Part shown: one piece after another, positions 1 through 64,000 of the stretch | Layout: each line of letters opens with the position of its first letter | Position numbering within the stretch: the stretch's first letter is position 1 | Assembly: GCA_029258725.1 (NCBI GenBank) | Contig: JAPDKE010000022.1 | Location: 10,881 to 74,880 of the forward strand | DNA length: 64,000 bases | Source of the DNA: a bacterium | GTDB lineage: Bacteria; Hydrothermota; UBA3072; JAPDKE01 | Direction of reading: 5' to 3' | The notes under the pieces: generated by a model | Told to the model about the DNA's origin: nothing | Databases searched by the model: none | The model's input: the letters and a program-made list of their open reading frames with translations, nothing else | Program-made: the position numbers and the translations under genes

Positions 1-1269
1 GGTTGAAATCTCCCGTGTTGACTCTGCAGACCTTGCAGCAAGTTTCCTCACCTCATCCGCAACAACCGCAAATCCCCTTCCGTATTCTCCTGCCCTTGCA
101 GCCTCTATGGTTGCATTCAATGCAAGGATATTTGTTCTCTTGGTTATCCCCTCAATTGTATCGGTTATAACAGATATTCTCTCCGACTTTTCTCCAACCT
201 CCCGTGCAACCTTTAAAAGTTCCTCCATTGCAGCAGTTATTGCAACCATGCGCTTTGCAGCCTCATCTGCAGAGAGTTTACCCTCTCTTGAAAGTGCATC
301 CGCCACAGAACTTGCCTCTTCGGTTTCCTGTGCCTTTGAAACGGTTAGTTTGACAACATCAAGTGCCTTCTTTGCCATCTCTACTGCCTTCTGCACCTCC
401 TCCGCCTGTTTTGAAGACGCCTGAGAGATTTCCTGAATGGTGGATGAAATCTCCTCACTTGATGCGGTCATCTCCTGACTTGACGCGGAGAGTTCCTCGG
501 AATGGGATGCAAGTCTGTTAGCAACATCCTTCGTTTCCCTCACTATCCTTTCTATCCCATCCATAAACAGATTGAATGCCTCTGCAAGTTCTCCAACCTC
601 GTCCTTTACCTCAACCTCAACCCTCCGTGTTAAATCTCCCTGGCCCTCTGCTATTTCTCGCATCCTCCCTGAAAGGTCCTTTATTTTGTGTGTTGCCCAG
701 TAAACGGAGAGGTAGGTTACTCCAATGCCTGCAAGGACGAATATAAGGGATGAGATGAAAGAGAGCAGGGTGGCATATCTTCTTGCAAGGAAGACATCCT
801 CAAGGGAGGAGATTATCATGACAAATCCAATAGGAGTCTTCTCTCCTCCAAGGGCAGAGGTACTGTAAACCGGTGCTATGCATACAGTATGGTTTCTTTC
901 CCTCCAGTAAATTCCATTTTTTTCAAGTGCTTTTTTTGTAATATTCTCATCCAGAGCTGTGGTATCCATCTCTATTTTTCCCCTCACGAGTATCGGATTT
1001 CCGTTTATGTCGTAAAGTGCTATACCCAGAATGTTCTCTTCGCTCAAAAGACCATTAACAGCACCCTCAATCAGGGTTGCATCACCGGAGAATATTGCGA
1101 GTTCCGATGAGTATCCCAGTGTTCTTGCAACCGCCATTCCTTCCATGAATTTTCTCTTCATCAGCATCCTTGAGACATACCCTGTAACAACAAGGGAAAG
1201 GATAACCGCAAAAACAACAAGAATCCCGAGAAGGGGAATGATAATCCTTCCCTTTAATGTTTTTATCAC
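1..1269 (-). CDS. Methyl-accepting chemotaxis protein, partial (C-terminus lies beyond the window start)
   Basis: Minus-strand translation from a GTG at 1269, overlapping the upstream stop in a GTGA arrangement. It gives an N-terminal TM helix, a ~140-aa periplasmic segment, a second TM helix, a HAMP-like region and the conserved MCP signalling core ([36 protein letters not shown]). It is absent from the ORF track because it runs off the window edge. Confidence 0.85.
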
Positions 1270-2093
1270 TTGAACACCTCCTTTGCCTTGCTCATAACAC
1301 TTCGGGGTATGTCGACCCCGAGTTTCTCTGCAATTCTCAGATTTATCACAACCTCTCCTCTGGGATACACTTTTCCGAGGGACGATGGTTTTGAACCTCC
1401 AAGTATCTTTTTTGCCATGTTTCCTGCCTTTTCTCCCATATCCATATAGTCAGGAGAAAGGGAAAAAAGTGCTCCTGCCTTCACATACTCTCTGGTTACT
1501 CCATACACAGGAAAAAGGTTCCCGTACGATGCCATGAGGATGAATTTGAAGGAGGCATCCTGTAAAACAACCTCGTCCGGAACCATAAAAAATGCATCTA
1601 TTTCCTTCATGAATTTAAGTGCTATGTTTACCTGTCCAGGGGTCTGGGCTGTTGCCTTTTCACATGATATTCCAAGATTGGTCGCCGCCGCTTCAAAGTT
1701 CTTCATCATGGAAGAACTTTTATCTATATTGAATACCACACCTATCTTTTTCACTCCGGGCAAAAACTCTCTCAAAAGAGCAAGCTGATCCATGAAGGAA
1801 GGAACAAGATATACCCCGCATAATCTCTTTTCCTTTTTGAGATTGTCCTCCGGCAGGATACCTGCTCCCACCACATTCCCTGAGAATGCCGAAAGAACTT
1901 TTTCCACTGTCTGCCATCCGCGTGCGATTACAACCTTATAATTCTGAAGATTGGGAACGCCTTTCTTTCCCCGGTCCAGTGAAAAAACATCTGCTTCCAC
2001 TATCTTTTTTATTCCCGCCTCTATCGTGTTCCAGGGTTCCCCATCCCCCCACTTGACCACCGCAACCTCAGCAGACAGGAGCAAGAATATCAT
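1266..2093 (-). CDS. ABC transporter substrate-binding protein (ABC_sub_bind / BMP-like family)
   Basis: 275 aa. The sequence ([51 protein letters not shown]) resembles the periplasmic ABC_sub_bind family. Its stop overlaps the MCP start. Confidence 0.65.
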
Positions 2094-2176
2094 GTTTTTA
2101 ATTTAGCAAATGAAAAGTTCCATGTCAACAAAAAACCGTTCCATTCGTGTAAGAAAGAAATGGAGAGGACTAAAGC

Positions 2177-2581
2177 TCACTGTACTCCCTCAACCTTTAT
2201 ACCTTCCGTTTCCAGCATTTTTGTCAATATTCCCTTCCCTGGAACCCTTTCCCAGTCAACATTTGTGAAATTCACTCCACATGAAGGGCTTCCTTCCTTC
2301 AATATCGCCTTTTTTATCCCCAGTTTTTTGCATAATTCAACCACCATCCCTGCACCTCTCAGGAAATTTTCGGTAACATCCTCCCCTTCTTCATTTACCA
2401 CTTTCCCTCCTGAAAGGGTTGCCCTGGGACGGGGAGTGGGAAGACCTCCAAGCTGTTCAGGACAGAGGGGGAGCAGACACTCCCCCTCTGCAAGTTTTAA
2501 AACTTCCTCCCTTTTTGCATCTTTACCATTATATCGTGTTGGAAGACCTATAAGACAGGCACTTACAAGTATTCTTTTCAT
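2177..2581 (-). CDS. DUF523 family protein (TudS-like putative [4Fe-4S] protein)
   Basis: 134 aa. SACLIG..RYNG, LPLCPEQLGGLPTPRPRA and EGSPSCG match the DUF523 architecture. Its start overlaps the hydA stop (ATGA), so it looks translationally coupled. Confidence 0.7.
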   Translation of the reverse strand: MKRILVSACLIGLPTRYNGKDAKREEVLKLAEGECLLPLCPEQLGGLPTPRPRATLSGGKVVNEEGEDVTENFLRGAGMVVELCKKLGIKKAILKEGSPSCGVNFTNVDWERVPGKGILTKMLETEGIKVEGVQ

Positions 2582-3858
2582 TTCTTTACCTTCACACGCA
2601 GCATGTGAACAGAACAGCTTATGCAGGGGTCGTATGCCCTGGGTATGAGTTCAAGCCTGAGTTCAAAATCCTCAGGGGGATTCTTAACCAGATTCTCGGC
2701 GGCTCTCCTGAGATATTTTTCCATATCGTCCAGGTTCTGTGCTGTTGGGGTTATAATATCACATTCAACAGTCCTTCCATTTTCAACTTTATAGTGATGA
2801 TAAAGCGTTCCCCTGGGTGCCTCAACAGCTCCTGTCCCTTCTCCTTCCTTAACCTCGGGCTCCTTCAGTTCAGGGTCCGGGAGAGAAAGTATCCTGTCCA
2901 CAAGAGGAGGTATCTGTTCAAGACAGAAAAGAATCTCAATTGCCTGGGCAAGGTTGTTAAAGAGAGGGTTCCTTTTCCACCTTTCACTCCAGAGCCTCCT
3001 GAAGAAATCCCCCGCCTTCCCGGGTAGTCTCTCTCCCAGGATGTTCACCCTTGCAAGTGCACCAACGGTAAATGGAGAACCTGCGTAGGATGAGCGTTTT
3101 GCAAAGGAATGAGGAACAACCCTCTCGTTTGTTACCTTTTTATACTCCTCCACATCAAACCTTTCACCCTTTGAAGTTATTATCGTATTCCCAATAAACC
3201 CGAACCCATCATCCTCAGGAACAAGACAGATAAAGTTTGTCTCCTCCTCCATGTAGTCCGGTATCTCCATTGCAGGGAATGCCATTATCCCATCCTCTAT
3301 CACAGGAATAAGGGCAAGTGCACGGGACTTTATGTGCTCAAGGGCGTCTTTTTCAGGAATCCTGCCCATGTATCCTATCCTTATGTTCTCACCATGAATT
3401 GCCTTTCCGTTTATCGTCTCCATGATGAAGTTTCCGAACTTCTTGAGTTCAAGACCACCGAGAACAAGATCCCCGTATTTTTCAGCCATTGAGATCGCAT
3501 CTGGATATCCAAAAAAGTCCGGAAGTGCGAGGAGGTAATAGTGGAGTGAATGGCTCTCTATATATTCCCCATAGTGAACGAGTTTCCTCAAAAGCCTTAT
3601 CTTCTCAGGAACCTCAACCCCGCCTGCACGTTCAAATCCACGGACGGATGCAAGACGGTGGGAGGTGGAGCATATGGAGCATATCCTGGTAACTATGGAT
3701 ATAACATCGTCCGGTCTCTTTCCAAGAACAACGGTCTCTATGAGCCTTGGACCCTCGTATATATCCATTCTCACTTCTTTTACCCTTTCATCTTCCATTT
3801 CAACATATATTCCACCTTCTCCCTCAACCCTTGCAAGGGGCATTATATTTATCTTCAT
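2578..3858 (-). CDS. hydA: [NiFe] hydrogenase large (alpha) subunit, group 3b sulfhydrogenase type
   Basis: 426 aa. N-terminal RICSICSTSH and C-terminal DPCISCSVH are the two nickel-binding CxxC motifs of NiFe large subunits. Operon context with beta, gamma and delta subunits supports group 3b. Confidence 0.9.
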   Translation of the reverse strand: MKINIMPLARVEGEGGIYVEMEDERVKEVRMDIYEGPRLIETVVLGKRPDDVISIVTRICSICSTSHRLASVRGFERAGGVEVPEKIRLLRKLVHYGEYIESHSLHYYLLALPDFFGYPDAISMAEKYGDLVLGGLELKKFGNFIMETINGKAIHGENIRIGYMGRIPEKDALEHIKSRALALIPVIEDGIMAFPAMEIPDYMEEETNFICLVPEDDGFGFIGNTIITSKGERFDVEEYKKVTNERVVPHSFAKRSSYAGSPFTVGALARVNILGERLPGKAGDFFRRLWSERWKRNPLFNNLAQAIEILFCLEQIPPLVDRILSLPDPELKEPEVKEGEGTGAVEAPRGTLYHHYKVENGRTVECDIITPTAQNLDDMEKYLRRAAENLVKNPPEDFELRLELIPRAYDPCISCSVHMLRVKVKK

Positions 3859-4595
3859 TTCACCTCCCTTACTTTACCACCAAATATCTTCATCCTGTTT
3901 CTGAGTTCCTCAGGGGAGTATCCTTTCTCAAGCAAAAGTTTATATTCGGATGAAACGTTTTCCTCCTCAACAGGACCAAAACATCCTATACACGGGATGT
4001 TATGAGTGGGACATATTGCACCACATCCACCCCTGGTTATTGGACCAAGGCATATCTTTCCCTTCATGAGCAGACACTCATTCTCCTTCCACTTGCACTC
4101 CGCACATACCGCAAAGCTGTAAAGTTCGGGCATGGTTCCAAGCAAAAGTTTACCGGCAGCAGAGAGAAACTGATGTTTGTTTATGGGGCATCCCGGGATA
4201 ACCGCATCAACCCTGACAAACATTCCCAGAGGCTCGTGAGGTATGGGTCGGGTATGAATGAAGTTCACATCACCGTAAACCTTCTTCAACCTCTCTTCCC
4301 AGTTATTTTCTGATATCTGGACACCACCAAATATCGCACAGTGTCCAACCGCAACCAGGATTTTGCTTTTTTCTCTCACACGCTTGAGCAGATGAAGATT
4401 CTCCTCTGTTGATACCGACCCTTCAACGAATGCTATATCAAGTTCTGTATCCTCATCATGGGCGCTTGATGCCATCGCAAAGGATTTAACCTCCACAACA
4501 TCAAAGAGTGAAAGCAACTGGTCCTCGCAGTTAAGCATATTGAGCATGTCCCCTGCACATCCTGTAAGTTCGTAAAATCCAACCTTTGGCTTCAT
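3855..4595 (-). CDS. hydD: [NiFe] hydrogenase small (delta) subunit, sulfhydrogenase
   Basis: 246 aa. Cys-rich FeS cluster motifs (GCAGD near the N-terminus; CPINKHQF, CAECKWKENEC, GGCGAICPTHNIPCIGCFGP) are typical of group 3 small subunits. Confidence 0.85.
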   Translation of the reverse strand: MKPKVGFYELTGCAGDMLNMLNCEDQLLSLFDVVEVKSFAMASSAHDEDTELDIAFVEGSVSTEENLHLLKRVREKSKILVAVGHCAIFGGVQISENNWEERLKKVYGDVNFIHTRPIPHEPLGMFVRVDAVIPGCPINKHQFLSAAGKLLLGTMPELYSFAVCAECKWKENECLLMKGKICLGPITRGGCGAICPTHNIPCIGCFGPVEEENVSSEYKLLLEKGYSPEELRNRMKIFGGKVREVK

Positions 4596-4604
4596 TTTTA
4601 CCTC

Positions 4605-5438
4605 CTATATGAGTTCCTTCATGTGCAAGACGTCCCAGTAGGTGAACACAGGACCATCAAGGCATGTGTATATATATTCTATTGCACAGTGTCCGCACTT
4701 GCCTATCCCGCATTTCATCCTGCGTTCAAGGGTCATGAGTATCTGGTTTTTTGGTATCTGTAATTCCACAAGTTTTTCAACCACAAACTTATACATCACA
4801 GGAGGTCCACATACGGCAGCATATGTATTCTTCGGGTCTATTCCCTTGACATACCTGAAAAGTTCTGTGACAACCCCGGTGTATGCAGGCCATCTTCCGG
4901 TATCATCCCTGTCAACCGTGAGAAGACATACAAGGTCATCCCTGTGCATGAGCTCAAGGAATTCCTCCCGGAAGAGCATATCATCCGGTGTCCTTGCACC
5001 GTGAAGGAGGTATATCTTTCCAAACAGTTCGCGGTTGTCCAGTGCGTAAAGCAAGAGTGAACGGAGGGGTGCAGCACCAAGTCCCCCCATTATTATGAGA
5101 AGGTCGTGTCCCTCCATCTGCTCAACAGGAAATCCATTCCCGTAGGGTCCTCTCAGCCATATTACCGCATTTTCCTTGAGTTCAAAGATTTTCTCTGTTA
5201 GCCTTCCCACCTTCCTTATGCAGAACTCATAAAGCCCGGGACGGGATGGCGTTGAGGAGATGGAGAAGGGAGCCTCTCCTATTCCTGGAAGGGATATCAT
5301 CATGAACTGTCCTGGCCTGTAGTTGAGTTCACACACCTCGGTTCCCATGTATGGTCTCACCTGGAAGAATTTCACATCGTCGGTGAGCCTGTATATCCTC
5401 ACTATCCTTGCACGCTGCATTTCATATGGATTCATCAT
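4605..5438 (-). CDS. hydG: Sulfhydrogenase gamma subunit (FAD/NAD(P)-binding oxidoreductase with 2Fe-2S)
   Basis: It carries a ferredoxin-NADP reductase-like fold (RIVRIYRLTDDVKFFQV, LLIIMGGLGAAPLRS) and a C-terminal CGIGKCGHC 2Fe-2S motif. I place the start at the internal ATG at 5438, which overlaps the hydB stop as ATGA. The longer track ORF to 5522 would overlap hydB by 88 nt. Confidence 0.8.
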   Translation of the reverse strand: MMNPYEMQRARIVRIYRLTDDVKFFQVRPYMGTEVCELNYRPGQFMMISLPGIGEAPFSISSTPSRPGLYEFCIRKVGRLTEKIFELKENAVIWLRGPYGNGFPVEQMEGHDLLIIMGGLGAAPLRSLLLYALDNRELFGKIYLLHGARTPDDMLFREEFLELMHRDDLVCLLTVDRDDTGRWPAYTGVVTELFRYVKGIDPKNTYAAVCGPPVMYKFVVEKLVELQIPKNQILMTLERRMKCGIGKCGHCAIEYIYTCLDGPVFTYWDVLHMKELI

Positions 5439-6478
5439 TCCTCCCCCCTTGCCCATATTGCATCGACCTTTTCTCCTTTGAGTGCTTTTGCAACATTGGG
5501 CACATTTATTCCCACAGGACATGCATCAACACATCTTCCGCATCCAACGCATGCGGGTTTTCCAAACTGGCTCATAAACCCGGTAAGTTTGTGGGTGTAA
5601 AAGAGTTTCAACCTGTCGGACCTCTTCTCCCTGAAGTTGTGTCCGCCCGCAACCAGGGAGTATTCCTTAAACATGCACGAGTCCCAGTGACGATCACGCT
5701 TTATTCTCTCTTCATAGAAAACATTCTCATCCACAACATTGTAACAGTTGCATGTTGGACATACCATTGAACATGAGCCACAGGAGAGACATGCCTCTCC
5801 TATTTTTTCCCATATGGGTCTTTTGTAACTTATCTCCACAATCTCAGGCATTCCGGTAAGGTCAAGGTCGGTCTTGAACATCTTATCCCTCTTTCTTCTC
5901 CACTCTATGTATCTTTCTATATCCTCCTCGGTAACATCTTCATCAAAAAGGTCTTCCCTTATCCTGGTAAGGTCATCCCCAAGACTTGACCCAACCCACA
6001 CTAAGTAAAACTCACCCTCCACATCGCTGAAGAAGAGGTCAAACCCCTCCTCCACACTGTGGGTATTTGTTGCAATACAGAAGCATTTTTCATCAGGAAG
6101 GCAGGAGAATCCCAGGATCGCTGTGTTTTTTCTCCTTTTGATGTAGTAAGGGTCAGGATAGTGTTCCATAAAAAGCCTGTCCAGAATGAGAATGCCAAAG
6201 ATATCACAGGGATGAAGCCCGAAGATGATCCGCCGGCTCTCATCAAACTCCTCCTCCCAGCGCCCATCCCTGTAAGAAAACATGGTGAACCTGGGAGGAA
6301 CAAAGAACTTCTTGGGTGGGAGTATCGTTCTCCGTGCAGTGAGGTCAAACTCGGAAGGGTCTTTCTTTGCAAAAACGAACTTCTCCCCCTTCCTTACAGG
6401 ACCCCATACCTCACCCCACTCCTCAAGGGAACGCAGATACTCCACCAGTTTCGTCTTATCCAGCTTTATAACCCTCAT
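5435..6478 (-). CDS. hydB: Sulfhydrogenase beta subunit (4Fe-4S, HydB/ShyB-like)
   Basis: 347 aa with CLSCGSCSMVCPTCNCY and CVGCGRCVDACP ferredoxin-type motifs. It is the first gene of the hyd operon and has the RBS AAAGGAGG upstream. Confidence 0.85.
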   Translation of the reverse strand: MRVIKLDKTKLVEYLRSLEEWGEVWGPVRKGEKFVFAKKDPSEFDLTARRTILPPKKFFVPPRFTMFSYRDGRWEEEFDESRRIIFGLHPCDIFGILILDRLFMEHYPDPYYIKRRKNTAILGFSCLPDEKCFCIATNTHSVEEGFDLFFSDVEGEFYLVWVGSSLGDDLTRIREDLFDEDVTEEDIERYIEWRRKRDKMFKTDLDLTGMPEIVEISYKRPIWEKIGEACLSCGSCSMVCPTCNCYNVVDENVFYEERIKRDRHWDSCMFKEYSLVAGGHNFREKRSDRLKLFYTHKLTGFMSQFGKPACVGCGRCVDACPVGINVPNVAKALKGEKVDAIWARGEE

Positions 6479-6494
6479 TTCCTTTTACCTCCTT

Positions 6495-6512
6495 TTGTGA
6501 ATTTTTTCACAA
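6495..6512. promoter_or_regulatory. Rex operator (perfect palindrome TTGTGAA-N4-TTCACAA) in the hydB promoter
   Basis: Plus strand 6495-6512 reads ttgtgaattttttcacaa, an 18-bp perfect inverted repeat that matches the Rex box consensus TTGTGAAnnnnTTCACAA. It lies between the putative -10 and the RBS of hydB. Confidence 0.6.
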
Positions 6513-6540
6513 ATATATAAAAATAAAATCGGGTTTGTCA
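6513..6540 (-). promoter_or_regulatory. Putative sigma70-type promoter of the hyd operon (TTGACA-N16-TATATA)
   Basis: Minus strand reads TTGACAAACCCGATTTTATTTTTATATATT immediately upstream of the Rex box, about 45-65 nt upstream of the hydB ATG. Confidence 0.35.
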
Positions 6541-6584
6541 AGTTGTAATATTGGAATTTCAAGGGATTGTGAAATGAGGGGGTT

Positions 6585-7622
6585 TTATCTTCTTATAAGT
6601 CCATAAACAGGCACGATTGCTCGGAAGGGGCAGAGTTCCTGGCAGCTCATGCACCCTATGCACCTTGAATAGTTTATCCTTGCTGTGTCTTTTATTTCAA
6701 TCGCACCAGCAGGGCAGTTTCTCATGCATACTCCACATCCCGTGCATTTTTCAGGAAGAACTCCTGGTTTTACCCGATAAAGGCGGGAAAGAATATGTCC
6801 TGCCCAGGAAGGAAGCAGGTGATACCATCTTTTCCCCGGGAGTTTCAGCCGGAACCTGAAATCTCCCTCAACCGTATAAGAAGGCAGAATTTTCTTTCTT
6901 TCTGCAATTCTTTTCAATGGAAATCCACCTGCTCCTGTCCTCTTTGCAACCTCAACATCAAGTGCAAGGGCAGAGGGAGAGCCGGCAACGATTCCGGGAC
7001 GGACAGGATTTCCGGCAGATGGTCCATTTCCCTCCATTCCCCATATTCCATCAAGAAGCGTCAGGTCCGGTTTTACGAGAAAATAAAGTTCGAGCAACAT
7101 GTGGGAGAAGGAGAATGGGTCCGGATATTTAGTGTGAAGTTTCTTTTTTGTGACCCCCGGGATTAACCCGTAGAGGTTTTTAACCCCCAGGGTGAGGGTT
7201 GTCAGGGTATGTGTCTTGAGTTTTGGCAGATTTATTATCCTGTCAACCTTTTCAAGGACCGAGGTTAAAAGCCATCCATTTTTTAAAATGGTTCTTTCTT
7301 TATCGAAGAGAACGCATGGATATCCCAGGTCCTTTATCCCGGTTCTTTCAAAAAGTTCCTCTCCAATTCCCTGCATTCCAGGGCTGTCCCCGATAATCAC
7401 CTTCCCTCCTGCTTCCTCAATAAGTTCACACACCGCTCTCACAAAATCAGGATGGGTTGTCACTGCATGTTCAGGAGTATGAGGGGAGAGAAGATTTGGT
7501 TTAACAAGGACTCTTTCACCCTTTCTTACAAATCTTTCAATCCCTCCAAGTCTATCCACTACCTCTTTCAGCGCCTCCTTTACATCGGAATAACTTTCAC
7601 ACCGTGAAAATACAACCTTCAT
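6585..7622 (-). CDS. DUF362 domain protein with C-terminal 2x[4Fe-4S] ferredoxin domain
   Basis: 345 aa with an N-terminal DUF362-like region and C-terminal CTGCGVCMRNCP / CIGCMSCQELCP motifs. Confidence 0.7.
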   Translation of the reverse strand: MKVVFSRCESYSDVKEALKEVVDRLGGIERFVRKGERVLVKPNLLSPHTPEHAVTTHPDFVRAVCELIEEAGGKVIIGDSPGMQGIGEELFERTGIKDLGYPCVLFDKERTILKNGWLLTSVLEKVDRIINLPKLKTHTLTTLTLGVKNLYGLIPGVTKKKLHTKYPDPFSFSHMLLELYFLVKPDLTLLDGIWGMEGNGPSAGNPVRPGIVAGSPSALALDVEVAKRTGAGGFPLKRIAERKKILPSYTVEGDFRFRLKLPGKRWYHLLPSWAGHILSRLYRVKPGVLPEKCTGCGVCMRNCPAGAIEIKDTARINYSRCIGCMSCQELCPFRAIVPVYGLIRR

Positions 7623-7631
7623 AAATTAAAA

Positions 7632-7649
7632 GGGGGGCGGGAGCCCCCC
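7632..7649 (-). terminator. Rho-independent terminator hairpin (GGGGGGC-GGGA-GCCCCCC) downstream of the lipoprotein gene
   Basis: GC-rich perfect stem followed by a T-run on the minus strand (..CCCCCCTTTTAATTTAT). Confidence 0.5.
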
Positions 7650-7656
7650 TTATTCT

Positions 7657-8427
7657 TTAAAACTTCTTGAACCCAGGGACCAGCTGATATGCGTACCTGA
7701 ACTTGATGTAGTGCTCGGAGTAGTCGCCAGTGCTCTGATACTCGGTTATCTCCATCTTTACGAAGTGGACGTTATCGGTTCCTACATTGAGCTTGAAAAC
7801 AAAAGTGCCTTCCTGTATCTGGACTTCCTTAAGAAAGTCTCCAGCAGGAACCTGTGCAAGGTTATCGTATGCTGTTTCGCTTGCCATAATTCCTGTGGTC
7901 TTCCATTCCGTGTTGTAAATATCAGGAGAGTTCATGAAATCAAGGGTATCAATATAGAAATCTATGGTTGCAAGGACAGTGTCCTCAGCAGTCATTGAGA
8001 TTATGTCGTAGGAACCGTCTTCATTCCATCTGAAGCCTGAAGGACCGGAAGCCCTCCAGTTGTAAACAGGTCCAACATCTTCTTCCTCAACAGGGATGGT
8101 TGTTACCGTATTGGAGGGGTCACTTTCAACATCGCCCTTGTATGCAACAACGTAGTAGTCTGCTATAGGAGCATCTTCAATAGTGATCTCACTTTCGGTA
8201 ACTTCATAAACCAAGGTTGTATCACCTGCTGATACATAAACCCTGTATCCATCAATATCTGCGGTTGGTGAGGGATCCCAGTCAAGAACCACGGAGAGAG
8301 AATCTCCGGTCACAGCGATGGTGAGGTTTGTTGGTGGTTCTGGTGGTGCGACGGGTCCTTCCTCACCACATCCCGCGAGAAAGCCAAGAACAAACACAAA
8401 GCCAAGAACAGGATAAAGTTTTCTCAT
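7657..8427 (-). CDS. Lipoprotein with fibronectin-III-like domain, hypothetical
   Basis: Signal peptide with lipobox (VLGFLAGCG) followed by an FN3-like stretch (PPEPPTNLTIAVTGDSLSVVLDWDP..GYRVYV). Confidence 0.55.
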   Translation of the reverse strand: MRKLYPVLGFVFVLGFLAGCGEEGPVAPPEPPTNLTIAVTGDSLSVVLDWDPSPTADIDGYRVYVSAGDTTLVYEVTESEITIEDAPIADYYVVAYKGDVESDPSNTVTTIPVEEEDVGPVYNWRASGPSGFRWNEDGSYDIISMTAEDTVLATIDFYIDTLDFMNSPDIYNTEWKTTGIMASETAYDNLAQVPAGDFLKEVQIQEGTFVFKLNVGTDNVHFVKMEITEYQSTGDYSEHYIKFRYAYQLVPGFKKF

Positions 8428-8438
8428 GTTTCACCTCC

Positions 8439-8708
8439 TTATTTTACCTTTTTGGGATGATACTTCTTCATGTGGAGTTCATAATCCTGTTTGAGTTTTT
8501 TGAAATCCTCCTTGAGCTTATCAAATTCTGCACACTTTTCCTTCATTGCAGAGAGTTCCCCCTCAAGGTTCTGGACCTTTGTCTCCAGTTCGGAGACCTT
8601 TTTGGTGAGTTCTGCCACCTTATTTTTGAGGTCTGTCACATCCTGAGGTGCCTGAGCACATGCAAATACAAATAGAAACAGAGGAACAAGCCAGAGAGCC
8701 TTCTTCAT
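8439..8708 (-). CDS. Small coiled-coil lipoprotein
   Basis: 89 aa. Signal peptide with lipobox (LFVFACAQ) followed by a heptad-rich, Lpp-like coiled coil. Confidence 0.5.
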   Translation of the reverse strand: MKKALWLVPLFLFVFACAQAPQDVTDLKNKVAELTKKVSELETKVQNLEGELSAMKEKCAEFDKLKEDFKKLKQDYELHMKKYHPKKVK

Positions 8709-8985
8709 CCTTCACCTCCTTTTTTGAGTATTTTATCTCTGATTTTAATCTTGTCAACCCTTCGATTTTTCTCAAATGCGGAGAGCGCGAAAGGTGCAAC
8801 CACTTTAAGATACTGGTGAAATAAGTCTCCTGCATGAAAAGAGGATAAAAAACCAAATTGTTAACGGGGAATGTTCGACCCCGAGAGAACATGGTTTTAT
8901 TTTAGAGGTGGAAAAGAGGATGTCAAACCAGAGATTTTAAAAAAGTGCATATTGACATATACAATTTTTTTAGTAAAATTGTACT

Positions 8986-10287
8986 ATGAGATATGCAAAA
9001 ATGGGAAAAATTTATCCAAGGGAGATTCTTCCGAGGATGGAGTCCTTTTTTGGGACGGATGAAATAGTGGTTGTTCTTGGAGCAAGGCAGGTCGGGAAGA
9101 GTTCTCTTCTTTTATATCTTCAGGAGCTCTTTCGCAGGGAGGGAAAGGATACATATTTTATAGACCTTGAGGATATTGAAATCCGAAAGGAGATTGTGAG
9201 TCCTTCGGGTCTTTTATCCTATCTCAAAATGAAGGGATATAAATCGGGAAGAAAGGCTTATGTTTTCCTGGATGAACTTCACCATCTTGAAGATGCAACA
9301 GGCATTCTCAAGTTTCTTCATGACCATCATCCCGGGTTAAAATTTTTCGTGAGTGGTTCATCAAGTTTGAGGTTAAGGCTACGAATGAGGGAATCTCTCA
9401 TGGGAAGGAAAATAGTGTTCATTCTTTATCCTTTAAGATTTCCCGAGTTTCTTTTATTCCGGGAGGAAAGGGAGTTGCTCGGGATACTGAGAGAACATGG
9501 ACTGAAAGGGATAACAGAGCCATTTCTTGGGCGATTGCTTTCTCTTTATGAGGAGTATCTTATATGGGGAGGGTATCCAAAGGTTGTGCTTACAGAGAAT
9601 GTGGAAATAAGAAGGGAAAGGTTAAAAGAGATATTCACCACCTATATGGAAAAAGAAGTCTATGAATTTATAAAAAGGGAAAAGGCAGGTAGATTTTCAG
9701 ACCTTGTTTCTTTTCTGGGTGCACAGAGTGCCAATCTCTATAAAACGCTTGAAGTTTCAAAGGAAATGGGAATGCAGAGACCCACGGTTGAGAGGTATGT
9801 AAAGATTCTTGAGGAAACCTTTGTTGTGAAGAGACTCTATCCTTTTGCAACCAATCTCCAGAAAGAACTCACCCGCACCCCGAAGTTATATTTTCTTGAT
9901 ACTGGATTTCTGAACTTTGCAATAAGAGACTTTCGCCCCCTTCGTCTCCGGCAGTCTCCAGGGATTTTTGTTGAAACCGGGGTGTTTGTATCGCTTTTGT
10001 TTTCCCTCCCTTCCCATGCGGATATAAGGTTCTGGAGAAAAAGGGGAGGGAGAGAGGTTGATTTTGTAATAAGGATGGATGGAAATATAATTCCCGTAGA
10101 GGTAAAATGGAAGGACAATCCCCGCATACCCGGTGCCCTTATAGAATTTATGGATTTATATAAAAGCCCATGTGGCTTCCTTTTCACCCGGGGAACCTAT
10201 GGGGTGGAAACCTACAAAAATAAGAAAATTTACATCCTCCCTGCAATGACCACCTCGCTTGTGGAATGGCGAAGATTTATTGCATGA
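8986..10287 (+). CDS. AAA-family ATPase with DUF4143-type C-terminal domain
   Basis: 433 aa with Walker A GARQVGKSS and Walker B VFLDELH, then a C-terminal domain typical of AAA_14/DUF4143 ATPases. Confidence 0.7.
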   Translation: MRYAKMGKIYPREILPRMESFFGTDEIVVVLGARQVGKSSLLLYLQELFRREGKDTYFIDLEDIEIRKEIVSPSGLLSYLKMKGYKSGRKAYVFLDELHHLEDATGILKFLHDHHPGLKFFVSGSSSLRLRLRMRESLMGRKIVFILYPLRFPEFLLFREERELLGILREHGLKGITEPFLGRLLSLYEEYLIWGGYPKVVLTENVEIRRERLKEIFTTYMEKEVYEFIKREKAGRFSDLVSFLGAQSANLYKTLEVSKEMGMQRPTVERYVKILEETFVVKRLYPFATNLQKELTRTPKLYFLDTGFLNFAIRDFRPLRLRQSPGIFVETGVFVSLLFSLPSHADIRFWRKRGGREVDFVIRMDGNIIPVEVKWKDNPRIPGALIEFMDLYKSPCGFLFTRGTYGVETYKNKKIYILPAMTTSLVEWRRFIA

Positions 10288-10319
10288 TTCGTTGTTTTGA
10301 AGAGAGTTTTAAAGATTCC

Positions 10320-11720
10320 TTACCCCTGTTCTCCCTTTCTATTCTCCCACAAACTCACCACAACAACCGCAAGGAGGGAGAGGATGAATGCGGAGAGCCT
10401 TGCAGTTAGGAATGATTCAAGGACTTCTATGTTTGCCCACACAACCGTTGATACTGCACCAACCAGCATTCCAGCAAGAACACCATTGCGTGTTGTCTTC
10501 TTCCACTTTAAAGAAAGAAGAAGCGGAGGACCAAAGGATGCACCGAGCCCACCCCATGCATAGGATACCATGGAGAAAATCAGTCTCTTTGAATACATTG
10601 CAAGCAGTATTGCACCTATACCCACCATGACCGTTATTACCCTGGATATGAAAACCAACCTCTCGGGAGAGAGTTTGCGCCTGAACATCCTGTGATAAAC
10701 ATCCTCCGAGAAGGCAGATGTTACAACGAGCAACTGTGAATCTGCGGTTGACATCATTGCCGCTATTGCACCGGATATGAGTATTCCTGCAAACCAGGCA
10801 GGAAAGAGTCTGGTTGCAAGGGAGGGCATTACTTTCTCAGCATCCGCAATGTGAGGTATCAGTGCCCTGCCAATAACACCTATGAAAAACGCACCAAAGA
10901 ATGCAGGAATGCTCCAGAGAATTGCAATGGTTCTTGCAACCCTGACCTCCTCAGGGTCCCTTATTGCCATGTACCTTGTTACAAGATGGGGCTGCCCCAT
11001 GTACCCAAGACCCCATGATAATCCACCTATAACCCCGGCAACAAGACCCCATCCGCTCTTATTTCCAAAGAAGGAAGATACGGAAAACCCGGGGGAAAGC
11101 CCCGATTTCACAAGGGTAACCCATCCCACAATGGGAAGAACAACAAGGGTTATTATCATTATTATCCCCTGAAAAAGGTCGGTCCATGCAACCGCAAAGA
11201 ATCCTCCAAGCAAGGTGTAAAATACAATAACGCATGCTCCAATAAGAATACCCACATGATGAGGAATACCAAACGTTACATTGAGTGTCTTTCCTGCACC
11301 ATTGAACTGGGCTGATACATAAAGGGTGTAGAAGAACACAACAATTAAGGTTGCAAGCACCCTTATCCTGTTATCCTCAAGACCAAAGGCACGGGTGAAG
11401 TATTCAGGCAGGGTTAAAGCCCCATATTTTTCAGTCCTTATCCTCAAATCCTTTGCTATCACCCACCATGCAAATGCAATTCCCAGAATACATCCTATAA
11501 CCGTCCATATCTCCACAAGACCAGCAACAAGAACAGCGCCTGGAAGCCCCAGAAGCAACCATGCGGATTCACCGGACGCACGCTCGGAAAATGCAGTAAC
11601 CCATGGATTTAACCTCCTTCCCGCAATGAGAAAGTCAGCCTGGGTCTTTGTAACCCTGTAGGTTAGAATTCCTATGACAAGAACAAGAATGAGATAGAGA
11701 ATAAAGCCAAACAGTATCAT
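10320..11720 (-). CDS. Sodium:solute symporter family transporter (SSS; PutP/PanF-like)
   Basis: About 13 TM segments and SSS signature regions. I take the internal ATG at 11720, which overlaps the upstream stop as ATGA; the track ORF extends to 11744. Confidence 0.8.
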   Translation of the reverse strand: MILFGFILYLILVLVIGILTYRVTKTQADFLIAGRRLNPWVTAFSERASGESAWLLLGLPGAVLVAGLVEIWTVIGCILGIAFAWWVIAKDLRIRTEKYGALTLPEYFTRAFGLEDNRIRVLATLIVVFFYTLYVSAQFNGAGKTLNVTFGIPHHVGILIGACVIVFYTLLGGFFAVAWTDLFQGIIMIITLVVLPIVGWVTLVKSGLSPGFSVSSFFGNKSGWGLVAGVIGGLSWGLGYMGQPHLVTRYMAIRDPEEVRVARTIAILWSIPAFFGAFFIGVIGRALIPHIADAEKVMPSLATRLFPAWFAGILISGAIAAMMSTADSQLLVVTSAFSEDVYHRMFRRKLSPERLVFISRVITVMVGIGAILLAMYSKRLIFSMVSYAWGGLGASFGPPLLLSLKWKKTTRNGVLAGMLVGAVSTVVWANIEVLESFLTARLSAFILSLLAVVVVSLWENRKGEQG

Positions 11721-12544
11721 CCTTCTCCCCCCATCTTTTTCCATTCAGACTTTAAAAGCATTGCATCCTCTTCAAGGTTGGGGGACTCAACAATAATTAC
11801 TCCTCCCACCCCTTTGTCCTTCAGCGCCCTGAGGAGGTCCTTCCAGTTGAAGTCAGAGTCCCTGAGATTCAGGTGCTCCTTTTCCCCAACCCGCTCATCG
11901 TAGTCTATCCCGGAGACATGCATGTGGAGGAATGAAAGCTCTTCCTTCCCGAGTCTCTTTTCTATCTTTTCAAATATCTCCATGAATTCCTCGTATGAGT
12001 TGTATTTTCCTCCTGTCCTTGCGTGGATGTGTGCGAAGTCAACGCATATCCTGCATCCTGTTTCCTCACAGAGAGAGAGAATCTCGTCAACCTCACCAAA
12101 CTGGGATGGCTTTCCAGTTGTCTCAACCCTCAAATCCAGCTCTATCCCCTCGTGTTCCATAAATTTCATAACCTCCTTTATCCCCTTCTTCACCATCTTA
12201 TAAGCCCTTTTTCTATCCTTCCCGTAGTAGGCCGCATGAAAAACAACACTTCTAACACCCGCAATATTTCCTATCCTCACCGTATTTATTATCCTTTCAA
12301 CCGATACATCAAACTTCTCCTCTGAGGCAAGGTTTATGTAGTATGGAGCATGTGCAGTTAAGAGAACCCCCGTTGCCTCCGCAGTCTCCCTCACACCCTT
12401 TGCCTTATTCTCCTTCATCTTCACCCCTCTCACAAACTCTATCTCCATCGCATCCAGTTCAAGTTCAAATATCTTCCTTATTCCACCTTCTGTGGACCTG
12501 TCCTCAGCAGAGACCGGAACCCCACCTGTTCCAAAGTAAATCAT
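11717..12544 (-). CDS. TIM-barrel sugar phosphate isomerase/epimerase (AP endonuclease family 2 / xylose isomerase-like fold)
   Basis: 275 aa with LTAHAPYYINLAS, HAAYYG, CVDFAHIHA and IIVESP motifs, which are characteristic of AP_endonuc_2 proteins. Start overlaps the pmbA stop (ATGA). Confidence 0.65.
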   Translation of the reverse strand: MIYFGTGGVPVSAEDRSTEGGIRKIFELELDAMEIEFVRGVKMKENKAKGVRETAEATGVLLTAHAPYYINLASEEKFDVSVERIINTVRIGNIAGVRSVVFHAAYYGKDRKRAYKMVKKGIKEVMKFMEHEGIELDLRVETTGKPSQFGEVDEILSLCEETGCRICVDFAHIHARTGGKYNSYEEFMEIFEKIEKRLGKEELSFLHMHVSGIDYDERVGEKEHLNLRDSDFNWKDLLRALKDKGVGGVIIVESPNLEEDAMLLKSEWKKMGGEG

Positions 12545-13848
12545 GCCTTCCCCGCCACCTTTACCCGTTCAAATACCATGTATGGAAATCTCATGTGTCC
12601 GTAGACATCCTGAACCTCGCGAGAGAGTTCCCTCAGGTTCGGCTGGAGTTGGTAAAGGTTCCCTCCAAACATCGCATTCTTCACCCTTCCCCTGAGTTCT
12701 CCTTTTTCAATGAGAAACGCAAGGGCAAGATTCACGGAGAAATCACCTGCAAGAACATTTGACTGCCCACCACCGAGAACACCACACACAAGAATTCCCT
12801 TCTCTGTATCCCTTATTATCTCATCAATACCTCTTTCTCCTCCCTCAAGGATTATGGTTGTATATCCTGGAGAGGGAAGTTCGTCATAGTTTCTCATTCC
12901 GTTCCCTGTGGGTTCGAGCCCGAGTGCATGGGCGGATTCAAGGTCAAGGTAGTAATTTTTGAGAACGCCCTTTTCATAAAATGCCTTTGGTCTGCATACA
13001 ACACCCTCGTCATCAAAGGGTCTGGTTGCCAGGGCATCGGGAAGGAGGGGGTCGTCAATGAGGGTTATCTTATCCGAAAGGATTTTTTCACCAAGTTTTC
13101 CACAGAGTGGAGATGCTCCCTTCATCACGGTCTTTCCATTAAGAGGAGAGAGGAGGGCTCTTGTGAGGGTTAAGAATACCGCCTCAGGAGAGAGAATCAC
13201 ATCATATTCTCCTGTCTCTATTTCTATCGTATTCTCCGCAAGTTCCCTTTTCTCAATTATCTCTTTAACAAGTTCATCCACCATCCATTTCACCCTGGTT
13301 GAGCCAGAACCCTTATAAACCGAAAGGAATGAACCCGCAACAAGACCAAATCCACTCCCGAAAAGGCTGTGCACGGTCTTTGTGTAATTTCCCCGGAATC
13401 CTTCTGTGTTACCGAGAGAAATCTCATGTTCTCCAAACTTTATATCCACGCTTATCTTAAGGTCCTTCACCCTCTCCTTTATCCTCTCTATTATCTCATT
13501 TCCCTTCTCAACCGCCTCCTCAACCTCTATCTTCAAAACGTTTTCATCGTAAAGAGAAAGTTCAGGAAGTTTGCTTTTTCCCGGGAATTCAAACTTTGCA
13601 GGTTTTCCAAGGGATGCAACCCCTATTGCCTCCTCCACGACCTCCTTCCATTCCTCTTCCTTATTCGTGCTTGCAAACCCGACCTTCCCATCCTTTATAA
13701 CCCTCACACCAACCCCGGATATCTCCTTCTCCTCTATGGAGTGGAGTTTGTCGTCCTGGAATTTCACCACGTTCATTCTTGAGGAAGCATAAAAGGCCTC
13801 TCCCTTAACTCCCTTCTTTTTCAATTCATCTATTATCCTTTCAACCAT
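12541..13848 (-). CDS. pmbA: PmbA/TldE family metallopeptidase component
   Basis: 435 aa with TldD/PmbA family (PF01523-like) sequence features but no HExxH motif. It is paired with tldD upstream. Confidence 0.8.
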   Translation of the reverse strand: MVERIIDELKKKGVKGEAFYASSRMNVVKFQDDKLHSIEEKEISGVGVRVIKDGKVGFASTNKEEEWKEVVEEAIGVASLGKPAKFEFPGKSKLPELSLYDENVLKIEVEEAVEKGNEIIERIKERVKDLKISVDIKFGEHEISLGNTEGFRGNYTKTVHSLFGSGFGLVAGSFLSVYKGSGSTRVKWMVDELVKEIIEKRELAENTIEIETGEYDVILSPEAVFLTLTRALLSPLNGKTVMKGASPLCGKLGEKILSDKITLIDDPLLPDALATRPFDDEGVVCRPKAFYEKGVLKNYYLDLESAHALGLEPTGNGMRNYDELPSPGYTTIILEGGERGIDEIIRDTEKGILVCGVLGGGQSNVLAGDFSVNLALAFLIEKGELRGRVKNAMFGGNLYQLQPNLRELSREVQDVYGHMRFPYMVFERVKVAGKA

Positions 13849-15203
13849 TATTTCCCTCCTATCACAACGTTTCTTATTCTTATATGGGGGGCACCATCAG
13901 AGACAGGGAGGGGGAACTGTCCTCCCTTTCCACATCCACCAAGTCCCCCGTAGAGTTTGAGGTCGTTTCCTATTGCATCTATGTTCCTGAGGGTCTCAAA
14001 AACATTTCCCGTGAGAACCACATTCTTCAGCAATTTTGTGATTTTCCCCTTCTCTATAAGATATCCTCTTCTTGCAGAGAATGTGAACATCTCAAGTTCT
14101 GTCTGTCCACCGTATGCACCTATTGCGTATATTCCACGCTCTATGTCTGTGAGTTCCTCAAATGTCTTATCCCCGGGTTCTATGAAGGTGCAGGACATCC
14201 TCACAATAGGGGGATATGCAAAGTTTATGGCCCTTGCATTTCCAGTTGGTTCCTCACCCATCTTGTATGCGGTCTCTCTTGAATGAAGCCTTCCCACCAG
14301 GATTCCATTTTTTATAAGATACGTGCGCCGGGATGGAACGCCCTCGTCATCGTAGGGATAGTATCCCCTCTCTCCCTTTATTGTGCCATCGTCCACAATG
14401 GAAAGCTCATCAACCCCGAATCTTGTTCCAAGTTTCATTATCTCCCTTATCCTTTCATTCTCATAAATATGGTCAGCCTCCGAGAGATGACCAAATGCCT
14501 CATGGGCAAAAACCCCTGCAAGCTGAGGGTCAACCACCACGGTATAGACACCTGCGTCAACAGGTTCTGCTTTCAGCATCTCAACCGCCTCTTTACATAC
14601 ACGCTCTGCAACATCCTCAAGCCCGAGGACTGAATTCCATCCCTGTGTCCCTCCTACTGAATCAAAGGAAATCTGGACATTTGTTCCATCAACCGCAGTC
14701 GCAACCATCCGGACTCCCGAATAAACCCTCTCCTCCACTATCTCAGTCCCCTCGGTATTCACATAGTACCTTCTTATAAATGTATCCTCGTATCCAACGC
14801 GGGTTGTCTGTATTTTCTCGTGTCCCATAACAATCTGGTTGTACTTCCTCACAAGTTCGTGCTTTTCCTCAAGGGGGACTTTTCTCGGGTCATCAGGAAG
14901 AGAAAGCCTGACTTTATCCCTAACCGGTTTCACGGGAGCAAGCCCACTTTCCCTCTTCATTGTCTTTGCCTGACGCTCTGAGCGATGGAGCCAGTCCTCA
15001 AGGTCTTTTAACTTATTGAAGGTAACAAACCCCCATCCTCCCTTGTGAAAGGTTCTTATGCATCCACCAAAGGACCTTTTTCTTTCTGCTATCTCAAGTT
15101 CCTTCCCGGAATAGTATATCGCAGTCCCCTCCCTTTCCTCCACCCTTATTTCCGCATACTCAACCCCGCACTTTTCAAGAACCCTTTTTAACTCCTCTAT
15201 CAT
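13848..15203 (-). CDS. tldD: TldD family metalloprotease
   Basis: 451 aa containing HEAFGH (the HExxxH motif of TldD) and a Gly-rich C-terminus (GGLGGCGKGGQ). Confidence 0.85.
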   Translation of the reverse strand: MIEELKRVLEKCGVEYAEIRVEEREGTAIYYSGKELEIAERKRSFGGCIRTFHKGGWGFVTFNKLKDLEDWLHRSERQAKTMKRESGLAPVKPVRDKVRLSLPDDPRKVPLEEKHELVRKYNQIVMGHEKIQTTRVGYEDTFIRRYYVNTEGTEIVEERVYSGVRMVATAVDGTNVQISFDSVGGTQGWNSVLGLEDVAERVCKEAVEMLKAEPVDAGVYTVVVDPQLAGVFAHEAFGHLSEADHIYENERIREIMKLGTRFGVDELSIVDDGTIKGERGYYPYDDEGVPSRRTYLIKNGILVGRLHSRETAYKMGEEPTGNARAINFAYPPIVRMSCTFIEPGDKTFEELTDIERGIYAIGAYGGQTELEMFTFSARRGYLIEKGKITKLLKNVVLTGNVFETLRNIDAIGNDLKLYGGLGGCGKGGQFPLPVSDGAPHIRIRNVVIGGK

Positions 15204-16753
15204 CTTTTACCTCCCACGGTGAGGGTTTTCTTTTCCACAAACCTTCCCTTTCCTCCATCCTCCTCAACCACCATGTAAACGATATGAATTCCAGGATAGG
15301 CATTCTCCCCATCCCAGAGTATATACCTCTCACCACCACCCATGGTTCCATTATAGGAAAAAACCTGCCTTCCTTCAATATCAAAAACCTTCAAAGTCAC
15401 CCTATTTCTCACCCATGGAAGATTGAGAACAAAAACGCACCTTTCCTTTCCGGGAACAAAGGGGTCGGGAGAGATGGAAAGGTGTGCCTCGGCAGGCAGG
15501 ACGGGGGTGTAAAGAGAATTTTTCCTTCCCGGTGTTCCCCCTTCGGGTGAGGCTGAAATTCCCCAGTTTCCCGGAACATCTCCTTCAATATCAGGATTTA
15601 CCCGTTCAATGGAGATTTCTACCTCTGCCTCTTCATATTTTATTTTTTCAAAAATCATTTCCTCACATGAAAAGATTATTGAGTCTCCGTAATCGTTTAA
15701 AGAAATAGGGATTTCAAGGACAGGAGATGGGATGTTTCCAAAAATAGAAAAGAGGAGGTCCTTATCCTCTGTTAACACCAGGAAAGAATCAACCCGCACG
15801 TCCGGTATCTCTTCTCCATCCAGGGAAAACCCGGAAAGAAAGACAGGATAGTCTTTTTTATTGTAAACCTCCACCCACTCAACTTCAGAGCGTGGCATTA
15901 TCTCGTTTATCACAACCGGAGGGACCGGATCTCCCTCCTTTATCCACAGGGAGCGTGAGGATGAGGTTGTTTTTGCAATGACTTTATAAAATCCATCCTC
16001 AAACGGAATTTTAATCCTTAAAGTATCGGTCCCCTCAACCGAAATGGTTGAATGCCAGAGTTTCTTATCCCCTTCTCCATTCCAGTTCATATCCTCGTAT
16101 ATGGAGAGGGTATCCTCCCCGGGCCCTGTATTTACAAGAACAACCACAAATTCTCCGTCCTGATAAGAAAAATCTTCAATGTAAACGCCGGGAGGTTCAA
16201 AAACGGAGTTTTTCCTTCCCGGGGTGGAGCCGGTTGAGTCGGTGGATGGAGCCCAGTTTTCGGGAAAGTCCCCAAGATATGGATTTTTTCTCTCCATGGA
16301 TATTCCATCCCCTGGATTCCGGGGATAGAGGTATGTATCCACCGTATCTCCTGATGGGGATAAAAGGAAAAGGGAGTCTGTTGTTGCAAGCCCATCCCCG
16401 ATGGTTGTATTTGCAACGGTCAAAATTATGCATCCGGATGGAAAATCGTAAGGCATGACATTTTCTCCGTTTCCCGAGTCAGTGTATTCCGGGTCAAGAA
16501 CAACCGCGTAAAATCCGGGTGGAAGAATCATGGTTCCGGTGGCAGGGTCCGGGTCGGGGAAGAATGTATCCCAGGGAATCAAAGAGTCCACCGCATCTCC
16601 ATCGGATATTTTAAAACCCTCAAGGGAAAGTGTATCGTCGGTTTCATTGAATATCTCAACCCACTCGTTCCTGTCTTCGGGTTCCCCTGTTCCTGTTGTT
16701 CCCAGGGGATTTGCCATGACCTCATTTATCACAAGGGAAAAAATAAAAATCAT
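15200..16753 (-). CDS. Lamin-tail-domain (LTD) protein with two LTD repeats and a C-terminal FlgD-Ig/T9SS-type sorting-like domain
   Basis: Two INEVMANP / INEIMPRS motifs, each followed by ..GTPGRKNS, are LTD signatures. The C-terminal ~80 aa resemble CTD sorting domains. The N-terminus has no recognisable signal peptide (see findings). Confidence 0.6.
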   Translation of the reverse strand: MIFIFSLVINEVMANPLGTTGTGEPEDRNEWVEIFNETDDTLSLEGFKISDGDAVDSLIPWDTFFPDPDPATGTMILPPGFYAVVLDPEYTDSGNGENVMPYDFPSGCIILTVANTTIGDGLATTDSLFLLSPSGDTVDTYLYPRNPGDGISMERKNPYLGDFPENWAPSTDSTGSTPGRKNSVFEPPGVYIEDFSYQDGEFVVVLVNTGPGEDTLSIYEDMNWNGEGDKKLWHSTISVEGTDTLRIKIPFEDGFYKVIAKTTSSSRSLWIKEGDPVPPVVINEIMPRSEVEWVEVYNKKDYPVFLSGFSLDGEEIPDVRVDSFLVLTEDKDLLFSIFGNIPSPVLEIPISLNDYGDSIIFSCEEMIFEKIKYEEAEVEISIERVNPDIEGDVPGNWGISASPEGGTPGRKNSLYTPVLPAEAHLSISPDPFVPGKERCVFVLNLPWVRNRVTLKVFDIEGRQVFSYNGTMGGGERYILWDGENAYPGIHIVYMVVEEDGGKGRFVEKKTLTVGGKR

Positions 16754-16968
16754 TTTTCTATTTCAATCAACTTCTCCCTGCTCTTTTCTCCCTTTATGAT
16801 TTTCACCTTTCCCTTTGATACACCAAAGTACCTGGCAAGTATTTCCCTCAATTCCTCATTTGCCTTTCCCTTTTCAGGCGGGGAGCATACCTTTACCACA
16901 AGTCCGTTTTCTGCCTCCACAACCTCCCTTTTCCTGCTTCCCGGTTTCACCCTTACCTTAATTACCAT
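16750..16968 (-). CDS. DUF167 (YggU-like) small protein
   Basis: 72 aa; VKPGSRKREVV...LVVKVCSPPEKGKANEEL matches DUF167. Confidence 0.65.
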   Translation of the reverse strand: MVIKVRVKPGSRKREVVEAENGLVVKVCSPPEKGKANEELREILARYFGVSKGKVKIIKGEKSREKLIEIEK

Positions 16969-17209
16969 CTTCTCAGGAATTCCCTGAAGGTCATGTAGGT
17001 CTTGCTTTCTATAACCCCCGGAACCGTGAGGATTTTTTCTATTATGGTATGACCTATCTTCTCGTACTCATCCGTGCTTAAAACAACCATCATGTCGTAA
17101 TCCCCTGTGATTGCATAGAGTGCAAGTATCTCAGGAAGCTGGGAGAGTTGCTCTGCAACCTCAATGAATTTCCTTCCCTCAACCTTAAGGAGAACGAAGG
17201 CCATGTACA
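16962..17209 (-). CDS. Stand-alone Lrp/AsnC ligand-binding (RAM) domain protein
   Basis: The 82-aa product (MYMAFVLLKVEGRKFIEVAEQLSQLPEILALYAITGDYDMMVVLSTDEYEKIGHTIIEKILTVPGVIESKTYMTFREF) matches the AsnC C-terminal domain fold. I take the ATG at 17209, which is preceded by a GGAGGG RBS. The longer track ORF to 17453 lacks RBS support and would overlap the ogg promoter. Confidence 0.6.
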
Positions 17210-17282
17210 TATTCCCTCCTTTGCTACTTTTTTTCACAATTTTATCCCCTCTTTTTTCATTGTCAAGGGTCGATTTCCTCAC

Positions 17283-18038
17283 ATGGTATACTGGATGTTT
17301 CGCGAGAAAAGAGTAAAGAGTATGACTGTTCCCTGGGGAAACAAAAGGCTTGATTCCTGCTCCATAGAGGATATACTCAGAGCGATGGGAATCTCTGAAT
17401 ACGAAAGGGAAATTCACAGGATTTACAAGGGCATAAGGGATAAGATACTGCAAAGGTTGAACGGGTTCAGGGAGGTATGGGAGAGGGGAAGTGAGGATAA
17501 GATATGGAAAGAACTCGTTTTCTGCCTCCTCACCCCTCAGTCAAAGGCTGAAAAATGCTGGGAGGCTGTAAAAGGTCTTGAAAGAAAAGGACTTCTTTTT
17601 GAGGGAGCCATGGAGAGAATGGCAGAGGAATTGAAACCCGTGAGATTCAGGTTCAACAAGGCAAGATACATCGTTGAGGCAAGGAAAAGACTTTTTGTTG
17701 ATGGGCGTCCACGGATAAGGGAAAAACTCAAAAAGTTTGAGAATCCATTTGATGCAAGGGAATGGATGGTTAAAAATATAAAAGGAATGGGATACAAGGA
17801 GGCATCTCATTTTCTGAGAAACATCGGTCTTGGTGAGAATCTTGCAATCCTTGACAGACACATTCTCAAAAATCTTTTAAAACTCGGCGTTATATCCTCA
17901 ATCCCTCCCTCTCTTTCCCGCAGACAATACCTCAGGATAGAAAAGAAATTCATTGAATACGCGAAAAACACAGGCATTCCTCCTGCCCATCTTGATTTTG
18001 TTCTGTGGTACCGGGAAACCGGGAAGGTTTTTAAATAA
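17283..18038 (+). CDS. ogg: 8-oxoguanine DNA glycosylase / AP lyase, Ogg2 (archaeal-type HhH-GPD) family
   Basis: ELVFCLLTPQSKAEKCWEAV and GLGENLAILDRHILKNL are Ogg2 hallmarks. The start is uncertain; candidate ATGs lie at 17283, 17295 and 17322. The first start codon of the track ORF at 17148 is probably too far upstream. Confidence 0.65.
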   Translation: MVYWMFREKRVKSMTVPWGNKRLDSCSIEDILRAMGISEYEREIHRIYKGIRDKILQRLNGFREVWERGSEDKIWKELVFCLLTPQSKAEKCWEAVKGLERKGLLFEGAMERMAEELKPVRFRFNKARYIVEARKRLFVDGRPRIREKLKKFENPFDAREWMVKNIKGMGYKEASHFLRNIGLGENLAILDRHILKNLLKLGVISSIPPSLSRRQYLRIEKKFIEYAKNTGIPPAHLDFVLWYRETGKVFK

Positions 18039-19870
18039 TCACTTCTTTCTCTGCAGGATTAAGAACCTTCTCAGTGCGGGCTCATCTTTAAGAGAAAGCC
18101 ACCGCTTTATAAAATCCTTTTCCCTTACTATTTCAACCAGGGATGCGAGGGTTCTCAGGTAAAAGTTTCTCTCATCAAGGGTTCCTGCCATGACAAATGC
18201 AACATGAACCTTCCCCTCAGGAAACTCAATCCCCTTCCTGCATCTCACTATGAGCATCTCAAATTTCTTCTCTCCCTCTACAATAATATGGGGGATTGCA
18301 AGTCCCTTTCCTATAACCGTTGATGATATTTCCTCCCTTTCTTTAAGCAGTTTTTCTATTTTTTCCCGAGGTATTCCGAGGTGGGAGGAAAGAACCTTTG
18401 AGGAAACTTTTACAAACTCCTCAAAACTCATGGGTCCTTCCAGGTCAAGAATGGGGGAGCGGGAAATGAGCCTGTTGAACCTGTCCTCAAGCATCCTGTC
18501 CCTTTCCATTACAATCTCAAATAACTCCTCCTCCACTCCTTTTCCAAAGATCTCCCTTGCAACTATCTTCCTCATCACATAAACAAGCGCAGACACCCTT
18601 CTTACCCTCTTTTTCACATAAAATCTGTACCAGAGATACCACACAACAAGAAAAACAAAGGAAATGAGCAGCGAAAGGATTCCCATCTCAAATATGAAAA
18701 AGAGGTAAATGATAATGCCGAGCAACTGGAGATATGGATAGAAGGGGGCACGGAATGAAGGCTTGTATTCTTCTATTCCACTCTCGCGCATGATTATAAG
18801 GGAGAAATTCACAAACATGAAGAGCATGAGCATCAGGGTGGAGGCAACCTCAACGAGTACTTTCACAGGGAGAAGCAGGATAACGGCAAGCATGAATCCA
18901 CTTGTGAGAAGGACTGAAACATAGGGTATCCCTGTTCTTGATGTCTTTGCAAACAAAGGTGGGAGAAGCCCATCCCTGCTCATCGCCATGGGAGACCTGG
19001 ATGCGGAGAGAATCCCGGCATTTGCAGTGGTTACAAATGCAAGCATTGCACATACGGCAAGCAGAATTTCTCCCGGTATCCCGCTTACTGCTCTTGCACC
19101 ATGACATATCGGGGTAAGGGAATTCTTTAAGAGTGAAGGCTCAAGAACACCGATTGTTACCCAGACAACAAGAAGATAGATGGCACTTACTATTCCAAAG
19201 GCAAGAAACATCCCGAGAGGAATTATCTTTCCGGGATTCTCAATCTCCTCTGCAACACTTGCTATCTTTGTCAGGCCTCCGTATGAAATAAATATAAGTC
19301 CCGATGTTGTGAGAACAGGTCTTATCCCGTAGGGAATGAAGGGGGTAAAATGAGAAAGGTTTATCTTTTTTAATCCGGTTATGATGTAAAATCCAAGGAG
19401 CCCGAGCATGAGAAACACCAGGAATGTCTGCACCTTCCCGGTGCCCTTCACGGTTTTCAGGTTTATGACGGTGAAGAGGATGCAGAATCCCGCTGCAATG
19501 AGTTTCACCGTCCCGTAGGGAACACCGGGTTTTATGAGTTCCATAAATCCACCTATTCCAATGAGGGCGAAGGCACTTTTTAAGGATATGGAGAGCCAGT
19601 TTGAGAATCCTCCAAGGGTTCCTGCAAGTGGACCGAGGCTTCTCTCTATGAAAAAGTAATCCCCTCCCGCCTTTGGCATTGCAGTTGATAGTTCTGCCTT
19701 TGCAAACATGGTTGGAATCATCATGAGGGAGGCAAGGAGGTAAGAAAGAAGAAGGGAGGGACCAGTATCCTCAAACACTATCCCGGGCAAGACAAAGAGC
19801 CCGGAACTTATCATTGCCCCGGCTGCAATAGAAAAGACCTCAAGAAAACCGAGTTTGCGCTGGAGTCCGA
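18039..19870 (-). CDS. APC-family amino-acid permease fused to a C-terminal PTS EIIA(Fru/Ntr)-type domain
   Basis: About 12 TM segments with the APC signature (FSIAAGAMISSGLFVLPG) and a ~150-aa C-terminal PTS_EIIA_2-like domain (LGKGLAIPHIIVEGEKKFEMLIVRCRKGIEF). The start is unresolved: there is no ATG between the purE stop and TM1, so a GTG/TTG start near 19860-19880 is likely. Confidence 0.65.
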
Positions 19871-20305
19871 TTAAATACGCTCCTTTATTTTTTCGTTCAT
19901 AAGGGCAAGGATTCTTATGGCAGCCATCGCTGCGTTTTTTGGACCCCCCTTCCCCACCCCAACAGAAAGAACAGGAACCCCTCCGGGCATCTGGATTATT
20001 GAAAATAAAGCATCCATTCCAAGGAGGGGTGAGGAGGGTATGGGAACACCTATTACCGGAATCTTCACAATGGATGCTATGAATCCTGGCAGATGAGCGG
20101 CATACCCTGCTCCTGCTATTATGACCTTGCATCCCTCCTCGGCTGCCTTCATTGCCTTTTCTCTTGTTCCATCAGGGTCCCTGTGCGCAGAGGAAACGAC
20201 AACCTCATAGGATACACCATACCTTTCAAGGGTTTCCATGCAGGGCTTCATGTACTCCCTGTCCGATTCACTTCCCATAAAAACATAAACGTCCGCCATC
20301 TCCAC
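19871..20305 (-). CDS. purE: N5-carboxyaminoimidazole ribonucleotide mutase
   Basis: 144 aa with the PurE motifs GSESD, SAHR and GAGYAAHLPG. Confidence 0.9.
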   Translation of the reverse strand: MEMADVYVFMGSESDREYMKPCMETLERYGVSYEVVVSSAHRDPDGTREKAMKAAEEGCKVIIAGAGYAAHLPGFIASIVKIPVIGVPIPSSPLLGMDALFSIIQMPGGVPVLSVGVGKGGPKNAAMAAIRILALMNEKIKERI

Positions 20306-20388
20306 CTCCTTTCCTTTCCATATTATCAGATTTCTTTTTAAATTTCAATCAGGTTGACAATAAGGTATGTTTTTTCGATATTTTAATC

Positions 20389-21576
20389 ATGAGGATAAGG
20401 TTTTTCCTTTTTCTTCTTCTGTTTCTTCTTGTCTATGAGACCGGGCTGGTTGTTTTTACCGATTTTTTAAAAAGACCGCCCTGGGTGGATGAGTGGCATT
20501 TCGTTCCGACGATAAAAAAATTCTGTGAGGAGATAAGTTTAAGGACCATTAAAAATTACGAGGAATACTCCACCCCCCTTCCCTTTATTCTCTATGCCCT
20601 CTGGGGAAGAGCATTTGGCTGTGAACTCATGAGTTTGAGGATTTTCTCACTTATAATAGCATTTCTCACCTACATTTCCTTTTATTTTCTCTCTTTTTCT
20701 CTTCTCAAAAATGAAAAGCTATCCCTTGCACTTACCCTCTTTCTCTCCCTGAACCCATACATGATAGGGCTGAGTGTTTTTGTATATACCGACATGATAA
20801 CCATTTTATTTCTCATTCTTGCCATGTTCGGGATTTTAAGAAAAAATCCCCTTTCTCTGTTTCTCTTTTCTGCCTGTGCCCTTCTTTCAAGACAGTATTC
20901 TGTGTTTTTCCTCACAGGGGCAGGGATTTACTTTCTTGTAAAAGCGATAAAAAATGTTGAAAGAAGGCGTTCTCTCATTATGATATCCGCAATTTTTGCT
21001 TCATGCATTCCCCTGCTATTTCTCTTCTTTTTGTGGAAGGGCCCCTCCCCCATTGGATTTCCCGAAGGAGAGGCAGGTTTCCATATGAATTCCCTCTTCC
21101 TTTACATTCTTCTCTTTCCTGTTTACCTTCTCCCCATCCTTATCTTCAGGTGGAGGTTTATTTACCAGGAGAGAAAAAGGCTTCTTTTTGCTCTTCTCCC
21201 TGCATCTCTTTACTTCTTCTTTCCTGTTACCCCCTCCCCATTTGCCGTGAGATGGAATATCCACACCGTGGGATTTTTCCACAGGTTTCTTTTACACCTT
21301 CTCAAAAACCGGTGGGCTGTCCACTGCGTATTTTTCCTCTTTTTCTGGGCAGGTCTTCTTCTGGTTCATGCGATGCTCAGGGATATTTATTTCCGCATGA
21401 GAAAAAGCATACCTGATATTCCCCTTTTGCTTGACCTGATTACAATTTCCTTCCTCTTTATAATGCCCTTCTCCTATCTCCACTGGGAAAAATACATCAT
21501 TCCCCTTTTACCATTCCTTTCCATCAGGCTTCTTTTTCCATTCCGGGTCTCTGTCAGATGGTTACCCCATGAGTGA
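20389..21576 (+). CDS. GT-C fold membrane glycosyltransferase (GT39/GT83, ArnT/PMT-like)
   Basis: 395 aa and polytopic, with a DE motif in the first extracytoplasmic loop (RPPWVDEWHF), as in ArnT/PMT family enzymes. Confidence 0.55.
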   Translation: MRIRFFLFLLLFLLVYETGLVVFTDFLKRPPWVDEWHFVPTIKKFCEEISLRTIKNYEEYSTPLPFILYALWGRAFGCELMSLRIFSLIIAFLTYISFYFLSFSLLKNEKLSLALTLFLSLNPYMIGLSVFVYTDMITILFLILAMFGILRKNPLSLFLFSACALLSRQYSVFFLTGAGIYFLVKAIKNVERRRSLIMISAIFASCIPLLFLFFLWKGPSPIGFPEGEAGFHMNSLFLYILLFPVYLLPILIFRWRFIYQERKRLLFALLPASLYFFFPVTPSPFAVRWNIHTVGFFHRFLLHLLKNRWAVHCVFFLFFWAGLLLVHAMLRDIYFRMRKSIPDIPLLLDLITISFLFIMPFSYLHWEKYIIPLLPFLSIRLLFPFRVSVRWLPHE

Positions 21577-21643
21577 GAGCACATTTATGCTTGACAATAA
21601 AAAAGTTTTTGGATATGGTATCAAAAACAAAAAGGAGGTGTTG

Positions 21644-22027
21644 ATGAAGGCATTGAGAATTCTCATGCTTGTTGTTGCCCTCGGGATGGCGGTGCTTCCA
21701 GCAGTCCTCTATGCACAGGAGGAGGCATGCGTTGAGGCAAGGATGGATGCACAGAGAGAGGTGAATACCGGAATGTGGTTTGCAATAGGTTTCTTCCTGG
21801 GAGTGGTGGGCTGGCTTATAGCCTATGTAATGGAACCGTCCCCTCCTGCTGCAAAACTCATAGGAGCAGACCCGGAATATGTTGCCGTTTATACCCAGTG
21901 CTACAAGGCAGAGGCAAAGAGACTCCAGGCAGATGCAGCGTTGAAAGGCTGTATAGTATATAATCTTTTAGTGTGCGCATGTTATGCCTGTTACCTTGGA
22001 TTACTCTCCTCATCAACATCCTACTAA
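21644..22027 (+). CDS. Small secreted/membrane protein, hypothetical
   Basis: Start taken at the ATG preceded by AAAAGGAGGTG. It has a signal peptide (MKALRILMLVVALGMAVLPAVLYA) and one further TM helix. Confidence 0.4.
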   Translation: MKALRILMLVVALGMAVLPAVLYAQEEACVEARMDAQREVNTGMWFAIGFFLGVVGWLIAYVMEPSPPAAKLIGADPEYVAVYTQCYKAEAKRLQADAALKGCIVYNLLVCACYACYLGLLSSSTSY

Positions 22028-22651
22028 ATGTTTTTTCTCTTCGCTCTTTTCCTTGCAGATTTTGAAAGATATGTAAAGGTGGATGGTGAGGAAAATCTGA
22101 CAAAGGGGGAGATTTATTACATCTCCCCCTTCCACTTTTATCTGAATGTGAAGGAGCCTTTAAGACAGGTCTTTTTTGAGAGGGGAGATACACTTATCAT
22201 TTATTACCCCCTCCACAAAAGAGCGTTCAAATTTCATCTCCTCAATCCCTTTTCCCTTCCGCTCCTTGCAGAGGTAAAATCTGTTAATATCGCCTTGCTC
22301 CGCCTCGGGATGCGGATCCTCAGGAAAGAAACCAATGGAGAAAGAAACAGATTCATCTGGACCTCATCTGCTGGTGAGTATGTGGAGATTGAAGAGGAAA
22401 AGGGACATATCGTCTATTTCAAATATCTTCACAAAAAAATGGGACTGAAGACAGAGATTAACTTTTCGAAATTCATCAAAATTGAAAATTCATGGATTCC
22501 AACGGAAATTACTGCCACGGGAAGTGGTAGAGGAAAAAGAGTAAGGCAAAAATGGTTATTTTACAATGTCCGGACGGACATTGCCATCCCCGATTCCATA
22601 AAAAATTTCAAAATCCCCCAGGGAATCCCTGTGGAGGTAGGGGAATTATGA
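22028..22651 (+). CDS. Hypothetical protein (possible LolA-like fold)
   Basis: 207 aa with hydrophobic N-terminus, no recognisable motif; tightly packed with neighbours. Confidence 0.3.
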   Translation: MFFLFALFLADFERYVKVDGEENLTKGEIYYISPFHFYLNVKEPLRQVFFERGDTLIIYYPLHKRAFKFHLLNPFSLPLLAEVKSVNIALLRLGMRILRKETNGERNRFIWTSSAGEYVEIEEEKGHIVYFKYLHKKMGLKTEINFSKFIKIENSWIPTEITATGSGRGKRVRQKWLFYNVRTDIAIPDSIKNFKIPQGIPVEVGEL

Positions 22652-23010
22652 TATTCCTGCTTCTTTCCTTTTATGAACCGGGGTTTGAGCCCGCGGTTAA
22701 GATAGAAAAGAAAAAGGAAGAAAGGGAATTCAACGAATACCGTATGCTTACCCTCTCTATCATAAGAATCTATCAGGTTACACTTTCAGGCATCATGGGG
22801 GATGTCTGTGTATTCGAACCCTCATGCTCCCATTATGGTTATCAATCAATAAAAAAATACGGGATTTTCCTGGGTCTCCTTATGACCTTTGACCGTCTTG
22901 AAAGGTGCAGTCCCTTTGCAAGGAGTTACTATCCTGACTTTTACGGTATGGTGTATGTTCCGGGAAGGGGATACAAACTCTACGACCCGCCGGAGGAGAA
23001 CCTGCCATGA
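22648..23010 (+). CDS. yidD: Membrane protein insertion efficiency factor YidD
   Basis: The VFEPSCSHYGYQSIKKYG motif matches the YidD/DUF37 signature. Start taken at the internal ATG that overlaps the upstream stop. Confidence 0.7.
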   Translation: MIFLLLSFYEPGFEPAVKIEKKKEEREFNEYRMLTLSIIRIYQVTLSGIMGDVCVFEPSCSHYGYQSIKKYGIFLGLLMTFDRLERCSPFARSYYPDFYGMVYVPGRGYKLYDPPEENLP

Positions 23011-23699
23011 TAATGCTCTTTTTCTTAACCGAGGTTGAAACTTTCTTAAATCCCTCCCTGGTTCTCAAGTTTGCACAGGAACTTGAAAGAGAAGGGGATA
23101 CATTCCGGGCAATCACGGAGTATAAAAGATATGCATACCTCGTTCCTGAAAAAAGGGACTCTATCTATTTCCATATCGTGCGTCTCTACATGCAGGAAAA
23201 ACTATACCCGAATGCACTTGATGTTCTGATAAAAATAAACAGGAGGGATACGGTATGGGAAAATCTTGCAGGATATCTTCTTCTCAAAACTGGAAATCAT
23301 GAGGAGGCGGGAAAATATCTTCATGGAAAAAAGAGGGCACTTTTCTTTGCATACACCGGAAAATACGACAGTCTCAAACTCATAATCCCTGTTGAACCTC
23401 CGGAGCTAAAGAGCAAACTCTATGCAGCATTTCTCTCTACCATTGTTCCAGGGCTTGGAAGGATGTATGCGGGAAGGGTGGGTGATGGTATCTTCTCTTT
23501 GCTTGCCATTTTTGGAACAGGAATGAATGCATATTACATGTATGAGAAGGGAAACAAACCCCTCTTTTACTTCAATGTTGCCCTTGCGGCCGGGCTTTAT
23601 CTTGGAGACATATACGGTTCCTGGGTTGCCGCAAAGAGGGAAAATGAAAAAAGAAAAAGGAAGTTCATTGAAAAGGTTGAAGAGGAAGTTCTGAAATGA
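23007..23699 (+). CDS. Hypothetical membrane protein with N-terminal TPR-like region and TM2-like Gly-rich helix pair
   Basis: 230 aa; the C-terminal LSTIVPGLGRMYAGRVGDGIFSLLAIFG is reminiscent of TM2-domain signatures. Confidence 0.35.
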   Translation: MIMLFFLTEVETFLNPSLVLKFAQELEREGDTFRAITEYKRYAYLVPEKRDSIYFHIVRLYMQEKLYPNALDVLIKINRRDTVWENLAGYLLLKTGNHEEAGKYLHGKKRALFFAYTGKYDSLKLIIPVEPPELKSKLYAAFLSTIVPGLGRMYAGRVGDGIFSLLAIFGTGMNAYYMYEKGNKPLFYFNVALAAGLYLGDIYGSWVAAKRENEKRKRKFIEKVEEEVLK

Positions 23700-24328
23700 T
23701 GCTGATTTTTTCATTTTTCGCAGATTCACTTTTTTCTCAAAAAGACTTTTACCGGGCAGCCTCAGAATACATGAGACTTGCCTCTGCAGGATTAATTCAT
23801 CCTGCTCAGGGATACCTGCGCGCCGGAGAGTGTTATTTTCTTTCCAGAAGATATAGAAGGGCTCAGGACTTCTTCTCCCTTGCACTTCTCTACGCGGAGG
23901 ATTCCCTTACGGAGAAAGAGGCACAGGAAAAACTGTGCCTTTCGCTCATTCTCTCAAAGAAATACGAAGAGGCACTGATTGCATCCACTGGAAAACTTAA
24001 AGAATACCTTGAGGAATACTTCAATCCTTCAGGAGAGAAAACCGCGGTTTTCCTTTCGGCAATTATTCCAGGCTCGGGGGCAATCCTTGAAGGGGAAGTT
24101 ATAAAAGGGGTTATATCCTTTGCAGTAAACGCATACTTTGCATATTCCACTTATGAGGCATGGAAGGACAGAAACTATATAATGTTTTTCCTGAACGTCT
24201 CCTCTTTCCTGAGATACTACTTCGGTAACCTCCGCTTCACCAGGAGTGTGGTGAGGAAGAAAAAGGAGAAAAAACTTCTTGAGAAAGTGAGAGCCTATAT
24301 TACCTCACAGGTGGAGCAAAACTTTTAA
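23696..24328 (+). CDS. Paralog of the preceding gene (TPR-like + TM2-like membrane domain)
   Basis: 210 aa with the same architecture (LSAIIPGSGAILEGEVIKGVISFAVNAY); ATGA overlap with the upstream gene. Confidence 0.35.
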   Translation: MMLIFSFFADSLFSQKDFYRAASEYMRLASAGLIHPAQGYLRAGECYFLSRRYRRAQDFFSLALLYAEDSLTEKEAQEKLCLSLILSKKYEEALIASTGKLKEYLEEYFNPSGEKTAVFLSAIIPGSGAILEGEVIKGVISFAVNAYFAYSTYEAWKDRNYIMFFLNVSSFLRYYFGNLRFTRSVVRKKKEKKLLEKVRAYITSQVEQNF

Positions 24329-24893
24329 CATCCTCCCTGTTGACCACAAGGCTCCTCACAACTCTTCCAAACGCCTCTCTCTGTCTTTTTGTCACCTTCC
24401 TCGGTGTTATTACTCCCTCCCTGTACACTATCCTGTATCTTATCTCCGGATACACCTTTATTTTTCCACCGACATACCTGAGGGGACATATTCTCAGGGA
24501 GACTATTTTGTATCCGCTTATATTCCCAGTATGTACAAGTTCAACCACATTTTCAGGATATGCCTTTTTTCCTTCATACACCCCAGGGTCAGGAGAAACA
24601 AATCTTCTCTTTACAGGGAATGAAATCGGAACCGGAGGCTGGGCAGGATAAGGGGTATATTTTCCTAGGACGTAGACACCGCTTGTCTCAATCTCTATAT
24701 CCTCAACCCTGGCATCCGGGGGAATTACAAACGAAATAACCTTTGCAGGAAGCATAGGTTTTCCAGTGTCAGTAAGAAAACCAAATCCCTTTATTCTGAA
24801 AAGGTCATATCCCTCAAGTTTTTCTACCCTTACCATACTTTCATCTAAAGTAAACATTCCTCCAACAAAGCCTGAAAAAATAAAGAACAGCAT
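24300..24893 (-). CDS. Stand-alone peptidase C25 (gingipain) propeptide-like domain protein with N-terminal signal anchor
   Basis: 197 aa. GKPMLPAKVISFVIPPDARVEDIEIE ... PDPGVYEGKKAYPENVVELVHTGNISGYKIVSLRICPLRYVGGKIKVYPEIRYRIVY matches the Propeptide_C25 pattern (PVLP...P.Y...yP...v......RG.rv..l.i.P..Y......l.vy..i...v.y). A strong RBS (AAAGGAGGAG) sits 5 nt upstream, immediately after the C25 stop. Confidence 0.5.
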   Translation of the reverse strand: MLFFIFSGFVGGMFTLDESMVRVEKLEGYDLFRIKGFGFLTDTGKPMLPAKVISFVIPPDARVEDIEIETSGVYVLGKYTPYPAQPPVPISFPVKRRFVSPDPGVYEGKKAYPENVVELVHTGNISGYKIVSLRICPLRYVGGKIKVYPEIRYRIVYREGVITPRKVTKRQREAFGRVVRSLVVNREDVKSFAPPVR

Positions 24894-24906
24894 TTTCTCC
24901 TCCTTT

Positions 24907-27900
24907 TTATTTTACAATGACTATCTTCTCTGTATCGGAAACTCTGCCGTTCTCTATTCTCAGGAAGTAAACGCCAGGATGCTCTATGGTGAATTTTGCC
25001 CTGTGATATCCAGCTTTATGAACCCCTCCCTTTATCTTCTTTACCTTCCTCCCAGCACCATCGTACAGGGTGAGACACACATATTCCTTTTGAGGAACGG
25101 TGTAGATAACCGTTACCGCGCCCGCTGAAGGGAGAGGATACACCCTCTCTATACCAAGTCTTAAAGCCACGGGGCCTGTGGACGCCAGAAACGGTCCATA
25201 TACCTTTTTCTTCCCTTCACCCACTGCCCTCAACCTGTAGAAGTAGGTTTTTCCCTTCTCAATATCTGTGTCAAGATAAGAGTATGTATGCCTTCCACTT
25301 CCTCGCCTTCCCGGAATCCGTGCTATAACCCTGTATTCCTTTCCTTTTTCCTTTCTTTCTATTTCCCACCTCTCCGTATTTTCATCCATAACAACCCATC
25401 TGAACATTATTCCTTCCCCGATGAAGTATGCCATAGCAGTTATAAAGTTGAGAGAAAGCGTGGTTTTTGCAAGAATGTATCCTTCATAAGGAAGGAGATT
25501 TTCTCCGGTAACCGTGACAAATACCGTCTCTTCCCTGGAGGGATTGACAGTAAAGACTGCCTCTCCATTTATATCCGTGGTATCTCTAAGATAAACATCA
25601 AAATCTCTGGTGGCAAGTGTAACAAGTGCATCCTCCACCGGAGCCTTTGCCGTGTAAACTTTTACCGTGCACTGATTTGCATTTCCCACCTCAATCTCCG
25701 CAGGATGTGTAACAGAAAGGGCAACAGGAATGTCAGTCCATATCGGTGTCTCAGGGTCTCCAAACAGGGTATGTTCATAAAGAACCCATCTGAAGTAATC
25801 ATCGGATGATGCCGTTGGAACCAGCTGGTCCTTTGCTGCAAAGAACACCTCTCCAAGACGATATAGAGAGGTCCCAAAGAGTTTCCGATAAAACCACACA
25901 CTGAGTTCTCCCGAGGGACCAAGGGCTCCCTCTGGTGACGAGTATCCCCATCCGTACCTTGTGTTCATTCCTGTTCCAATGGCGCAGGAGGTATTTGAGT
26001 TCACCATAACTTCCGCCACACAGTCATATCCCGACGATGAACCAGCCTCATCCAGTGCTCCCATGAAGCATGCTATGGAATTTACAAATATCGTGTTATT
26101 CGCAGGGTTTGTCTGGTTTCCCACATCGGAGTAGTAATAATATATCTCGCTTCCATAATCGTAGTAAATCCCATATTCATTTCCATGCCCCACCCAGTGT
26201 CCTATGCTGAATCCGGAATTTATGGAGTCAAACACAGTATATCGGGAAAGAAGCCCATAATCTTCATAAAGCTTTGCCTTCTTCCATGTATCCGGGACGG
26301 TATCGGCAATTGTGTCATTTATTCCATTCCCATGATTTGTGCTCCAGAGGTTTCCAACAGGAAGCAGTATCTTTCTTATATAATCCGGGTCAGGATTCTT
26401 CTCATAAGCCAGTATCTTCTGGACCATGTTGCTTATCTGGGTTGTATTTTTTACCGGGAATCTTCCCACGTAAACATCCGCATACATATCGACCTGGTCC
26501 GTTGTCTCGCCGTAAACTCCATCCCCATCATAATCCCATGTTCCATCAAGATCTGCATAGTAGAGGTCACATGGAATGGTGTCCTCATCGGAATAGTATC
26601 CGACACCACTTGTCATGCAGTATGCATCCCTTCTGGGCACATACTCCTCACCATGCTCAAAGTCGCACTGCCCTGCAAGGACAACATAAATAACTCCCCT
26701 GTTCACTGCATCTATTATGTAATTCCTTATTTTCTCTGCATTATCGGTTCCGCTGTAATACTTGTATATGGTCTCAACAGGCATTACCGCGGCAGGAACT
26801 CCTTTCTTCGTTTTCCACCATATGAGGTCTGAAAAGGCACTTCTGAATGCCTCAGGAGTTATTATCACATACTCAGTATCCCCTGGCGCTCCTCCACCTC
26901 CTCCACCAGATGCCCAGGAGAAACTCTGGGAATATATATTATCCGTCTCATCACTCTCATCCACGGTATCTGTCGTATCGGCATAGATTTTGAGAGTATG
27001 GGTTCCAGCGGTGAAGGTATCTATGTAATCTTCAACGTATGCATAGTAATTTGGAGGAAGTGTATCACAGTACCATCCTGCTATGGGAATGTCGTCACAA
27101 TAGAGATAAATGTAGAAGTAAAACGCAGTATCAGAACCATTGTTTATTATTGCCCAGTCAATGTAGGTTGTGGAATCCCCCATGAGATTTGGTCCATAAG
27201 TATGTGTGTTGGGTTCAGAAGATGGAACTATAGGACCATCCCATCCGTCAGGAGTATAATAGGTGAGATTTGGCATGCTTGCAGGTTCCCATTCAAGGCT
27301 ATCAATCTCAAATCCCCATCTGGTAACACTGTTATCGCTTTTAAGAACAACCTTCATGTAATTTCCGTCTCCCCAGCTGGTCCAGAAGTTGGTCCCCACA
27401 CTTCCGGTATATGTATTCACAAGATTTCCACTTCCATCGTAAACATATACACTGTCGTAGGAATGTTCTGTTTCAAGCCTTGCAAAGTGAAGTCTCATCC
27501 TTATATCTCCCGCATCCTGTGGTCCGTAAATGAAGTATGCCTGATTAGCATAATCTGGATAGTTGTGGGGAGACTCAACATTGTGCTCACGGAAGAAGTT
27601 GTACCAGTCAGAATACCATCCATAGTCGGTAATACTTCCATCGCTTTTAAGCCTTGTTGCTTCGGTTGGCTGTTTGGTATAATCCTGATTATATGAGGAC
27701 CATTCACTCCACACTCCCCTATGGGTTCCCGTCCAGGTATTGAGCACTGTTGAGGAATCTATGTCATAACAGAAAACCGAATCATAGGAATATTCCGTCT
27801 TTATGGAGTCGTAATAAAATATGAGTTCTCCAATCCAGTCATTTGCAGGACCAGACATGTAAACCGTGGTATCCATGTTATTGAGGTAGGGGTGAGGGGA

Positions 27901-28395
27901 CTCATAGGGTCCGCACCATCCACCAACCTGAATGTAGTTTACATCAAATCCATATTTTGTAACCGATGCGTCGCTCTTTATCCGCACGGTAAAAGTGGGT
28001 CCATCTCCCCAGGATGTCCATGTGGGACCATATGCACCCGTAAAGTAATCCACAAGATCTCCATCATTATCATAGACAAAAACAGTATCGTATCCGCTTT
28101 CAACATCTATCGTATCAAAGTGGATTGTCATCCATACATTTTCAGGAGGTCCATAAACCTTATAGGAAATGTCCATACTGTTCCAGTAGGGATGGGGAGA
28201 AGAAATGTACGCAGGAAGAACAGTACCCTTTGCCCTTTTAATTCTTTCAGTCACAGGATGAGGAGCCACAGGATAGATTGATTGCCCAAAGGACATCCGG
28301 ACCGGTTCCCTTATCTCCTTTACCACCAGGGGTTCCCTTACCTCCTTCACCTCCGTCCTTAAAATGGGTATGGTAAACAAAAGAATGTAAATCAT
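24907..28395 (-). CDS. Secreted C25-family (gingipain/PorU-like) cysteine peptidase with three N-terminal CUB-like domains and C-terminal Ig/FN3 + T9SS-type sorting domain
   Basis: 1162 aa. After the signal peptide come three ~95-aa repeats (ESPHPYPN...YGP...I.L.F..F.TE..YD.V.VYD..G.LV...TG...W.S..........KSD.SVT..GF...Y) that match the CUB fold pattern. The C25 catalytic domain follows (IITPEAF..WK..KG, YVVLAGQ, His in SIGHWVGHGNEYG, Cys in VNSIACFMGALD), and the protein ends with an FlgD-Ig/Por-type CTD (..GVYFLRIENGRVSDTEKIVIVK). Confidence 0.75.
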   Translation of the reverse strand: MIYILLFTIPILRTEVKEVREPLVVKEIREPVRMSFGQSIYPVAPHPVTERIKRAKGTVLPAYISSPHPYWNSMDISYKVYGPPENVWMTIHFDTIDVESGYDTVFVYDNDGDLVDYFTGAYGPTWTSWGDGPTFTVRIKSDASVTKYGFDVNYIQVGGWCGPYESPHPYLNNMDTTVYMSGPANDWIGELIFYYDSIKTEYSYDSVFCYDIDSSTVLNTWTGTHRGVWSEWSSYNQDYTKQPTEATRLKSDGSITDYGWYSDWYNFFREHNVESPHNYPDYANQAYFIYGPQDAGDIRMRLHFARLETEHSYDSVYVYDGSGNLVNTYTGSVGTNFWTSWGDGNYMKVVLKSDNSVTRWGFEIDSLEWEPASMPNLTYYTPDGWDGPIVPSSEPNTHTYGPNLMGDSTTYIDWAIINNGSDTAFYFYIYLYCDDIPIAGWYCDTLPPNYYAYVEDYIDTFTAGTHTLKIYADTTDTVDESDETDNIYSQSFSWASGGGGGGAPGDTEYVIITPEAFRSAFSDLIWWKTKKGVPAAVMPVETIYKYYSGTDNAEKIRNYIIDAVNRGVIYVVLAGQCDFEHGEEYVPRRDAYCMTSGVGYYSDEDTIPCDLYYADLDGTWDYDGDGVYGETTDQVDMYADVYVGRFPVKNTTQISNMVQKILAYEKNPDPDYIRKILLPVGNLWSTNHGNGINDTIADTVPDTWKKAKLYEDYGLLSRYTVFDSINSGFSIGHWVGHGNEYGIYYDYGSEIYYYYSDVGNQTNPANNTIFVNSIACFMGALDEAGSSSGYDCVAEVMVNSNTSCAIGTGMNTRYGWGYSSPEGALGPSGELSVWFYRKLFGTSLYRLGEVFFAAKDQLVPTASSDDYFRWVLYEHTLFGDPETPIWTDIPVALSVTHPAEIEVGNANQCTVKVYTAKAPVEDALVTLATRDFDVYLRDTTDINGEAVFTVNPSREETVFVTVTGENLLPYEGYILAKTTLSLNFITAMAYFIGEGIMFRWVVMDENTERWEIERKEKGKEYRVIARIPGRRGSGRHTYSYLDTDIEKGKTYFYRLRAVGEGKKKVYGPFLASTGPVALRLGIERVYPLPSAGAVTVIYTVPQKEYVCLTLYDGAGRKVKKIKGGVHKAGYHRAKFTIEHPGVYFLRIENGRVSDTEKIVIVK

Positions 28396-28522
28396 CCTGC
28401 ACCTCCCCTTTTTGGGATCTCTTTAATAAAATTATAAACAAATTTCGTGCCATTTTATAAGTTTTTGATTTTCAAGGACTAAATTTTGAAGTGGGTAATT
28501 TTTTCACACCTTTCATCTCATT

Positions 28523-29221
28523 TTACCGGAATTTTCTAAATTTTATTCCCTCTCCATCAATTACAGCATAGGTAAAGTTTTCTATCCAGTCCCCCAGGAT
28601 AATAAAATCCTTCTCATTTATTTTCACATGCCTCGGGAGATGAAGGTGCCCCACAATAACCGCATCCACCTCCTGGAGTTTTTTCCTCGCAAACTCCTTC
28701 AGCACCTCATATCTTTTTATCTCCTTTTCCTCCTCAATCCTGTTGAGTCTTGTCACAAGGTATCCAAGCCATGCTCCGAAGTCGGGATGGAGCAGGGAAA
28801 AAAGTTTAATCGGAACCCTCCCTCTGAGCAGTTTCTTCATGAACCTGCTCCGGTAACAGGGTTTCACATAGTCCCCGTGGATGAAAAATATTTTCTTTCC
28901 ATAAAGTTCAAACACCTTCCCTTCCCGGTATATCGGAATCCCCGCCCACAAGAAAGCATCCTTTATCCAGTAGTCGTGATTCCCAACCCATAACCTCACA
29001 TCCACCCCTTTTCTCTTCATATCGTAAAGCCTGTAAAGCAGAGGCAATGCAATTTTCGGCATAACACTCCGGTACTCAAAATAGAAATTGAATATATCGC
29101 CCAGGAGGAAAAGCCTCTCCCCCTCCTCCTCAACCATGTCAAGAAATTCAAATATTATTCTTTCCCTTTCTTTTTCTTTTATTCCTATCCCTATATGAAG
29201 GTCCGAAATGCAGAAGGTCAT
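28523..29221 (-). CDS. Calcineurin-like metallophosphoesterase (LpxH-like UDP-2,3-diacylglucosamine hydrolase family)
   Basis: 232 aa with DLHIG, GDIFN, GNHD, GHLH and GDW metallophosphatase motifs. Confidence 0.6.
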   Translation of the reverse strand: MTFCISDLHIGIGIKEKERERIIFEFLDMVEEEGERLFLLGDIFNFYFEYRSVMPKIALPLLYRLYDMKRKGVDVRLWVGNHDYWIKDAFLWAGIPIYREGKVFELYGKKIFFIHGDYVKPCYRSRFMKKLLRGRVPIKLFSLLHPDFGAWLGYLVTRLNRIEEEKEIKRYEVLKEFARKKLQEVDAVIVGHLHLPRHVKINEKDFIILGDWIENFTYAVIDGEGIKFRKFR

Positions 29222-30846
29222 TTCCGGTACCTGTGGGTTATGGGAACCCTTCTTCCAGAGCCAAACGCCTTTGATGAAACCTTTATGGCAAACGGAATCT
29301 GCTTCCTTTTGTACTCTGCTATGTAATACCTCCTCAGTATCTCTTCAACCACATCCCTGGGATACCCCTTCCCAACTATCTCCTCAACACTCATGTTTTC
29401 CTCAATGAGATGATAGAGAACGGGGTCAAGCATGGCATAGGGTGGAATATCGTCCTCGTCGCGCTGGTCCTTTCTCAGTTCTGCAGAGGGGGGCTTTTTA
29501 AATACCCTTTGGGGAATAATTTCCCTTTTCTCATTTAAAATCCTGGCTATCTCATAAACCTCGTTTTTGTAAAGGTCCCCGAGGGGAGCCATTGCCCCGA
29601 CCGTATCCCCATAAAGGGTATTGTATCCAATGCTTATCTCAGATTTATTTCCTGTTGCAAGAACAAGCAGCCTTTCCTTATTCGCATATGCCATGAGAAT
29701 ATTGCCCCTTATCCTTGCCTGGAGGTTTTCTTTGCTCAGGGTGTCAAGGGGGAACGATTTTTCAATCAGGGAAAGAAATTCATGGTAAATCTGGGATATT
29801 GGAACCTCAATGAGTTTTATCCCGAGTCTTTGTGCTATCTCATATGCATCCTCCCTGCTTTCAGGAGATGTGAAGTCTCCGGGCATGAAAATGGCGAGGA
29901 CATTTTCCTTTTCAAGTGCCTCAACAGCAAGGCAGGCAACCACAGCAGAATCAATCCCTCCACTCAATCCAAGAACCACTCCCCTGAATCCATTTTTTCT
30001 CACATAGTCCCTTATTCCCAGGACAATCGCATCCTTAACCTCCCGATACCCTCCCTCCTTCACCTCTATTCTTTCCTTTTTTTCCATATCCCATACAAAA
30101 AGCCCTTCTTTAAAGGAGGGGGCGAGAAAGACAATATCTCCATCCGGGTCGCATGCAAAACTTCCTCCATCAAAGACTATCTCATCCCATCCACCAACCA
30201 GGTTGACATAGAGAATGAATGTTTTATTCTCCCTTGCCCTTTTTGAAACAAGTCTTCTTCTTATCCCGGGCTTTCCCCTGTAAAATGGAGATGCAGAAAT
30301 GTTTATAATGAGTTCTGCCCCAAGGGATGCCTGCTCATCCACCGGACCCTCATCATACCATATATCCTCACATATGTTCACACCTATTTTTTTCCCTTTC
30401 ACCTCAAAAACACCCTTTTCTTCCCCCGGGGTGAAGTATCTCTCTTCATTGTAAACATCAAAAGAAGGAAGATGCTTTTTGAAATATTTACCAACCAGTT
30501 CCCCATCCCTTGCAAGAAATGCGGCATTGTAAAAGACCTCATCCTTCCGGTATCTTACGGAAGAAAGGTCGTAAACATTCGCATGTTTTCTTTCCCCCTT
30601 TTCTATGTATCCACCAATAACCGTTGCCTTTCCTGTCTTTTTTACCATTTTCTCAAGCCTCTCAAGCTGTTCCTCCACAAAGTATCTTCTGAGTATTATA
30701 TCCTTTGGAATGTATCCAGGGAGGGAGAGTTCGGGAAAGACAACCACATCGCAATCCCTTCCCTCCCTCATGTATTCTTCCATCTTTTTCCCATTCCCCT
30801 CAATATCACCGGGAACGGTGTTTATCTGCCCTATTCCTATCCTCAT
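29218..30846 (-). CDS. nadE: Glutamine-dependent NAD+ synthetase (N-terminal nitrilase/CN-hydrolase domain + NadE domain)
   Basis: The CN-hydrolase domain starts at MRIGIGQIN and contains the ICED motif. The NadE domain carries the SGGIDS PP-loop and the SFGIYTN-like region. I take the internal ATG at 30846; the track ORF extends to 30918. Confidence 0.85.
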   Translation of the reverse strand: MRIGIGQINTVPGDIEGNGKKMEEYMREGRDCDVVVFPELSLPGYIPKDIILRRYFVEEQLERLEKMVKKTGKATVIGGYIEKGERKHANVYDLSSVRYRKDEVFYNAAFLARDGELVGKYFKKHLPSFDVYNEERYFTPGEEKGVFEVKGKKIGVNICEDIWYDEGPVDEQASLGAELIINISASPFYRGKPGIRRRLVSKRARENKTFILYVNLVGGWDEIVFDGGSFACDPDGDIVFLAPSFKEGLFVWDMEKKERIEVKEGGYREVKDAIVLGIRDYVRKNGFRGVVLGLSGGIDSAVVACLAVEALEKENVLAIFMPGDFTSPESREDAYEIAQRLGIKLIEVPISQIYHEFLSLIEKSFPLDTLSKENLQARIRGNILMAYANKERLLVLATGNKSEISIGYNTLYGDTVGAMAPLGDLYKNEVYEIARILNEKREIIPQRVFKKPPSAELRKDQRDEDDIPPYAMLDPVLYHLIEENMSVEEIVGKGYPRDVVEEILRRYYIAEYKRKQIPFAIKVSSKAFGSGRRVPITHRYRK

Positions 30847-31234
30847 CAAGATATTCTCCAAACCTTCTGTCGCTCCCAAGAATATGGTTATGCAGCCATT
30901 CCCTGAGAAAGTTTGCAAGTTTTATGGAAAATCCAGGGGGTGCATCCATGAAGTTTTTTTCCATCTCCATAACCTTCTTTGTTAAGTTCTCATGCTGCGC
31001 CCTGTGGGTGAGGAGTCCCGGATATCCGTATTTTTCCATCCACTTTTCCTCTGCCTGAAAGTGGAGTTGAACACGTTCTATGAATCCTTCAAGCACCCGG
31101 TGCACAGTTTCTCTTCCCTTTCCCTCCTTCATTGTCTCGTAAAGTTCGTTTATCAGGGAAAAAAGTTCCCTGTGCTGTTCATCCACCTCCCTTATCCCGA
31201 TCTCATACTCTTCCTTCCAGGGAAAAAAGACCAT
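30806..31234 (-). CDS. Hemerythrin-like (bacteriohemerythrin) metal-binding protein
   Basis: The WKEEYEIGIREVDEQHRELF ... HF..EE ... H..LT motif pattern is that of the HHE cation-binding domain. Start taken at the ATG at 31234. The 3' end overlaps the nadE start by about 40 nt. Confidence 0.7.
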   Translation of the reverse strand: MVFFPWKEEYEIGIREVDEQHRELFSLINELYETMKEGKGRETVHRVLEGFIERVQLHFQAEEKWMEKYGYPGLLTHRAQHENLTKKVMEMEKNFMDAPPGFSIKLANFLREWLHNHILGSDRRFGEYLDEDRNRADKHRSR

Positions 31235-31261
31235 GTTTTCTTTTTTCCTGCATATTAAGAA

Positions 31262-31300
31262 TTTTTGAAAAATTGTCAAGGAGCCTACTTCCCTTGACAA
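31262..31300. promoter_or_regulatory. Palindromic operator-like elements in the divergent hemerythrin/porG intergenic region
   Basis: TTTTTGAAAAA (31262-31272) and a 9-bp perfect inverted repeat TTGTCAAGG-N10-CCTTGACAA (31273-31300) lie about 60 nt upstream of the porG ATG. Confidence 0.4.
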
Positions 31301-31362
31301 GTCCCCTTTATCCCTTTATACTTGAAAGGACTTTAAAAGAATTTACAAAAGGAGGAGGAAAG

Positions 31363-31944
31363 ATGAAGGATATAATTGAGATAAGATGGCATGGAAGAGG
31401 AGGACAGGGTGCAAAGACTGCTGCACTCCTTTTTGGTGAGGCAGCCCTTGATACCGGAATGTACATTCAGGCATTTCCGGAATACGGTCCTGAGAGAACA
31501 GGGGCACCCGTCCAGTCCTTCAACAGGCTAAGCAAAAAGCCCATAAGGATTCACTCAGGAATAACCAATCCGGATATTGTGCTTGTTCTTGACCCCACAC
31601 TCGTGAAAAAGGTAAATGTTCTTGAGGGATTGCCCGAGGATGGTGTCATCATCATAAACACATCAAAGTCTCCTCAGGAGATAAGAGAGGAACTCGGTAT
31701 CCAGGGGAGAAAGGTTTTCACGGTTGATGCATATGACATAGCAATGAGAACCATAGGGCGTCCCATTCCCAACACTCCCATGCTCGGCGCACTCATAAAG
31801 GCAACAGGGATACTTGACTTTGAAAAGATGCTTGAGTCCGTCCGTGCAAAATTGCAGCGCAAGTTCAGAACCCGTCCTGAGATTGTGGATAAGAACATTG
31901 AGGCAATAAAACTCGCATACCAGGAAACAAAGGGGGAGGAATGA
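31363..31944 (+). CDS. porG: Pyruvate:ferredoxin oxidoreductase gamma subunit
   Basis: Start taken at the ATG preceded by GGAGGAGG. The product (MKDIIEIRWHGRGGQGAKTAALLFGEAA...) has the typical PorG N-terminus. The track ORF from 31132 is an N-terminal over-extension. Confidence 0.9.
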   Translation: MKDIIEIRWHGRGGQGAKTAALLFGEAALDTGMYIQAFPEYGPERTGAPVQSFNRLSKKPIRIHSGITNPDIVLVLDPTLVKKVNVLEGLPEDGVIIINTSKSPQEIREELGIQGRKVFTVDAYDIAMRTIGRPIPNTPMLGALIKATGILDFEKMLESVRAKLQRKFRTRPEIVDKNIEAIKLAYQETKGEE

Positions 31945-32219
31945 AGGAAGGATGGAAGGAACTCCCAATAGGGGCGATAATAAAAGAGGCAGGGTCCAGC
32001 ATAAAGTTTGAAACAGGGGACTGGAGAACCAGAAAACCGGTTCTCAACAAGGAGAAGTGCATAAACTGCCTTTTCTGCTGGGTGTTCTGTCCGGACTCCT
32101 CCATAATCGTTGAGAACGGGGAAATGAAGGGGTTTCTCTATTCCCACTGCAAGGGATGCGGAATATGTGCTGAGGAATGCCCTGTAAAGGCAATTGAAAT
32201 GGTAAAGGAGGAGGTATGA
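31941..32219 (+). CDS. porD: Pyruvate:ferredoxin oxidoreductase delta subunit (2x[4Fe-4S])
   Basis: 92 aa with two ferredoxin motifs, CINCLFCWVFCP and CKGCGICAEECP; coupled to porG and porA. Confidence 0.9.
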   Translation: MKEGWKELPIGAIIKEAGSSIKFETGDWRTRKPVLNKEKCINCLFCWVFCPDSSIIVENGEMKGFLYSHCKGCGICAEECPVKAIEMVKEEV

Positions 32220-33385
32220 AGATAAAGGCATTGACCGCAAATGAGGCAATGGCGGAGGCAATGAGGCAGATAAACCCTGATGTTGTCGCAGCATATCCCA
32301 TAACACCCGCAACGGAGATAGTCCAGCACTTCGCCTCCTTCGTTGCCGATGGGCTTGTAACAACAGAGTTTGTTCCTGTTGAATCGGAGCACTCAGCAAT
32401 GAGTGCATGCATAGGGGCTGCGGCAGCAGGGGCAAGGGTCATGACATCAACCGCATCCCAGGGTCTTGCCCTTATGCATGAGGTTCTTTACATAGCAGCA
32501 GCCCTCAGGCTCCCGATAGTTATATGCGAAATAAACAGGGCTCTTTCTGCCCCCATAAACATACACTGCGACCACTCAGATACATTTGGTGCAAGGGATT
32601 CCGGATGGATTCAGATATACTCTGAGGATTCACAGGAGGCTTATGACTCGGTTATTCAGGCTGTGAAGATTGCAGAGGAGGCATTCCTTCCCGTGATGGT
32701 TACAGCAGATGGATTCATACTTTCCCACGCAATGCAGCGCATTGAGGTTCTTGAGGACGAGGAGGTTAAGGAATTCCTGGGAGAACCAAAGACCCCATAC
32801 ACCGTTCTTGATACCGACAATCCTATAACCGTTGGTCCCCTTGACCTTCAGGACTACTTCTTTGAGCACAAGCGCCAGGAGGCAGAGGCGATGAGGCTTG
32901 CTCCACCGATAATAGAAAAGGTCGGTAAAGAATTTGGAGAAAGATTTGGAAGGTACTACGGGCTTGTTGACCCTTACAGGCTTGAGGATGCTGAGGTTGC
33001 AGTGGTGGTGATGGGCTCAACTGCTGGAACCGCAAAGGAGGTTGTTGATAAGCTGAGGGAGGAGGGTAAGCCTGCGGGACTTTTGAGAATGAGGGTCCTG
33101 AGACCCCTACCACTGAAGGAGATAGTGGAAAATCTCAGGGACAAAAAGGTGATTGGAGTGATGGACCGTGCAGAGGGAATGAGCGGGTTTGGTGGACCGC
33201 TTTATACAGAAATAAGGTCAGGGCTTTACGATGTCCCATCACATCCTCCTCTTTACAACTACATCTATGGACTTGGTGGAAGGGATATAAAGCCCGAGGA
33301 GATTGAGGAGATATTTAAGGAACTCTTTGATGCGGCTGCTGGAAAGGAAATCCCGCTTGTAAACTATAAAGGTGTGAGAGAGTAA
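32216..33385 (+). CDS. porA: Pyruvate:ferredoxin oxidoreductase alpha subunit
   Basis: 389 aa; N-terminal ANEAMAEAMRQINPDVVAAYPITPATEIV is typical of the POR alpha domain. Confidence 0.9.
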   Translation: MKIKALTANEAMAEAMRQINPDVVAAYPITPATEIVQHFASFVADGLVTTEFVPVESEHSAMSACIGAAAAGARVMTSTASQGLALMHEVLYIAAALRLPIVICEINRALSAPINIHCDHSDTFGARDSGWIQIYSEDSQEAYDSVIQAVKIAEEAFLPVMVTADGFILSHAMQRIEVLEDEEVKEFLGEPKTPYTVLDTDNPITVGPLDLQDYFFEHKRQEAEAMRLAPPIIEKVGKEFGERFGRYYGLVDPYRLEDAEVAVVVMGSTAGTAKEVVDKLREEGKPAGLLRMRVLRPLPLKEIVENLRDKKVIGVMDRAEGMSGFGGPLYTEIRSGLYDVPSHPPLYNYIYGLGGRDIKPEEIEEIFKELFDAAAGKEIPLVNYKGVRE

Positions 33386-33396
33386 AGGAGGGAAGG

Positions 33397-34326
33397 ATGC
33401 CTTTTGACCTGAAAGAACTTTCAAAGGAAAAGGACCTCTTTGCCCCGGGCCACAGGGCATGTGCGGGATGCGGTCCCGCAATAGTTATGCGCCAGATAAT
33501 GGCGGTTGCAGGAAAGGATACGGTTGTAGGATTTGCAACAGGATGTATGGAGGTTGTTTCAACCATATTCCCCTATACCGCGTGGAGGGTCCCCTATATT
33601 CATGTTGCGTTTGAAAATGCAGCAGCGGTTATAAGTGGAGTTGAAGCAGCATATAAGGCACTGAAGAGAAAAGGAAAGATAAATAAAAAGATAAACTTCA
33701 TTGCCATTGCCGGGGATGGAGGGACTTATGACATAGGAATACAGGCACTCTCAGGGGCTCTTGAGAGAGGACACAACTTCCTTTATGTATGCTATGATAA
33801 CCAGGCATACATGAACACAGGAATACAGCGCTCAGGAGCAACCCCACTCGGGGCCCACACCACAACATCTCCTGCAGGGGATGTAATTCCCGGGAAGGTT
33901 CAGTGGAGGAAGGATTTGACCGAGATTGTCGCTGCACACGGTATTCCCTATGCGGCCCAGGCATCACCATCCCACTGGAACGATTTGATGGAAAAGGTGA
34001 AGAAGGCACTTGAGACAGAGGGTCCAGCATTCATAAACGTCCTTGCACCCTGTCCTGTTGGCTGGTACTTCTCCCCTGAGCGCACGATAAAGATTGCAAA
34101 ACTTGCCGTTGATACACTCTTCTGGCCCCTTTACGAGGTTGAAAATGGAAAGCACAGGATAACCTACAAGCCCAGGAAACCAAAACCTGTTGAGGAGTGG
34201 TTGAAGGAGCAGGGAAGATTCAGGCATCTCTTTCAGGAAAAGAACAGATGGATAATTGAGGAATTCCAGCGTCAGGTGAATGAAAGGTGGGAAAGGCTTT
34301 TAAGGCTTGAGGAGGCATCCCTTTAA
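33397..34326 (+). CDS. porB: Pyruvate:ferredoxin oxidoreductase beta subunit (TPP-binding)
   Basis: 309 aa with CAGCG and GDGG..DIG TPP-binding motifs. Confidence 0.9.
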   Translation: MPFDLKELSKEKDLFAPGHRACAGCGPAIVMRQIMAVAGKDTVVGFATGCMEVVSTIFPYTAWRVPYIHVAFENAAAVISGVEAAYKALKRKGKINKKINFIAIAGDGGTYDIGIQALSGALERGHNFLYVCYDNQAYMNTGIQRSGATPLGAHTTTSPAGDVIPGKVQWRKDLTEIVAAHGIPYAAQASPSHWNDLMEKVKKALETEGPAFINVLAPCPVGWYFSPERTIKIAKLAVDTLFWPLYEVENGKHRITYKPRKPKPVEEWLKEQGRFRHLFQEKNRWIIEEFQRQVNERWERLLRLEEASL

Positions 34327-34817
34327 TGCCTGACGAACTCAACATCTTTGAAGAGGAATTCTGGTCCATAAAGGGCGTCCTGGAGAAGCTACTCCAGGGC
34401 GCCAATGCAAGGGCTGTCCTTCTGATAGATAAGGCGGGACAGCTCATAACCTCGGCAGGGGATACAACCGGGATAGATGTCCCATCCTTCTCAACCCTTG
34501 CGGCTGCGGATTTTGCTGCAACATCCCAACTTGCCACACTCATAGGAGAGAGTGAGTTCTCCCATCTCTTCCATCAGGGAGAGAAAAACTCCATATATGT
34601 TACACTTGTTGCATCCAAGGTTATACTTGCAGTTATATTTGATAACCGGACAAACCTCGGGCTTGTCAGGGTGAGGGTGAAGCAGGCAGCCTCAGAACTT
34701 GAGGCAATATTCAAGAGAATATATGAAAAACTTGAGAGTGAACTGGGAAGCCCGCTAAAACTTGATGAGGGATTTATTGAGGAGGCGGAGTCAGAACTTG
34801 ACAACCTCTTCAAATAG
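34326..34817 (+). CDS. mglB: Roadblock/LC7 domain protein MglB (GAP of MglA)
   Basis: 163 aa and clearly homologous to Myxococcus MglB ([17 protein letters not shown]...[19 protein letters not shown]). Its start overlaps the porB stop. Confidence 0.85.
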
Positions 34818-34828
34818 ATGGAGGTGAG

Positions 34829-35410
34829 ATGGCTCTCATAAACTACGCATCAAGGGAGATAAACTGCAAGATTGTTTACTATGGGCCCGGTCTCGGAGGG
34901 AAGACAACAAACATAAAGTACATATACTCAAAGATATCTCCCGAGATAAGAGGGAAACTTGTCTCCCTTGCAACAGAGCTTGACAGAACCCTGTTCTTTG
35001 ACTTCCTTCCCGTTGACCTGGGGACTGTAAAGGGATTCCAGGTCCGGTTCCATCTCTATACCGTCCCGGGACAGGTTTACTACAACGCATCAAGGAGGCT
35101 GATTCTTAAAGGAGTCGATGGAATTGTCTTTGTTGCAGACTCCCAGATAGAAAGACTTGAGGACAACGTTGAGTCCATGGAGAACCTGCACGAAAACCTG
35201 GCAACCTACGGTCTCAAACTTGAAAACATTCCGTTTGTTATCCAGTACAACAAGCGAGACCTTCCCAACATAGCATCGGTTGAGGAACTTGAAAGGTTGC
35301 TTAATCCATTGAAGGTCCCCTATTTTGAGGCGGTTGCAATTCAGGGAATTGGTGTATTTGAAACCCTGAAAGAGGTTGCGAGGAGAGTATTAAGAAACCT
35401 CTCGAAATGA
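34829..35410 (+). CDS. mglA: Ras-like small GTPase MglA
   Basis: 193 aa and alignable over the full length to M. xanthus MglA ([48 protein letters not shown]). Confidence 0.9.
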
Positions 35411-36462
35411 AAATTTTATTCCTTCCCCTTTACGGAATAGGGGATACCCTGATGACAACCCCTGCCTTGAGAATTTTAAAAAGGGAAAGACCTGAATGGA
35501 AGGTTCATGTACTTACCATGTTCAAGTCAACCCATGATGTCCTTTTGAGAAATCCATGTGTGGATGAAATAATATTTTTTCCTCTTCTTTCTTCACGATG
35601 GCAGGGATTGAAATTTGCCTTTTCTTTAAGAGGTGAGTACAGGATAACAATAAACCCATACCCATCCAATAGAAGGGACTATAACATCCTTGCCTATCTC
35701 ATTCATGCACCTTATCGTCTTGGGCATGAGTATAAACAGGACAATTTTAAGGAGCTTAATTTTTTGAAAAACATAAGGATAATGGAGGATGATTCACTCC
35801 ATAATGTTGAGGAGAATATAAGATTGCTTGAATTGCTGGGGATAAAATCCAGGGAAAAACTTCCACTTGAACTCCATCTTTCTCCAGAGGAGATTGCATG
35901 GGGGAGAAGATACCTGGAGGAGAGAGGGATTGAGGGATTTCTTGTTGGTTCCCATCCGGGGTCAAGTCTTTTCAAATACCACACGGCAAAGAGGTGGGAT
36001 AAGGAGAAGTTCAAAAAACTTTTTGACATAATTCTTGAGGAAAGAAAAGATGCGAGGATTTTGCTTTTTGGAGGAAAAGAGGAACTGGGATTGAGGGAGG
36101 AGATAAGAAAGATAAACCCTGAAAGAATGCATGTTATTGATACAAAAACCGTGAGAGAAACTGCCGCAATAATGAAAAACCTTTCCATTTTCATAACCAA
36201 CGACTCAGGGGTAATGCACCTTGCTGCTGCATGCATGGTCCCGATAGTTGCAATATTTGGTCCAACAAATCCAGGATGGGTGGGTCCATGGGGTGTTCCA
36301 TCAAGGGTTGTTAGGCTTGGACTTCCATGCTCTCCATGTTTCCGGTACTCTCCAAAACCCATGATATGCTGGGCAAAAAGGAACTATGAGTGTATGAGAA
36401 AAATAGAGGTGGAGGATGTTTACAGGGCTTATCGTTCCCTTACTCGTGAGCTGGGAATATGA
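35407..36462 (+). CDS. Glycosyltransferase family 9 (ADP-heptose:LPS heptosyltransferase-like)
   Basis: 351 aa with GT9 architecture (N-terminal IGD...PAL motif, C-terminal [11 protein letters not shown] and GP.NP). Confidence 0.75.
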
Positions 36463-38344
36463 GGTATTTTACAACCTTGACTCGGTTTATGCATTCGTTC
36501 CTGTAAACGGGAAGGTCCTGTGCGGTTCAAGGGGACTTTACCTTTATCCTGAGAGATTCATTCCTTTTGATGATAAAGTAAGGGACATGAAAATTTCAGG
36601 GGATTCGGTATGGGTCCTCACAAGAAGGAGACTCCTTCTCTATCGGGATGGAGAGGTTATGGAACTCATGAACTTTTCCCCTCCTCTATTTGAATCATCC
36701 CCTCTCTCCTTCGGGATTTATAAAAATAAGGCATGGGTTGGATTTGAGAATGGATACTGGGTGATGGACGGGAGTTTTTATCCCACAGATTTTCCCGTGT
36801 TTTCCATCCTTCCTGGAGAGTCTTTATGGATTGGTGGACCTGATGGGGTTTATAAGGGTGTTCCTGGAGAAATCCAGAAAATTTCAGGAATTGATGATAC
36901 TGTATTTTCTCTCATCAGGTTCAATGACACGCTTTTTGCCGGAGGAAAAGGTATATGGAGGTATGAGAATGGATGGATAAAGGAGGCTGATTACAGGATA
37001 AAGAGATTCAGGATTTATGAGAATCTTTTTGCAGTTGGAGATGATGGAGCGTATGAAAGAAACAATGGATGGAAACTGGTAAATGAGGGAGGAAATGATG
37101 TTCTTGTAAAAGATGGAGAGATATGGGTTGCACGCAATCAGGGAATCTGTGCCGGAAATGAGGAAATATTCCTTCCCTCTCCTGGAAGCGATACTTACAG
37201 GGACATGGAGGAGGACCCATACGGAAACATATGGTTTGTCCATCCCTGGTCTGAACCGGGTTCACGACCTTCAACCTTTTATTATTCCCTGAGGCTCACG
37301 GAATTCACAAAAAAAGGGGAATGGAGAGTTTACAACAGAAAAAGGGAATGGAATGCCCTTGCAAGATTTTATTCAATTGAGACAGATTCTCATGGTCTGT
37401 GGATTGGCCTCTTTCATGCATGGATAGGTTATGCAATACTTTTTATCCCCTATGACAGTATGTTTCCATCCCTGAGATTTACTCTCGAGACGGACGACCA
37501 GAACACAGGGCAGATTTTCCTCTTTAAGGATACCCTCTGGGTCTCCACCATTGTTGAATATGTGGTGATGAAATATTCGGTTGCACAGGATACCCCGGTT
37601 CTTCTGGATATGTTTGCCGGAAAGGATGAGTTTTACAATGTGAGGGCTATTGAAAGGGATGGGGATGGTAATATGTGGTTTGGTTCAAGCCATCCAAATG
37701 GTGGGGTTGGAATAACCGTGATAAAAAAGGATGGAGGGAAAATAAAAGTATCAGGGCTTCCATCCCCATGCATTCTTTCTCTTGCGTGGGACCCGAGGGG
37801 ATGGATGTGGGCTGCAACACTTTCAGGGCTTGTTAAAATAGAAGACTTTAAGGTTTCCGGGGTTTATCGGGATGAGCCTGTTTATGATGTGGAGGTTGAC
37901 CCTTATGGGTATGTCTGGTTTCTTTCATCAAGCGGTCTCTGGCGTCTCACTCCCTCCTTTGAAGAAGAATTCTTTCTCTCCGTGGAAACTGATATAGAAA
38001 AGGCGGGCCTGCTTTATGATTCCAGGGGAAGACTGTGGGCGGGAGGATGTTCAGGGCTTTACTGCATCTATCCTGATGAGAGTGAAAAAAAGCGTGAGGA
38101 ACTCACCATCTATCCAAATCCATGGATTGCAGGCAGGCACTCAGTCGTAAACATAACCTCTCCCGTGGGGGTTCAGGATGCAAGGATTCTCATTTATTCT
38201 CCATCGGGAGAAAAACTTTACGAGGGCTTTTCAGCCCGGAGAATATACTCCCTGGACCCTTCCTTCCTGAGTTCGGGAATTTACATTGTGGTTGCAATAA
38301 AGGATGGAAAGGCAGTAAAGGGAAAACTATGCGTGGTAAAATAA
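36416..38344 (+). CDS. Secreted beta-propeller (two-component-regulator-propeller-like) protein with T9SS-type C-terminal sorting domain
   Basis: 642 aa with repeated DG.IW..T..GL motifs (Reg_prop-like) and a C-terminal CTD (ELTIYPNPW...SGIYIVVAIKDGKAVKGKLCVVK). The N-terminus overlaps the GT9 gene by 47 nt. Confidence 0.55.
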   Translation: MFTGLIVPLLVSWEYEVFYNLDSVYAFVPVNGKVLCGSRGLYLYPERFIPFDDKVRDMKISGDSVWVLTRRRLLLYRDGEVMELMNFSPPLFESSPLSFGIYKNKAWVGFENGYWVMDGSFYPTDFPVFSILPGESLWIGGPDGVYKGVPGEIQKISGIDDTVFSLIRFNDTLFAGGKGIWRYENGWIKEADYRIKRFRIYENLFAVGDDGAYERNNGWKLVNEGGNDVLVKDGEIWVARNQGICAGNEEIFLPSPGSDTYRDMEEDPYGNIWFVHPWSEPGSRPSTFYYSLRLTEFTKKGEWRVYNRKREWNALARFYSIETDSHGLWIGLFHAWIGYAILFIPYDSMFPSLRFTLETDDQNTGQIFLFKDTLWVSTIVEYVVMKYSVAQDTPVLLDMFAGKDEFYNVRAIERDGDGNMWFGSSHPNGGVGITVIKKDGGKIKVSGLPSPCILSLAWDPRGWMWAATLSGLVKIEDFKVSGVYRDEPVYDVEVDPYGYVWFLSSSGLWRLTPSFEEEFFLSVETDIEKAGLLYDSRGRLWAGGCSGLYCIYPDESEKKREELTIYPNPWIAGRHSVVNITSPVGVQDARILIYSPSGEKLYEGFSARRIYSLDPSFLSSGIYIVVAIKDGKAVKGKLCVVK

Positions 38345-38953
38345 CTATTCCGAAACCTTGAGGTTCCCTCTGGTGGAGACAATTCCTGCAAACACAAAGT
38401 CAACCACATCTCCCTTTGCCTCTCCGTAATTTATTGCATAGAGATAAACCGTGTAATCTCCAGCCTCGTAAAAACTTGAACCGGGAACCCAAACGCTGTC
38501 CTCCTCCCCTCCAAGTATCTCCTCAAAAACAACAATATCCCCATGGAATATAACAACCCTCCATTCATCCGGGACCCCTGAACTTTCCCAGGTTATTGAA
38601 AATGGAGAGTTAACCTCACCTGCTGCCGGGATTTGAGCCTCAAATTCAAGGGGGAGGGTAACAGAGAGGGTGCAGGCATGCTCCCCAGTCCATGCAGTTA
38701 CCGTGTATGGATGTCCCGGATTTATTCCAAGAGAATCCCTGAAGTATGCGTATTTTTCCTCATCATATGGAATTGTCTTCATACCAAGCCTCACAACAGC
38801 ACTGTCAATAAGATTATATACCTCATCATAAATTCTCAGGTAAATCCAGTCCCTTCCATCCTGAACCTCAATGGAACCCTCCAGAATAAATCCGGAGGGA
38901 CCGGAACAGGAAAGGATTAAAAGGAAGGGAAGAATCCTTTTCATTTTATCCAC
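38345..38953 (-). CDS. Hypothetical lipoprotein
   Basis: 202 aa with a signal peptide and lipobox (LLILSCSG). Confidence 0.45.
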   Translation of the reverse strand: MDKMKRILPFLLILSCSGPSGFILEGSIEVQDGRDWIYLRIYDEVYNLIDSAVVRLGMKTIPYDEEKYAYFRDSLGINPGHPYTVTAWTGEHACTLSVTLPLEFEAQIPAAGEVNSPFSITWESSGVPDEWRVVIFHGDIVVFEEILGGEEDSVWVPGSSFYEAGDYTVYLYAINYGEAKGDVVDFVFAGIVSTRGNLKVSE

Positions 38954-39303
38954 ACCTCTGATGTTGCGGTGAGGAAGGTATCGGAAGTATAGACATAAAA
39001 CCAGTAGGTTCCAGGAGAGTGGAAGAGAAAGGCAAGGGTATCCCCGAAGGGAACCATCACTTCAGAGCACTCCCTATTTTTCCTCACCATCCAGGGCCAT
39101 ATCTGTATCACAGTATCACTCTGCGTTATGTCGTATCCCTGGAATTCCCAGCAGGGGTCGAGGAGATGTCCTTCAAGATAAAGATAAACCGTGTCCCCGA
39201 GCCTTACGCTTTCCGTTGCCTCCACTTTTTCTATCCTCACAAGTTCCCTCTCTTCCTTTTTGCATGCACAGAGAAGGAGTAAAAGGAGCAGTAATTTACG
39301 CAT
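38941..39303 (-). CDS. Hypothetical small lipoprotein
   Basis: 120 aa with poly-Leu signal peptide and lipobox (LLLLCACK). Confidence 0.45.
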   Translation of the reverse strand: MRKLLLLLLLLCACKKEERELVRIEKVEATESVRLGDTVYLYLEGHLLDPCWEFQGYDITQSDTVIQIWPWMVRKNRECSEVMVPFGDTLAFLFHSPGTYWFYVYTSDTFLTATSEVWIK

Positions 39304-39694
39304 CCTTCACCCCCTTTTTTGCGAGGCGGTCTGCCTCCTTATTTTTTTCTCTTGGAATGTACCTTATCTCCTGCCATGGGAAACTGTAAAAGAGAACCAT
39401 CGCACGCTCATAGAGTTTTTTCAACTCAGGTTCCCTCACTTTATATCTTCTTTTCATCTGCTCACACACAAGTTCCGAATCAACAAACAGATGAATTTTC
39501 CTCCCTCCAAGTTTCTTTGCCTCTTTCAGTCCCTCAATCACCGCAAGATACTCCGCCTGATTGTTTGTAACCTCTCCAACATGCCTTGAAATCTCTGAAA
39601 TTTTCTTTCCTTCTTTATCCTTTATCACCACCCCTATTCCTCCCTTTCCCGGATTCCCGCTTGATGCCCCATCCGTGTATATAAAAAGTTCCAT
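39296..39694 (-). CDS. rnhA: Ribonuclease HI
   Basis: Start taken at the internal ATG (MELFIYTDGASSGNPGKGG...), which abuts the upstream stop. The product has RNase H type 1 motifs (TNN.AEY.A, D at the C-terminus). Confidence 0.85.
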   Translation of the reverse strand: MELFIYTDGASSGNPGKGGIGVVIKDKEGKKISEISRHVGEVTNNQAEYLAVIEGLKEAKKLGGRKIHLFVDSELVCEQMKRRYKVREPELKKLYERAMVLFYSFPWQEIRYIPREKNKEADRLAKKGVKDA

Positions 39695-40407
39695 CAGACA
39701 ACAAAGTCCTTGTGGATAAGTATCCTTCCACAGTACTCGCATGTGTATATCCTCTCTCCCTTCCTTATCTCCTGAAAGTACTGTGGAGGCAAAGTTGCAA
39801 AGCACCCTCCACACATTGCCTCCTCTATAACAACCACTGCAAGCCCTCCCCTTGATACAATAAGCCTTTCATATCTTGCAAGCAATTTCGGGTCAAGCCT
39901 GGTTGATGCCCTTTTTCTTTCGTCTTTTTTAAGCATTATCTTTTCATCAAGCGTTGAAAACTCCTCCTCAAGTTTCTTTTTCTCCTCCTCCATTTTTTTC
40001 TTCTCCTCTATAAGAGCCTTCGTCTCCTCCGCCACCTCCTTTCTTTTCCTGTTTAAATCCTCCTCTATAACCAGGTATTCCATCTCCAGGGTTTCTATCT
40101 TTCTTTTTGAATACTCCATTTCCTTTAAAAGTGCCTGGTATGCCTCGTTTGTCTTCACCTCAAACTGCTGTTTTTTGTAATTTTCCAGTTTCATTTTCTC
40201 CTCCTCAATCTCCCTTTCCGTCTTCAGCCTTCTCTGTTCCAGCAAATCGAGTGTCTTTTTCTTTTCAAGTATCTCATCCTCCTTGTTCTTTATGAGTTCC
40301 TCTATCTCCTTTATCCTTTCAGGGATTTCAACCCTGAGCCTTTCAAGGCGCTGAATCTCAGAGTCAATCTGCTGAAGTGCGTAAAGGTCGCGATAGACTT
40401 CCCTCAT
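39694..40407 (-). CDS. Coiled-coil protein with C-terminal C4 zinc ribbon (COG1579-like)
   Basis: 237 aa with long heptad-rich E/K repeats and a C-terminal CGGC...CEYCGRIL zinc ribbon. Confidence 0.6.
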   Translation of the reverse strand: MREVYRDLYALQQIDSEIQRLERLRVEIPERIKEIEELIKNKEDEILEKKKTLDLLEQRRLKTEREIEEEKMKLENYKKQQFEVKTNEAYQALLKEMEYSKRKIETLEMEYLVIEEDLNRKRKEVAEETKALIEEKKKMEEEKKKLEEEFSTLDEKIMLKKDERKRASTRLDPKLLARYERLIVSRGGLAVVVIEEAMCGGCFATLPPQYFQEIRKGERIYTCEYCGRILIHKDFVV

Positions 40408-40463
40408 CTCTCCTCCCCTTTTAAAATTAAAAAGGGTGCACCGGATGGTGCACCCTATTCTTA

Positions 40464-40540
40464 TGGTGGGCGAAAGAGGATTTGAACCTCTGACCTCCGG
40501 TATGTGAGACCGGCGCTCTAACCAGCTGAGCTATTCGCCC
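40464..40540 (-). tRNA. tRNA-Val (anticodon CAC)
   Basis: Manual fold of the minus-strand sequence GGGCGAATAGCTCAGCTGGTTAGAGCGCCGGTCTCACATACCGGAGGTCAGAGGTTCAAATCCTCTTTCGCCCACCA gives a canonical cloverleaf. The T-loop is GGTTCAAAT and the CCA end is encoded. Confidence 0.85.
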
Positions 40541-40550
40541 ATCCTTTTCC

Positions 40551-40627
40551 AATTATTTCCTCCCTCATGTGGTGGGCCCGGGAGGATTCGAACCCCCGAC
40601 CCGCTGATTATGAGTCAGCTGCTCTGA
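40551..40627 (-). tRNA. tRNA-Met (anticodon CAT), elongator type; could alternatively be tRNA-Ile2 (lysidine)
   Basis: Minus-strand GGGCCCGTAGCTCAGCTGGTCAGAGCAGCTGACTCATAATCAGCGGGTCGGGGGTTCGAATCCTCCCGGGCCCACCA. G1-C72 is paired and the anticodon stem lacks the three G-C pairs of initiators, so it is not an initiator tRNA. CCA is encoded. Confidence 0.8.
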
Positions 40628-40681
40628 CCAGCTGAGCTACGGGCCCATCTATAAGTATATATACCCGATTTTTTTTCATTG

Positions 40682-40903
40682 TCAAGGGGGTTTGTCCTTT
40701 TTTACCCTTTCTACCCTCCACTCTTCCTCTTTCCCCCTTACCCGGTAAAGGTTTCCATCCTCTCCCTTTAACAACCATTCCCTTTCGCCATTCTCAAAAA
40801 GAGAAGAGGAAAGAACCTCAACATAAATCCAACTTTCACCAACTTTTATCATCCTGGGATACTCATCCCCTTTTCCTCCTGAATAAAACCTCACCTCACT
40901 CAT
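40682..40903 (-). CDS. Possible small hypothetical protein (~73 aa)
   Basis: ORF in the 214-nt gap between the large peptidase-like gene and tRNA-Met. The longer track ORF (to 41023) overlaps the upstream gene. I see no recognisable domain and only a weak RBS. Confidence 0.2.
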   Translation of the reverse strand: MSEVRFYSGGKGDEYPRMIKVGESWIYVEVLSSSLFENGEREWLLKGEDGNLYRVRGKEEEWRVERVKKDKPP

Positions 40904-43340
40904 CTCCCTCAAGGGTGAACCTCCATGATAGTTTACCATTCTCCCACAAGAATTCAATTCCTGGCAGAATACCAAACTGACCAAAGGAAAACTTCGTCTC
41001 CAGAACCAATCTTGCACCCGCATATCTCTCTCTTATGTCCCTCTCCATTCCCTCAACCCCACCAAAGAGGGCGAAGAACATGTCTTCAAAGTAAACATTG
41101 GGATTCCACAGACCCAACTTGACCGGTAGAGGGATGGAAATTCCGCACCTCCCACCCCATGTTTCATCATCCCCTCCCCATGCATGGGCAAAAACCTTTA
41201 GATTTCCGAGCCACTTTCTTCCTCCAATATGCATTTCTGCCCTTCCCTTTCCTTCTTTTAAAAACCAGGTATACTCAGGAATCAAATAAAATGAAAGAGA
41301 AGGATAATTCCAGGCAAAGAAGAGATTTCCCTTTACCGTATCCGGTGAGGAAAAATAAGCCCGAACCCACAGAGAAGATAGCCCGTTTCTCATGCTTATT
41401 CTCAGAGGATACTCTCCTCCAGTCCGGTATGTGTAATTCCCTCCACGGTAAAATCCATAATACTCAAACACGAAAGGAGCGAGCATGGTGTTTATATAGC
41501 CAAATCCCACAACATTCTTTCCCGGGATTGTATCCGGAAGGATTACCAGGGCATATCCGTTGGTGAGGAGGACATCTGAGCCTGAGAGAAATACAAAGGG
41601 TAATATCCCACCCTCCATGGACGGAAGAACCATCCACAATCTCAACCAGGGGAAGAGGGTTAAGGCATCCTCAAGCAGTGGAGAGGCATTCCTGAAATAA
41701 GGTTTCCCCACCATCTTCTCTGCTTCCATCATTTCCAGGGATGCTTTTCCCTTAACCTCTGGAGTCTCACGGAACAGATGGATTCCATCCCCCTGTGGGG
41801 AGAAGAAATAGAGTTCACCATCAAGGATTACCGGGTCTCTGGCATAAACATAATCCGTGATTTTTTCAATTTCTCCATCGGGGTCCAAACGATAGATGTT
41901 GTATCTCCCACTGGTTGATGAGAAGTAAATGTATCCATCGTGGTAAAACGGGTCAACATCGGGACGGGATGAACAAATCAAAAGTTCAGACTCTCCATGA
42001 GAAATCCTGTAGATATCCCAGTTCTCACCCGGCATCCTTGCAACCATGAGAATTCCATCCTTCCCCTCCCTTATCTCCCCTATCTCAAGCCCTCCTGCAT
42101 ACCAGGGTTCTTCATCCCCGTACCGGTAAATTGCGTGTCTGGTTGCAAGGAACAGGGTATCCTTATAAAAGGTAAAGGAAACATAGGGGCCACGGGCAAT
42201 TATTCTTTCCGGTCCTCCAATTTCCTTCTCAACCAGAACCGCCTTCACTCCAAATCCCAGAAAACTTCTGTTTTCAAATCCCCTCCCCAGTTCTCCTTCC
42301 AGCACATAAAGTTTTCCATCGTGAATCACAGGTCTTGAGATAACCCATCCCACGGTCCGGTAAAGAGCCTCCTCCTTACAGGTATGGGGGTCAAAAAGGA
42401 CCACCTCCGTTATCCGTGCCACATCAAAGGGACCCCTTTTCTTACAGTATCTTCTAACATAACATATTCCCCAAGGACTCAGGGATGCAAGTTCACGGTA
42501 CATCCCCTTCTCAGTGAGTTTTCCCTGAGGAAATTTCTCTTTTCGTGCCTTGAACATCATCTCTCTCTTCCATATATTGTAAAGCATATCCAGGGTATGC
42601 CCGTAGGTAAAAATTGATGCAAGGTCTATTCCCAGGAGAGGAATAAGATTTCCTATTCCCGGAACCAGGGGATTCCAGGCATAATTCCCGAAAAATCGGG
42701 AAAAGGACTCCTCTCCATAAACCTCTGAGATCCACCTCATAAAACTCCCGCCATAGAAATATATCCTCTCCAACGGAAAGTCCGAGGCATCCGATGCTGC
42801 CCTCACAGGTGAGGTTATTTTACCCTCCCTTGCCTGAGCAAGAACCACCGCATCAAGATATCCATCGTTAAGCCTTCCTGCGTATGGGGAAATCCTTGAC
42901 TCGGCATAGACCGTGATTCCCTCAACCACCCATCCAGGAGAGTACATGTTTGGCTGGAAGAGGTCCCCCCATAAAAATCTCTGCAGGCTTGACAATCCTG
43001 CGGTATGGGTGAGGTGTGAGATGTGGGTGTATTCGTGAACGGATACAAGTTTCCACCAGTCGGGGGTTGAGGTGAGGATAAAGGGGGATGGAGGATGGGG
43101 AAGGAGGTGGATCTGGGGATTTATCGGGCTTGCAAATCCATTCGGCACAATTCCGGCATCTTCAATCACAACCGGAACATGTTTTGGAGAGTTACCGGTA
43201 AGGGAGTCAACCATTGGTTTGTAATGCTCAAGACAGGATATGGTCCACTCTGCCTCTTTCCTCAACTCCGGAGGATAGAATACCGTGAAGTGTTCGGAGC
43301 GGATTGCGTCCCAGAAAAGGTAAGAAAAAAGGAATATCAT
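40896..43340 (-). CDS. Large envelope protein with N-terminal HExxH zinc-metallopeptidase-like domain, central TolB-like beta-propeller and C-terminal beta-rich domain
   Basis: 814 aa. The zincin motif is VSVHEYTHISH. The central region has WD40/TolB-like repeats (YRISHGESELLICSSRPDVDPFYHDGYIYFSSTSGRYNIYRLDPDG). The start overlaps the MFS stop (ATGA). Confidence 0.5.
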   Translation of the reverse strand: MIFLFSYLFWDAIRSEHFTVFYPPELRKEAEWTISCLEHYKPMVDSLTGNSPKHVPVVIEDAGIVPNGFASPINPQIHLLPHPPSPFILTSTPDWWKLVSVHEYTHISHLTHTAGLSSLQRFLWGDLFQPNMYSPGWVVEGITVYAESRISPYAGRLNDGYLDAVVLAQAREGKITSPVRAASDASDFPLERIYFYGGSFMRWISEVYGEESFSRFFGNYAWNPLVPGIGNLIPLLGIDLASIFTYGHTLDMLYNIWKREMMFKARKEKFPQGKLTEKGMYRELASLSPWGICYVRRYCKKRGPFDVARITEVVLFDPHTCKEEALYRTVGWVISRPVIHDGKLYVLEGELGRGFENRSFLGFGVKAVLVEKEIGGPERIIARGPYVSFTFYKDTLFLATRHAIYRYGDEEPWYAGGLEIGEIREGKDGILMVARMPGENWDIYRISHGESELLICSSRPDVDPFYHDGYIYFSSTSGRYNIYRLDPDGEIEKITDYVYARDPVILDGELYFFSPQGDGIHLFRETPEVKGKASLEMMEAEKMVGKPYFRNASPLLEDALTLFPWLRLWMVLPSMEGGILPFVFLSGSDVLLTNGYALVILPDTIPGKNVVGFGYINTMLAPFVFEYYGFYRGGNYTYRTGGEYPLRISMRNGLSSLWVRAYFSSPDTVKGNLFFAWNYPSLSFYLIPEYTWFLKEGKGRAEMHIGGRKWLGNLKVFAHAWGGDDETWGGRCGISIPLPVKLGLWNPNVYFEDMFFALFGGVEGMERDIRERYAGARLVLETKFSFGQFGILPGIEFLWENGKLSWRFTLEGDE

Positions 43341-44488
43341 ACTGCTTCCTTTACAAACGCAAACAGTGTAAAGGATGCAAGAAAGGCAAGCACCGCGCCA
43401 AAGAGAAATGCATGGAGTTCACCGAAGCGCTGCCAGATAAAACCAAAGATAGCACTTCCAGGAAGGGCAGAAAGACCTACTGCAAGATGATATAGTCCGA
43501 ATGCCGTTCCTCTTTCTTCCTCCTTTGCAAGGTCTGCAACAAATGCCTTTTCAACCCCTTCTGTCAGACCAAAGTATATCCCGTAAAGGGCAAAGAGGGC
43601 CCATATATGCCAGTTTTTGTTTGAAAGACCGAAACCAAGGTAAATCAGGGCATAAACCATCCATCCTGCAATAATAACTCTTCTTCTGCCGATTCTATCA
43701 GAGAGGAGTCCTCCTGGGACCGAGGTCAACACCTTTACCAGGTGGAGGAAGACCCATATTAAAGGAAGAAATGCAATCTTTATCCCTGTGTTCTGTGCCT
43801 TTAAGAGCAAAAACGCATCGGAGGAATTTCCAAGAGTAAAGAGAATTAACGAGAGAAGATAAAGTCTGAAGTTCATTGAGACAGGTCCAAGCCTCCATGA
43901 AGTCTTTTTTATACTTTCCCCAGCCTTTTCCTCCACAAAAAATATAAGAATGAGAAGTGCGAGGATTCCTGGAATGAATGCAAGGAGGAATAAATGCCTC
44001 AGGTCCATCCCAAACCCGAGTATCATCCACACTGCAAAAAGGGGACCAAGAACCGCACCGAGATGGTCCATTGCCCTGTGGAATCCGTATGCAAATCCCC
44101 TTACCTCAGGAGAGGTGGAATCCGCAATGAGCGCATCTCTGGGTGAAGTCCTTATCCCCTTCCCAACTCTGTCAAAAAATCTTATCAAAAGCACATGAAT
44201 CCAGGAGGTTGCAATTCCTGTGAGGGGTCTTCCAAAAACCGCAAGGGAATACCCTGCAACAACAAGCCCCTTTTTCTTTCTTATCCGGTCGGAAATATAT
44301 CCCGAGAAAAATTTTAAAATGCTTGCTGTTGTTTCCGCTATCCCCTCTATAACCCCGAGAACAAACGCCCCTGCACCAAGAACGGAAGAAAGAAATGCAG
44401 GAAGTAAAGGATAGATTATTTCACTTGCCGCATCATTAAAAAGACTGACAATCCCGAGAGAAACGACATTTTTTGAGAGTTTTTTCAT
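43337..44488 (-). CDS. MFS transporter
   Basis: 383 aa with 12 predicted TM segments and MFS signature loops (GYISDRIRKKKG; LSDRIGRRR). Confidence 0.8.
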   Translation of the reverse strand: MKKLSKNVVSLGIVSLFNDAASEIIYPLLPAFLSSVLGAGAFVLGVIEGIAETTASILKFFSGYISDRIRKKKGLVVAGYSLAVFGRPLTGIATSWIHVLLIRFFDRVGKGIRTSPRDALIADSTSPEVRGFAYGFHRAMDHLGAVLGPLFAVWMILGFGMDLRHLFLLAFIPGILALLILIFFVEEKAGESIKKTSWRLGPVSMNFRLYLLSLILFTLGNSSDAFLLLKAQNTGIKIAFLPLIWVFLHLVKVLTSVPGGLLSDRIGRRRVIIAGWMVYALIYLGFGLSNKNWHIWALFALYGIYFGLTEGVEKAFVADLAKEEERGTAFGLYHLAVGLSALPGSAIFGFIWQRFGELHAFLFGAVLAFLASFTLFAFVKEAV

Positions 44489-45102
44489 TCCTCCTCCACG
44501 AAGAAACTGAGATACTCAAGTTCCATTGTGAGGTCAACATCGTGAATAAATACACCTGGAGGAGATTTTATACTGGCAGGGGTAAAATTCAAAATTCCCT
44601 GGATACCCGCATTTATTAGAATACCGGCAATATCCGGAGCAACATCAGGAGGCGTTGTAAGAATGGCAATCTTTATCCCCATTTCCCTTACAACCCTTGA
44701 AATTTCACAATCAGAATATACCGGAACCCCATGAATTCTCCTCCCCACCTTGTTTATATCGGCATCAAATGCAGCAACTATCTCGACCCTCTTTCTGAAA
44801 AATGGGGAGGCAAGAAGGGCAGTTCCGAGATTTCCAGCCCCAATAAGTATAGCCCTCCTCGGTTTTTCTATCTTCAATATTTTTCTCAATTCTTTTATCA
44901 ATTTTTCAATCTCATAACCCATCCCCCTCTTCCCCATCTTTCCGAAGTAAACCAGGTCCCTCCTTACCTGGGTATCAGTGAGGTCAAGCCTTTCAGCAAG
45001 TTCCTTAGAGGATACATACTCCTTTCCCTCTTTCTTCAGTCTTTCCAGGAGATGAAGATAAAAACACAATCTTTTAACCGTAGCAGGAGGTATCCTTCCC
45101 AT
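44485..45102 (-). CDS. rex: Redox-sensing transcriptional repressor Rex
   Basis: 205 aa. It has the N-terminal winged helix (IPPATVKRL.FYLHLL) and a Rossmann NADH-binding domain (AILIGAGNLGTAL), and is collinear with B. subtilis Rex. Confidence 0.85.
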   Translation of the reverse strand: MGRIPPATVKRLCFYLHLLERLKKEGKEYVSSKELAERLDLTDTQVRRDLVYFGKMGKRGMGYEIEKLIKELRKILKIEKPRRAILIGAGNLGTALLASPFFRKRVEIVAAFDADINKVGRRIHGVPVYSDCEISRVVREMGIKIAILTTPPDVAPDIAGILINAGIQGILNFTPASIKSPPGVFIHDVDLTMELEYLSFFVEEE

Positions 45103-45113
45103 GGTTTATAAAA

Positions 45114-45131
45114 TAGTGATTTTTTTCACAA
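45114..45131. promoter_or_regulatory. Rex-box-like site upstream of rex (probable autoregulation)
   Basis: TAGTGAT-TTTT-TTCACAA matches the Rex consensus at 12 of 14 positions, 12-29 nt upstream of the rex start codon. Confidence 0.4.
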
Positions 45132-45151
45132 GGTCAAGGGGAAAATAAAAA

Positions 45152-45170
45152 GGGGGGCGTTGTGCCCCCC
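45152..45170. terminator. Bidirectional Rho-independent terminator hairpin (GGGGGGC-GTTGT-GCCCCCC) downstream of the S8 protease gene
   Basis: Perfect 7-bp GC stem flanked by an A-run on one side and a T-rich run on the other. On the minus strand it is followed by TTTTTATTTT. Confidence 0.55.
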
Positions 45171-45180
45171 TTATCTTTCA

Positions 45181-48100
45181 TTACCTCAGGTACACCGTCT
45201 TCAGTCTTCCCTCGTAGTCGGGTGCCGTCATCCTGAAGATGTAGATTCCGGATGCAACCCTTCTTCCACTCTCGCTGGTTCCATCCCATCTCACCACATG
45301 ATATCCAGGCTCAAGTTCGCCATCAACGAGTGTCTTCACCTTTCTTCCCATCACGTTGAACACCTCAACCTTCACATGCGCCCTGTAAGGAACACCAAAT
45401 CTCACGGAAGTAGCATTGTGGAATGGATTCGGTGAAGCACCAAGCAGTGCAAACTCAGCAGGTGCACCAACCCTGTGCTCAACGGATGTTGTAGCAAGAT
45501 ACTCAACCTTACCACCCTTCATCATTCCGACTCTGTAGATGTATGTCTCACCGATCTTTACATCCACATCCAGATACTCATAGGTATTTGGTCTTGTAGC
45601 CCTGGAAGGCTCAACGCGGGCAAGTTCGATCCAGTCATCACCATTCTTCTTTTCAAGAACCCATGCATCAACGTTGGAATTGGAAGTGCTCCAGGTGAGC
45701 TTCACACCAGCAGGGGTTGAGATACCATAGAAGTTGGTAAGGTAGGTTGCAAGGGTTACAAGAACATAGGACTCAGGTGAGCTGAACGGGCTTGATGTGT
45801 AGATATTGTATGCCTTGAAGGCATAGTAGTAATCGTAGTTATTGAAGTCAAGTCCGGTGTCAATGAAGTATGTGTCTGGAAGGGTGTATTCATTGGGTGC
45901 CACAACAACTCCAACTCTCGTGTATGCCTTCCTTGGAGGCACGCCCGTATTTTTACCCTTGGAAACCGCCTCCCTGTAAATCACGATGCTGTCCGTGAAC
46001 TCCCACCATGGTCTCTGATGCCAGTGGAGTGTGCATGCGGTCTGGCTTCCTGTTCTTGTAATCTTGTCCGTAACAGGGACAGGAGGTCTTGGAGCAACGA
46101 GGGGCTCAACATCAAAGCACCAGACCTTGAACTGGTTCCAGTCCGCCTGCCAGAGGTAGTATGGAGGCTGCCATGCATTATCGTAGAGGAGACAGGAATC
46201 GGGCTCTTTAACATCCTGAGAAGGTGGCCAGAACTCCTGAAATGGCTCAAGATAACGGTCTGGCTGGAATCCTCTTCTTACAACGGACATCCAGGTTGCT
46301 CCTCCAACCGCCTCTGCACCGCTTCCATAGGTGGTCCACCATGCCCTTCCATCCCATGCAAGCCCTCTTCCATTTGGCATGAACCATGCGGAATCCGCCT
46401 CTATGAGATAGGAATCATACCTGAGCTGTCCATTGGGTCCATGATATCCAAGTGTCTCGGCAACGGGTGGAACCCTGTCAAGTGCAGGGACTGCAGCACC
46501 TATGGAATCGGGGTCATCGTCTTCTCCATTACTATCTCCACTGTAGTAGTCATGCCACCATGCGTAGAGTCTGAAGTTGGAGTAATCAGGATAACCTGAA
46601 GATGTAATGGTGGGTCCTGCGTCAACTCCCCTTATACGCTTGACCTCCGTTCCATCTCTTCCTGCCCTCGCTGCATAAACCGTTGCCTCCACATACAAGG
46701 CAGTAAGTCTTGTGAGGTCTCCTCCGGAGACCGTGTATTTGTAAAGCGAGTCTCCTCCTGTAACCCAGAGGGTATCGGTTCCTGGCCAGAATTCTGCACC
46801 CATTGGATATCTGTCCTGAGAGTAAGAAAGTGCTCCTATGCGGCTTGGATTCTTGGGATCGGCTACATCGTAGTAATCACCGCCCCATGTCTTATCGCTG
46901 AAGTTCACCCGGAACACGTAGAGATAGTCGTTGACATCATCAAATGCAATGCCAGAGGGGTTTGGATAGTTATCGTTGGTGAAATCCAGAGTTGCAATTA
47001 TGTGCTGATGGCAGGTCTGGAGAATAAATGTGCATGTATCATTCCCCTGATCCGATGTTATTGCTATCCTCATCCTGGCACCATAAAGAGGAGGAGTGTA
47101 GACGGAGAGCCATATCCTGAATGGTGCACTGGAATTCCATACGGTGTCTGCAGCACCATGGGTGATGGTTCCGTATGAGACAGGTCCACCATTTATCACC
47201 TTCACATAATTTTCATCCTCACCAGGTATAAGAGATGCATCTACATTGGTAAGGTCCACGGATGTTCCAATGGGCTGATAGAGTCCTATGTAAACATCAA
47301 GGGTCTCCCCGGGTTCAGGAATTGTATCTCCATCGTTGGAACTCGCTATGGTGGTAAGGTCTTCCACATTATAATCTGCCACAGCAATCTTTGTTCCTCC
47401 ATCTCCATATATCTTATTCCTCAACCACTCCCATGCCCTCACCAGGTCTATCATACCCCATCCGTAGGTATTGTCATTTCCGGCATCTCCCTTATCCTTC
47501 GCTGTTACCATCAGTGCCTTCTTTATTGTATCCATGCATGCAACACCATACATCTTCTCAAGGGTATCACCAAAGATGGAGTAAAGCAGTCCATATGCAC
47601 CGGTTACATGGGGGGTTGCCATTGAGGTTCCCCATCCTGTCTCATACCAGTACTGCTGCATTCCCCTTCCACTCCACTCCCTTCCCATACAGGATATAAC
47701 CTCTGCACCAGGAGCACACACCTCTGGTTTGGTATCCTCTCCTCCCTGATTACAATCTGAGGGACCGCGTGAGGAGAACTTACACGCAGTATCTGCCTCC
47801 TGTCCATTCTCATAGTGCTGGACCACTGCTCCAACCGAGAAAACACTGTAGTCGGTATAGTTATTCTGTCCTGGAGAACAGGCAGTGCTTGCGTCAGGAC
47901 CATCGTTTCCTATGGCAAATATCATTGCAACACCAGCGGCCTCTGCATTTTTAATCCTGTCATCATCCTGAGTTACGCATCTCGAAGAAGAAGAGTATCC
48001 ATAGGAGTTATTTGCTGCAACAGGAACATCGTCAATCGTTGAGGAATTGCCATCCGGGTCTGCAACCCACTGCTGGCAGTCATCCATGTAGTTGAGGTCT

Positions 48101-48993
48101 CCAGGACCCTGAGAGGCTCTGCATCCTATCCACATTGCCTCCGGAGCAACACCAACCGGATGTGTCCCGTCCTCCTCCATTCCAACCATGGTGCCGGTCA
48201 CATGGGTTCCGTGGGTGAAGTCGGTGGGTCCCGGGTCTCTTGGAAGCCACTTTTCCTCCGCAGTGGCTCCTCCTGGATAGTAGAAGTACTGAGTATCACT
48301 CGCCGCATGCCAGAGGGTATCCCCATACACCAGGTAATGCTTCCACTTCCAGTAAAGTGCAGGGTGGAATGCATCCACACCCGAGTCAAGAGTTGCAAGA
48401 AGAACCCTGTCCCAGGAAGCAGCCCTTCCACTTCCATCACCGCCATTCGTGACCTTCACCATCTTCCCTCTGTACCCCATGTTCCACAGTTCAGGGGCAT
48501 GAATGTGTCTTATATGCCAGACCGGCTGGGTTGGGTCTATTTTCGTAGGGTCATAACCACCTATCTTCACAGGTCTTATCAGTTTCGGAGGAACAAATTC
48601 TCTCACAAGATATACCTCAGGTAATGCCGCAATCTGCTCTATTATGTCCCTGGTTGCAGTGAGCTTCACATAGTTTGCAATCCACATCGGTTTGTACCAG
48701 GAAACCTTACCCTTTGCCTTACCAGCCTTCGCTATCTTTATCACATTTTTCTGGGTCCGCCTTGCTGTTTCCCTCAAACCATCAATAACCGCCTTGTGAA
48801 TCTCCGCAAAGGTCCTTCCCTCCTCGGTCATCCTGTTCCTCACTGCCCAGGCATCAAACTGCTCCACCATCTCCACAACAACCGTAAACATATCCTGAGG
48901 GGATGCCTTCTCGAGTTTCTGCCTGAGGGAATAGGAGATGGTACCACCCATCAAAAACATGGGTAAGACCATTAAAAGAAGCAAGCGCCTCAT
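45181..48993 (-). CDS. Secreted subtilisin-like serine protease (peptidase S8) with N-terminal I9-like propeptide, large C-terminal extension and T9SS-type sorting domain
   Basis: 1270 aa. Signal peptide, then the catalytic triad motifs ATLDSGVD (Asp), HGTHVTGTM (His) and GTSMATPHVTG (Ser). The C-terminus is a CTD (LLGASPNPFHNATSVRF...GIYIFRMTAPDYEGRLKTVYLR). Confidence 0.85.
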   Translation of the reverse strand: MRRLLLLMVLPMFLMGGTISYSLRQKLEKASPQDMFTVVVEMVEQFDAWAVRNRMTEEGRTFAEIHKAVIDGLRETARRTQKNVIKIAKAGKAKGKVSWYKPMWIANYVKLTATRDIIEQIAALPEVYLVREFVPPKLIRPVKIGGYDPTKIDPTQPVWHIRHIHAPELWNMGYRGKMVKVTNGGDGSGRAASWDRVLLATLDSGVDAFHPALYWKWKHYLVYGDTLWHAASDTQYFYYPGGATAEEKWLPRDPGPTDFTHGTHVTGTMVGMEEDGTHPVGVAPEAMWIGCRASQGPGDLNYMDDCQQWVADPDGNSSTIDDVPVAANNSYGYSSSSRCVTQDDDRIKNAEAAGVAMIFAIGNDGPDASTACSPGQNNYTDYSVFSVGAVVQHYENGQEADTACKFSSRGPSDCNQGGEDTKPEVCAPGAEVISCMGREWSGRGMQQYWYETGWGTSMATPHVTGAYGLLYSIFGDTLEKMYGVACMDTIKKALMVTAKDKGDAGNDNTYGWGMIDLVRAWEWLRNKIYGDGGTKIAVADYNVEDLTTIASSNDGDTIPEPGETLDVYIGLYQPIGTSVDLTNVDASLIPGEDENYVKVINGGPVSYGTITHGAADTVWNSSAPFRIWLSVYTPPLYGARMRIAITSDQGNDTCTFILQTCHQHIIATLDFTNDNYPNPSGIAFDDVNDYLYVFRVNFSDKTWGGDYYDVADPKNPSRIGALSYSQDRYPMGAEFWPGTDTLWVTGGDSLYKYTVSGGDLTRLTALYVEATVYAARAGRDGTEVKRIRGVDAGPTITSSGYPDYSNFRLYAWWHDYYSGDSNGEDDDPDSIGAAVPALDRVPPVAETLGYHGPNGQLRYDSYLIEADSAWFMPNGRGLAWDGRAWWTTYGSGAEAVGGATWMSVVRRGFQPDRYLEPFQEFWPPSQDVKEPDSCLLYDNAWQPPYYLWQADWNQFKVWCFDVEPLVAPRPPVPVTDKITRTGSQTACTLHWHQRPWWEFTDSIVIYREAVSKGKNTGVPPRKAYTRVGVVVAPNEYTLPDTYFIDTGLDFNNYDYYYAFKAYNIYTSSPFSSPESYVLVTLATYLTNFYGISTPAGVKLTWSTSNSNVDAWVLEKKNGDDWIELARVEPSRATRPNTYEYLDVDVKIGETYIYRVGMMKGGKVEYLATTSVEHRVGAPAEFALLGASPNPFHNATSVRFGVPYRAHVKVEVFNVMGRKVKTLVDGELEPGYHVVRWDGTSESGRRVASGIYIFRMTAPDYEGRLKTVYLR

Positions 48994-49511
48994 GGTGACA
49001 CCTCCTTTGTGAGTTCAGTTAAAAGTCTCACAAACTCCTCCTCAACCACTCCCGGCTCGTTTCCTATTTCCCACGCCCTGATTATTCCTTTTGTGTCAAT
49101 CACATAACTTGCCGGGATGCTTCTTACGATGTATTTTTTCTTTATCTTCTCATCCCCGATGAGATATACAAAGCTGTGCTTCATCGTGTATTCCCTTTTT
49201 GAAAACTTCCCATACATGGGGACCCTTATTGAAACAAGATGGAACTTCCCCTCAAATTTTGGAAAAAGTATCGTATCCAGTTTAACCATAAATTCCACAC
49301 ACGCCTTGCATCCTGGCTCACCAAAAACGAGAATTACGGGTTTGTCAAGAAGGGAGTAAAGAGACACCCTTTTCCCATTCCTGTCAGGAAGGACAAAATC
49401 CGGTGCCTTTTCCCCCACCTTTATAACCCTGGGTCTCGCTCCCAGAATGTATATTCCTCCTCCAATCAGCAGCAATCCGATGATGATTAAAAGTAGCCAC
49501 CTTTTCTTCAT
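48990..49511 (-). CDS. Thioredoxin-fold thiol:disulfide oxidoreductase (TlpA/redoxin-like), membrane-anchored
   Basis: Start taken at the ATG at 49511 (MKKRWLLLIIIGLLLIGG signal anchor). The product contains a CxxC-like GEPGCKAC motif. The track ORF extends further upstream to 49631. Confidence 0.65.
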   Translation of the reverse strand: MKKRWLLLIIIGLLLIGGGIYILGARPRVIKVGEKAPDFVLPDRNGKRVSLYSLLDKPVILVFGEPGCKACVEFMVKLDTILFPKFEGKFHLVSIRVPMYGKFSKREYTMKHSFVYLIGDEKIKKKYIVRSIPASYVIDTKGIIRAWEIGNEPGVVEEEFVRLLTELTKEVSP

Positions 49512-49660
49512 AGCAGAAAGAATAATACAAAAATTATGCCAGATATTAAGTGCTTGAAAATCAAAACGATTAACCCCGAGATGTGTAATTTTTACATCTC
49601 CTTTGAATGTAAATTTTTTCCCTTGACACATCGAGATTTTTTGATAACTTAAAAGAAAAT

Positions 49661-49733
<73 letters not shown>

Positions 49734-49747
49734 TTTTTAAAAATACG

Positions 49748-50239
49748 ATGCTGAGATATCTTATGGAGGAAGAGAAAAAGAGACTTTTTTCTATTGCAGA
49801 GAAGAAGGATTATCAGGAGGGAGAGATTATCTTCTCCGAGGGGGATAAAAACAAGGAAATGTATATCATTGAAAAAGGGAAGGTAAAGGTATTTCTGGAA
49901 AGGGAAGGTGAAGAGATAGAACTTTCAACATTTTCAGAAGGAGAATTTTTTGGGGAGATGGCATTGTTTACAGGAAGGGAAAGAACCGCATCTATAAAGG
50001 CAATAGAACCCACCACCCTTCTTATATTTAAAAGGAAGGATATGGAGAGACTTATAGAAGAGCATCCAAAGATAGGGGCAAAGGTTCTTTTTGCCGTAAT
50101 AGAGGAAATTTCTGAAAGGCTTGCCAGAACAAACGAGGAATTTGAGACCTACTACCTGATTCACCGGGCCCTGCGGGAGAATCCCGGTTTCAGGGAAATG
50201 TTTTTGAAAATGATAAGGAAAAATGGAGGTGGAAGATGA
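49748..50239 (+). CDS. Stand-alone cyclic-nucleotide-binding (cNMP/CAP effector-type) domain protein
   Basis: 163 aa with the FGEMALF...RTASIKA phosphate-binding cassette and no DNA-binding or other output domain. Confidence 0.65.
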   Translation: MLRYLMEEEKKRLFSIAEKKDYQEGEIIFSEGDKNKEMYIIEKGKVKVFLEREGEEIELSTFSEGEFFGEMALFTGRERTASIKAIEPTTLLIFKRKDMERLIEEHPKIGAKVLFAVIEEISERLARTNEEFETYYLIHRALRENPGFREMFLKMIRKNGGGR

Positions 50240-52443
50240 TATACCTGGTTTATGTACTCTCATTCCCATCTGCTGCATCAGGGAGTGGATGTTTTCATGT
50301 AAGGACAGCAAAAACACTTCCAATGGCAAATATATCCGTCAACCTCAATTTCTTTTATTCCAGGGAGAAGTACCTCAACAGGTACAGATATCCTGACATG
50401 AGAGGTTACAGTGTTTATCATCACTACGCTACCTCAAAAATAGGCATCACTTATGGAATAATAGACTACATTGAGGCATTCCTTGGAACCACCGTTTATG
50501 GAAAGTATGATGAGCAGACGGAGGTGGGAGAGGATATTCCCACCAATGACCTCTATCTTGTAGGGGATAAAAACTTTTACGGAGGTCTTAAATTCTGGGT
50601 TCCTCTGATAAATACCCCGGAGCTCCTGGTCAAATGGAACATAGGGGGAGAGATATCAGGGAAGAGAAGTGTGTTTGATATTCAGGATGAGGATACCATG
50701 TTTATCCGTGAGTTCTCTCCAACATTTCCTACATGGGGGGTTCTTGAAGGAAGGCTGCTTACCGATGTAGAAATAGGCCCCCTGCTCATCCATCTCTCCG
50801 GAGGATACAGAAGAAACTTTGACAACAAAGGTCTCTCCTTCCCTGCGAATATGGAAGCAATCCAGAGCCTGCCCCCTGATGTCCAGCTGAGATTGATAGA
50901 GTACTGGAGCAGTTTCTATGATCCCCCTTACACAAACGCTCTGGTATGGGGAGTGGCAACCGAGATTCTTCTGGGACCATACGCGAGTTTTATTCTTGAA
51001 GGAAGCGGGGTATATCTCCCTTACCGATTCCTGGACATGGCTCCTGCAAATTACCCTGCAGGGGCGGATACATCCATAGGAACCGTGGGAATAAGATTTA
51101 TCACACCTGTTGGTGTGACCTTTGACTTCTCCGTTGACTGGCTGTTTACCCACAAAGATTTCGTGGGAGACTGGTACTTTACAGGCGTACATACACTTCC
51201 CAGAGAAACCGAATGGGAGTATATACCCTCAGGTACTGAAGTGGAAAATTACTACAACGTCCTTGGAAGATGGAGATACCACTTCGGAATAACCACAACC
51301 AATCCCCTTATACCAGAGCCAGAGGAACCCCCAAAAGGGGAAATTGCTGTTAGTGTCAGAGACGCACACACAGACCTTCCGCTGGTAGCCCAGGTCACTG
51401 TTGAAAAGGAGGGAGAGGTTATTGAGGCATTGCCCACGGATGAGGCAGGAAATCTCCTTCTCAGCCTTGCCCCCGGGATTTACAAAATTTCCATATCCAA
51501 AGAGGGATACATAACAAGGAAGTTCACGGTGACGGTGAAGAAAGGAGCGAGTGTAAACCTGCCTGTCTCTCTTAAAAAGAAAACCATTCCAACCGGTATA
51601 GTCGCTGTAAAGGTTACTGACAGCAAAACCGGAAATCCCGTGATGGCAAATATAACCTTCTCAGACCCCGAAATTTCCCCGATAACAACCGATGTTAATG
51701 GAGAGGCAAACATAAAACTCAAACCCGGAAGTTACGAACTCACAATAACCGCGGAAGGATACCATCCAAAGACGGTTCCTGTGAGCGTAAAGCAGGGTGC
51801 ATCAATTCCACTTCCCGTTGTTCTTGAGCCCGCAACCACGGCAAAGGGAATATTCACAGGAACCGTTACAGATGTTAGAACAGGAAAACCCGTGGGTGCA
51901 AAGATAACCTTCCTGGGCACGAATCTTAAACCCATCGTATCCGACCTTGAAACAGGAATATTCAAGGTTGAACTGCCTCCAGGGACCTATCAGGTGAAGG
52001 TTGAGGCTGATGGATATCAGCCAAAGGCAATACCGGTGGTGATAAAAGAGGGAGAGACGACAATCCAGTACATAAAACTGGCGGAGAAACTCACAAAGAA
52101 GAAGAGAATTGTCCTTCAGGGAATAAACTTTGACCCTGGCAAGGCAGTGATAAAGCCCATGTACTACCCCATTCTTGACAGGGTTGCGGAGGTCCTGAAA
52201 GAGAATCCCAATGTGAAGGTTGAGATACAGGGACATACCGACTCTGTTGGACCGGAAGACTACAACCTCAGGCTCTCACAGGCAAGGGCTGAGGCGGTAA
52301 GACAGTATCTCATAAGCAAGGGAATCTCCCCTGACAGGCTCATTGCAAAGGGATACGGTGAGATGATGCCAATTGCAGACAACCGCACACGGGAGGGAAG
52401 GGCAAAGAACAGAAGAATTGAGTTTGTCGTAATAGAGGAGTGA
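50236..52443 (+). CDS. OmpA-family outer-membrane protein with 3-4 carboxypeptidase-regulatory-like (Big/CarboxypepD_reg) repeats
   Basis: 735 aa. The N-terminal region is beta-rich. Tandem ~80-aa repeats follow (G.I.V.V.D..TG.P..A.IT.......I.TD..G.....L.PG.Y...I.AEGY.PK..PV.VK.G). The protein ends with an OmpA_C peptidoglycan-binding domain (NFDPGKAVIKP...LSQARAEAV...NRRIEFVV). Confidence 0.75.
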   Translation: MIYLVYVLSFPSAASGSGCFHVRTAKTLPMANISVNLNFFYSREKYLNRYRYPDMRGYSVYHHYATSKIGITYGIIDYIEAFLGTTVYGKYDEQTEVGEDIPTNDLYLVGDKNFYGGLKFWVPLINTPELLVKWNIGGEISGKRSVFDIQDEDTMFIREFSPTFPTWGVLEGRLLTDVEIGPLLIHLSGGYRRNFDNKGLSFPANMEAIQSLPPDVQLRLIEYWSSFYDPPYTNALVWGVATEILLGPYASFILEGSGVYLPYRFLDMAPANYPAGADTSIGTVGIRFITPVGVTFDFSVDWLFTHKDFVGDWYFTGVHTLPRETEWEYIPSGTEVENYYNVLGRWRYHFGITTTNPLIPEPEEPPKGEIAVSVRDAHTDLPLVAQVTVEKEGEVIEALPTDEAGNLLLSLAPGIYKISISKEGYITRKFTVTVKKGASVNLPVSLKKKTIPTGIVAVKVTDSKTGNPVMANITFSDPEISPITTDVNGEANIKLKPGSYELTITAEGYHPKTVPVSVKQGASIPLPVVLEPATTAKGIFTGTVTDVRTGKPVGAKITFLGTNLKPIVSDLETGIFKVELPPGTYQVKVEADGYQPKAIPVVIKEGETTIQYIKLAEKLTKKKRIVLQGINFDPGKAVIKPMYYPILDRVAEVLKENPNVKVEIQGHTDSVGPEDYNLRLSQARAEAVRQYLISKGISPDRLIAKGYGEMMPIADNRTREGRAKNRRIEFVVIEE

Positions 52444-54440
52444 TTGATATTCTCCAGGAACTCAATGAGGAACAGAGAAGGGCTGTCCTCTGTGAGGATG
52501 GCCCTGTTTTGATTCTTGCAGGGGCGGGAAGCGGGAAGACACGCGTTTTAACCTACCGGATTGCATACCTCATTGGTGAAAGGAATGTTCCTCCCGGAAG
52601 AATCCTTGCGATGACATTCACAAACAAGGCAGCCGATGAGATGAAAGAGAGACTGAAGCAGATGCTCGGGGAAAGAATAAAATCCATGTGGGTTGGAACA
52701 TTTCATTCAATATGCGCAAGAATTTTGAGGGAACACGCAGAAAGGCTGGGATACACAAGGGATTACTCAATCTATGATGAGGAGGACAGGGAAAGAATCA
52801 TAAAGAGAATCATAGAGCAGGAAGAACTCAGGATATCCCCGGGGCAGGCAGTGAAAATAATATCCCGTCTGAAACAGGGACTGATTTCTCCGGATGAATG
52901 TTCAGGAGATGAGCTTGCCTGTCTTTATTCCAGGTACAATGAAAAACTAAAAGAAAACAACGCCATGGACTTTGACGACCTTCTGATGAACACCATCCGG
53001 CTCTTTGAAAATCATCCTGCGGTAAAGGAAATTTATGCAAGAAGGTTTCTTCATGTGCTTGTGGACGAGTATCAGGATACAAATCGGGCACAGTATGTGA
53101 TTTTAAAGCACATAACCTCAATTCACCGGAATCTTTTTGTCGTTGGAGACGATGACCAGTCCATATACAGTTTCAGGGGGGCGGAGATAAGAAATATTCT
53201 TGATTTTGAAAAGGACTTCCCGGATGTAAAAATATACAAACTTGAAAGAAACTACCGATCAACAGGAAATATTTTAAAGGTTGCATCAAACCTTGTTGCA
53301 CACAATAGAGGAAGAAAGGAAAAGGTTCTCTGGACCGATGCATCCGATGGGGAACCGGTTATGGTTATAGAAAAGGAAACAGAATACGATGAATCCCTTG
53401 AGGTCGCAAGGATAGTTGAGCGAGAACTTGAGAGGACACCCCCGGGAGAGATTGCCGTTCTTTACCGGGCAAACTACCTCTCAAGGAGCATTGAGGAGGC
53501 ACTTAGAAGAAAGAATATTCCTTACCGGGTGGTTGGGGGAATAAGGTTCTATGAAAGAAAGGAAATAAAGGATGTTCTCTCCTATCTCAGAATAATGGTA
53601 AATCCGAGAGACGACGAGAGCATGCTTAGAATAATCAACACCCCTCCACGCGGGATAGGGAAGGCAACCCTGAGAAACCTTCTTGATATTGCAGAGGAAA
53701 GGAAAATTTCCCTTTTTGATGCCCTTGAATTTACGGATATTCCTGCCCTTTCCTCCTTCCGCTCCCTGCTTCATGAACTTATGGATGAAAAGGAGGACGT
53801 AAGGGATGCGGTGAGGGCGGTTTTGAATAAAACGGGGTATCTCTCATATCTGGAAGAGAGCGGGAAGGAGGAAGACCTGAACAGAATAGAAAACCTGGAG
53901 GAACTCGTATCCTCAATAGATGAATGGGTGAGAAGGACCGGAGAAACATCTGTTTCTTCCTATCTTTCAACCATTTCCCTCTACACCGAAATAGACCGGT
54001 GGGATAAAAGTGAGATGGTGAATCTCATGACCCTCCACAACACAAAGGGGCTTGAGTTTGAGGTCGTGATAATAACCGGGGTTGAGGATGGGATTTTACC
54101 CCACCGCAGGTCCCTTGAGGAGGGAAATGAGGAGGAGGAAAGAAGGCTCTTTTATGTTGGTATAACAAGGGCAAAAAAGAGACTTTACATACTCTACTCA
54201 AGGGCAAGGGGAACATCGTGGGGACCATCAAGATTTCTCGGTGAGATAGGAAGGGAAGGTGTGAAGTTTGTGGGTTCTCCGGAAAGAGGCAGAAGGGTAT
54301 TCCATCCATATTATGGTGAAGGGATAGTGATAAGGGTTGAGGATGGAGGAAGGAAGATAACCGTGGACTTCGGGACGTTTACAAAAAAGTTCATCGTGGA
54401 CCTTGCACCCCTGAAATTCCTTGACAACGGGGATTATTGA
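52440..54440 (+). CDS. uvrD: ATP-dependent DNA helicase, UvrD/PcrA family
   Basis: 666 aa with Walker A GAGSGKTRVL, the DEYQDTN motif and other SF1 helicase motifs (Q-motif LNEEQRRAV). Confidence 0.9.
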   Translation: MIDILQELNEEQRRAVLCEDGPVLILAGAGSGKTRVLTYRIAYLIGERNVPPGRILAMTFTNKAADEMKERLKQMLGERIKSMWVGTFHSICARILREHAERLGYTRDYSIYDEEDRERIIKRIIEQEELRISPGQAVKIISRLKQGLISPDECSGDELACLYSRYNEKLKENNAMDFDDLLMNTIRLFENHPAVKEIYARRFLHVLVDEYQDTNRAQYVILKHITSIHRNLFVVGDDDQSIYSFRGAEIRNILDFEKDFPDVKIYKLERNYRSTGNILKVASNLVAHNRGRKEKVLWTDASDGEPVMVIEKETEYDESLEVARIVERELERTPPGEIAVLYRANYLSRSIEEALRRKNIPYRVVGGIRFYERKEIKDVLSYLRIMVNPRDDESMLRIINTPPRGIGKATLRNLLDIAEERKISLFDALEFTDIPALSSFRSLLHELMDEKEDVRDAVRAVLNKTGYLSYLEESGKEEDLNRIENLEELVSSIDEWVRRTGETSVSSYLSTISLYTEIDRWDKSEMVNLMTLHNTKGLEFEVVIITGVEDGILPHRRSLEEGNEEEERRLFYVGITRAKKRLYILYSRARGTSWGPSRFLGEIGREGVKFVGSPERGRRVFHPYYGEGIVIRVEDGGRKITVDFGTFTKKFIVDLAPLKFLDNGDY

Positions 54441-54470
54441 AAATAAAATTCTGTAAAAAAAGGAGGTCTT

Positions 54471-55223
54471 ATGGCAGGACATTCAAAATGGGCTCAGATA
54501 AAGAGAAAAAAGGAAAAGATGGACAAGAGAAGGGGGCAGATATTCACAAAACTCATAAGGGAAATCACGGTTGCTGCAAGGGAAGGTGGAGGAAATCCTG
54601 AATTCAATCCCAGATTGAGGCTTGCAATAGAGCACGCAAAGGCACACAACATGCCCTGGGAGAACATAGAGCGCGCAATAAAGAGGGGGACTGGAGAATT
54701 GCCTGGAGTGAGTTATGAGGAGATAAGATACGAGGGATACGGACCGGGTGGGGTTGCATTCATCATTGAGACCATGACAGACAACCGGAACCGGACAACA
54801 TCCGAAATAAGACACATATTCTCAAAGCACGGTGGACATCTCGGAAGCACGGGATGTGTTGCATGGATGTTCCAGGACAAGGGATTCATAACCGTGGAGA
54901 AGTCAAAGGTTGATGAGGATACCATAATTGAGATAGCACTTGAGGCAGGGGCTGAGGATGTGAAGGCAGAGGGTGATTATTATGAGATTGTAACAGACCC
55001 CAGATCGTTCCATCAGGTAAAGACTGCACTTGAGGAGAAGGGAATACCCTATGAGTCTGCTGAACTCACAAAAATCCCACAGAACACAGTGAGACTTGAG
55101 GGTGACCAGGCCATAAAAATTCTCAAACTCATGGAGGAACTTGAGGAGCATCCTGATGTCCAGCATGTCTATGCGAACTTTGACATTCCTGAAAGCGTCA
55201 TGATGGAGGTTTCCGGGTCTTGA
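54471..55223 (+). CDS. yebC: YebC/PmpR family probable transcriptional regulatory protein
   Basis: 250 aa; [14 protein letters not shown] is the canonical YebC N-terminus. Confidence 0.9.
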
Positions 55224-55678
55224 AGGTGATGGGAATAGACCCGGGATTTTCCAGAACAGGCTTTGGTATTATCTCCCCCGAGGGAGTAAGATTCGGGGTT
55301 ATAAAAGGAGGAAGGGGACCCAAACAGGAAAGGATGATGAGGATATGTGAGGAACTTGAAAGGATAATGAAGAGGGAAAAACCGGATGCGATTATCCTTG
55401 AGGAGTTTTATTACGGAAAGAACGCAAGAACCCTCTCTGTCCTTTCCGAACTCAAGGGAGCAATAATTTATCTGGCAGGAAAAAGAAAGATAAAGGTTTA
55501 TGAGTTCCCGGCAAGTGAGATAAAGAAGGGAATAACCGGAAACGGAAACGCATCAAAGGAACAGGTAAACCGGATGGTGAAGGAGTTACTTCACATAGAG
55601 GGAAACATACCCGAGGATGCATCGGATGCACTTGCATCCGCCTACTTCTTCATGGTGAGAAATGATATGGGAGATTGA
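55220..55678 (+). CDS. ruvC: Crossover junction endodeoxyribonuclease RuvC
   Basis: [15 protein letters not shown]-terminus and the catalytic acidic residues are present. The start is either the TTG at 55220 or the ATG at 55229. Confidence 0.85.
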
Positions 55679-56207
55679 GGGAAAGGTAAAGAGAAAGGGA
55701 CCGACCTGGGCAATCCTTGACGTGAACGGGGTTGGATTTAAGGTCATTGTTCCCCTCACAACCTCGGAGAGGCTGAGGGTGGGAAAGGATTTTCTCTTAT
55801 ACACCGCAATGCTCATAAGGGATGAAAAACTGGAATTATACGGATTTTCAGAGGAGAGGGAAAGGGATATATTTCTTTCCCTGATTGAGATTCCGGGTAT
55901 AGGTCCGAGAACGGTTATCTCTCTTTTCTCAGGTATAACGGTTGAGGAATTTGAGCATGCTGTTGAAAGAGGAGACAGTTCCCTTCTATCATCTGTAAAG
56001 GGAATAGGGAAAAAGAAGGCGGAAAGAATTATATTTGAACTTAAAGGGAAACTTGAAAAACCTGAAAGGGGAGACGAACTTGCGGTCCGGGCGCTTGTCT
56101 CCCTGGGATACAAAAAGAAGGAGGCGGAGGAGAAGATAAGGAAGATAAGGAAGGAAAAACCTGAACTCGGGGTTGAGGAACTGGTGAAGGAGGCACTCAA
56201 AGGATGA
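55662..56207 (+). CDS. ruvA: Holliday junction DNA helicase RuvA
   Basis: 181 aa with an OB-fold N-terminus and the HhH motif IPGIGPRT. Confidence 0.85.
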
Positions 56208-57208
56208 GGGTTACCGTTCCAGAGCGTTCACCAGGGGAGAAGGAATTTGAGGAAAGGTTAAGACCATTATCCTTTGACGAATTCATAGGCCAGGACAGGA
56301 TAAAGGAAAATTTAAGGGTGTTTGTTGAGGCCGCAAAGAAAAGAAAGGAGCCCCTGGACCACATTCTCTTCTTTGGTCCTCCCGGTCTTGGAAAGACAAC
56401 CCTTGCATACATAATAGCAAAAGAACTCGGGGTTGATATAGTATGTGTTTCAGGACCCGTTCTTGAAAAACCGCGCGACCTTGCCGGAATCCTGACAAAT
56501 CTGAAGGAGGGGGATGTTTTATTCATAGATGAGATACACCGGATGCACAGGAGTGTTGAGGAGTATCTTTATCCCGCAATAGAAGAGTTTGTAATAGACA
56601 TAGTTCTTGATTCAGGTCCCCATGCCAGGTCCATCCGAATAAATCTCAATCGTTTTACCCTGATTGGAGCCACGACCAGGACAGGTCTTTTAACAGGGGC
56701 ACTCCGCTCAAGGTTCGGATACATTGCAAGGCTTGAGTATTATCCTCCTCCTGATCTAAAAAGGATTGTCATGCGTTCCTCCAGGATTCTCGGAATAAAA
56801 ATAGACGAGAAGAGTGCGGAGGAGATAGCAAGAAGGTCAAGGGGAACTCCCAGGATAGCAAACAGACTCCTCCGGAGAATAAGGGACTATGCAGAGGTTA
56901 AGGGGAAGGGGGTTATAGACCTGGAGATAACCCGGTATGCATTGAAGATGCTGGATGTTGACGAGAGGGGGCTTGACCTGATGGACAGGCTCATCTTAAA
57001 GACCATAATAGAGAAGTTCAATGGAGGACCTGTGGGGCTCTCAACCCTTGCACTTGCGGTTGGTGAAAAGGAAGAAACCATAGAAGAGGTCTTTGAACCC
57101 TTCCTTATTCTTGAGGGATTTATCCAGCGGACACCGAGGGGAAGGAAGGCAACGGAACTTGCATACCAGCACTTTGGATATAAAAAGAAAACCCTATTTG
57201 AGATATGA
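56204..57208 (+). CDS. ruvB: Holliday junction DNA helicase RuvB
   Basis: 334 aa with Walker [12 protein letters not shown], Walker B DEIHR and the RuvB winged-helix C-terminus. Confidence 0.9.
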
Positions 57209-58116
57209 TTTCGGTTATAATTCCGGTTTACAATGAGGAAGAATCCCTTGAGGAACTCCATGAGCGTCTTTCAGGGGTGATAAAGGATGGAGAATTCATA
57301 TTTGTGGACGATGGCTCAACCGACCGAACACCTGAAATTCTCAAAAAATTAAAGGAAAAGGACCCCAGGGTTAAGGTATTCACCTTCACAAGAAACTTCG
57401 GGCAGACCCAGGCGCTCATGTGTGGATTTGAGCATGCGAAGGGGGATATCATCGTAACCCTTGATGCGGACCTCCAGAATCCCCCTGAGGAGATTCCAAA
57501 ACTCGTAGAAAAACTCAACGAGGGATACGATGTTGTGAGTGGGTGGAGAAAAAATAGAAAGGATGGATTTCTGAGAACCCTTGCCTCGGAAATCGCAAAC
57601 CGGATAATCTCAAAAATCTCAGGAATACCTCTTCATGACTTTGGATGCACCCTAAAGGCTTACCGGAAAGAAATTGTCAAAAGTTTGAAACTTTACGGGG
57701 AGATGCACCGGTTCACTCCGGTTGTTGCAGGGTGGATGGGGGCAAGGATTGCAGAGGTTGAGGTGGGGCATGAGAAAAGAAAGTATGGGGTTTCAAAATA
57801 CGGGCTTTCAAGGATATGGAAGGTTCTGCTTGACCTCTTTGTTCTTGCATATTTCAATTCCCCCAGAAGAACACCCATTCACATATTTGGAACATGGGGA
57901 ATTCTGTCCATTGTGGGGAGCCTTATTTCAGGGATTGCAACCCTGTGGATGAAGATAGGTAAGGGAATAGACATGACGGGAAACCCCCTCCTTTATCTTA
58001 CAATCCTGCTTGCAGTTCTCGGTGTCCAGTTCATAGGAACAGGATTGCTTGGAGAACTCATGGTGAGGACCTATTACGAGTCAACGGGAAAGAAAACCTA
58101 TCGTCTTAAAGAATGA
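57205..58116 (+). CDS. GT2 family glycosyltransferase (polyprenyl-phosphate sugar transferase, DPM1/ArnC-like) with C-terminal TM helices
   Basis: [19 protein letters not shown] and TLDADLQ (DXD) are GT-A motifs, followed by two C-terminal TM helices. Confidence 0.8.
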
Positions 58117-59171
58117 AAATATTGCTCATTGCACCAACCCCATTTTTTTCCGACAGGGGATGCCATGTGAGAATTTATGAGATTGCAAGGGGATTTGAGG
58201 AACTCGGGCACAGGGTCCTTATCTTAACCTACGGGACCGGAAGGAATGTGGGATTGAGGGTGAAAAGGGTTCCGGTGAGGGTTGAGAACATACCCGGTCC
58301 ATCCTTAAAAAGGTTGATTGCCGACTTTTTGATGATATTCTATGCCCCATGGATTTCATTCCGGTGGAGACCGGATTTAGTATTTTCCTTCCTTCACGAG
58401 GGAATTATTCCTGGAAAACTTGCATCCTTTATTTCAGGGAAAAAACTCCTTTCTGACCTTCAGGGAAGCCTCCCTGGGGAACTTTCCCAGTATGGGGTAA
58501 AATTCTGCGGGTTTTTCAGGTGGGTGGAAAAAATCCTCTTGCTCATGCCGGATGTTGTTACCGTGAATACGCGCTATCTTGCAGAAAAACTGGGGATAAA
58601 AAAATACGCGCTTTTGCCTGACTTCCTCCCATCCATTGAGCCTGTTGAGGTAAAAAAAGAAAAAAACAGGGGAGTTTATGTGGGTGTTCTTGGTCCACAT
58701 CAGGGAACAGAACTCATGCTTGAGGCACTTTCAAGGGTGAAGAGGGAATTCAGGGTGGATATTATTGGATATCCCGGGGAGGAAAAATACAGAAGGATGG
58801 CTCAAAGGATGGGTCTTGGAGAAAAGGTGAGTTTTCTGGGAAGGGTGGAGTATCACCGCCTCCCCTTTTATCTCTCCCGTGCATCATTTGCTCTTGCACC
58901 AAAGGTTTCAGAGAGTGAGGGAAATGGAAAAATGCTCCTTTATGCAAAGTTTCGCCTTCCCATAATTGCATGGGATACTCCGGTGAACAGGGAAATCCTT
59001 GAAGATGGCTTCATCCCGGTTCCCCCTGGAGATATAGAGGCTTTTTCCCGTGCGGTTGAAAAGGCGGTGGATGGGGAATTTAAGAATTATGGAGACCGCG
59101 CATTCAAAAACGCAAAAAACTTCCTTGCCTGTTTTTATCTCAATGAATTACTGAAGGGTTTTCCTATCTGA
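58113..59171 (+). CDS. GT4 family (group 1) glycosyltransferase
   Basis: 352 aa with a GT-B fold and the E-X7-E-like motif (SESEGNGKMLLYAKFRLPIIAWD). Confidence 0.7.
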   Translation: MKILLIAPTPFFSDRGCHVRIYEIARGFEELGHRVLILTYGTGRNVGLRVKRVPVRVENIPGPSLKRLIADFLMIFYAPWISFRWRPDLVFSFLHEGIIPGKLASFISGKKLLSDLQGSLPGELSQYGVKFCGFFRWVEKILLLMPDVVTVNTRYLAEKLGIKKYALLPDFLPSIEPVEVKKEKNRGVYVGVLGPHQGTELMLEALSRVKREFRVDIIGYPGEEKYRRMAQRMGLGEKVSFLGRVEYHRLPFYLSRASFALAPKVSESEGNGKMLLYAKFRLPIIAWDTPVNREILEDGFIPVPPGDIEAFSRAVEKAVDGEFKNYGDRAFKNAKNFLACFYLNELLKGFPI

Positions 59172-61665
59172 GCCTGCACACCTTTATACATTTTTTCATG
59201 TTCTCTGTCTCAAGATATATGAAATAAATTCCGGAAGGAAGTTCCCGTCCCTTTTCATCTTCTCCCTTCCAGATAATTTCACCCTCCGGGTTCCCGCTGA
59301 ATGTCTTTACCCTTCTTCCACAAATATCATATATGCATATCTTTACCTCTCTCACGTTACCCGAGGAATAACGGATGAAAAGATAATCAGTGAAAATGGA
59401 AGGAAAAGCCCTGAGTGTAAGAGGACTTTCTTTTCTCTCCATCCCGGCAAACGGTGAAATAATGCCTCTTATTCTCATTGAATTTACCGGATTGCTGTTT
59501 ATGCTTTCTGTCCATCCAGCATACACCACGACCATTTCTCCTCCGCTTCCGGAGGCACAGACAGGTGATATCTGTGTTCCGGTGTCCACTGCTATGGTGA
59601 ACATCTGTAAAAGGGAGCCATCTGAAGAAACCGTTGCACCCCGAATATCGCATGTATCTATTACAGAATCCCTCCATACGAGAAAGTATTCGGTCCCGTT
59701 GAAAATAATCCATGGGTCACGCTGTGGACCTGGCTCCTCAATAATGGGGATGGGAAGAATGTCCAGGACCTCTCCATCGGGTGTTACTCTTGCTCCTGCG
59801 ATATCAATCTCGCCGTCTGTCTCCTCCTCCCATACAACCAGATAATTTGTTCCATCAAATGCAACGGAGGGGTCGTATTCAAATAAGGGAAGCATGGGAT
59901 AGGTTATGGCAATACGCACGGTATCTATCAGTTCACCTCCAGGAGTAACCCTTGCTCCGTAAACATCCCCATACCCTGTGCTCCAGTCCTCCCATACAAC
60001 CAGGTAATTTGTTCCATCAAATGCGAGAGCAGGGTTTATCTGTGCTCCTGATAATATTGAAACTGGAATCCCTGGAGAGTCAAGAACCTCTCCCTGAGGA
60101 GAGACTCTGGTGCCGTAAATATCGGATGTATCATTTCTTGAATCCTCCCATACGACAAGATAATTTGTGCCGTCAAATGCCACAGCAGGGTTTTTCTGAT
60201 TACCCGACACCGCACATATGGGGATTCCCGAGGTATCCAGCAGTTCTCCATCATAACTAACCCTTGCCCCGTATATATCCGCATCTCCATTCCTCCAGTC
60301 CTCCCATACAATCAGATAGTCTGCTCCATCCGAACCCACCGAAGGATGGCATTGTTCGGCATCAGCGGAGGACACGAGTACAGGTTGAGAATCAAGCAGA
60401 ATTCCACCGGAGGAAAATCTTGAGGCATAGATGTGATGAAAGAGAAGGCTGTCGCGGTTATCCTCCCATACAACCATGTAGTTCGTCCCATTGAAAGAAA
60501 TGGAAGGAGAGGACTGGGAAAATGAAATTAAAGGTATTACCCGTGCAGTTTCCGAAACCTCTCCCTGAGGACTTATGAAGGTAGAGTATATATCGCTGTA
60601 ATTATCCCATGCCACAATAAATTTTTCTCCATTAAAAAGCACGCAGGGTGTGAATTCTATATCGGGGGAACGAGAGATAGGAATGTAATGGGTATCAATA
60701 ATTTCTCCATCCGGATTAAGTCTCCTCCCGAAAATATCAAGTGATTCACGAAAGACCACGAAAAAGCAGTTGCTGTCAGAGCAGATGGAAGGGGAGAAGG
60801 CGATTGAGTTTGTAATGGAAATTGAGGGGGTATCAAGGACTTCAAGGGAAGGAGTAAATCTCAGTCCCTCAAGAGTAAAGGAATCCCAGTCCTCCCATAC
60901 AACCATGTAGTTCGTTCCATCAAATGTGAGGGAAAGGTTTTCCTGGAAGCCGGGGGCAGTGTAAACTGGAACTCCAGAGGTATCAATGACTTCTCCTGCA
61001 GGGGTTACTCTTGCTCCGTATATATCGGTATTTCCATTCCTCCCATCTTCCCATACCACCATGTAACTGGTTCCATCAAATGCCATAACCGGGGCATTTT
61101 GCTCTCCCTGTGCAGGGGAGACAGGAATACCTGATAAATCCAGAACCTCTCCTCCTGGAGTAACTCTCGCCCCGTATATATCGGATGTGTCGTTTCTCCA
61201 GTCCTCCCATACAACAAGATAATTTGTGCCATCAAAGGCAATGGTGGGGTTTAACTGATTTCCGGAGGCAGTGGAAATGGGGAAACCGGTACTATCAAGA
61301 ACCGTCCCTTCAACGGTTATCCGTGCACCGTAAATATCCGCAGTATCATTCCTCCAGTCCTCCCACACAACAAGATAGTTGGTTCCATCAAATGCAACTG
61401 CAGGGTTTTTCTGGTCTCCAGATGCAGTGCATACCGGTATTCCTCCTCCTTTATCCAGTATATTTCCGGAATTATCCATCCTTGCCCCATAAATATCACA
61501 TTCTCCATTTCGTCTATCCTCCCATACAAAAAGAAAATTCACTCCATCCCATCCAATCACTCCCTGATACTGTTCTCCCGGACAGGGATAATATCTCACC
61601 GTGGTGTCCGGAAGGAAGGGAGTGGAGTTTATATCCTGCTGAAAAAGTAAAAAGAAAAACAGCAT
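59164..61665 (-). CDS. Secreted protein built from ~14 tandem 48-residue repeats (predicted double beta-propeller) with T9SS-type C-terminal sorting domain
   Basis: 833 aa. The repeat unit is DIYGARVTP.GEVLD.SGIPVS...G.Q.NPAVAFDGTNYLVVWEDWRN. The C-terminus is a CTD (..SGIYFIYLETENMKKCIKVCRLR). A hydrophobic N-terminus is present. Confidence 0.6.
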   Translation of the reverse strand: MLFFFLLFQQDINSTPFLPDTTVRYYPCPGEQYQGVIGWDGVNFLFVWEDRRNGECDIYGARMDNSGNILDKGGGIPVCTASGDQKNPAVAFDGTNYLVVWEDWRNDTADIYGARITVEGTVLDSTGFPISTASGNQLNPTIAFDGTNYLVVWEDWRNDTSDIYGARVTPGGEVLDLSGIPVSPAQGEQNAPVMAFDGTSYMVVWEDGRNGNTDIYGARVTPAGEVIDTSGVPVYTAPGFQENLSLTFDGTNYMVVWEDWDSFTLEGLRFTPSLEVLDTPSISITNSIAFSPSICSDSNCFFVVFRESLDIFGRRLNPDGEIIDTHYIPISRSPDIEFTPCVLFNGEKFIVAWDNYSDIYSTFISPQGEVSETARVIPLISFSQSSPSISFNGTNYMVVWEDNRDSLLFHHIYASRFSSGGILLDSQPVLVSSADAEQCHPSVGSDGADYLIVWEDWRNGDADIYGARVSYDGELLDTSGIPICAVSGNQKNPAVAFDGTNYLVVWEDSRNDTSDIYGTRVSPQGEVLDSPGIPVSILSGAQINPALAFDGTNYLVVWEDWSTGYGDVYGARVTPGGELIDTVRIAITYPMLPLFEYDPSVAFDGTNYLVVWEEETDGEIDIAGARVTPDGEVLDILPIPIIEEPGPQRDPWIIFNGTEYFLVWRDSVIDTCDIRGATVSSDGSLLQMFTIAVDTGTQISPVCASGSGGEMVVVYAGWTESINSNPVNSMRIRGIISPFAGMERKESPLTLRAFPSIFTDYLFIRYSSGNVREVKICIYDICGRRVKTFSGNPEGEIIWKGEDEKGRELPSGIYFIYLETENMKKCIKVCRLR
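59800..61560. repeat. Intragenic ~144-bp tandem DNA repeats encoding the 48-aa protein repeats
   Basis: The string ccagtcctcccatacaac.ag.taatttgt.ccatcaaatgc recurs (with variation) about every 144-160 bp (seen at ~59820, 59985, 60145, 60300, 60888, 61040, 61200, 61355). Confidence 0.6.
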
Positions 61666-61686
61666 GACATAACCTCCTTGGAAAAG

Positions 61687-61706
61687 GGAGGGGGAAATCC
61701 CCCTCC
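61687..61706 (-). terminator. Hairpin (GGAGGGGG-AAAT-CCCCCTCC) between two CTD-protein genes; possible terminator or attenuator
   Basis: Perfect 8-bp GC-rich stem immediately downstream of the 61716 stop, followed on the minus strand by CTTTTCC and then the AAGGAGG RBS of the next gene. Confidence 0.35.
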
Positions 61707-61715
61707 CCGGGTTGG

Positions 61716-64000
61716 TTATTTAAGAATCATAAACCTGCCCTTCGCCTCCTTTTCTCCCGCCCTTATTCTGTAGAAGTACACACCGGGCTTTCCGCTCCAG
61801 GTATAACGATAAACACCAGCACTCCTGTAACCTGAGTGGTTCTCAACCATTCTACCCACCACATCGTAAATTTCTATCTTTACCCTGGAATCGTGAGGCA
61901 CAGCATACTCTATCACTGCATTACCGCCCATACTTCTCAACGCTCTGGCATAGAAGGAAATTTTCGGCTCCGTGGTTCCAGAGGCAAGTGGTCCACCGGA
62001 CCTTACAGACCTCCTCTCCTCCGCATAAAGAGCAATAGACGCAACTGATGCATAATCCCCTGTGTATCTTTCTATGGTAACCACTATCTTACCGTCATCC
62101 CGATAGTATGGGAAAGGTATTTTTATACTCAGGGTTTCCGGAATCCCTGCCTTTACCCTAAGCATTCTTCCTTTCTTTCCGTCTATTTTAACCTTCTCCT
62201 TCCATATTCCCGAGGACTCATGATATCCCACTATCTGAAGTGTATAATCGTAAAGAGTATCCAGGAAGGGAATCTCGTACATGAGTTCTTCAGTATCATA
62301 ATCAACAGAGATACCAGAAGGATATACCAGATATCCGTCTCTTTCAATCACATAGGGAGATGGTATGGAATCTCCAATCTTCACTGCAATGAATGGAATT
62401 TCAGCCACAGATATCCATGTATTTGTCAATATCTCACATCCATGAGTTTTCCCATAAACCAGATGCACCTCTCCATCATGATATTGTGCCTGAGGACCAT
62501 ATCCTTTATCTGTAAAGATAACATTCCCGGTGGTGTCCGTAAGATAAACCTTTCCATCCATCTCAAACAGGAGATATGCTCCTTCAACCATCCTGGGATG
62601 ATGAGGGTCACCATCAACTTCCATGTAGGAAGGATAGGTATATGCCCATCTTATCTCCGGAGGAAGAGCAAGCCATCCTTCCTGCCATGCGATTCTTTTC
62701 TTTCCGGTTACTGTATTTTCCTCTATCCATACGCAGTAGAGTTTATCCCCTTTGTAAGAGAGAGAAGGTTCGTATGCAGGGAAGGCGAGCATGTTTATCT
62801 TCCATGGCTGTGTCCAGTTTCCTGTAAGGTCTCTTGTGCTGTAATACACATCTTCCTTATCACCCCATACCACATGGATTCCATAGTAACCCACAAGAGA
62901 AGGAGGATACCAGGGCATACTCACCAGGCTATCAACAACCTCCCATTCAGTGGGCGAATTCCAGTCTCCACGGAGATATTCTCTATAAAGTATGCTTCCC
63001 TCACCGAAGGAATTGAGAAGCATTGCGAGGCATATATTGCCATTGCTATTAAGTGCAAGGGAGGGAGCAATAGGCATGGGGTATGGGTCAGGCTGAGTGG
63101 GGTCCACATAGTCTTCCAGCAAAACATAATTCCACTCTTCAGGAAGTGAAGGCTCGGAAGTTTCCAGCAAAGACCACCATTCCATGCTATCCGCACCCCA
63201 GAGTTTATAACCCGTATTACCCGCTGTCCAGTAATGAGCAAGAACGTTTGGGAACAACAACTTCGCCCAAACGTACAGGGATGGATACCTCATATGTCCT
63301 ATCCTCACCGGCCTTGACCATGTATGTCCATCAAAACTTGCTATACCCTTCGTTTGTCCACCATCGGAATACACATACACCCACTTGTTATATGCAAGGG
63401 CAAGTTTGTTCTGAGAGGAGAAATTCAGGTCTTCAGTGGAAGTGAGAAGACCAAGAGGATATCTTATTTCTATGGAGATAGGTGTGCTTTCATATCCGTA
63501 AACATCGTAGGAGGTCACAAAGTAGGTATCAATGTCTCCAGGAATAAAGTCAGGGAGGGTATCACAGAATACGCTGTCGTGAACATCGCCCACCAGAGCA
63601 GTATTTCTATAAATCCGATATCCGGAGAAGTCTATCTCTTTGTTCATCAGCCATTCAAAGTGAATAAGCAGGGTATCGCCTATTCTTCCAAAGGTATAAG
63701 TTACACCGCGAGGAGAAGCAGGAGGCTTAAAGTCATCCCATACAAGGTAGGTGGAAGAACCTATATTTCCAGGGTCGGAATACTGGGGGGTTTCCAATCC
63801 CCAGTAGCGATACCAGGAGTCATGTGTTTCCACCCACTGGAATGCCTCCCACATGGAGGTATGTCTGTTACCATCAAGGTCGGAGGGAACCGGGGGAGGA
63901 TTATCATAAGGCCATATCTCGGTCTGTCTTACTGCATTCATCACATGGAAGTTAAACTCACCATGGTGGCAGGTATCGCCAGGTTGCCATTCTTCGTTTT
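61716..64000 (-). CDS. Secreted FN3-domain-containing protein with T9SS-type C-terminal sorting domain, partial (N-terminus beyond window end)
   Basis: The track ORF starts at a GTG at 63944, but the reading frame stays open to the window end (..NEEWQPGDTCHHGEFNFHVMNAV..), so the true start lies outside the window. The C-terminus is a CTD (..GVYFYRIRAGEKEAKGRFMILK). An FN3-like segment is present (PPASPRGVTYTF...GYRIYRN). Confidence 0.6.
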   Translation of the reverse strand, partial: NEEWQPGDTCHHGEFNFHVMNAVRQTEIWPYDNPPPVPSDLDGNRHTSMWEAFQWVETHDSWYRYWGLETPQYSDPGNIGSSTYLVWDDFKPPASPRGVTYTFGRIGDTLLIHFEWLMNKEIDFSGYRIYRNTALVGDVHDSVFCDTLPDFIPGDIDTYFVTSYDVYGYESTPISIEIRYPLGLLTSTEDLNFSSQNKLALAYNKWVYVYSDGGQTKGIASFDGHTWSRPVRIGHMRYPSLYVWAKLLFPNVLAHYWTAGNTGYKLWGADSMEWWSLLETSEPSLPEEWNYVLLEDYVDPTQPDPYPMPIAPSLALNSNGNICLAMLLNSFGEGSILYREYLRGDWNSPTEWEVVDSLVSMPWYPPSLVGYYGIHVVWGDKEDVYYSTRDLTGNWTQPWKINMLAFPAYEPSLSYKGDKLYCVWIEENTVTGKKRIAWQEGWLALPPEIRWAYTYPSYMEVDGDPHHPRMVEGAYLLFEMDGKVYLTDTTGNVIFTDKGYGPQAQYHDGEVHLVYGKTHGCEILTNTWISVAEIPFIAVKIGDSIPSPYVIERDGYLVYPSGISVDYDTEELMYEIPFLDTLYDYTLQIVGYHESSGIWKEKVKIDGKKGRMLRVKAGIPETLSIKIPFPYYRDDGKIVVTIERYTGDYASVASIALYAEERRSVRSGGPLASGTTEPKISFYARALRSMGGNAVIEYAVPHDSRVKIEIYDVVGRMVENHSGYRSAGVYRYTWSGKPGVYFYRIRAGEKEAKGRFMILK

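Follow-up and report, generated by a model that had tools for sequence, protein, structure and literature searches.

A four-subunit oxidoreductase gene cluster joined to mglBA in a compact bacterial genome: an old and widespread adjacency

In the bacteria in which they have been studied, MglA and MglB position type IV pili and the gliding machinery, and mglBA is usually seen as a free-standing motility module. In the Myxococcus xanthus system (structures 5ymx, 6izw, 6h5b and 6hjm), mglB precedes mglA with a short gap between them. Going by locus tags, por (GSU0097; PMC2233667) is followed directly in Geobacter sulfurreducens by mglB and mglA (GSU0098 and GSU0099; PMC2825233). For the deltaproteobacteria, a dnaX-recR-mglA synteny has been described (Milner et al. 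2014, PMC3983030). The synteny account in that paper gives the order dnaX-(ybaB/DUF149)-recR-mglB-mglA and, within that account, makes no mention of a pyruvate:ferredoxin oxidoreductase (PFOR) between recR and mglB.

The DNA analysed here is a stretch of 64,000 nucleotides, which we refer to as the window. Between positions 31363 and 38344 it carries an unbroken string of eight genes, porG-porD-porA-porB-mglB-mglA-GT9-propeller, all on the + strand. These genes and the candidate elements associated with them are:

31273-31300, no strand: 9-bp inverted repeat TTGTCAAGG-N10-CCTTGACAA, candidate operator
31294-31322, + strand: candidate sigma-70-like promoter TTGACA-17-TATACT, 11/12 consensus matches
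31363-31944, + strand: porG (= porC), POR gamma subunit, 193 aa
31941-32219, + strand: porD, POR delta subunit (2x[4Fe-4S]), 92 aa; ATGA overlap with porG
32216-33385, + strand: porA, POR alpha subunit, 389 aa; ATGA overlap with porD
33397-34326, + strand: porB, POR beta (TPP-binding) subunit, 309 aa
34326-34817, + strand: mglB, Roadblock/LC7 GTPase-activating protein (by family) with a C-terminal helix, 163 aa
34829-35410, + strand: mglA, Group 1 MglA small GTPase, 193 aa
35407-36462, + strand: predicted GT9-family glycosyltransferase, 351 aa; ATGA overlap with mglA
36416-38344, + strand: Reg_prop beta-propeller protein, 642 aa; 47-nt overlap with GT9
38108-38341, + strand: T9SS type-A C-terminal sorting domain of the propeller protein (TIGR04183), residues ~565-642

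The initial annotation had reported the same eight open reading frames in the same head-to-tail order, and all of its junctions (TAATG, ATGA and the 47-nt overlap) were found again. At the porB/mglB junction, TAATG, one base is common to the porB stop and the mglB start, and a Shine-Dalgarno sequence, GAGGAGG, lies 10 nt upstream of the mglB start. The 11-nt gap between mglB and mglA contains GGAGGTGA, and GAGGTGGAGG stands directly 5' of the propeller start. A convergent gene ends at 38345, gapless against the 3' end of the string. Similar to M. xanthus, the order, the short mglB-mglA gap, the protein motifs and the MglB C-terminal helix are all present. However, here the start of mglB overlaps the stop codon of porB, with no promoter-like site in front of it, and the host is not a myxobacterium. 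The window likewise resembles G. sulfurreducens in its por-mglB-mglA sequence, although the Geobacter PFOR is of the single-chain NifJ type whereas that of the window is of the four-subunit type. Three loci related to the Geobacter one (L067, L074, L084) have a nifJ-type PFOR, mglB and mglA on one strand, with a PFOR-mglB gap of ~190-440 nt (tblastn coordinates) where the window has an overlap.

Profile searches bear out the POR gamma, delta, alpha and beta family assignments behind the earlier label of a PFOR operon. PorG matches PF01558 (153 bits) and TIGR02175 (221.6 bits, cut-off 81.1), and PorA matches POR_N (252 bits) and PFOR_II (101 bits). At the equivalog level, PorB scores 414.7 bits with NF008819 (cut-off 405) and PorD 121 bits with NF040684 PorD_Arch (cut-off 120; 112.8 bits with TIGR02179), but PorA reaches 510.5 with PorA_Arch (cut-off 550) and PorG 212.9 with the PorC equivalog (cut-off 270). 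The four subunit genes lie together in one cluster, as a four-subunit PorGDAB enzyme requires. With PorB and PorD above and PorA and PorC below their equivalog cut-offs, the predicted enzyme would be a pyruvate:ferredoxin oxidoreductase or one of related 2-oxoacid specificity.

MglA is 67% identical to its M. xanthus counterpart (130/193 residues), close to the roughly 65 percent previously estimated by eye. It scores 290 bits with M. xanthus MglA and 267 with that of T. thermophilus, compared to 26 with Arf1, which answers the concern, raised initially as well, that the protein might be a generic Arf-like GTPase. Residues 78-82 read TVPGQ, the G3 motif with Thr replacing the Ras Asp by which Group 1 MglA is defined (Wuichet & Sogaard-Andersen 2014, PMC4316618), and D52-R53-T54 (Arg finger and G2 Thr), the P-loop GPGLGGKTT and the G4 motif NKRD are identical in the alignment with M. 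xanthus MglA. Judged by its sequence, the protein is a true Group 1 MglA.

The product of the adjoining gene matches Robl_LC7 (PF03259, 52.1 bits, cut-off 23). It aligns with M. xanthus MglB (6izw_B) over residues 3-162 with 146 bits, its C-terminal SELDNLF falling on the DDIDNLF of M. xanthus, and scores 98.9 bits against NF052242, a narrow model of the Thermus-type MglB equivalog with a cut-off of 200. By these comparisons MglB is closer to the Myxococcus than to the Thermus type. An MglA outside the Myxococcota and Bacteroidota had been called surprising. This contrasts with its documentation in at least 12 phyla, a list from which the Bacteroidetes are absent, and with the abundance, among the matches listed, of relatives with 60-86% identity in Gemmatimonadota, WOR-3, Nitrospirota, Eisenbacteria and others. 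The closest MglB relatives among those matches are labelled WOR-3, TA06 and Zixibacteria, and MglB similarity suggests that the organism is related to these groups. RomR/RomX, SgmX, Frz and motility machinery were not found within the 64-kb window. In this respect our results chiefly correct the earlier reading: each gene fits a known family as an ordinary member and already carries such a name at NCBI.

The packing of the string has to be seen against the genome in which it lies. When the genes of the window are mapped crudely from its ORFs, neighbors on the same strand are separated by a median of -4 nt; of the 41 junctions between them, 32 do not exceed 15 nt and 27 are overlaps. A crude ORF map puts the genome at ~97% coding. 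The string is thus no more tightly packed than its background, and its fused look stems from genome compaction. The tight junctions had been taken to imply functional coupling. However, clearly unrelated genes overlap as well: at 49748-59171 this holds for genes encoding cNMP-binding, OmpA-like, UvrD, YebC, RuvC, RuvA, RuvB, GT2 and GT4 proteins, ruvB and GT2 being a case in point.

How the string is transcribed can be approached from its layout. The promoter-like site at 31294-31322 lies 41 nt 5' of the porG start and is followed by a Shine-Dalgarno sequence, AGGAGGAGG. A scan with the sigma-70 consensus, which may not be the host's, found no match between 31322 and 34599, and internal matches at 34599, 34901, 35545 and 35764. 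Since nothing sigma-70-like intervenes between the upstream promoter and 34599, it is plausible that at least por and mglB are co-transcribed, the simplest reading of the layout. Alternatively, internal promoters could divide the string into several transcription units (e.g. por; mglBA; GT9-propeller), in which case the overlaps would reflect compaction only. Promoter-like sites do lie inside mglB (34599-34627), mglA (34901) and GT9 (35545-35573, with an extended -10 TG), and the longer porB-mglB gaps of some relatives (L156/L160, L054) contain promoter-like sequences. Moreover, since unrelated genes overlap throughout this genome, long heterogeneous strings may need internal promoters. Yet the promoter-like matches are at chance level (10 found, 11.9 +/- 3.8 expected), the empty stretch from 31322 to 34599 leaves mglB without a candidate promoter, and the stop-start overlaps with good Shine-Dalgarno sequences suggest translational coupling, which needs a shared mRNA. 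A simple terminator scan also found no site at any junction, as the initial annotation had stated; the terminator-like matches on the + strand, 14 compared to 10.0 +/- 3.4 in shuffles, are all intragenic. The same scan found none at the 3' end of the string either, so the absence of terminators is weak evidence in this genome. On balance, we regard a division into several units as unlikely.

The inverted repeat at 31273-31300 overlaps the -35 boxes of two divergent promoter-like sites, one for por (+) and one for a hemerythrin gene (-). It has one exact match in the window, compared to a chance expectation of 0.04, was found only in contigs of this species, and is a possible operator.

Comparison with other genomes distinguishes what is old in the string from what is recent. 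The tallies that follow are samples rather than censuses, with several loci hand-picked via MglB homologues and lineage labels as given by the submitters. Among the loci listed, no contig from outside this species has the same eight-gene order, whereas por and mglBA are neighbors, between differing flanks, in six or more deep lineage groups. The arrangement porGDAB-mglBA with unrelated flanks was seen in L091 and L092; L098; L011, L054 and L060; L100/101; L113/131; L129/133/134/138; L156/160; and L180, a complete Eisenbacteria genome. The first gene 3' of porB is most often mglB (10 of 51 informative loci among those listed; 5 for the next family), and no flanking family among these loci is common to three or more lineage groups. 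The divergence of PorAB is correlated with that of MglBA (Mantel r = 0.70; 0/5000 permutations as high). We also considered that por and mglBA are neighbors in this genome by pure chance, as any adjacent pair would look fused where ~97% of the DNA is coding. That the two are also found together in many distant lineages and with three enzyme architectures, and that mglB is the commonest downstream neighbor of related porB genes among the loci listed, makes this exceedingly improbable, and we treat it as already refuted by the comparative data.

A larger array emerges from the upstream side. Directly 5' of mglB, recR is found in 53 of 85 informative loci and PFOR/OFOR in 14 of 85, among the loci listed. 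The order recR-PFOR-mglBA occurs, in different phyla, with a four-subunit PFOR (L054, L160, L131, L180), with a five-subunit type in Ca. Manganitrophus (L181) and with the single-chain NifJ type (L067 and L074; TIGR02176, 1831 and 1715 bits). One locus, L120, reads recR-por-pgpA-cinA-recA, with por in the array without mglBA, and the Gemmatimonadota have recR-mglBA-cinA, with mglBA in the array without por. Sequence comparison thus identifies por-mglBA as part of an old and widespread array, dnaX-ybaB-recR-[PFOR]-mglB-mglA-[pgpA]-cinA-recA, of which the window holds what is the inner part in Eisenbacteria (L180), Nitrospirota (L181, L054, L160) and Desulfuromonadia-like loci. Unlike these, the lineage of the window has no recR, ybaB or dnaX upstream and no cinA or recA downstream. 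As judged across these loci, por-mglBA is the only conserved part of the eight-gene string, and the link, inherited and widespread, does not set this organism apart.

Does this persistence mean that the enzyme and the GTPase work together? PFOR and MglAB could be kept side by side because a polarity or motility switch responds to pyruvate/ferredoxin metabolism or acts on it, for example by making polarity or motility depend on the energy state. Such coupling would run through obligatory co-expression or direct interaction, and the porB-stop/mglB-start overlap of the window would be its tightest example. Recurrence despite unrelated flanks, in six deep lineage groups or more, fits this idea, and so do the porB/mglB gaps of four lineages of group G1, which span -1 to 11 nt. 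Three non-orthologous PFOR architectures in the same slot resemble in-situ displacement, a pattern typical of gene neighborhoods under functional constraint. In addition, two Myxococcota loci (L053, L063), whose MglBA is 72-75% identical to that of group G4, have a different por clade (46-49% identity) lying divergent beside mglBA. Indeed, because three architectures occupy one slot and the pair outlives the scrambling of both its flanks (G1, L011, G3, L060), some evidence points to an adjacency that was selected rather than passively inherited. On the other hand, por or mglBA stands in the array alone in L120, in all Gemmatimonadota and in most Myxococcota loci, and mglBA is located elsewhere in the WOR-3 and TA06 relatives. 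The por-recR linkage is at least as frequent as por-mglBA among the loci listed, and membership of one old array therefore explains the adjacency. The group G4 gap has a promoter-like site of its own, TTGAAA-17-TATATT. A literature search found no paper linking POR to MglA, and we know of no biochemical rationale for coupling the two. Taken together, we consider selected functional coupling doubtful.

We lean instead, with some confidence, towards a composite string in a compact genome, in which por-mglBA is inherited synteny coupled at the level of expression only. The host would be an uncultivated anaerobe with a very compact genome. Going by the layout, the one strong sigma-70-like promoter 5' of porG most likely drives all eight genes, and their translation is probably stop-start coupled. 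They would form three separate units: PorGDAB; MglA with its GAP MglB, by family a nucleotide-dependent polarity switch; and two envelope genes, GT9 and propeller. By comparison across genomes, the por-mglBA part is the core that survives of the old array, both of whose flanks were lost in this lineage while the intergenic space shrank to a 1-nt overlap. What couples the units would be shared expression with a core catabolic operon rather than a demonstrated biochemical interaction of POR with MglAB. The rpsU-dnaG-rpoD operon is likewise a mixed-function housekeeping operon, whose conserved co-directional linkage is read as coordinated expression; by analogy, por-mglBA may be a similar case of conserved linkage between unrelated biochemical roles.

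MglBA thus sits in a deeply conserved housekeeping array, and in many anaerobes it lies directly behind PFOR, whatever the architecture of that enzyme. As G. sulfurreducens has the same arrangement, a link of MglAB expression or function to central metabolism is directly testable there. The same arrangement calls for caution, as por (GSU0097) mutants of G. sulfurreducens could be polar on mglBA.

The two genes at the 3' end are a different matter. The GT9 protein belongs to its family (Glyco_transf_9, PF01075, 96.6 bits, cut-off 22), but the name heptosyltransferase, also given to it initially, is a family label and not an activity, because it falls below the equivalog cut-offs for heptosyltransferases II (100.8 vs 134.6), III (92.5 vs 170.2) and I (55.7 vs 185.3). 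Its best PDB match is 3tov (90 bits), with WaaF (1psw) at 54 bits. A coupling to envelope glycosylation had also been proposed. However, GT9 and propeller follow mglA only in this species among the loci listed; GT9 is absent 3' of mglA in all other lineages there, and in several relatives the gene after mglA is on the opposite strand.

The propeller protein matches Reg_prop (62.9 bits), and its description as CTD-tagged is upheld by TIGR04183 (24.5 bits, cut-off 23; Pfam Por_Secre_tail, 20.1, is below its cut-off of 27) and by YPNP, IYD..G and SGIY motifs shared, in an alignment, with four further C-terminal domains of the window. Its N-terminus has a short hydrophobic run without a basic n-region. 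Because the repeats start by ~residue 25, translation must begin at 36416 or at the GTG at 36446, and the overlap with GT9 is real. In strain variants L003 and L004, the propeller gene is broken into two open reading frames.

Eight ORFs run head to tail on the plus strand at 31363-38344, and direct reading of the ORFs and their junctions bore out the unbroken, co-directional string described in the initial annotation. Our gene maps are ORF-based, and the string is laid out as follows:

31363-31944, plus strand, porG ORF
31941-32219, plus strand, porD ORF
32216-33385, plus strand, porA ORF
33397-34326, plus strand, porB ORF
34326-34817, plus strand, mglB ORF
34829-35410, plus strand, mglA ORF
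35407-36462, plus strand, GT9 glycosyltransferase ORF
36416-38344, plus strand, propeller protein ORF (642 aa)

The porB stop and the mglB start have one base in common (TAATG), and GAGGAGG lies 10 nt upstream of the mglB start. The 11-nt gap between mglB and mglA holds GGAGGTGA, and mglA passes into the GT9 gene through an ATGA overlap. The GT9 and propeller ORFs share 47 nt, with GAGGTGGAGG directly ahead of the propeller start. All three overlaps, read directly, are as first reported. The only start candidates for the propeller are ATG at 36416 and GTG at 36446; since its repeats are under way by about residue 25, one of these two must be the start and the overlap with GT9 is real. A divergent hemerythrin gene lies upstream of porG across an intervening region of 128 nt, and at the 3′ end of the string a convergent gene ends at 38345, abutting the propeller stop without a gap.

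By Pfam and NCBIfam, the first four genes encode a 2-oxoacid:ferredoxin oxidoreductase of the pyruvate/2-ketoisovalerate type, with subunits gamma, delta, alpha, and beta in that order; PorB and PorD score above the NCBI equivalog cut-offs, and PorA and PorC slightly below. MglA is genuine rather than Arf-like, scoring 290 bits against Myxococcus xanthus MglA and 267 bits against Thermus MglA, compared to 26 bits against the best eukaryotic-type GTPase. Its identity to the M. xanthus protein is 130/193 (67%), close to the roughly 65% first estimated, and its TVPGQ, NKRD, P-loop, and Arg finger beside the G2 Thr make up the Group 1 signature defined in PMC4316618. MglB aligns over its full length with M. 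xanthus MglB, C-terminal helix included (146 bits). NCBI annotation agrees for these proteins (RKZ23531, 'gliding-motility protein MglA [bacterium]'). MglA partners and motility machinery were found nowhere within the 64-kb window.

A true MglA had been thought surprising outside Myxococcota and Bacteroidota, which it is not. When species-representative genomes were scanned with the window MglA as query, the matches listed at 59-76% identity included Gemmatimonadota, WOR-3, Myxococcota, Nitrospirae, Thermodesulfobacteriota, Eisenbacteria, Acidobacteriota, and others; taxon names here are the labels on sequence records, and the tree is a neighbour-joining sketch. The closest organism-labelled MglB relatives (59-66%) belong to candidate division WOR-3, TA06, Zixibacteria, and Edwardsbacteria, which puts the organism close to these candidate groups. 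Literature searches returned nothing relevant on MglA in WOR-3.

A near-consensus promoter, identified by sequence match, precedes porG (TTGACA-17-TATACT, 31294-31322). The promoter scan found no sigma-70-like sites from there to 34599, so mglB is left without a candidate promoter of its own. In agreement with the initial annotation, the terminator scan, whose total hits equalled the shuffled-sequence count, placed none at the junctions; it placed none at the end of the string either. Because mglB lacks its own candidate promoter, co-transcription from the por promoter is the simplest reading of the layout, and we predict that the whole string is probably one transcript. The proposed 'coupling' of metabolism, polarity, and glycosylation would then mean shared expression and nothing beyond it.

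Between the hemerythrin gene and porG lies a perfect 9-bp inverted repeat, TTGTCAAGG-N10-CCTTGACAA (31273-31300), with the -35 hexamer of one divergent promoter-like site in each arm. It occurs once in the window, against 0.04 expected, and elsewhere only in contigs of this species; it is possibly an operator common to the hemerythrin gene and porG promoters. Control of the por promoter by Rex, whose gene lies at 44485-45102, was considered and set aside: the palindrome, with its 10-nt spacer and TTGTCAA half-site, is presumably at odds with a Rex operator, and it is missing in other lineages. No regulatory RNA of the region was matched by Rfam, whose hits in the window are three tRNAs elsewhere.

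The tight junctions were first taken as a sign of functional coupling, of which they are by themselves uninformative, as compaction is window-wide and unrelated genes overlap alike. On a crude gene map, about 97% of the window is coding, and the median same-strand gap is -4 nt, with 32 of 41 same-strand junctions at or below 15 nt. A second heterogeneous string in this genome, at 49748-59171, comprises nine co-directional genes of unrelated function, mostly with 4-nt overlaps: cNMP-binding, OmpA-family with CarboxypepD_reg repeats, UvrD, YebC, RuvC, RuvA, RuvB, GT2, and GT4.

Comparison of homologous loci from other contigs and genomes (L numbers) rules out a chance adjacency of por and mglBA. 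The order porGDAB-mglB-mglA recurs in other lineages with wholly different flanks. In the two nearest lineages, MglB is 71% identical in L091, where the porB/mglB gap is 11 nt, and 65% identical in L092, where it is 1 nt. The same order is present in L100/101, in L011, in a group of five loci around L098, in a Nitrospirota-type group (L054, L156, L160, L060), and in Eisenbacteria (L113, L131, and L180, a complete genome, CP070702.1); in Myxococcota (L053, L063), por stands beside mglBA in divergent orientation. Among porB-centred metagenome contigs, mglB-mglA lies directly 3′ of porB in 10 of the 51 loci with enough downstream sequence, and MglB leads the first downstream neighbours in frequency (10 loci vs 5 for the next family); these and the other neighbour tallies are samples from the matches listed, with some loci picked via MglB homologues. 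Pairwise identities of PorAB and MglBA are correlated (Mantel r = 0.70; 0/5000 permutations as high), so the block has largely co-diverged, the Myxococcota pair being the exception. Gaps of -1 to 11 nt between porB and mglB occur in the window's own clade only; elsewhere they span 31-201 nt, some holding promoter-like sequence. Genes downstream of the block are heterogeneous by Pfam, and all-against-all BLASTP of flank ORFs found no family in at least three lineage groups as a third conserved partner. The por-like operon of L017, at just 39-49% identity and 3 kb ahead of mglB, was not counted as linked.

In the nearest relative, L091 (1290-2425), a Zn_ribbon_9/CT398-like and RNase H gene pair immediately precedes porG and is co-directional with it; in the window the pair is found about 1 kb beyond the end of the string and on the other strand (39296-40407), indicating local rearrangement around the block. 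NuoE-, NuoF-, and NuoG/Fdh-like genes, likely a flavin-based bifurcating module, flank the por genes beside mglBA in the Nitrospirae-labelled L060 (1173-6243) and in the Myxococcota locus L053 (3007-6107), on opposite sides of por.

mglBA belongs to a larger conserved array, dnaX-ybaB-recR-mglB-mglA-(pgpA)-cinA-(recA). In a sample of 85 informative loci centred on MglA or MglB, mglB is immediately preceded by recR in 53, by a PFOR/OFOR in 14, and by another gene in 18; the recR loci include nearly all those from Gemmatimonadota and many from Myxococcota. Most of L012-L090 (Gemmatimonadota, Myxococcota, Eisenbacteria, Nitrospirota) carry the array, whose conservation reaches well past the deltaproteobacteria, for which dnaX-recR-mglA synteny has been noted (PMC3983030). 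Loci with a PFOR often have it placed exactly between recR and mglB. Three non-orthologous architectures are represented: four-subunit gamma-delta-alpha-beta (L054, L160, L131, L180), five-subunit with another gene order, epsilon-alpha-beta-gamma-delta (Ca. Manganitrophus sp. SB1, L181), and single-chain NifJ (L067, L074, L084; TIGR02176 scores of 1831 bits in L067 and 1715 in L074). In L180, L181, L067, L074, and L084 the PFOR directly precedes mglB; the first four show the exact placement behind recR, and the L084 contig ends inside its PFOR gene.

The best-supported reading is that the window's por-mglBA junction was inherited and would be the inner remnant of this array. Both flanks, one with recR and one with cinA, would have disappeared in its lineage, while genome compaction would have squeezed the junction to a 1-nt overlap. 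That the pair survives scrambling of both flanks, and that one slot beside mglBA is filled by three PFOR architectures, might instead suggest selection acting on the PFOR-mglBA pair itself. We consider this unlikely, however: array members with por but without mglBA, and with mglBA but without por, both exist (recR-por without mglBA is common, and L120 reads recR-por-pgpA-cinA-recA), por-recR linkage is at least as frequent as por-mglBA linkage, mglBA is located elsewhere in WOR-3 and TA06 relatives, and no biochemical link between PFOR and MglBA is known. The por-mglB-mglA order of the window resembles consecutive locus tags in Geobacter sulfurreducens, where the sole functional Por is GSU0097 (PMC2233667) and GSU0098 and GSU0099 are MglB and MglA (PMC2825233). 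Literature searches found no comment on PFOR-mglBA adjacency, and nothing relevant on a POR-MglA or Roadblock-OFOR link.

The eight-gene order is kept in every same-species contig with an identical MglA, the contigs coming from several metagenomes; among the loci listed, GT9 and the propeller never follow mglA beyond this species, and in several relatives the gene after mglA is on the opposite strand. That they are neighbours in this species only, judged from these loci, is the best-supported reading. A theme of glycosyltransferases after mglA was set aside, as it covers two groups only, with differing families (GT9 in the window, GT2/GT4 in L098/L129). The GT9 protein, first called a heptosyltransferase, belongs to the Pfam GT9 family but falls below all heptosyltransferase equivalogs, so the name denotes its family, and the activity is putative.

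The propeller protein is CTD-tagged as described: besides its Reg_prop repeats it ends in a T9SS type-A sorting domain, whose motifs recur in four other window proteins. Its N-terminal signal is unconvincing. In strain variants of the same species the gene is split into two ORFs of 370 and 258 aa (L003, 8567-10496; L004, 8290-10219), as it is in NCBI records RKZ25980/RKZ25981. Its C-terminal half in L003/L004 is only 88% identical, compared to 99-100% for the other seven genes, which looks like rapid evolution or decay of the surface protein. The four further large proteins with T9SS-type C-terminal sorting domains (24300-28395, 45181-48993, 59164-61665, 61716-63944) are a C25 (gingipain-like) peptidase with a separate Propeptide_C25-like ORF ahead, a 1270-aa S8 peptidase, and 833-aa and 742-aa proteins without other confident domain. 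The abundance of such sorting domains also points to a position near WOR-3, TA06, Zixibacteria, and Edwardsbacteria.

Elsewhere in the window, an 814-aa minus-strand ORF (40896-43340) matches no Pfam family at E <= 1e-5 and lies upstream of MFS transporter and Rex genes on the same strand (43337-45102). Six co-directional genes at 20389-24328 have nearly no Pfam matches, the exceptions being the first (weak DIE2/ALG10-like), the fourth (YidD), and the last two (weak TPR/DUF5683). On the minus strand at 2578-6478, four genes (large subunit, Oxidored_q6 small subunit, NAD_binding_1 + DHODB Fe-S, and Fer4_22) form a cytoplasmic NiFe-hydrogenase-like cluster similar to group 3 (sulfhydrogenase-type) enzymes, as would suit a fermentative anaerobe.

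Follow-up and report, generated by a model that had tools for sequence, protein, structure and literature searches.

Gene and locus

The stretch of DNA analysed here (64,000 nucleotides; hereafter the window) carries on its minus strand, at 59164..61665, a single open reading frame encoding 14 tandem repeats, both of which were correctly recognized in the initial annotation (Table 1). The 833-residue product consists of a leader, 14 blade units, a linker and a putative C-terminal sorting domain, and NCBI and Logan assemblies contain an identical protein (P0001). The start codon is preceded by a Shine-Dalgarno-like sequence, and there are no other in-frame starts between the upstream stop codon and this ATG. 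The leader (MLFFFLLFQQ), although hydrophobic, is very short and has no basic n-region; it is presumed from its sequence to act as an atypical Sec signal; most homologues have longer, canonical signal peptides, with the leader of P0039 being similarly short.

Table 1 Features of the propeller gene and its flanks, in window coordinates
Feature	Position	Strand	Basis and details
G+C-rich hairpin followed by T-run	61691..61708	minus	Terminator scan and sequence reading
Shine-Dalgarno-like AAGGAGG	61673..61679	minus	~7 nt 5' of ATG; read from sequence
Complete CDS	59164..61665	minus	ORF listing; 833 aa plus stop codon
Hydrophobic N-terminal leader, aa 1-12 (MLFFFLLFQQDI)	61630..61665	minus	pLDDT <50 (AlphaFold2)
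Predicted propeller 1, units 1-7, ~aa 17-382	60520..61617	minus	Unit map; separate AlphaFold2 model; Foldseek
Predicted propeller 2, units 8-14 and closing strands, ~aa 383-740	59446..60519	minus	Unit map; full-length AlphaFold2 model
C-terminal beta-sandwich, aa 750-833	59167..59418	minus	Seven strands in AlphaFold2 model (aa 750-831)

Between the propeller gene and an upstream gene whose product bears a type IX secretion system (T9SS)-like tail lies a hairpin that looks like a terminator and suggests that the propeller gene forms a separate transcription unit, although the number of such sites found in the region by the terminator scan is not above chance. No paralogue, that is, no other copy of the blade repeat, was found in the window. 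Comparison of the window neighbours with 79 related loci by tblastn revealed no functional operon partner; the only matches were local synteny of YebC-RuvA-RuvB in one locus (L062) and scattered hits to C25 peptidases and T9SS-type tails. The window also carries lpxH, encoding the UDP-2,3-diacylglucosamine diphosphatase of lipid A synthesis, which indicates, at the level of gene content, that the host is a two-membrane bacterium.

Repeat anatomy and predicted fold

Each of the 14 units ends in an [LMF]VVWED-like strand, located at residues 45, 98, 150, 202, 254, 302 and 350 for the first seven units and at residues 397, 451, 503, 555, 609, 661 and 711 for units 8-14. The units are 47-54 residues long with a mode of 52 residues (156 bp), and direct repeats in the DNA are spaced by 156 or 162 bp, rather than following the 48-residue, 144-bp period proposed initially. 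The consensus put forward at that stage (DIYGARVTPxGEVLD...NPAVAFDGTNYLVVWEDWRN) describes the best units (2-5, 10 and 11) essentially correctly, and it is only among these that protein identity reaches 57-71%. Units 1, 6-9 and 14 are strongly diverged, and with pairwise protein identities ranging from 14 to 71% the repeats are not near-identical, contrary to the initial view. Likewise, the 'WEDW' string after which the blades were first described is present in just 5 of the 14 units; what is conserved is VVW-x-D. Each blade of ~52 residues comprises four strands, in the order PAVAFDG, NYLVVW-x-D, DIYGARV and GIPIS.

The full-length AlphaFold2 model (pLDDT 92.1) displays four strands per unit. 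Modelled separately, the first seven units (residues 13-382) form one compact domain, again with four strands per unit (pLDDT 92.0), and with a pTM of 0.90 compared with 0.72 for the full chain. Every Foldseek match is a beta-propeller, including tandem seven-bladed ones (PorZ, 5m11, and Elp2, both 7+7). The strand pattern, the pTM of the seven-unit model and the structural matches all agree with the earlier guess of two seven-bladed beta-propellers, which is very likely to be the fold on the basis of these models. The number of blades per propeller was derived from pTM values and strand counts, and the boundary between the propellers, near residues 382/383, from strand order. In propeller 1, which matches TolB, S9-peptidase and PpgL propellers in Foldseek, units 6 and 7 are degenerate and 48 residues long; in propeller 2, units 8, 9 and 14 are degenerate, and a closure motif (Y715, G717 and R731-G734) is conserved.

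Stability of the repeat count

High DNA identity between units had been taken as a sign of recent expansion or contraction and of a risk of assembly collapse. The codon-aligned identity between units is, however, 32-69%, the longest exact word shared by any two of them is 26 nt, and Tandem Repeats Finder detected no array in the gene at score thresholds of 50 and 30. Where two units carry identical residues, their codons are identical at a frequency of 0.475, as compared with 0.417 expected from codon usage; because codon identity at synonymous sites is thus close to random expectation, the repeats are old. Six other, non-identical alleles from independent NCBI, JGI, ENA and Logan assemblies differ by 4-7 substitutions and no indels, and all encode exactly 833 residues; they thus give no indication of recent expansion or of assembly collapse. 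Fourteen units are also found in 58 of 70 homologues at 35-45% identity. Families of direct repeats with 156-bp spacing do exist inside the gene, as a recently expanded, contracted or mis-assembled array would predict, but they are only 60-87% identical over 45-287 nt; together with the codon statistics, the constant length of the alleles and the 14 units of distant homologues, this makes it scarcely credible that the count of 14 is unreliable. Within the protein, the identity between blades stays level whatever their offset, without a peak at 7, and therefore no trace is left of a duplication from 7 to 14 blades.

Family membership and distribution

The initial annotation could not assign the repeat to any family that it could name. 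The protein is in fact matched by NCBIfam TIGR04275 (beta_prop_Msarc, 'beta-propeller repeat protein') at 110.2 bits against a cutoff of 85 (E 2.7e-32), with seven stretches at E<=1 and five at E<=0.001, and the same model matches 40 of 40 homologues tested (best E 1.3e-40). The initial annotation had itself named a match of this kind, to a known propeller repeat family, as grounds for rejecting its claim. Its best stretch (residues 76-112) corresponds to the core G-I-P-x-S / P-A-V-A-F-D-G / N-Y-L-V-V-W-E-D. TIGR04275 is a 40-residue repeat descriptor without an assigned function, and the 52-residue period, the 14-blade (7+7) architecture and the T9SS-type tail all lie outside its description. 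The exclusion of Kelch, BNR, NHL and FG-GAP in the first reading was sound: Pfam matches of this protein at E<=1 include no Kelch, BNR/Asp-box, NHL, FG-GAP, WD40, SBBP or LVIVD, with SBBP matching 1 of 40 relatives. The Pfam entries that did appear for this protein (DUF3659, LRR_TTSS and Peptidase_M23_N), like those for GH43 and PurS, have no individually significant stretch and were rejected as a short motif summed over 14 repeats, as was NCBIfam Lnu(C), at 42 bits against a cutoff of 300. As judged from these profile searches, Pfam holds no true model for the blade repeat.

The first search returned more than 5,100 relatives; NCBI annotates relatives either as 'hypothetical protein' or after the tail only. 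Representatives of 50%-identity clusters number about 27,750 at E<=1e-3, and species-representative genomes yielded more than 569 loci. The family occurs in WOR-3 and other candidate phyla of the FCB group, and in Myxococcota and Actinomycetes, whose members lack the tail; WOR-3 metagenome-assembled genomes (MAGs) often encode several paralogues each (3-4 or more). Fourteen blades are the family norm, and by sequence comparison the gene is a typical member of a repeat family that is very large and had already been catalogued. Taken by itself it matters little, being one more copy of a very common repeat protein, and the features that had raised alarm (near-identical repeats and assembly risk) are absent. 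The family as a whole is of modest interest: a fixed 7+7 propeller whose blades are unusually close to the consensus is encoded by about 28,000 sequence clusters, for the most part from WOR-3 and other uncultured phyla, and its members are without a solved structure or a Pfam model. Literature searches with TIGR04275, motif strings and Pfam accessions found nothing.

C-terminal tail and proposed export

The C-terminal beta-sandwich resembles T9SS sorting domains and is best read, from its predicted structure and profile matches, as a T9SS type A sorting-domain or FlgD-Ig-like tail. In this protein the scores fall just below all curated cutoffs: TIGR04183 gives 20.4 bits (cutoff 23), PF18962 Por_Secre_tail 19.3 (27), CHU_C 23.8 (27), and FlgD_ig 19.4 bits, just under its cutoff. 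The wider family argues for the same reading: its profile matches the solved C-terminal domains of T9SS cargo proteins 8glk_D (E 8.4e-5) and 8glj_D, TIGR04183 matches 23 of 40 homologues, and several homologues are named 'T9SS type A sorting domain-containing protein' by NCBI. Three other open reading frames in the window encode the same kind of tail. No core T9SS machinery genes were identified within the 64-kb window; a C25 peptidase with weak similarity to PorU (64.6 bits; cutoff 420) and an OmpA protein with weak similarity to PorE (93.8 bits; cutoff 600) do not establish the system.

Possible function

The protein would thus combine a short hydrophobic leader, two tandem seven-bladed propellers and, joined to them by a short flexible linker, a T9SS-type C-terminal sorting domain. 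In our preferred reading it is an exported TIGR04275-type 7+7 propeller with a T9SS-type tail that serves as a non-enzymatic, multivalent surface binder. We assign this reading as a whole, including the role proposed for the protein, a probability of about 0.5; the structural and family part, taken alone, is highly probable. After presumed Sec-dependent export across the inner membrane, the C-terminal domain may be recognized by a T9SS-like outer-membrane pathway, as domain homology suggests, and the protein would then be displayed on the surface or released from the cell. Outside the cell, the two rigid propellers could provide a multivalent platform for binding without catalysis, in the manner of a lectin or adhesin, with variable, aromatic-rich loops (between strands D-A and B-C) contacting a repetitive ligand such as a glycan.

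Conservation across the family is consistent with this role. Among 70 homologues, 277 columns are conserved at >=80%, of which 258 carry the repeated blade consensus; the remainder lie at the termini or in the tail and include no blade-specific polar residue. W, R, D, G, Q and P, which recur in every blade and are strongly conserved, are structural. The variable columns are rich in Y, W and F and cluster in two loops. They include columns 5-6, 14-18 and 31-36, and the loop residues particular to this protein are E at column 18, S-G at columns 31-32 and N at column 36. At these variable columns, residue sharing is 0.352 between blades of one protein compared with 0.24 between blades of different proteins, and column 18, for example, is E in 9 of 12 blades of this protein but in 4% of the family; such sharing is what one would expect were every blade of a protein to bind a common ligand. 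In a control with paralogues from the same genome the within-protein excess shrinks and is heterogeneous (0.265 compared with 0.22), so that composition bias or occasional gene conversion could explain part of the similarity. In longer relatives, the propellers are fused only to extracellular adhesion-type modules (Laminin_G_3, Disintegrin, Big_9/Cadherin_5, TNFR_c6 and Ephrin_rec_like).

The same conservation pattern bears on whether the protein might instead be an enzyme with an active site on the propeller axis, such as a lactonase, a glycoside hydrolase or a peptidase-gating propeller. Single-propeller Foldseek matches to PpgL gluconolactonase, to S9/prolyl-oligopeptidase propellers, to a GH family enzyme and to sialidase-type enzymes would suit an enzyme, as would weak summed Pfam GH43 matches in 7 of 40 relatives. 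All of these structural matches, however, share at most 16% identity at TM scores of 0.45-0.62, which amounts to generic propeller similarity, and the GH43 and other Pfam matches are summed repeat noise in which no stretch is individually significant. With no conserved residue specific to one blade, with 258 of 277 conserved columns accounted for by structural consensus, and with no catalytic domain attached here or in the relatives examined, we consider an enzymatic role improbable. A periplasmic, TolB-like envelope protein without surface display is marginally less probable again. TolB is the top single-propeller Foldseek match (E 6e-9), one myxobacterial homologue is named 'TolB family protein' by NCBI, and the blade motif (P-x-x-x-F-D-G, a hydrophobic strand, R-x-G and D-I-Y) presumably resembles the PD40 consensus, which we have counted in favour of such a protein. 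Yet neither Pfam PD40 (PF07676) nor NCBIfam TolB is matched at E<=1, and TolB consists of one six-bladed propeller preceded by an N-terminal alpha/beta domain, unlike the 7+7 blades and sorting tail seen here; moreover, the family is multi-copy per genome and has relatives with extracellular adhesion-type fusions. More generally, propellers of the TolB/PD40 and S9-peptidase types are the best single-propeller structural matches (E 6e-9 to 1e-7, TM 0.45-0.62) and follow a similar general blade motif logic, but they share only 8-16% identity with this protein and differ from it in blade number (six in TolB) and domain context.

A known parallel in overall architecture is PorZ, and the protein could in principle be an accessory component of the T9SS itself, akin to PorZ. 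In PorZ, too, two seven-bladed propellers precede a C-terminal domain, and the protein conveys anionic lipopolysaccharide to the PorU sortase (PMC8545088, PMC5121618). The architectures are identical, that of the Porphyromonas gingivalis protein (5m11) ending, as here, in a T9SS C-terminal beta-sandwich; 5m11 is the second Foldseek match of the full model (E 2.8e-14), and the window contains the C25 peptidase that weakly resembles PorU. The propellers nevertheless show no sequence relationship (11% identity in Foldseek, TM 0.39), and the NCBIfam PorZ model (NF052228) reaches 15.6 bits against a cutoff of 260, over the tail only (residues 774-826). PorZ is also a single-copy component of the machinery, whereas the TIGR04275-type family is multi-copy, with its 3-4 or more paralogues in WOR-3 MAGs, and extends beyond T9SS-bearing phyla; this copy number and the tail-less members in Actinomycetes and Myxococcota argue against a single-copy machinery component, and we regard a PorZ-like role as very unlikely.

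Should the family turn out to be a multivalent glycan-binding surface protein, a large set of secreted proteins now called 'hypothetical' in candidate phyla could be annotated, and a natural example of highly symmetric propellers would be at hand. It is conceivable, if rather doubtful, that the family as a whole is a large, unrecognized class of surface-displayed tandem-propeller lectins or adhesins that carry the same ligand loops in all 12-14 blades, differ in these loops between paralogues, and are distantly related, through a shared hairpin motif, to the lectins CV39L and BP39L. Such a class would account for the greater likeness of blades within than between proteins, for the absence of positional orthology among internal blades, and for the several paralogues retained by WOR-3 and related genomes.

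The CV39L/BP39L lectins, which bind L-fucose and mannose (PMC11186620), are seven-bladed propellers (PropLec7C, PDB 6gxs) with blades of ~48-50 residues, in which the motif D-G-N-A-Y-L-V-x-W-Q-D corresponds to D-G-T-N-Y-L-V-V-W-E-D in this family. They are single propellers without a sorting tail, whereas the present protein has two and a tail, and the only common element is a hairpin motif, DG-x-x-YLV-x-W-[QE]-D, spanning one beta-hairpin. Homology to CV39L is not established: hhalign gave a probability of 9% over 18 columns, and CV39L is absent from the top 50 Foldseek matches. In keeping with a binding role, CV39L is at the same time the only PDB propeller reached by the family sequence profile (E 0.022, with no individually significant stretch), and the NCBIfam lectin model NF052350 scores 24.8 bits against a cutoff of 350, with E values of 1e-5 here and down to 1e-22 in relatives. 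Separately, a phage virion protein (8jou_D) was matched at E about 0.01 over one blade-length stretch.

Diverged repeat units of old standing

The 833-aa propeller protein comprises 14 tandem units, each closing with an [LMF]VVWED-like strand, and a profile made from these units recovers exactly those 14 copies, with no further copy elsewhere in the 64-kb window in any frame. The initial annotation rightly placed ~14 tandem units at 59164–61665, but took them for near-identical repeats of 48 residues (144 bp). Unit length in fact ranges from 47 to 54 aa, most often 52 aa (156 bp), and units are only 14–71% identical in protein sequence and 32–69% in codon-aligned DNA. Protein identities of 57–71% are confined to units 2–5, 10 and 11; units 1, 6–9 and 14 are strongly diverged. 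Tandem Repeats Finder returned no array of the propeller-repeat period at a score of 50 or 30; a seed-and-extend search detected direct repeats at 156 or 162 bp spacing (60–87% identity over 45–287 nt), and the longest exact word common to two units is 26 nt. The sole Tandem Repeats Finder match in the gene, at the lowest threshold, is an 8-nt tandem repeat (CTCCAGTC, 2.5 copies) that almost certainly arose by chance. An AAGGAGG ribosome-binding site lies ~7 nt 5' of the ATG, and reading the sequence back to the preceding stop revealed no other in-frame start.

The similarity between units had also been read as a sign of recent expansion or contraction, with a risk of assembly collapse. Residues shared by two units are encoded by the same codon 47.5% of the time (41.7% predicted from the codon usage of the gene), or 48.9% for the six most similar units (42.4% predicted); synonymous sites are thus almost randomised, and the DNA likeness of the units stems from conservation of the protein rather than from recent duplication. 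Clustering at 90% identity groups the protein with six other non-identical sequences, drawn from independent NCBI, JGI, ENA and Logan assemblies, each exactly 833 aa long, with 4–7 substitutions and zero indels. Moreover, 14 units are detectable in 58 of 70 full-length homologues (35–45% identity), the remainder having 12–13, so that this number represents an old, family-wide architecture. All three observations contradict a repeat count produced by assembly artefact or recent expansion, and this explanation is rejected.

Family membership and distribution

The repeat, previously left unnamed, matches NCBIfam TIGR04275 (beta_prop_Msarc, 'beta-propeller repeat protein') at 110.2 bits (curated cutoff, 85), as do 40 of 40 diverse relatives. 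Pfam offered no genuine model; its DUF3659, LRR_TTSS and Peptidase_M23_N matches contain no individually significant stretch and reflect a short motif summed 14 times. The first search gave >5,100 significant matches among the candidates scored; 50%-identity cluster representatives number 27,750 at E ≤ 1e-3 and 5,940 at E ≤ 1e-30, and species-representative genomes hold >569 TIGR04275-family loci. The main hosts belong to candidate division WOR-3, often with 3–4 paralogues per MAG or chromosome; others include Edwardsbacteria, Stahlbacteria, TA06, Eisenbacteria, Latescibacteria, Gemmatimonadota and Cloacimonadota; alignments to homologues from Myxococcota and Actinomycetes end ahead of the C-terminal tail. 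Homologues are named 'hypothetical protein', 'T9SS type A sorting domain-containing protein' or, once, 'TolB family protein', and no paper on the family was found. The window protein is thus one more member of a catalogued, functionally uncharacterised family, which as a whole, rather than through this one gene, may deserve experimental attention.

Predicted structure and blade conservation

AlphaFold2, run with a 70-sequence alignment, modelled the full chain with a mean pLDDT of 92.1 and a pTM of 0.72, with four strands in every unit. Units 1–7 modelled separately (aa 13–382; pLDDT 92.0, pTM 0.90) behave as expected for a self-contained domain, whereas pTM is lower for the chain with both domains. 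Foldseek searches of the PDB with the full and seven-unit models returned beta-propellers exclusively, supporting the earlier interpretation as, most likely, two seven-bladed propellers.

The blade consensus, built from 696 internal blades of 58 proteins, is WRNGxxDIYGARVtpxGxVLDPxGIaISTAaxxQxxPaVAFDGTNYLVVWeD, with conservation at key positions W50 (99%), R12 (98%), G17 (97%), D52 (96%), D21 (95%) and P37 (93%); Y, W, F and S abound in the variable columns. In the alignment of 70 homologues, this consensus accounts for 258 of 277 columns conserved at ≥80%. The other 19 comprise an N-terminal E-F-L motif, two mis-registered consensus arginines, the C-terminal closure (Y715, G717, R731–G734 and residue 744) and the tail.

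Internal blades 2–13 show no positional orthology among the family members compared: in variable columns, blades of matching number in two members are 24.1% identical and blades of different number 23.9%. Identity to other blades of the same protein is 35.2%, independent of the distance between blades and without a peak at offset 7. The window protein, for example, has E at column 18 in 9 of 12 blades, against a family frequency of 4%, and many of its blades also share P26, S31, G32 and N36. With same-genome paralogues as a composition control, this excess drops and is heterogeneous (pooled, 0.265 within a protein versus 0.220 and 0.211 between paralogues), and positional orthology is apparent in one recent paralogue pair. 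This within-protein likeness reflects some combination of selective constraint shared by all blades of a protein, occasional homogenisation and composition bias.

Putative export signals

The C-terminal domain falls just short of every curated cutoff: TIGR04183 (20.4 versus 23), PF18962 (19.3 versus 27) and CHU_C (23.8 versus 27). The family profile nevertheless reaches T9SS cargo C-terminal domains of solved structure (8glk_D, E = 8.4e-5; 8glj_D) and also FlgD Ig-like domains; TIGR04183 matches 23 of 40 relatives. The N-terminal leader, MLFFFLLFQQ, is hydrophobic, unusually short and devoid of basic residues; most homologues carry canonical signal peptides. Residues 1–12 (MLFFFLLFQQDI) provide no basic n-region, though Sec export would be needed, and this N-terminus is kept in all seven cluster alleles with one F3Y change.

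Proposed function

The favoured reading, at moderate confidence, is a non-catalytic propeller that would be secreted or displayed on the surface and would bind its ligand multivalently. This reading draws on the sorting tail, on a lack of conserved residues specific to one blade, on variable loops that are rich in aromatics and common to the blades of one protein, on the several paralogues per genome, and on longer relatives in which propellers are fused solely to extracellular adhesion-type modules (Laminin_G_3 with a T9SS tail, Disintegrin-like, Big_9/Cadherin_5, TNFR_c6 and Ephrin_rec_like).

Structural likeness also brings other roles to mind. The full model matches PorZ (5m11; E = 2.8e-14), which consists of two seven-bladed propellers and a C-terminal domain; the best TM-score of the full model (0.45–0.47) is to the tandem seven-bladed WD40 propellers of Elp2. 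A PorZ-like T9SS component is nevertheless unlikely, as the PorZ model reaches 15.6 bits (cutoff 260) with the tail alone aligned, and the family is multi-copy and extends to phyla without the tail. The single-propeller model resembles TolB, S9/prolyl-oligopeptidase propellers and the seven-bladed lactonase PpgL (TM 0.45–0.62, identity ≤16%). An enzyme is unlikely, however, since the 277 conserved columns include no blade-specific polar residue such as an axial active site would need, and the missing PD40/TolB sequence match and the adhesion-type fusions similarly make a periplasmic TolB-like role unlikely.

A further lead, pointing to lectins, is CV39L (6gxs), a fucose/mannose lectin (PMC11186620) and the sole PDB propeller reached by the family sequence profile (E = 0.022). 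Its blades carry DGNAYLVxWQD where those of the window protein carry DGTNYLVVWED, and an NCBIfam lectin model gives E = 1e-5 on the window protein and down to 1e-22 in relatives. Profile–profile comparison yielded 9% probability over 18 columns, so this likeness represents a shared hairpin motif rather than demonstrated homology.

Gene neighbourhood

Three other proteins in the window bear T9SS-type tails: the upstream neighbour, a C25 peptidase and an S8 subtilase, the last probably another secreted cargo. The window edge cuts the upstream neighbour, whose listed 742-aa ORF has no in-frame upstream stop; the gene product is 1,228 aa in a Logan contig, with no Pfam domain in the part inside the window and only weak LVIVD-repeat and Peptidase_C13 signals outside. 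Matches of the C25 peptidase to the PorU sortase model (64.6 bits, cutoff 420) and of the 735-aa OmpA-domain protein to PorE (93.8 bits, cutoff 600) are weak. At several related loci (L014, L040, L060, L065 and L077), a C25 homologue is found no more than a few kb from the propeller gene. The presence of lpxH in the window indicates a two-membrane cell envelope.

Features of the window and of the propeller protein
Feature	Position	Strand	Details
Propeller gene	59164–61665	-	833 aa
Leader	61630–61665 (aa 1–12)	-	
[LMF]VVWED-like strands	aa 45, 98, 150, 202, 254, 302, 350, 397, 451, 503, 555, 609, 661, 711		
Variable blade loop	columns 1–6		after W-x-D strand
Variable blade stretch	columns 14–18		
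Variable blade loop	columns 31–36		ahead of innermost strand
Linker	aa 741–746		low confidence, AlphaFold2
Beta-sandwich	aa 750–831		seven strands, AlphaFold2
8-nt tandem repeat	60285–60304		
Upstream neighbour	61716–64000, running past window end; 1–2950 in locus L080	-	TIGR04183 tail, 33 bits
GT4 glycosyltransferase	58113–59171	+	
C25 peptidase	24907–28395	-	1,162 aa; CUB-like, CARDB, Peptidase_C25 (gingipain/PorU-type), T9SS sorting tail
S8 subtilase	45181–48993	-	1,270 aa; FlgD_ig / T9SS-like C-terminal tail
735-aa protein	50236–52443	+	three CarboxypepD_reg-like domains, PEGA, C-terminal OmpA peptidoglycan-binding domain
814-aa ORF	40896–43340	-	no Pfam match; no NCBIfam match at thresholds used
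642-aa ORF	36416–38344	+	no NCBIfam match at thresholds used

The genes flanking the propeller gene are housekeeping genes (GT4 and GT2 glycosyltransferases, RuvB, RuvA, YebC and UvrD), and no neighbour is conserved across 79 related loci, save for local synteny in one relative. There (L062, MAG contig JBAQHK010000103.1, 8632–11621), YebC, RuvA and RuvB lie directly downstream of the propeller homologue, mirroring the window minus the two glycosyltransferases, which points to genome synteny rather than a functional operon. The 3' ends of the propeller gene and the convergent GT4 gene overlap by 8 bp (59164–59171), with no intergenic terminator between them, and a terminator-like hairpin lies between the propeller gene and its upstream neighbour.
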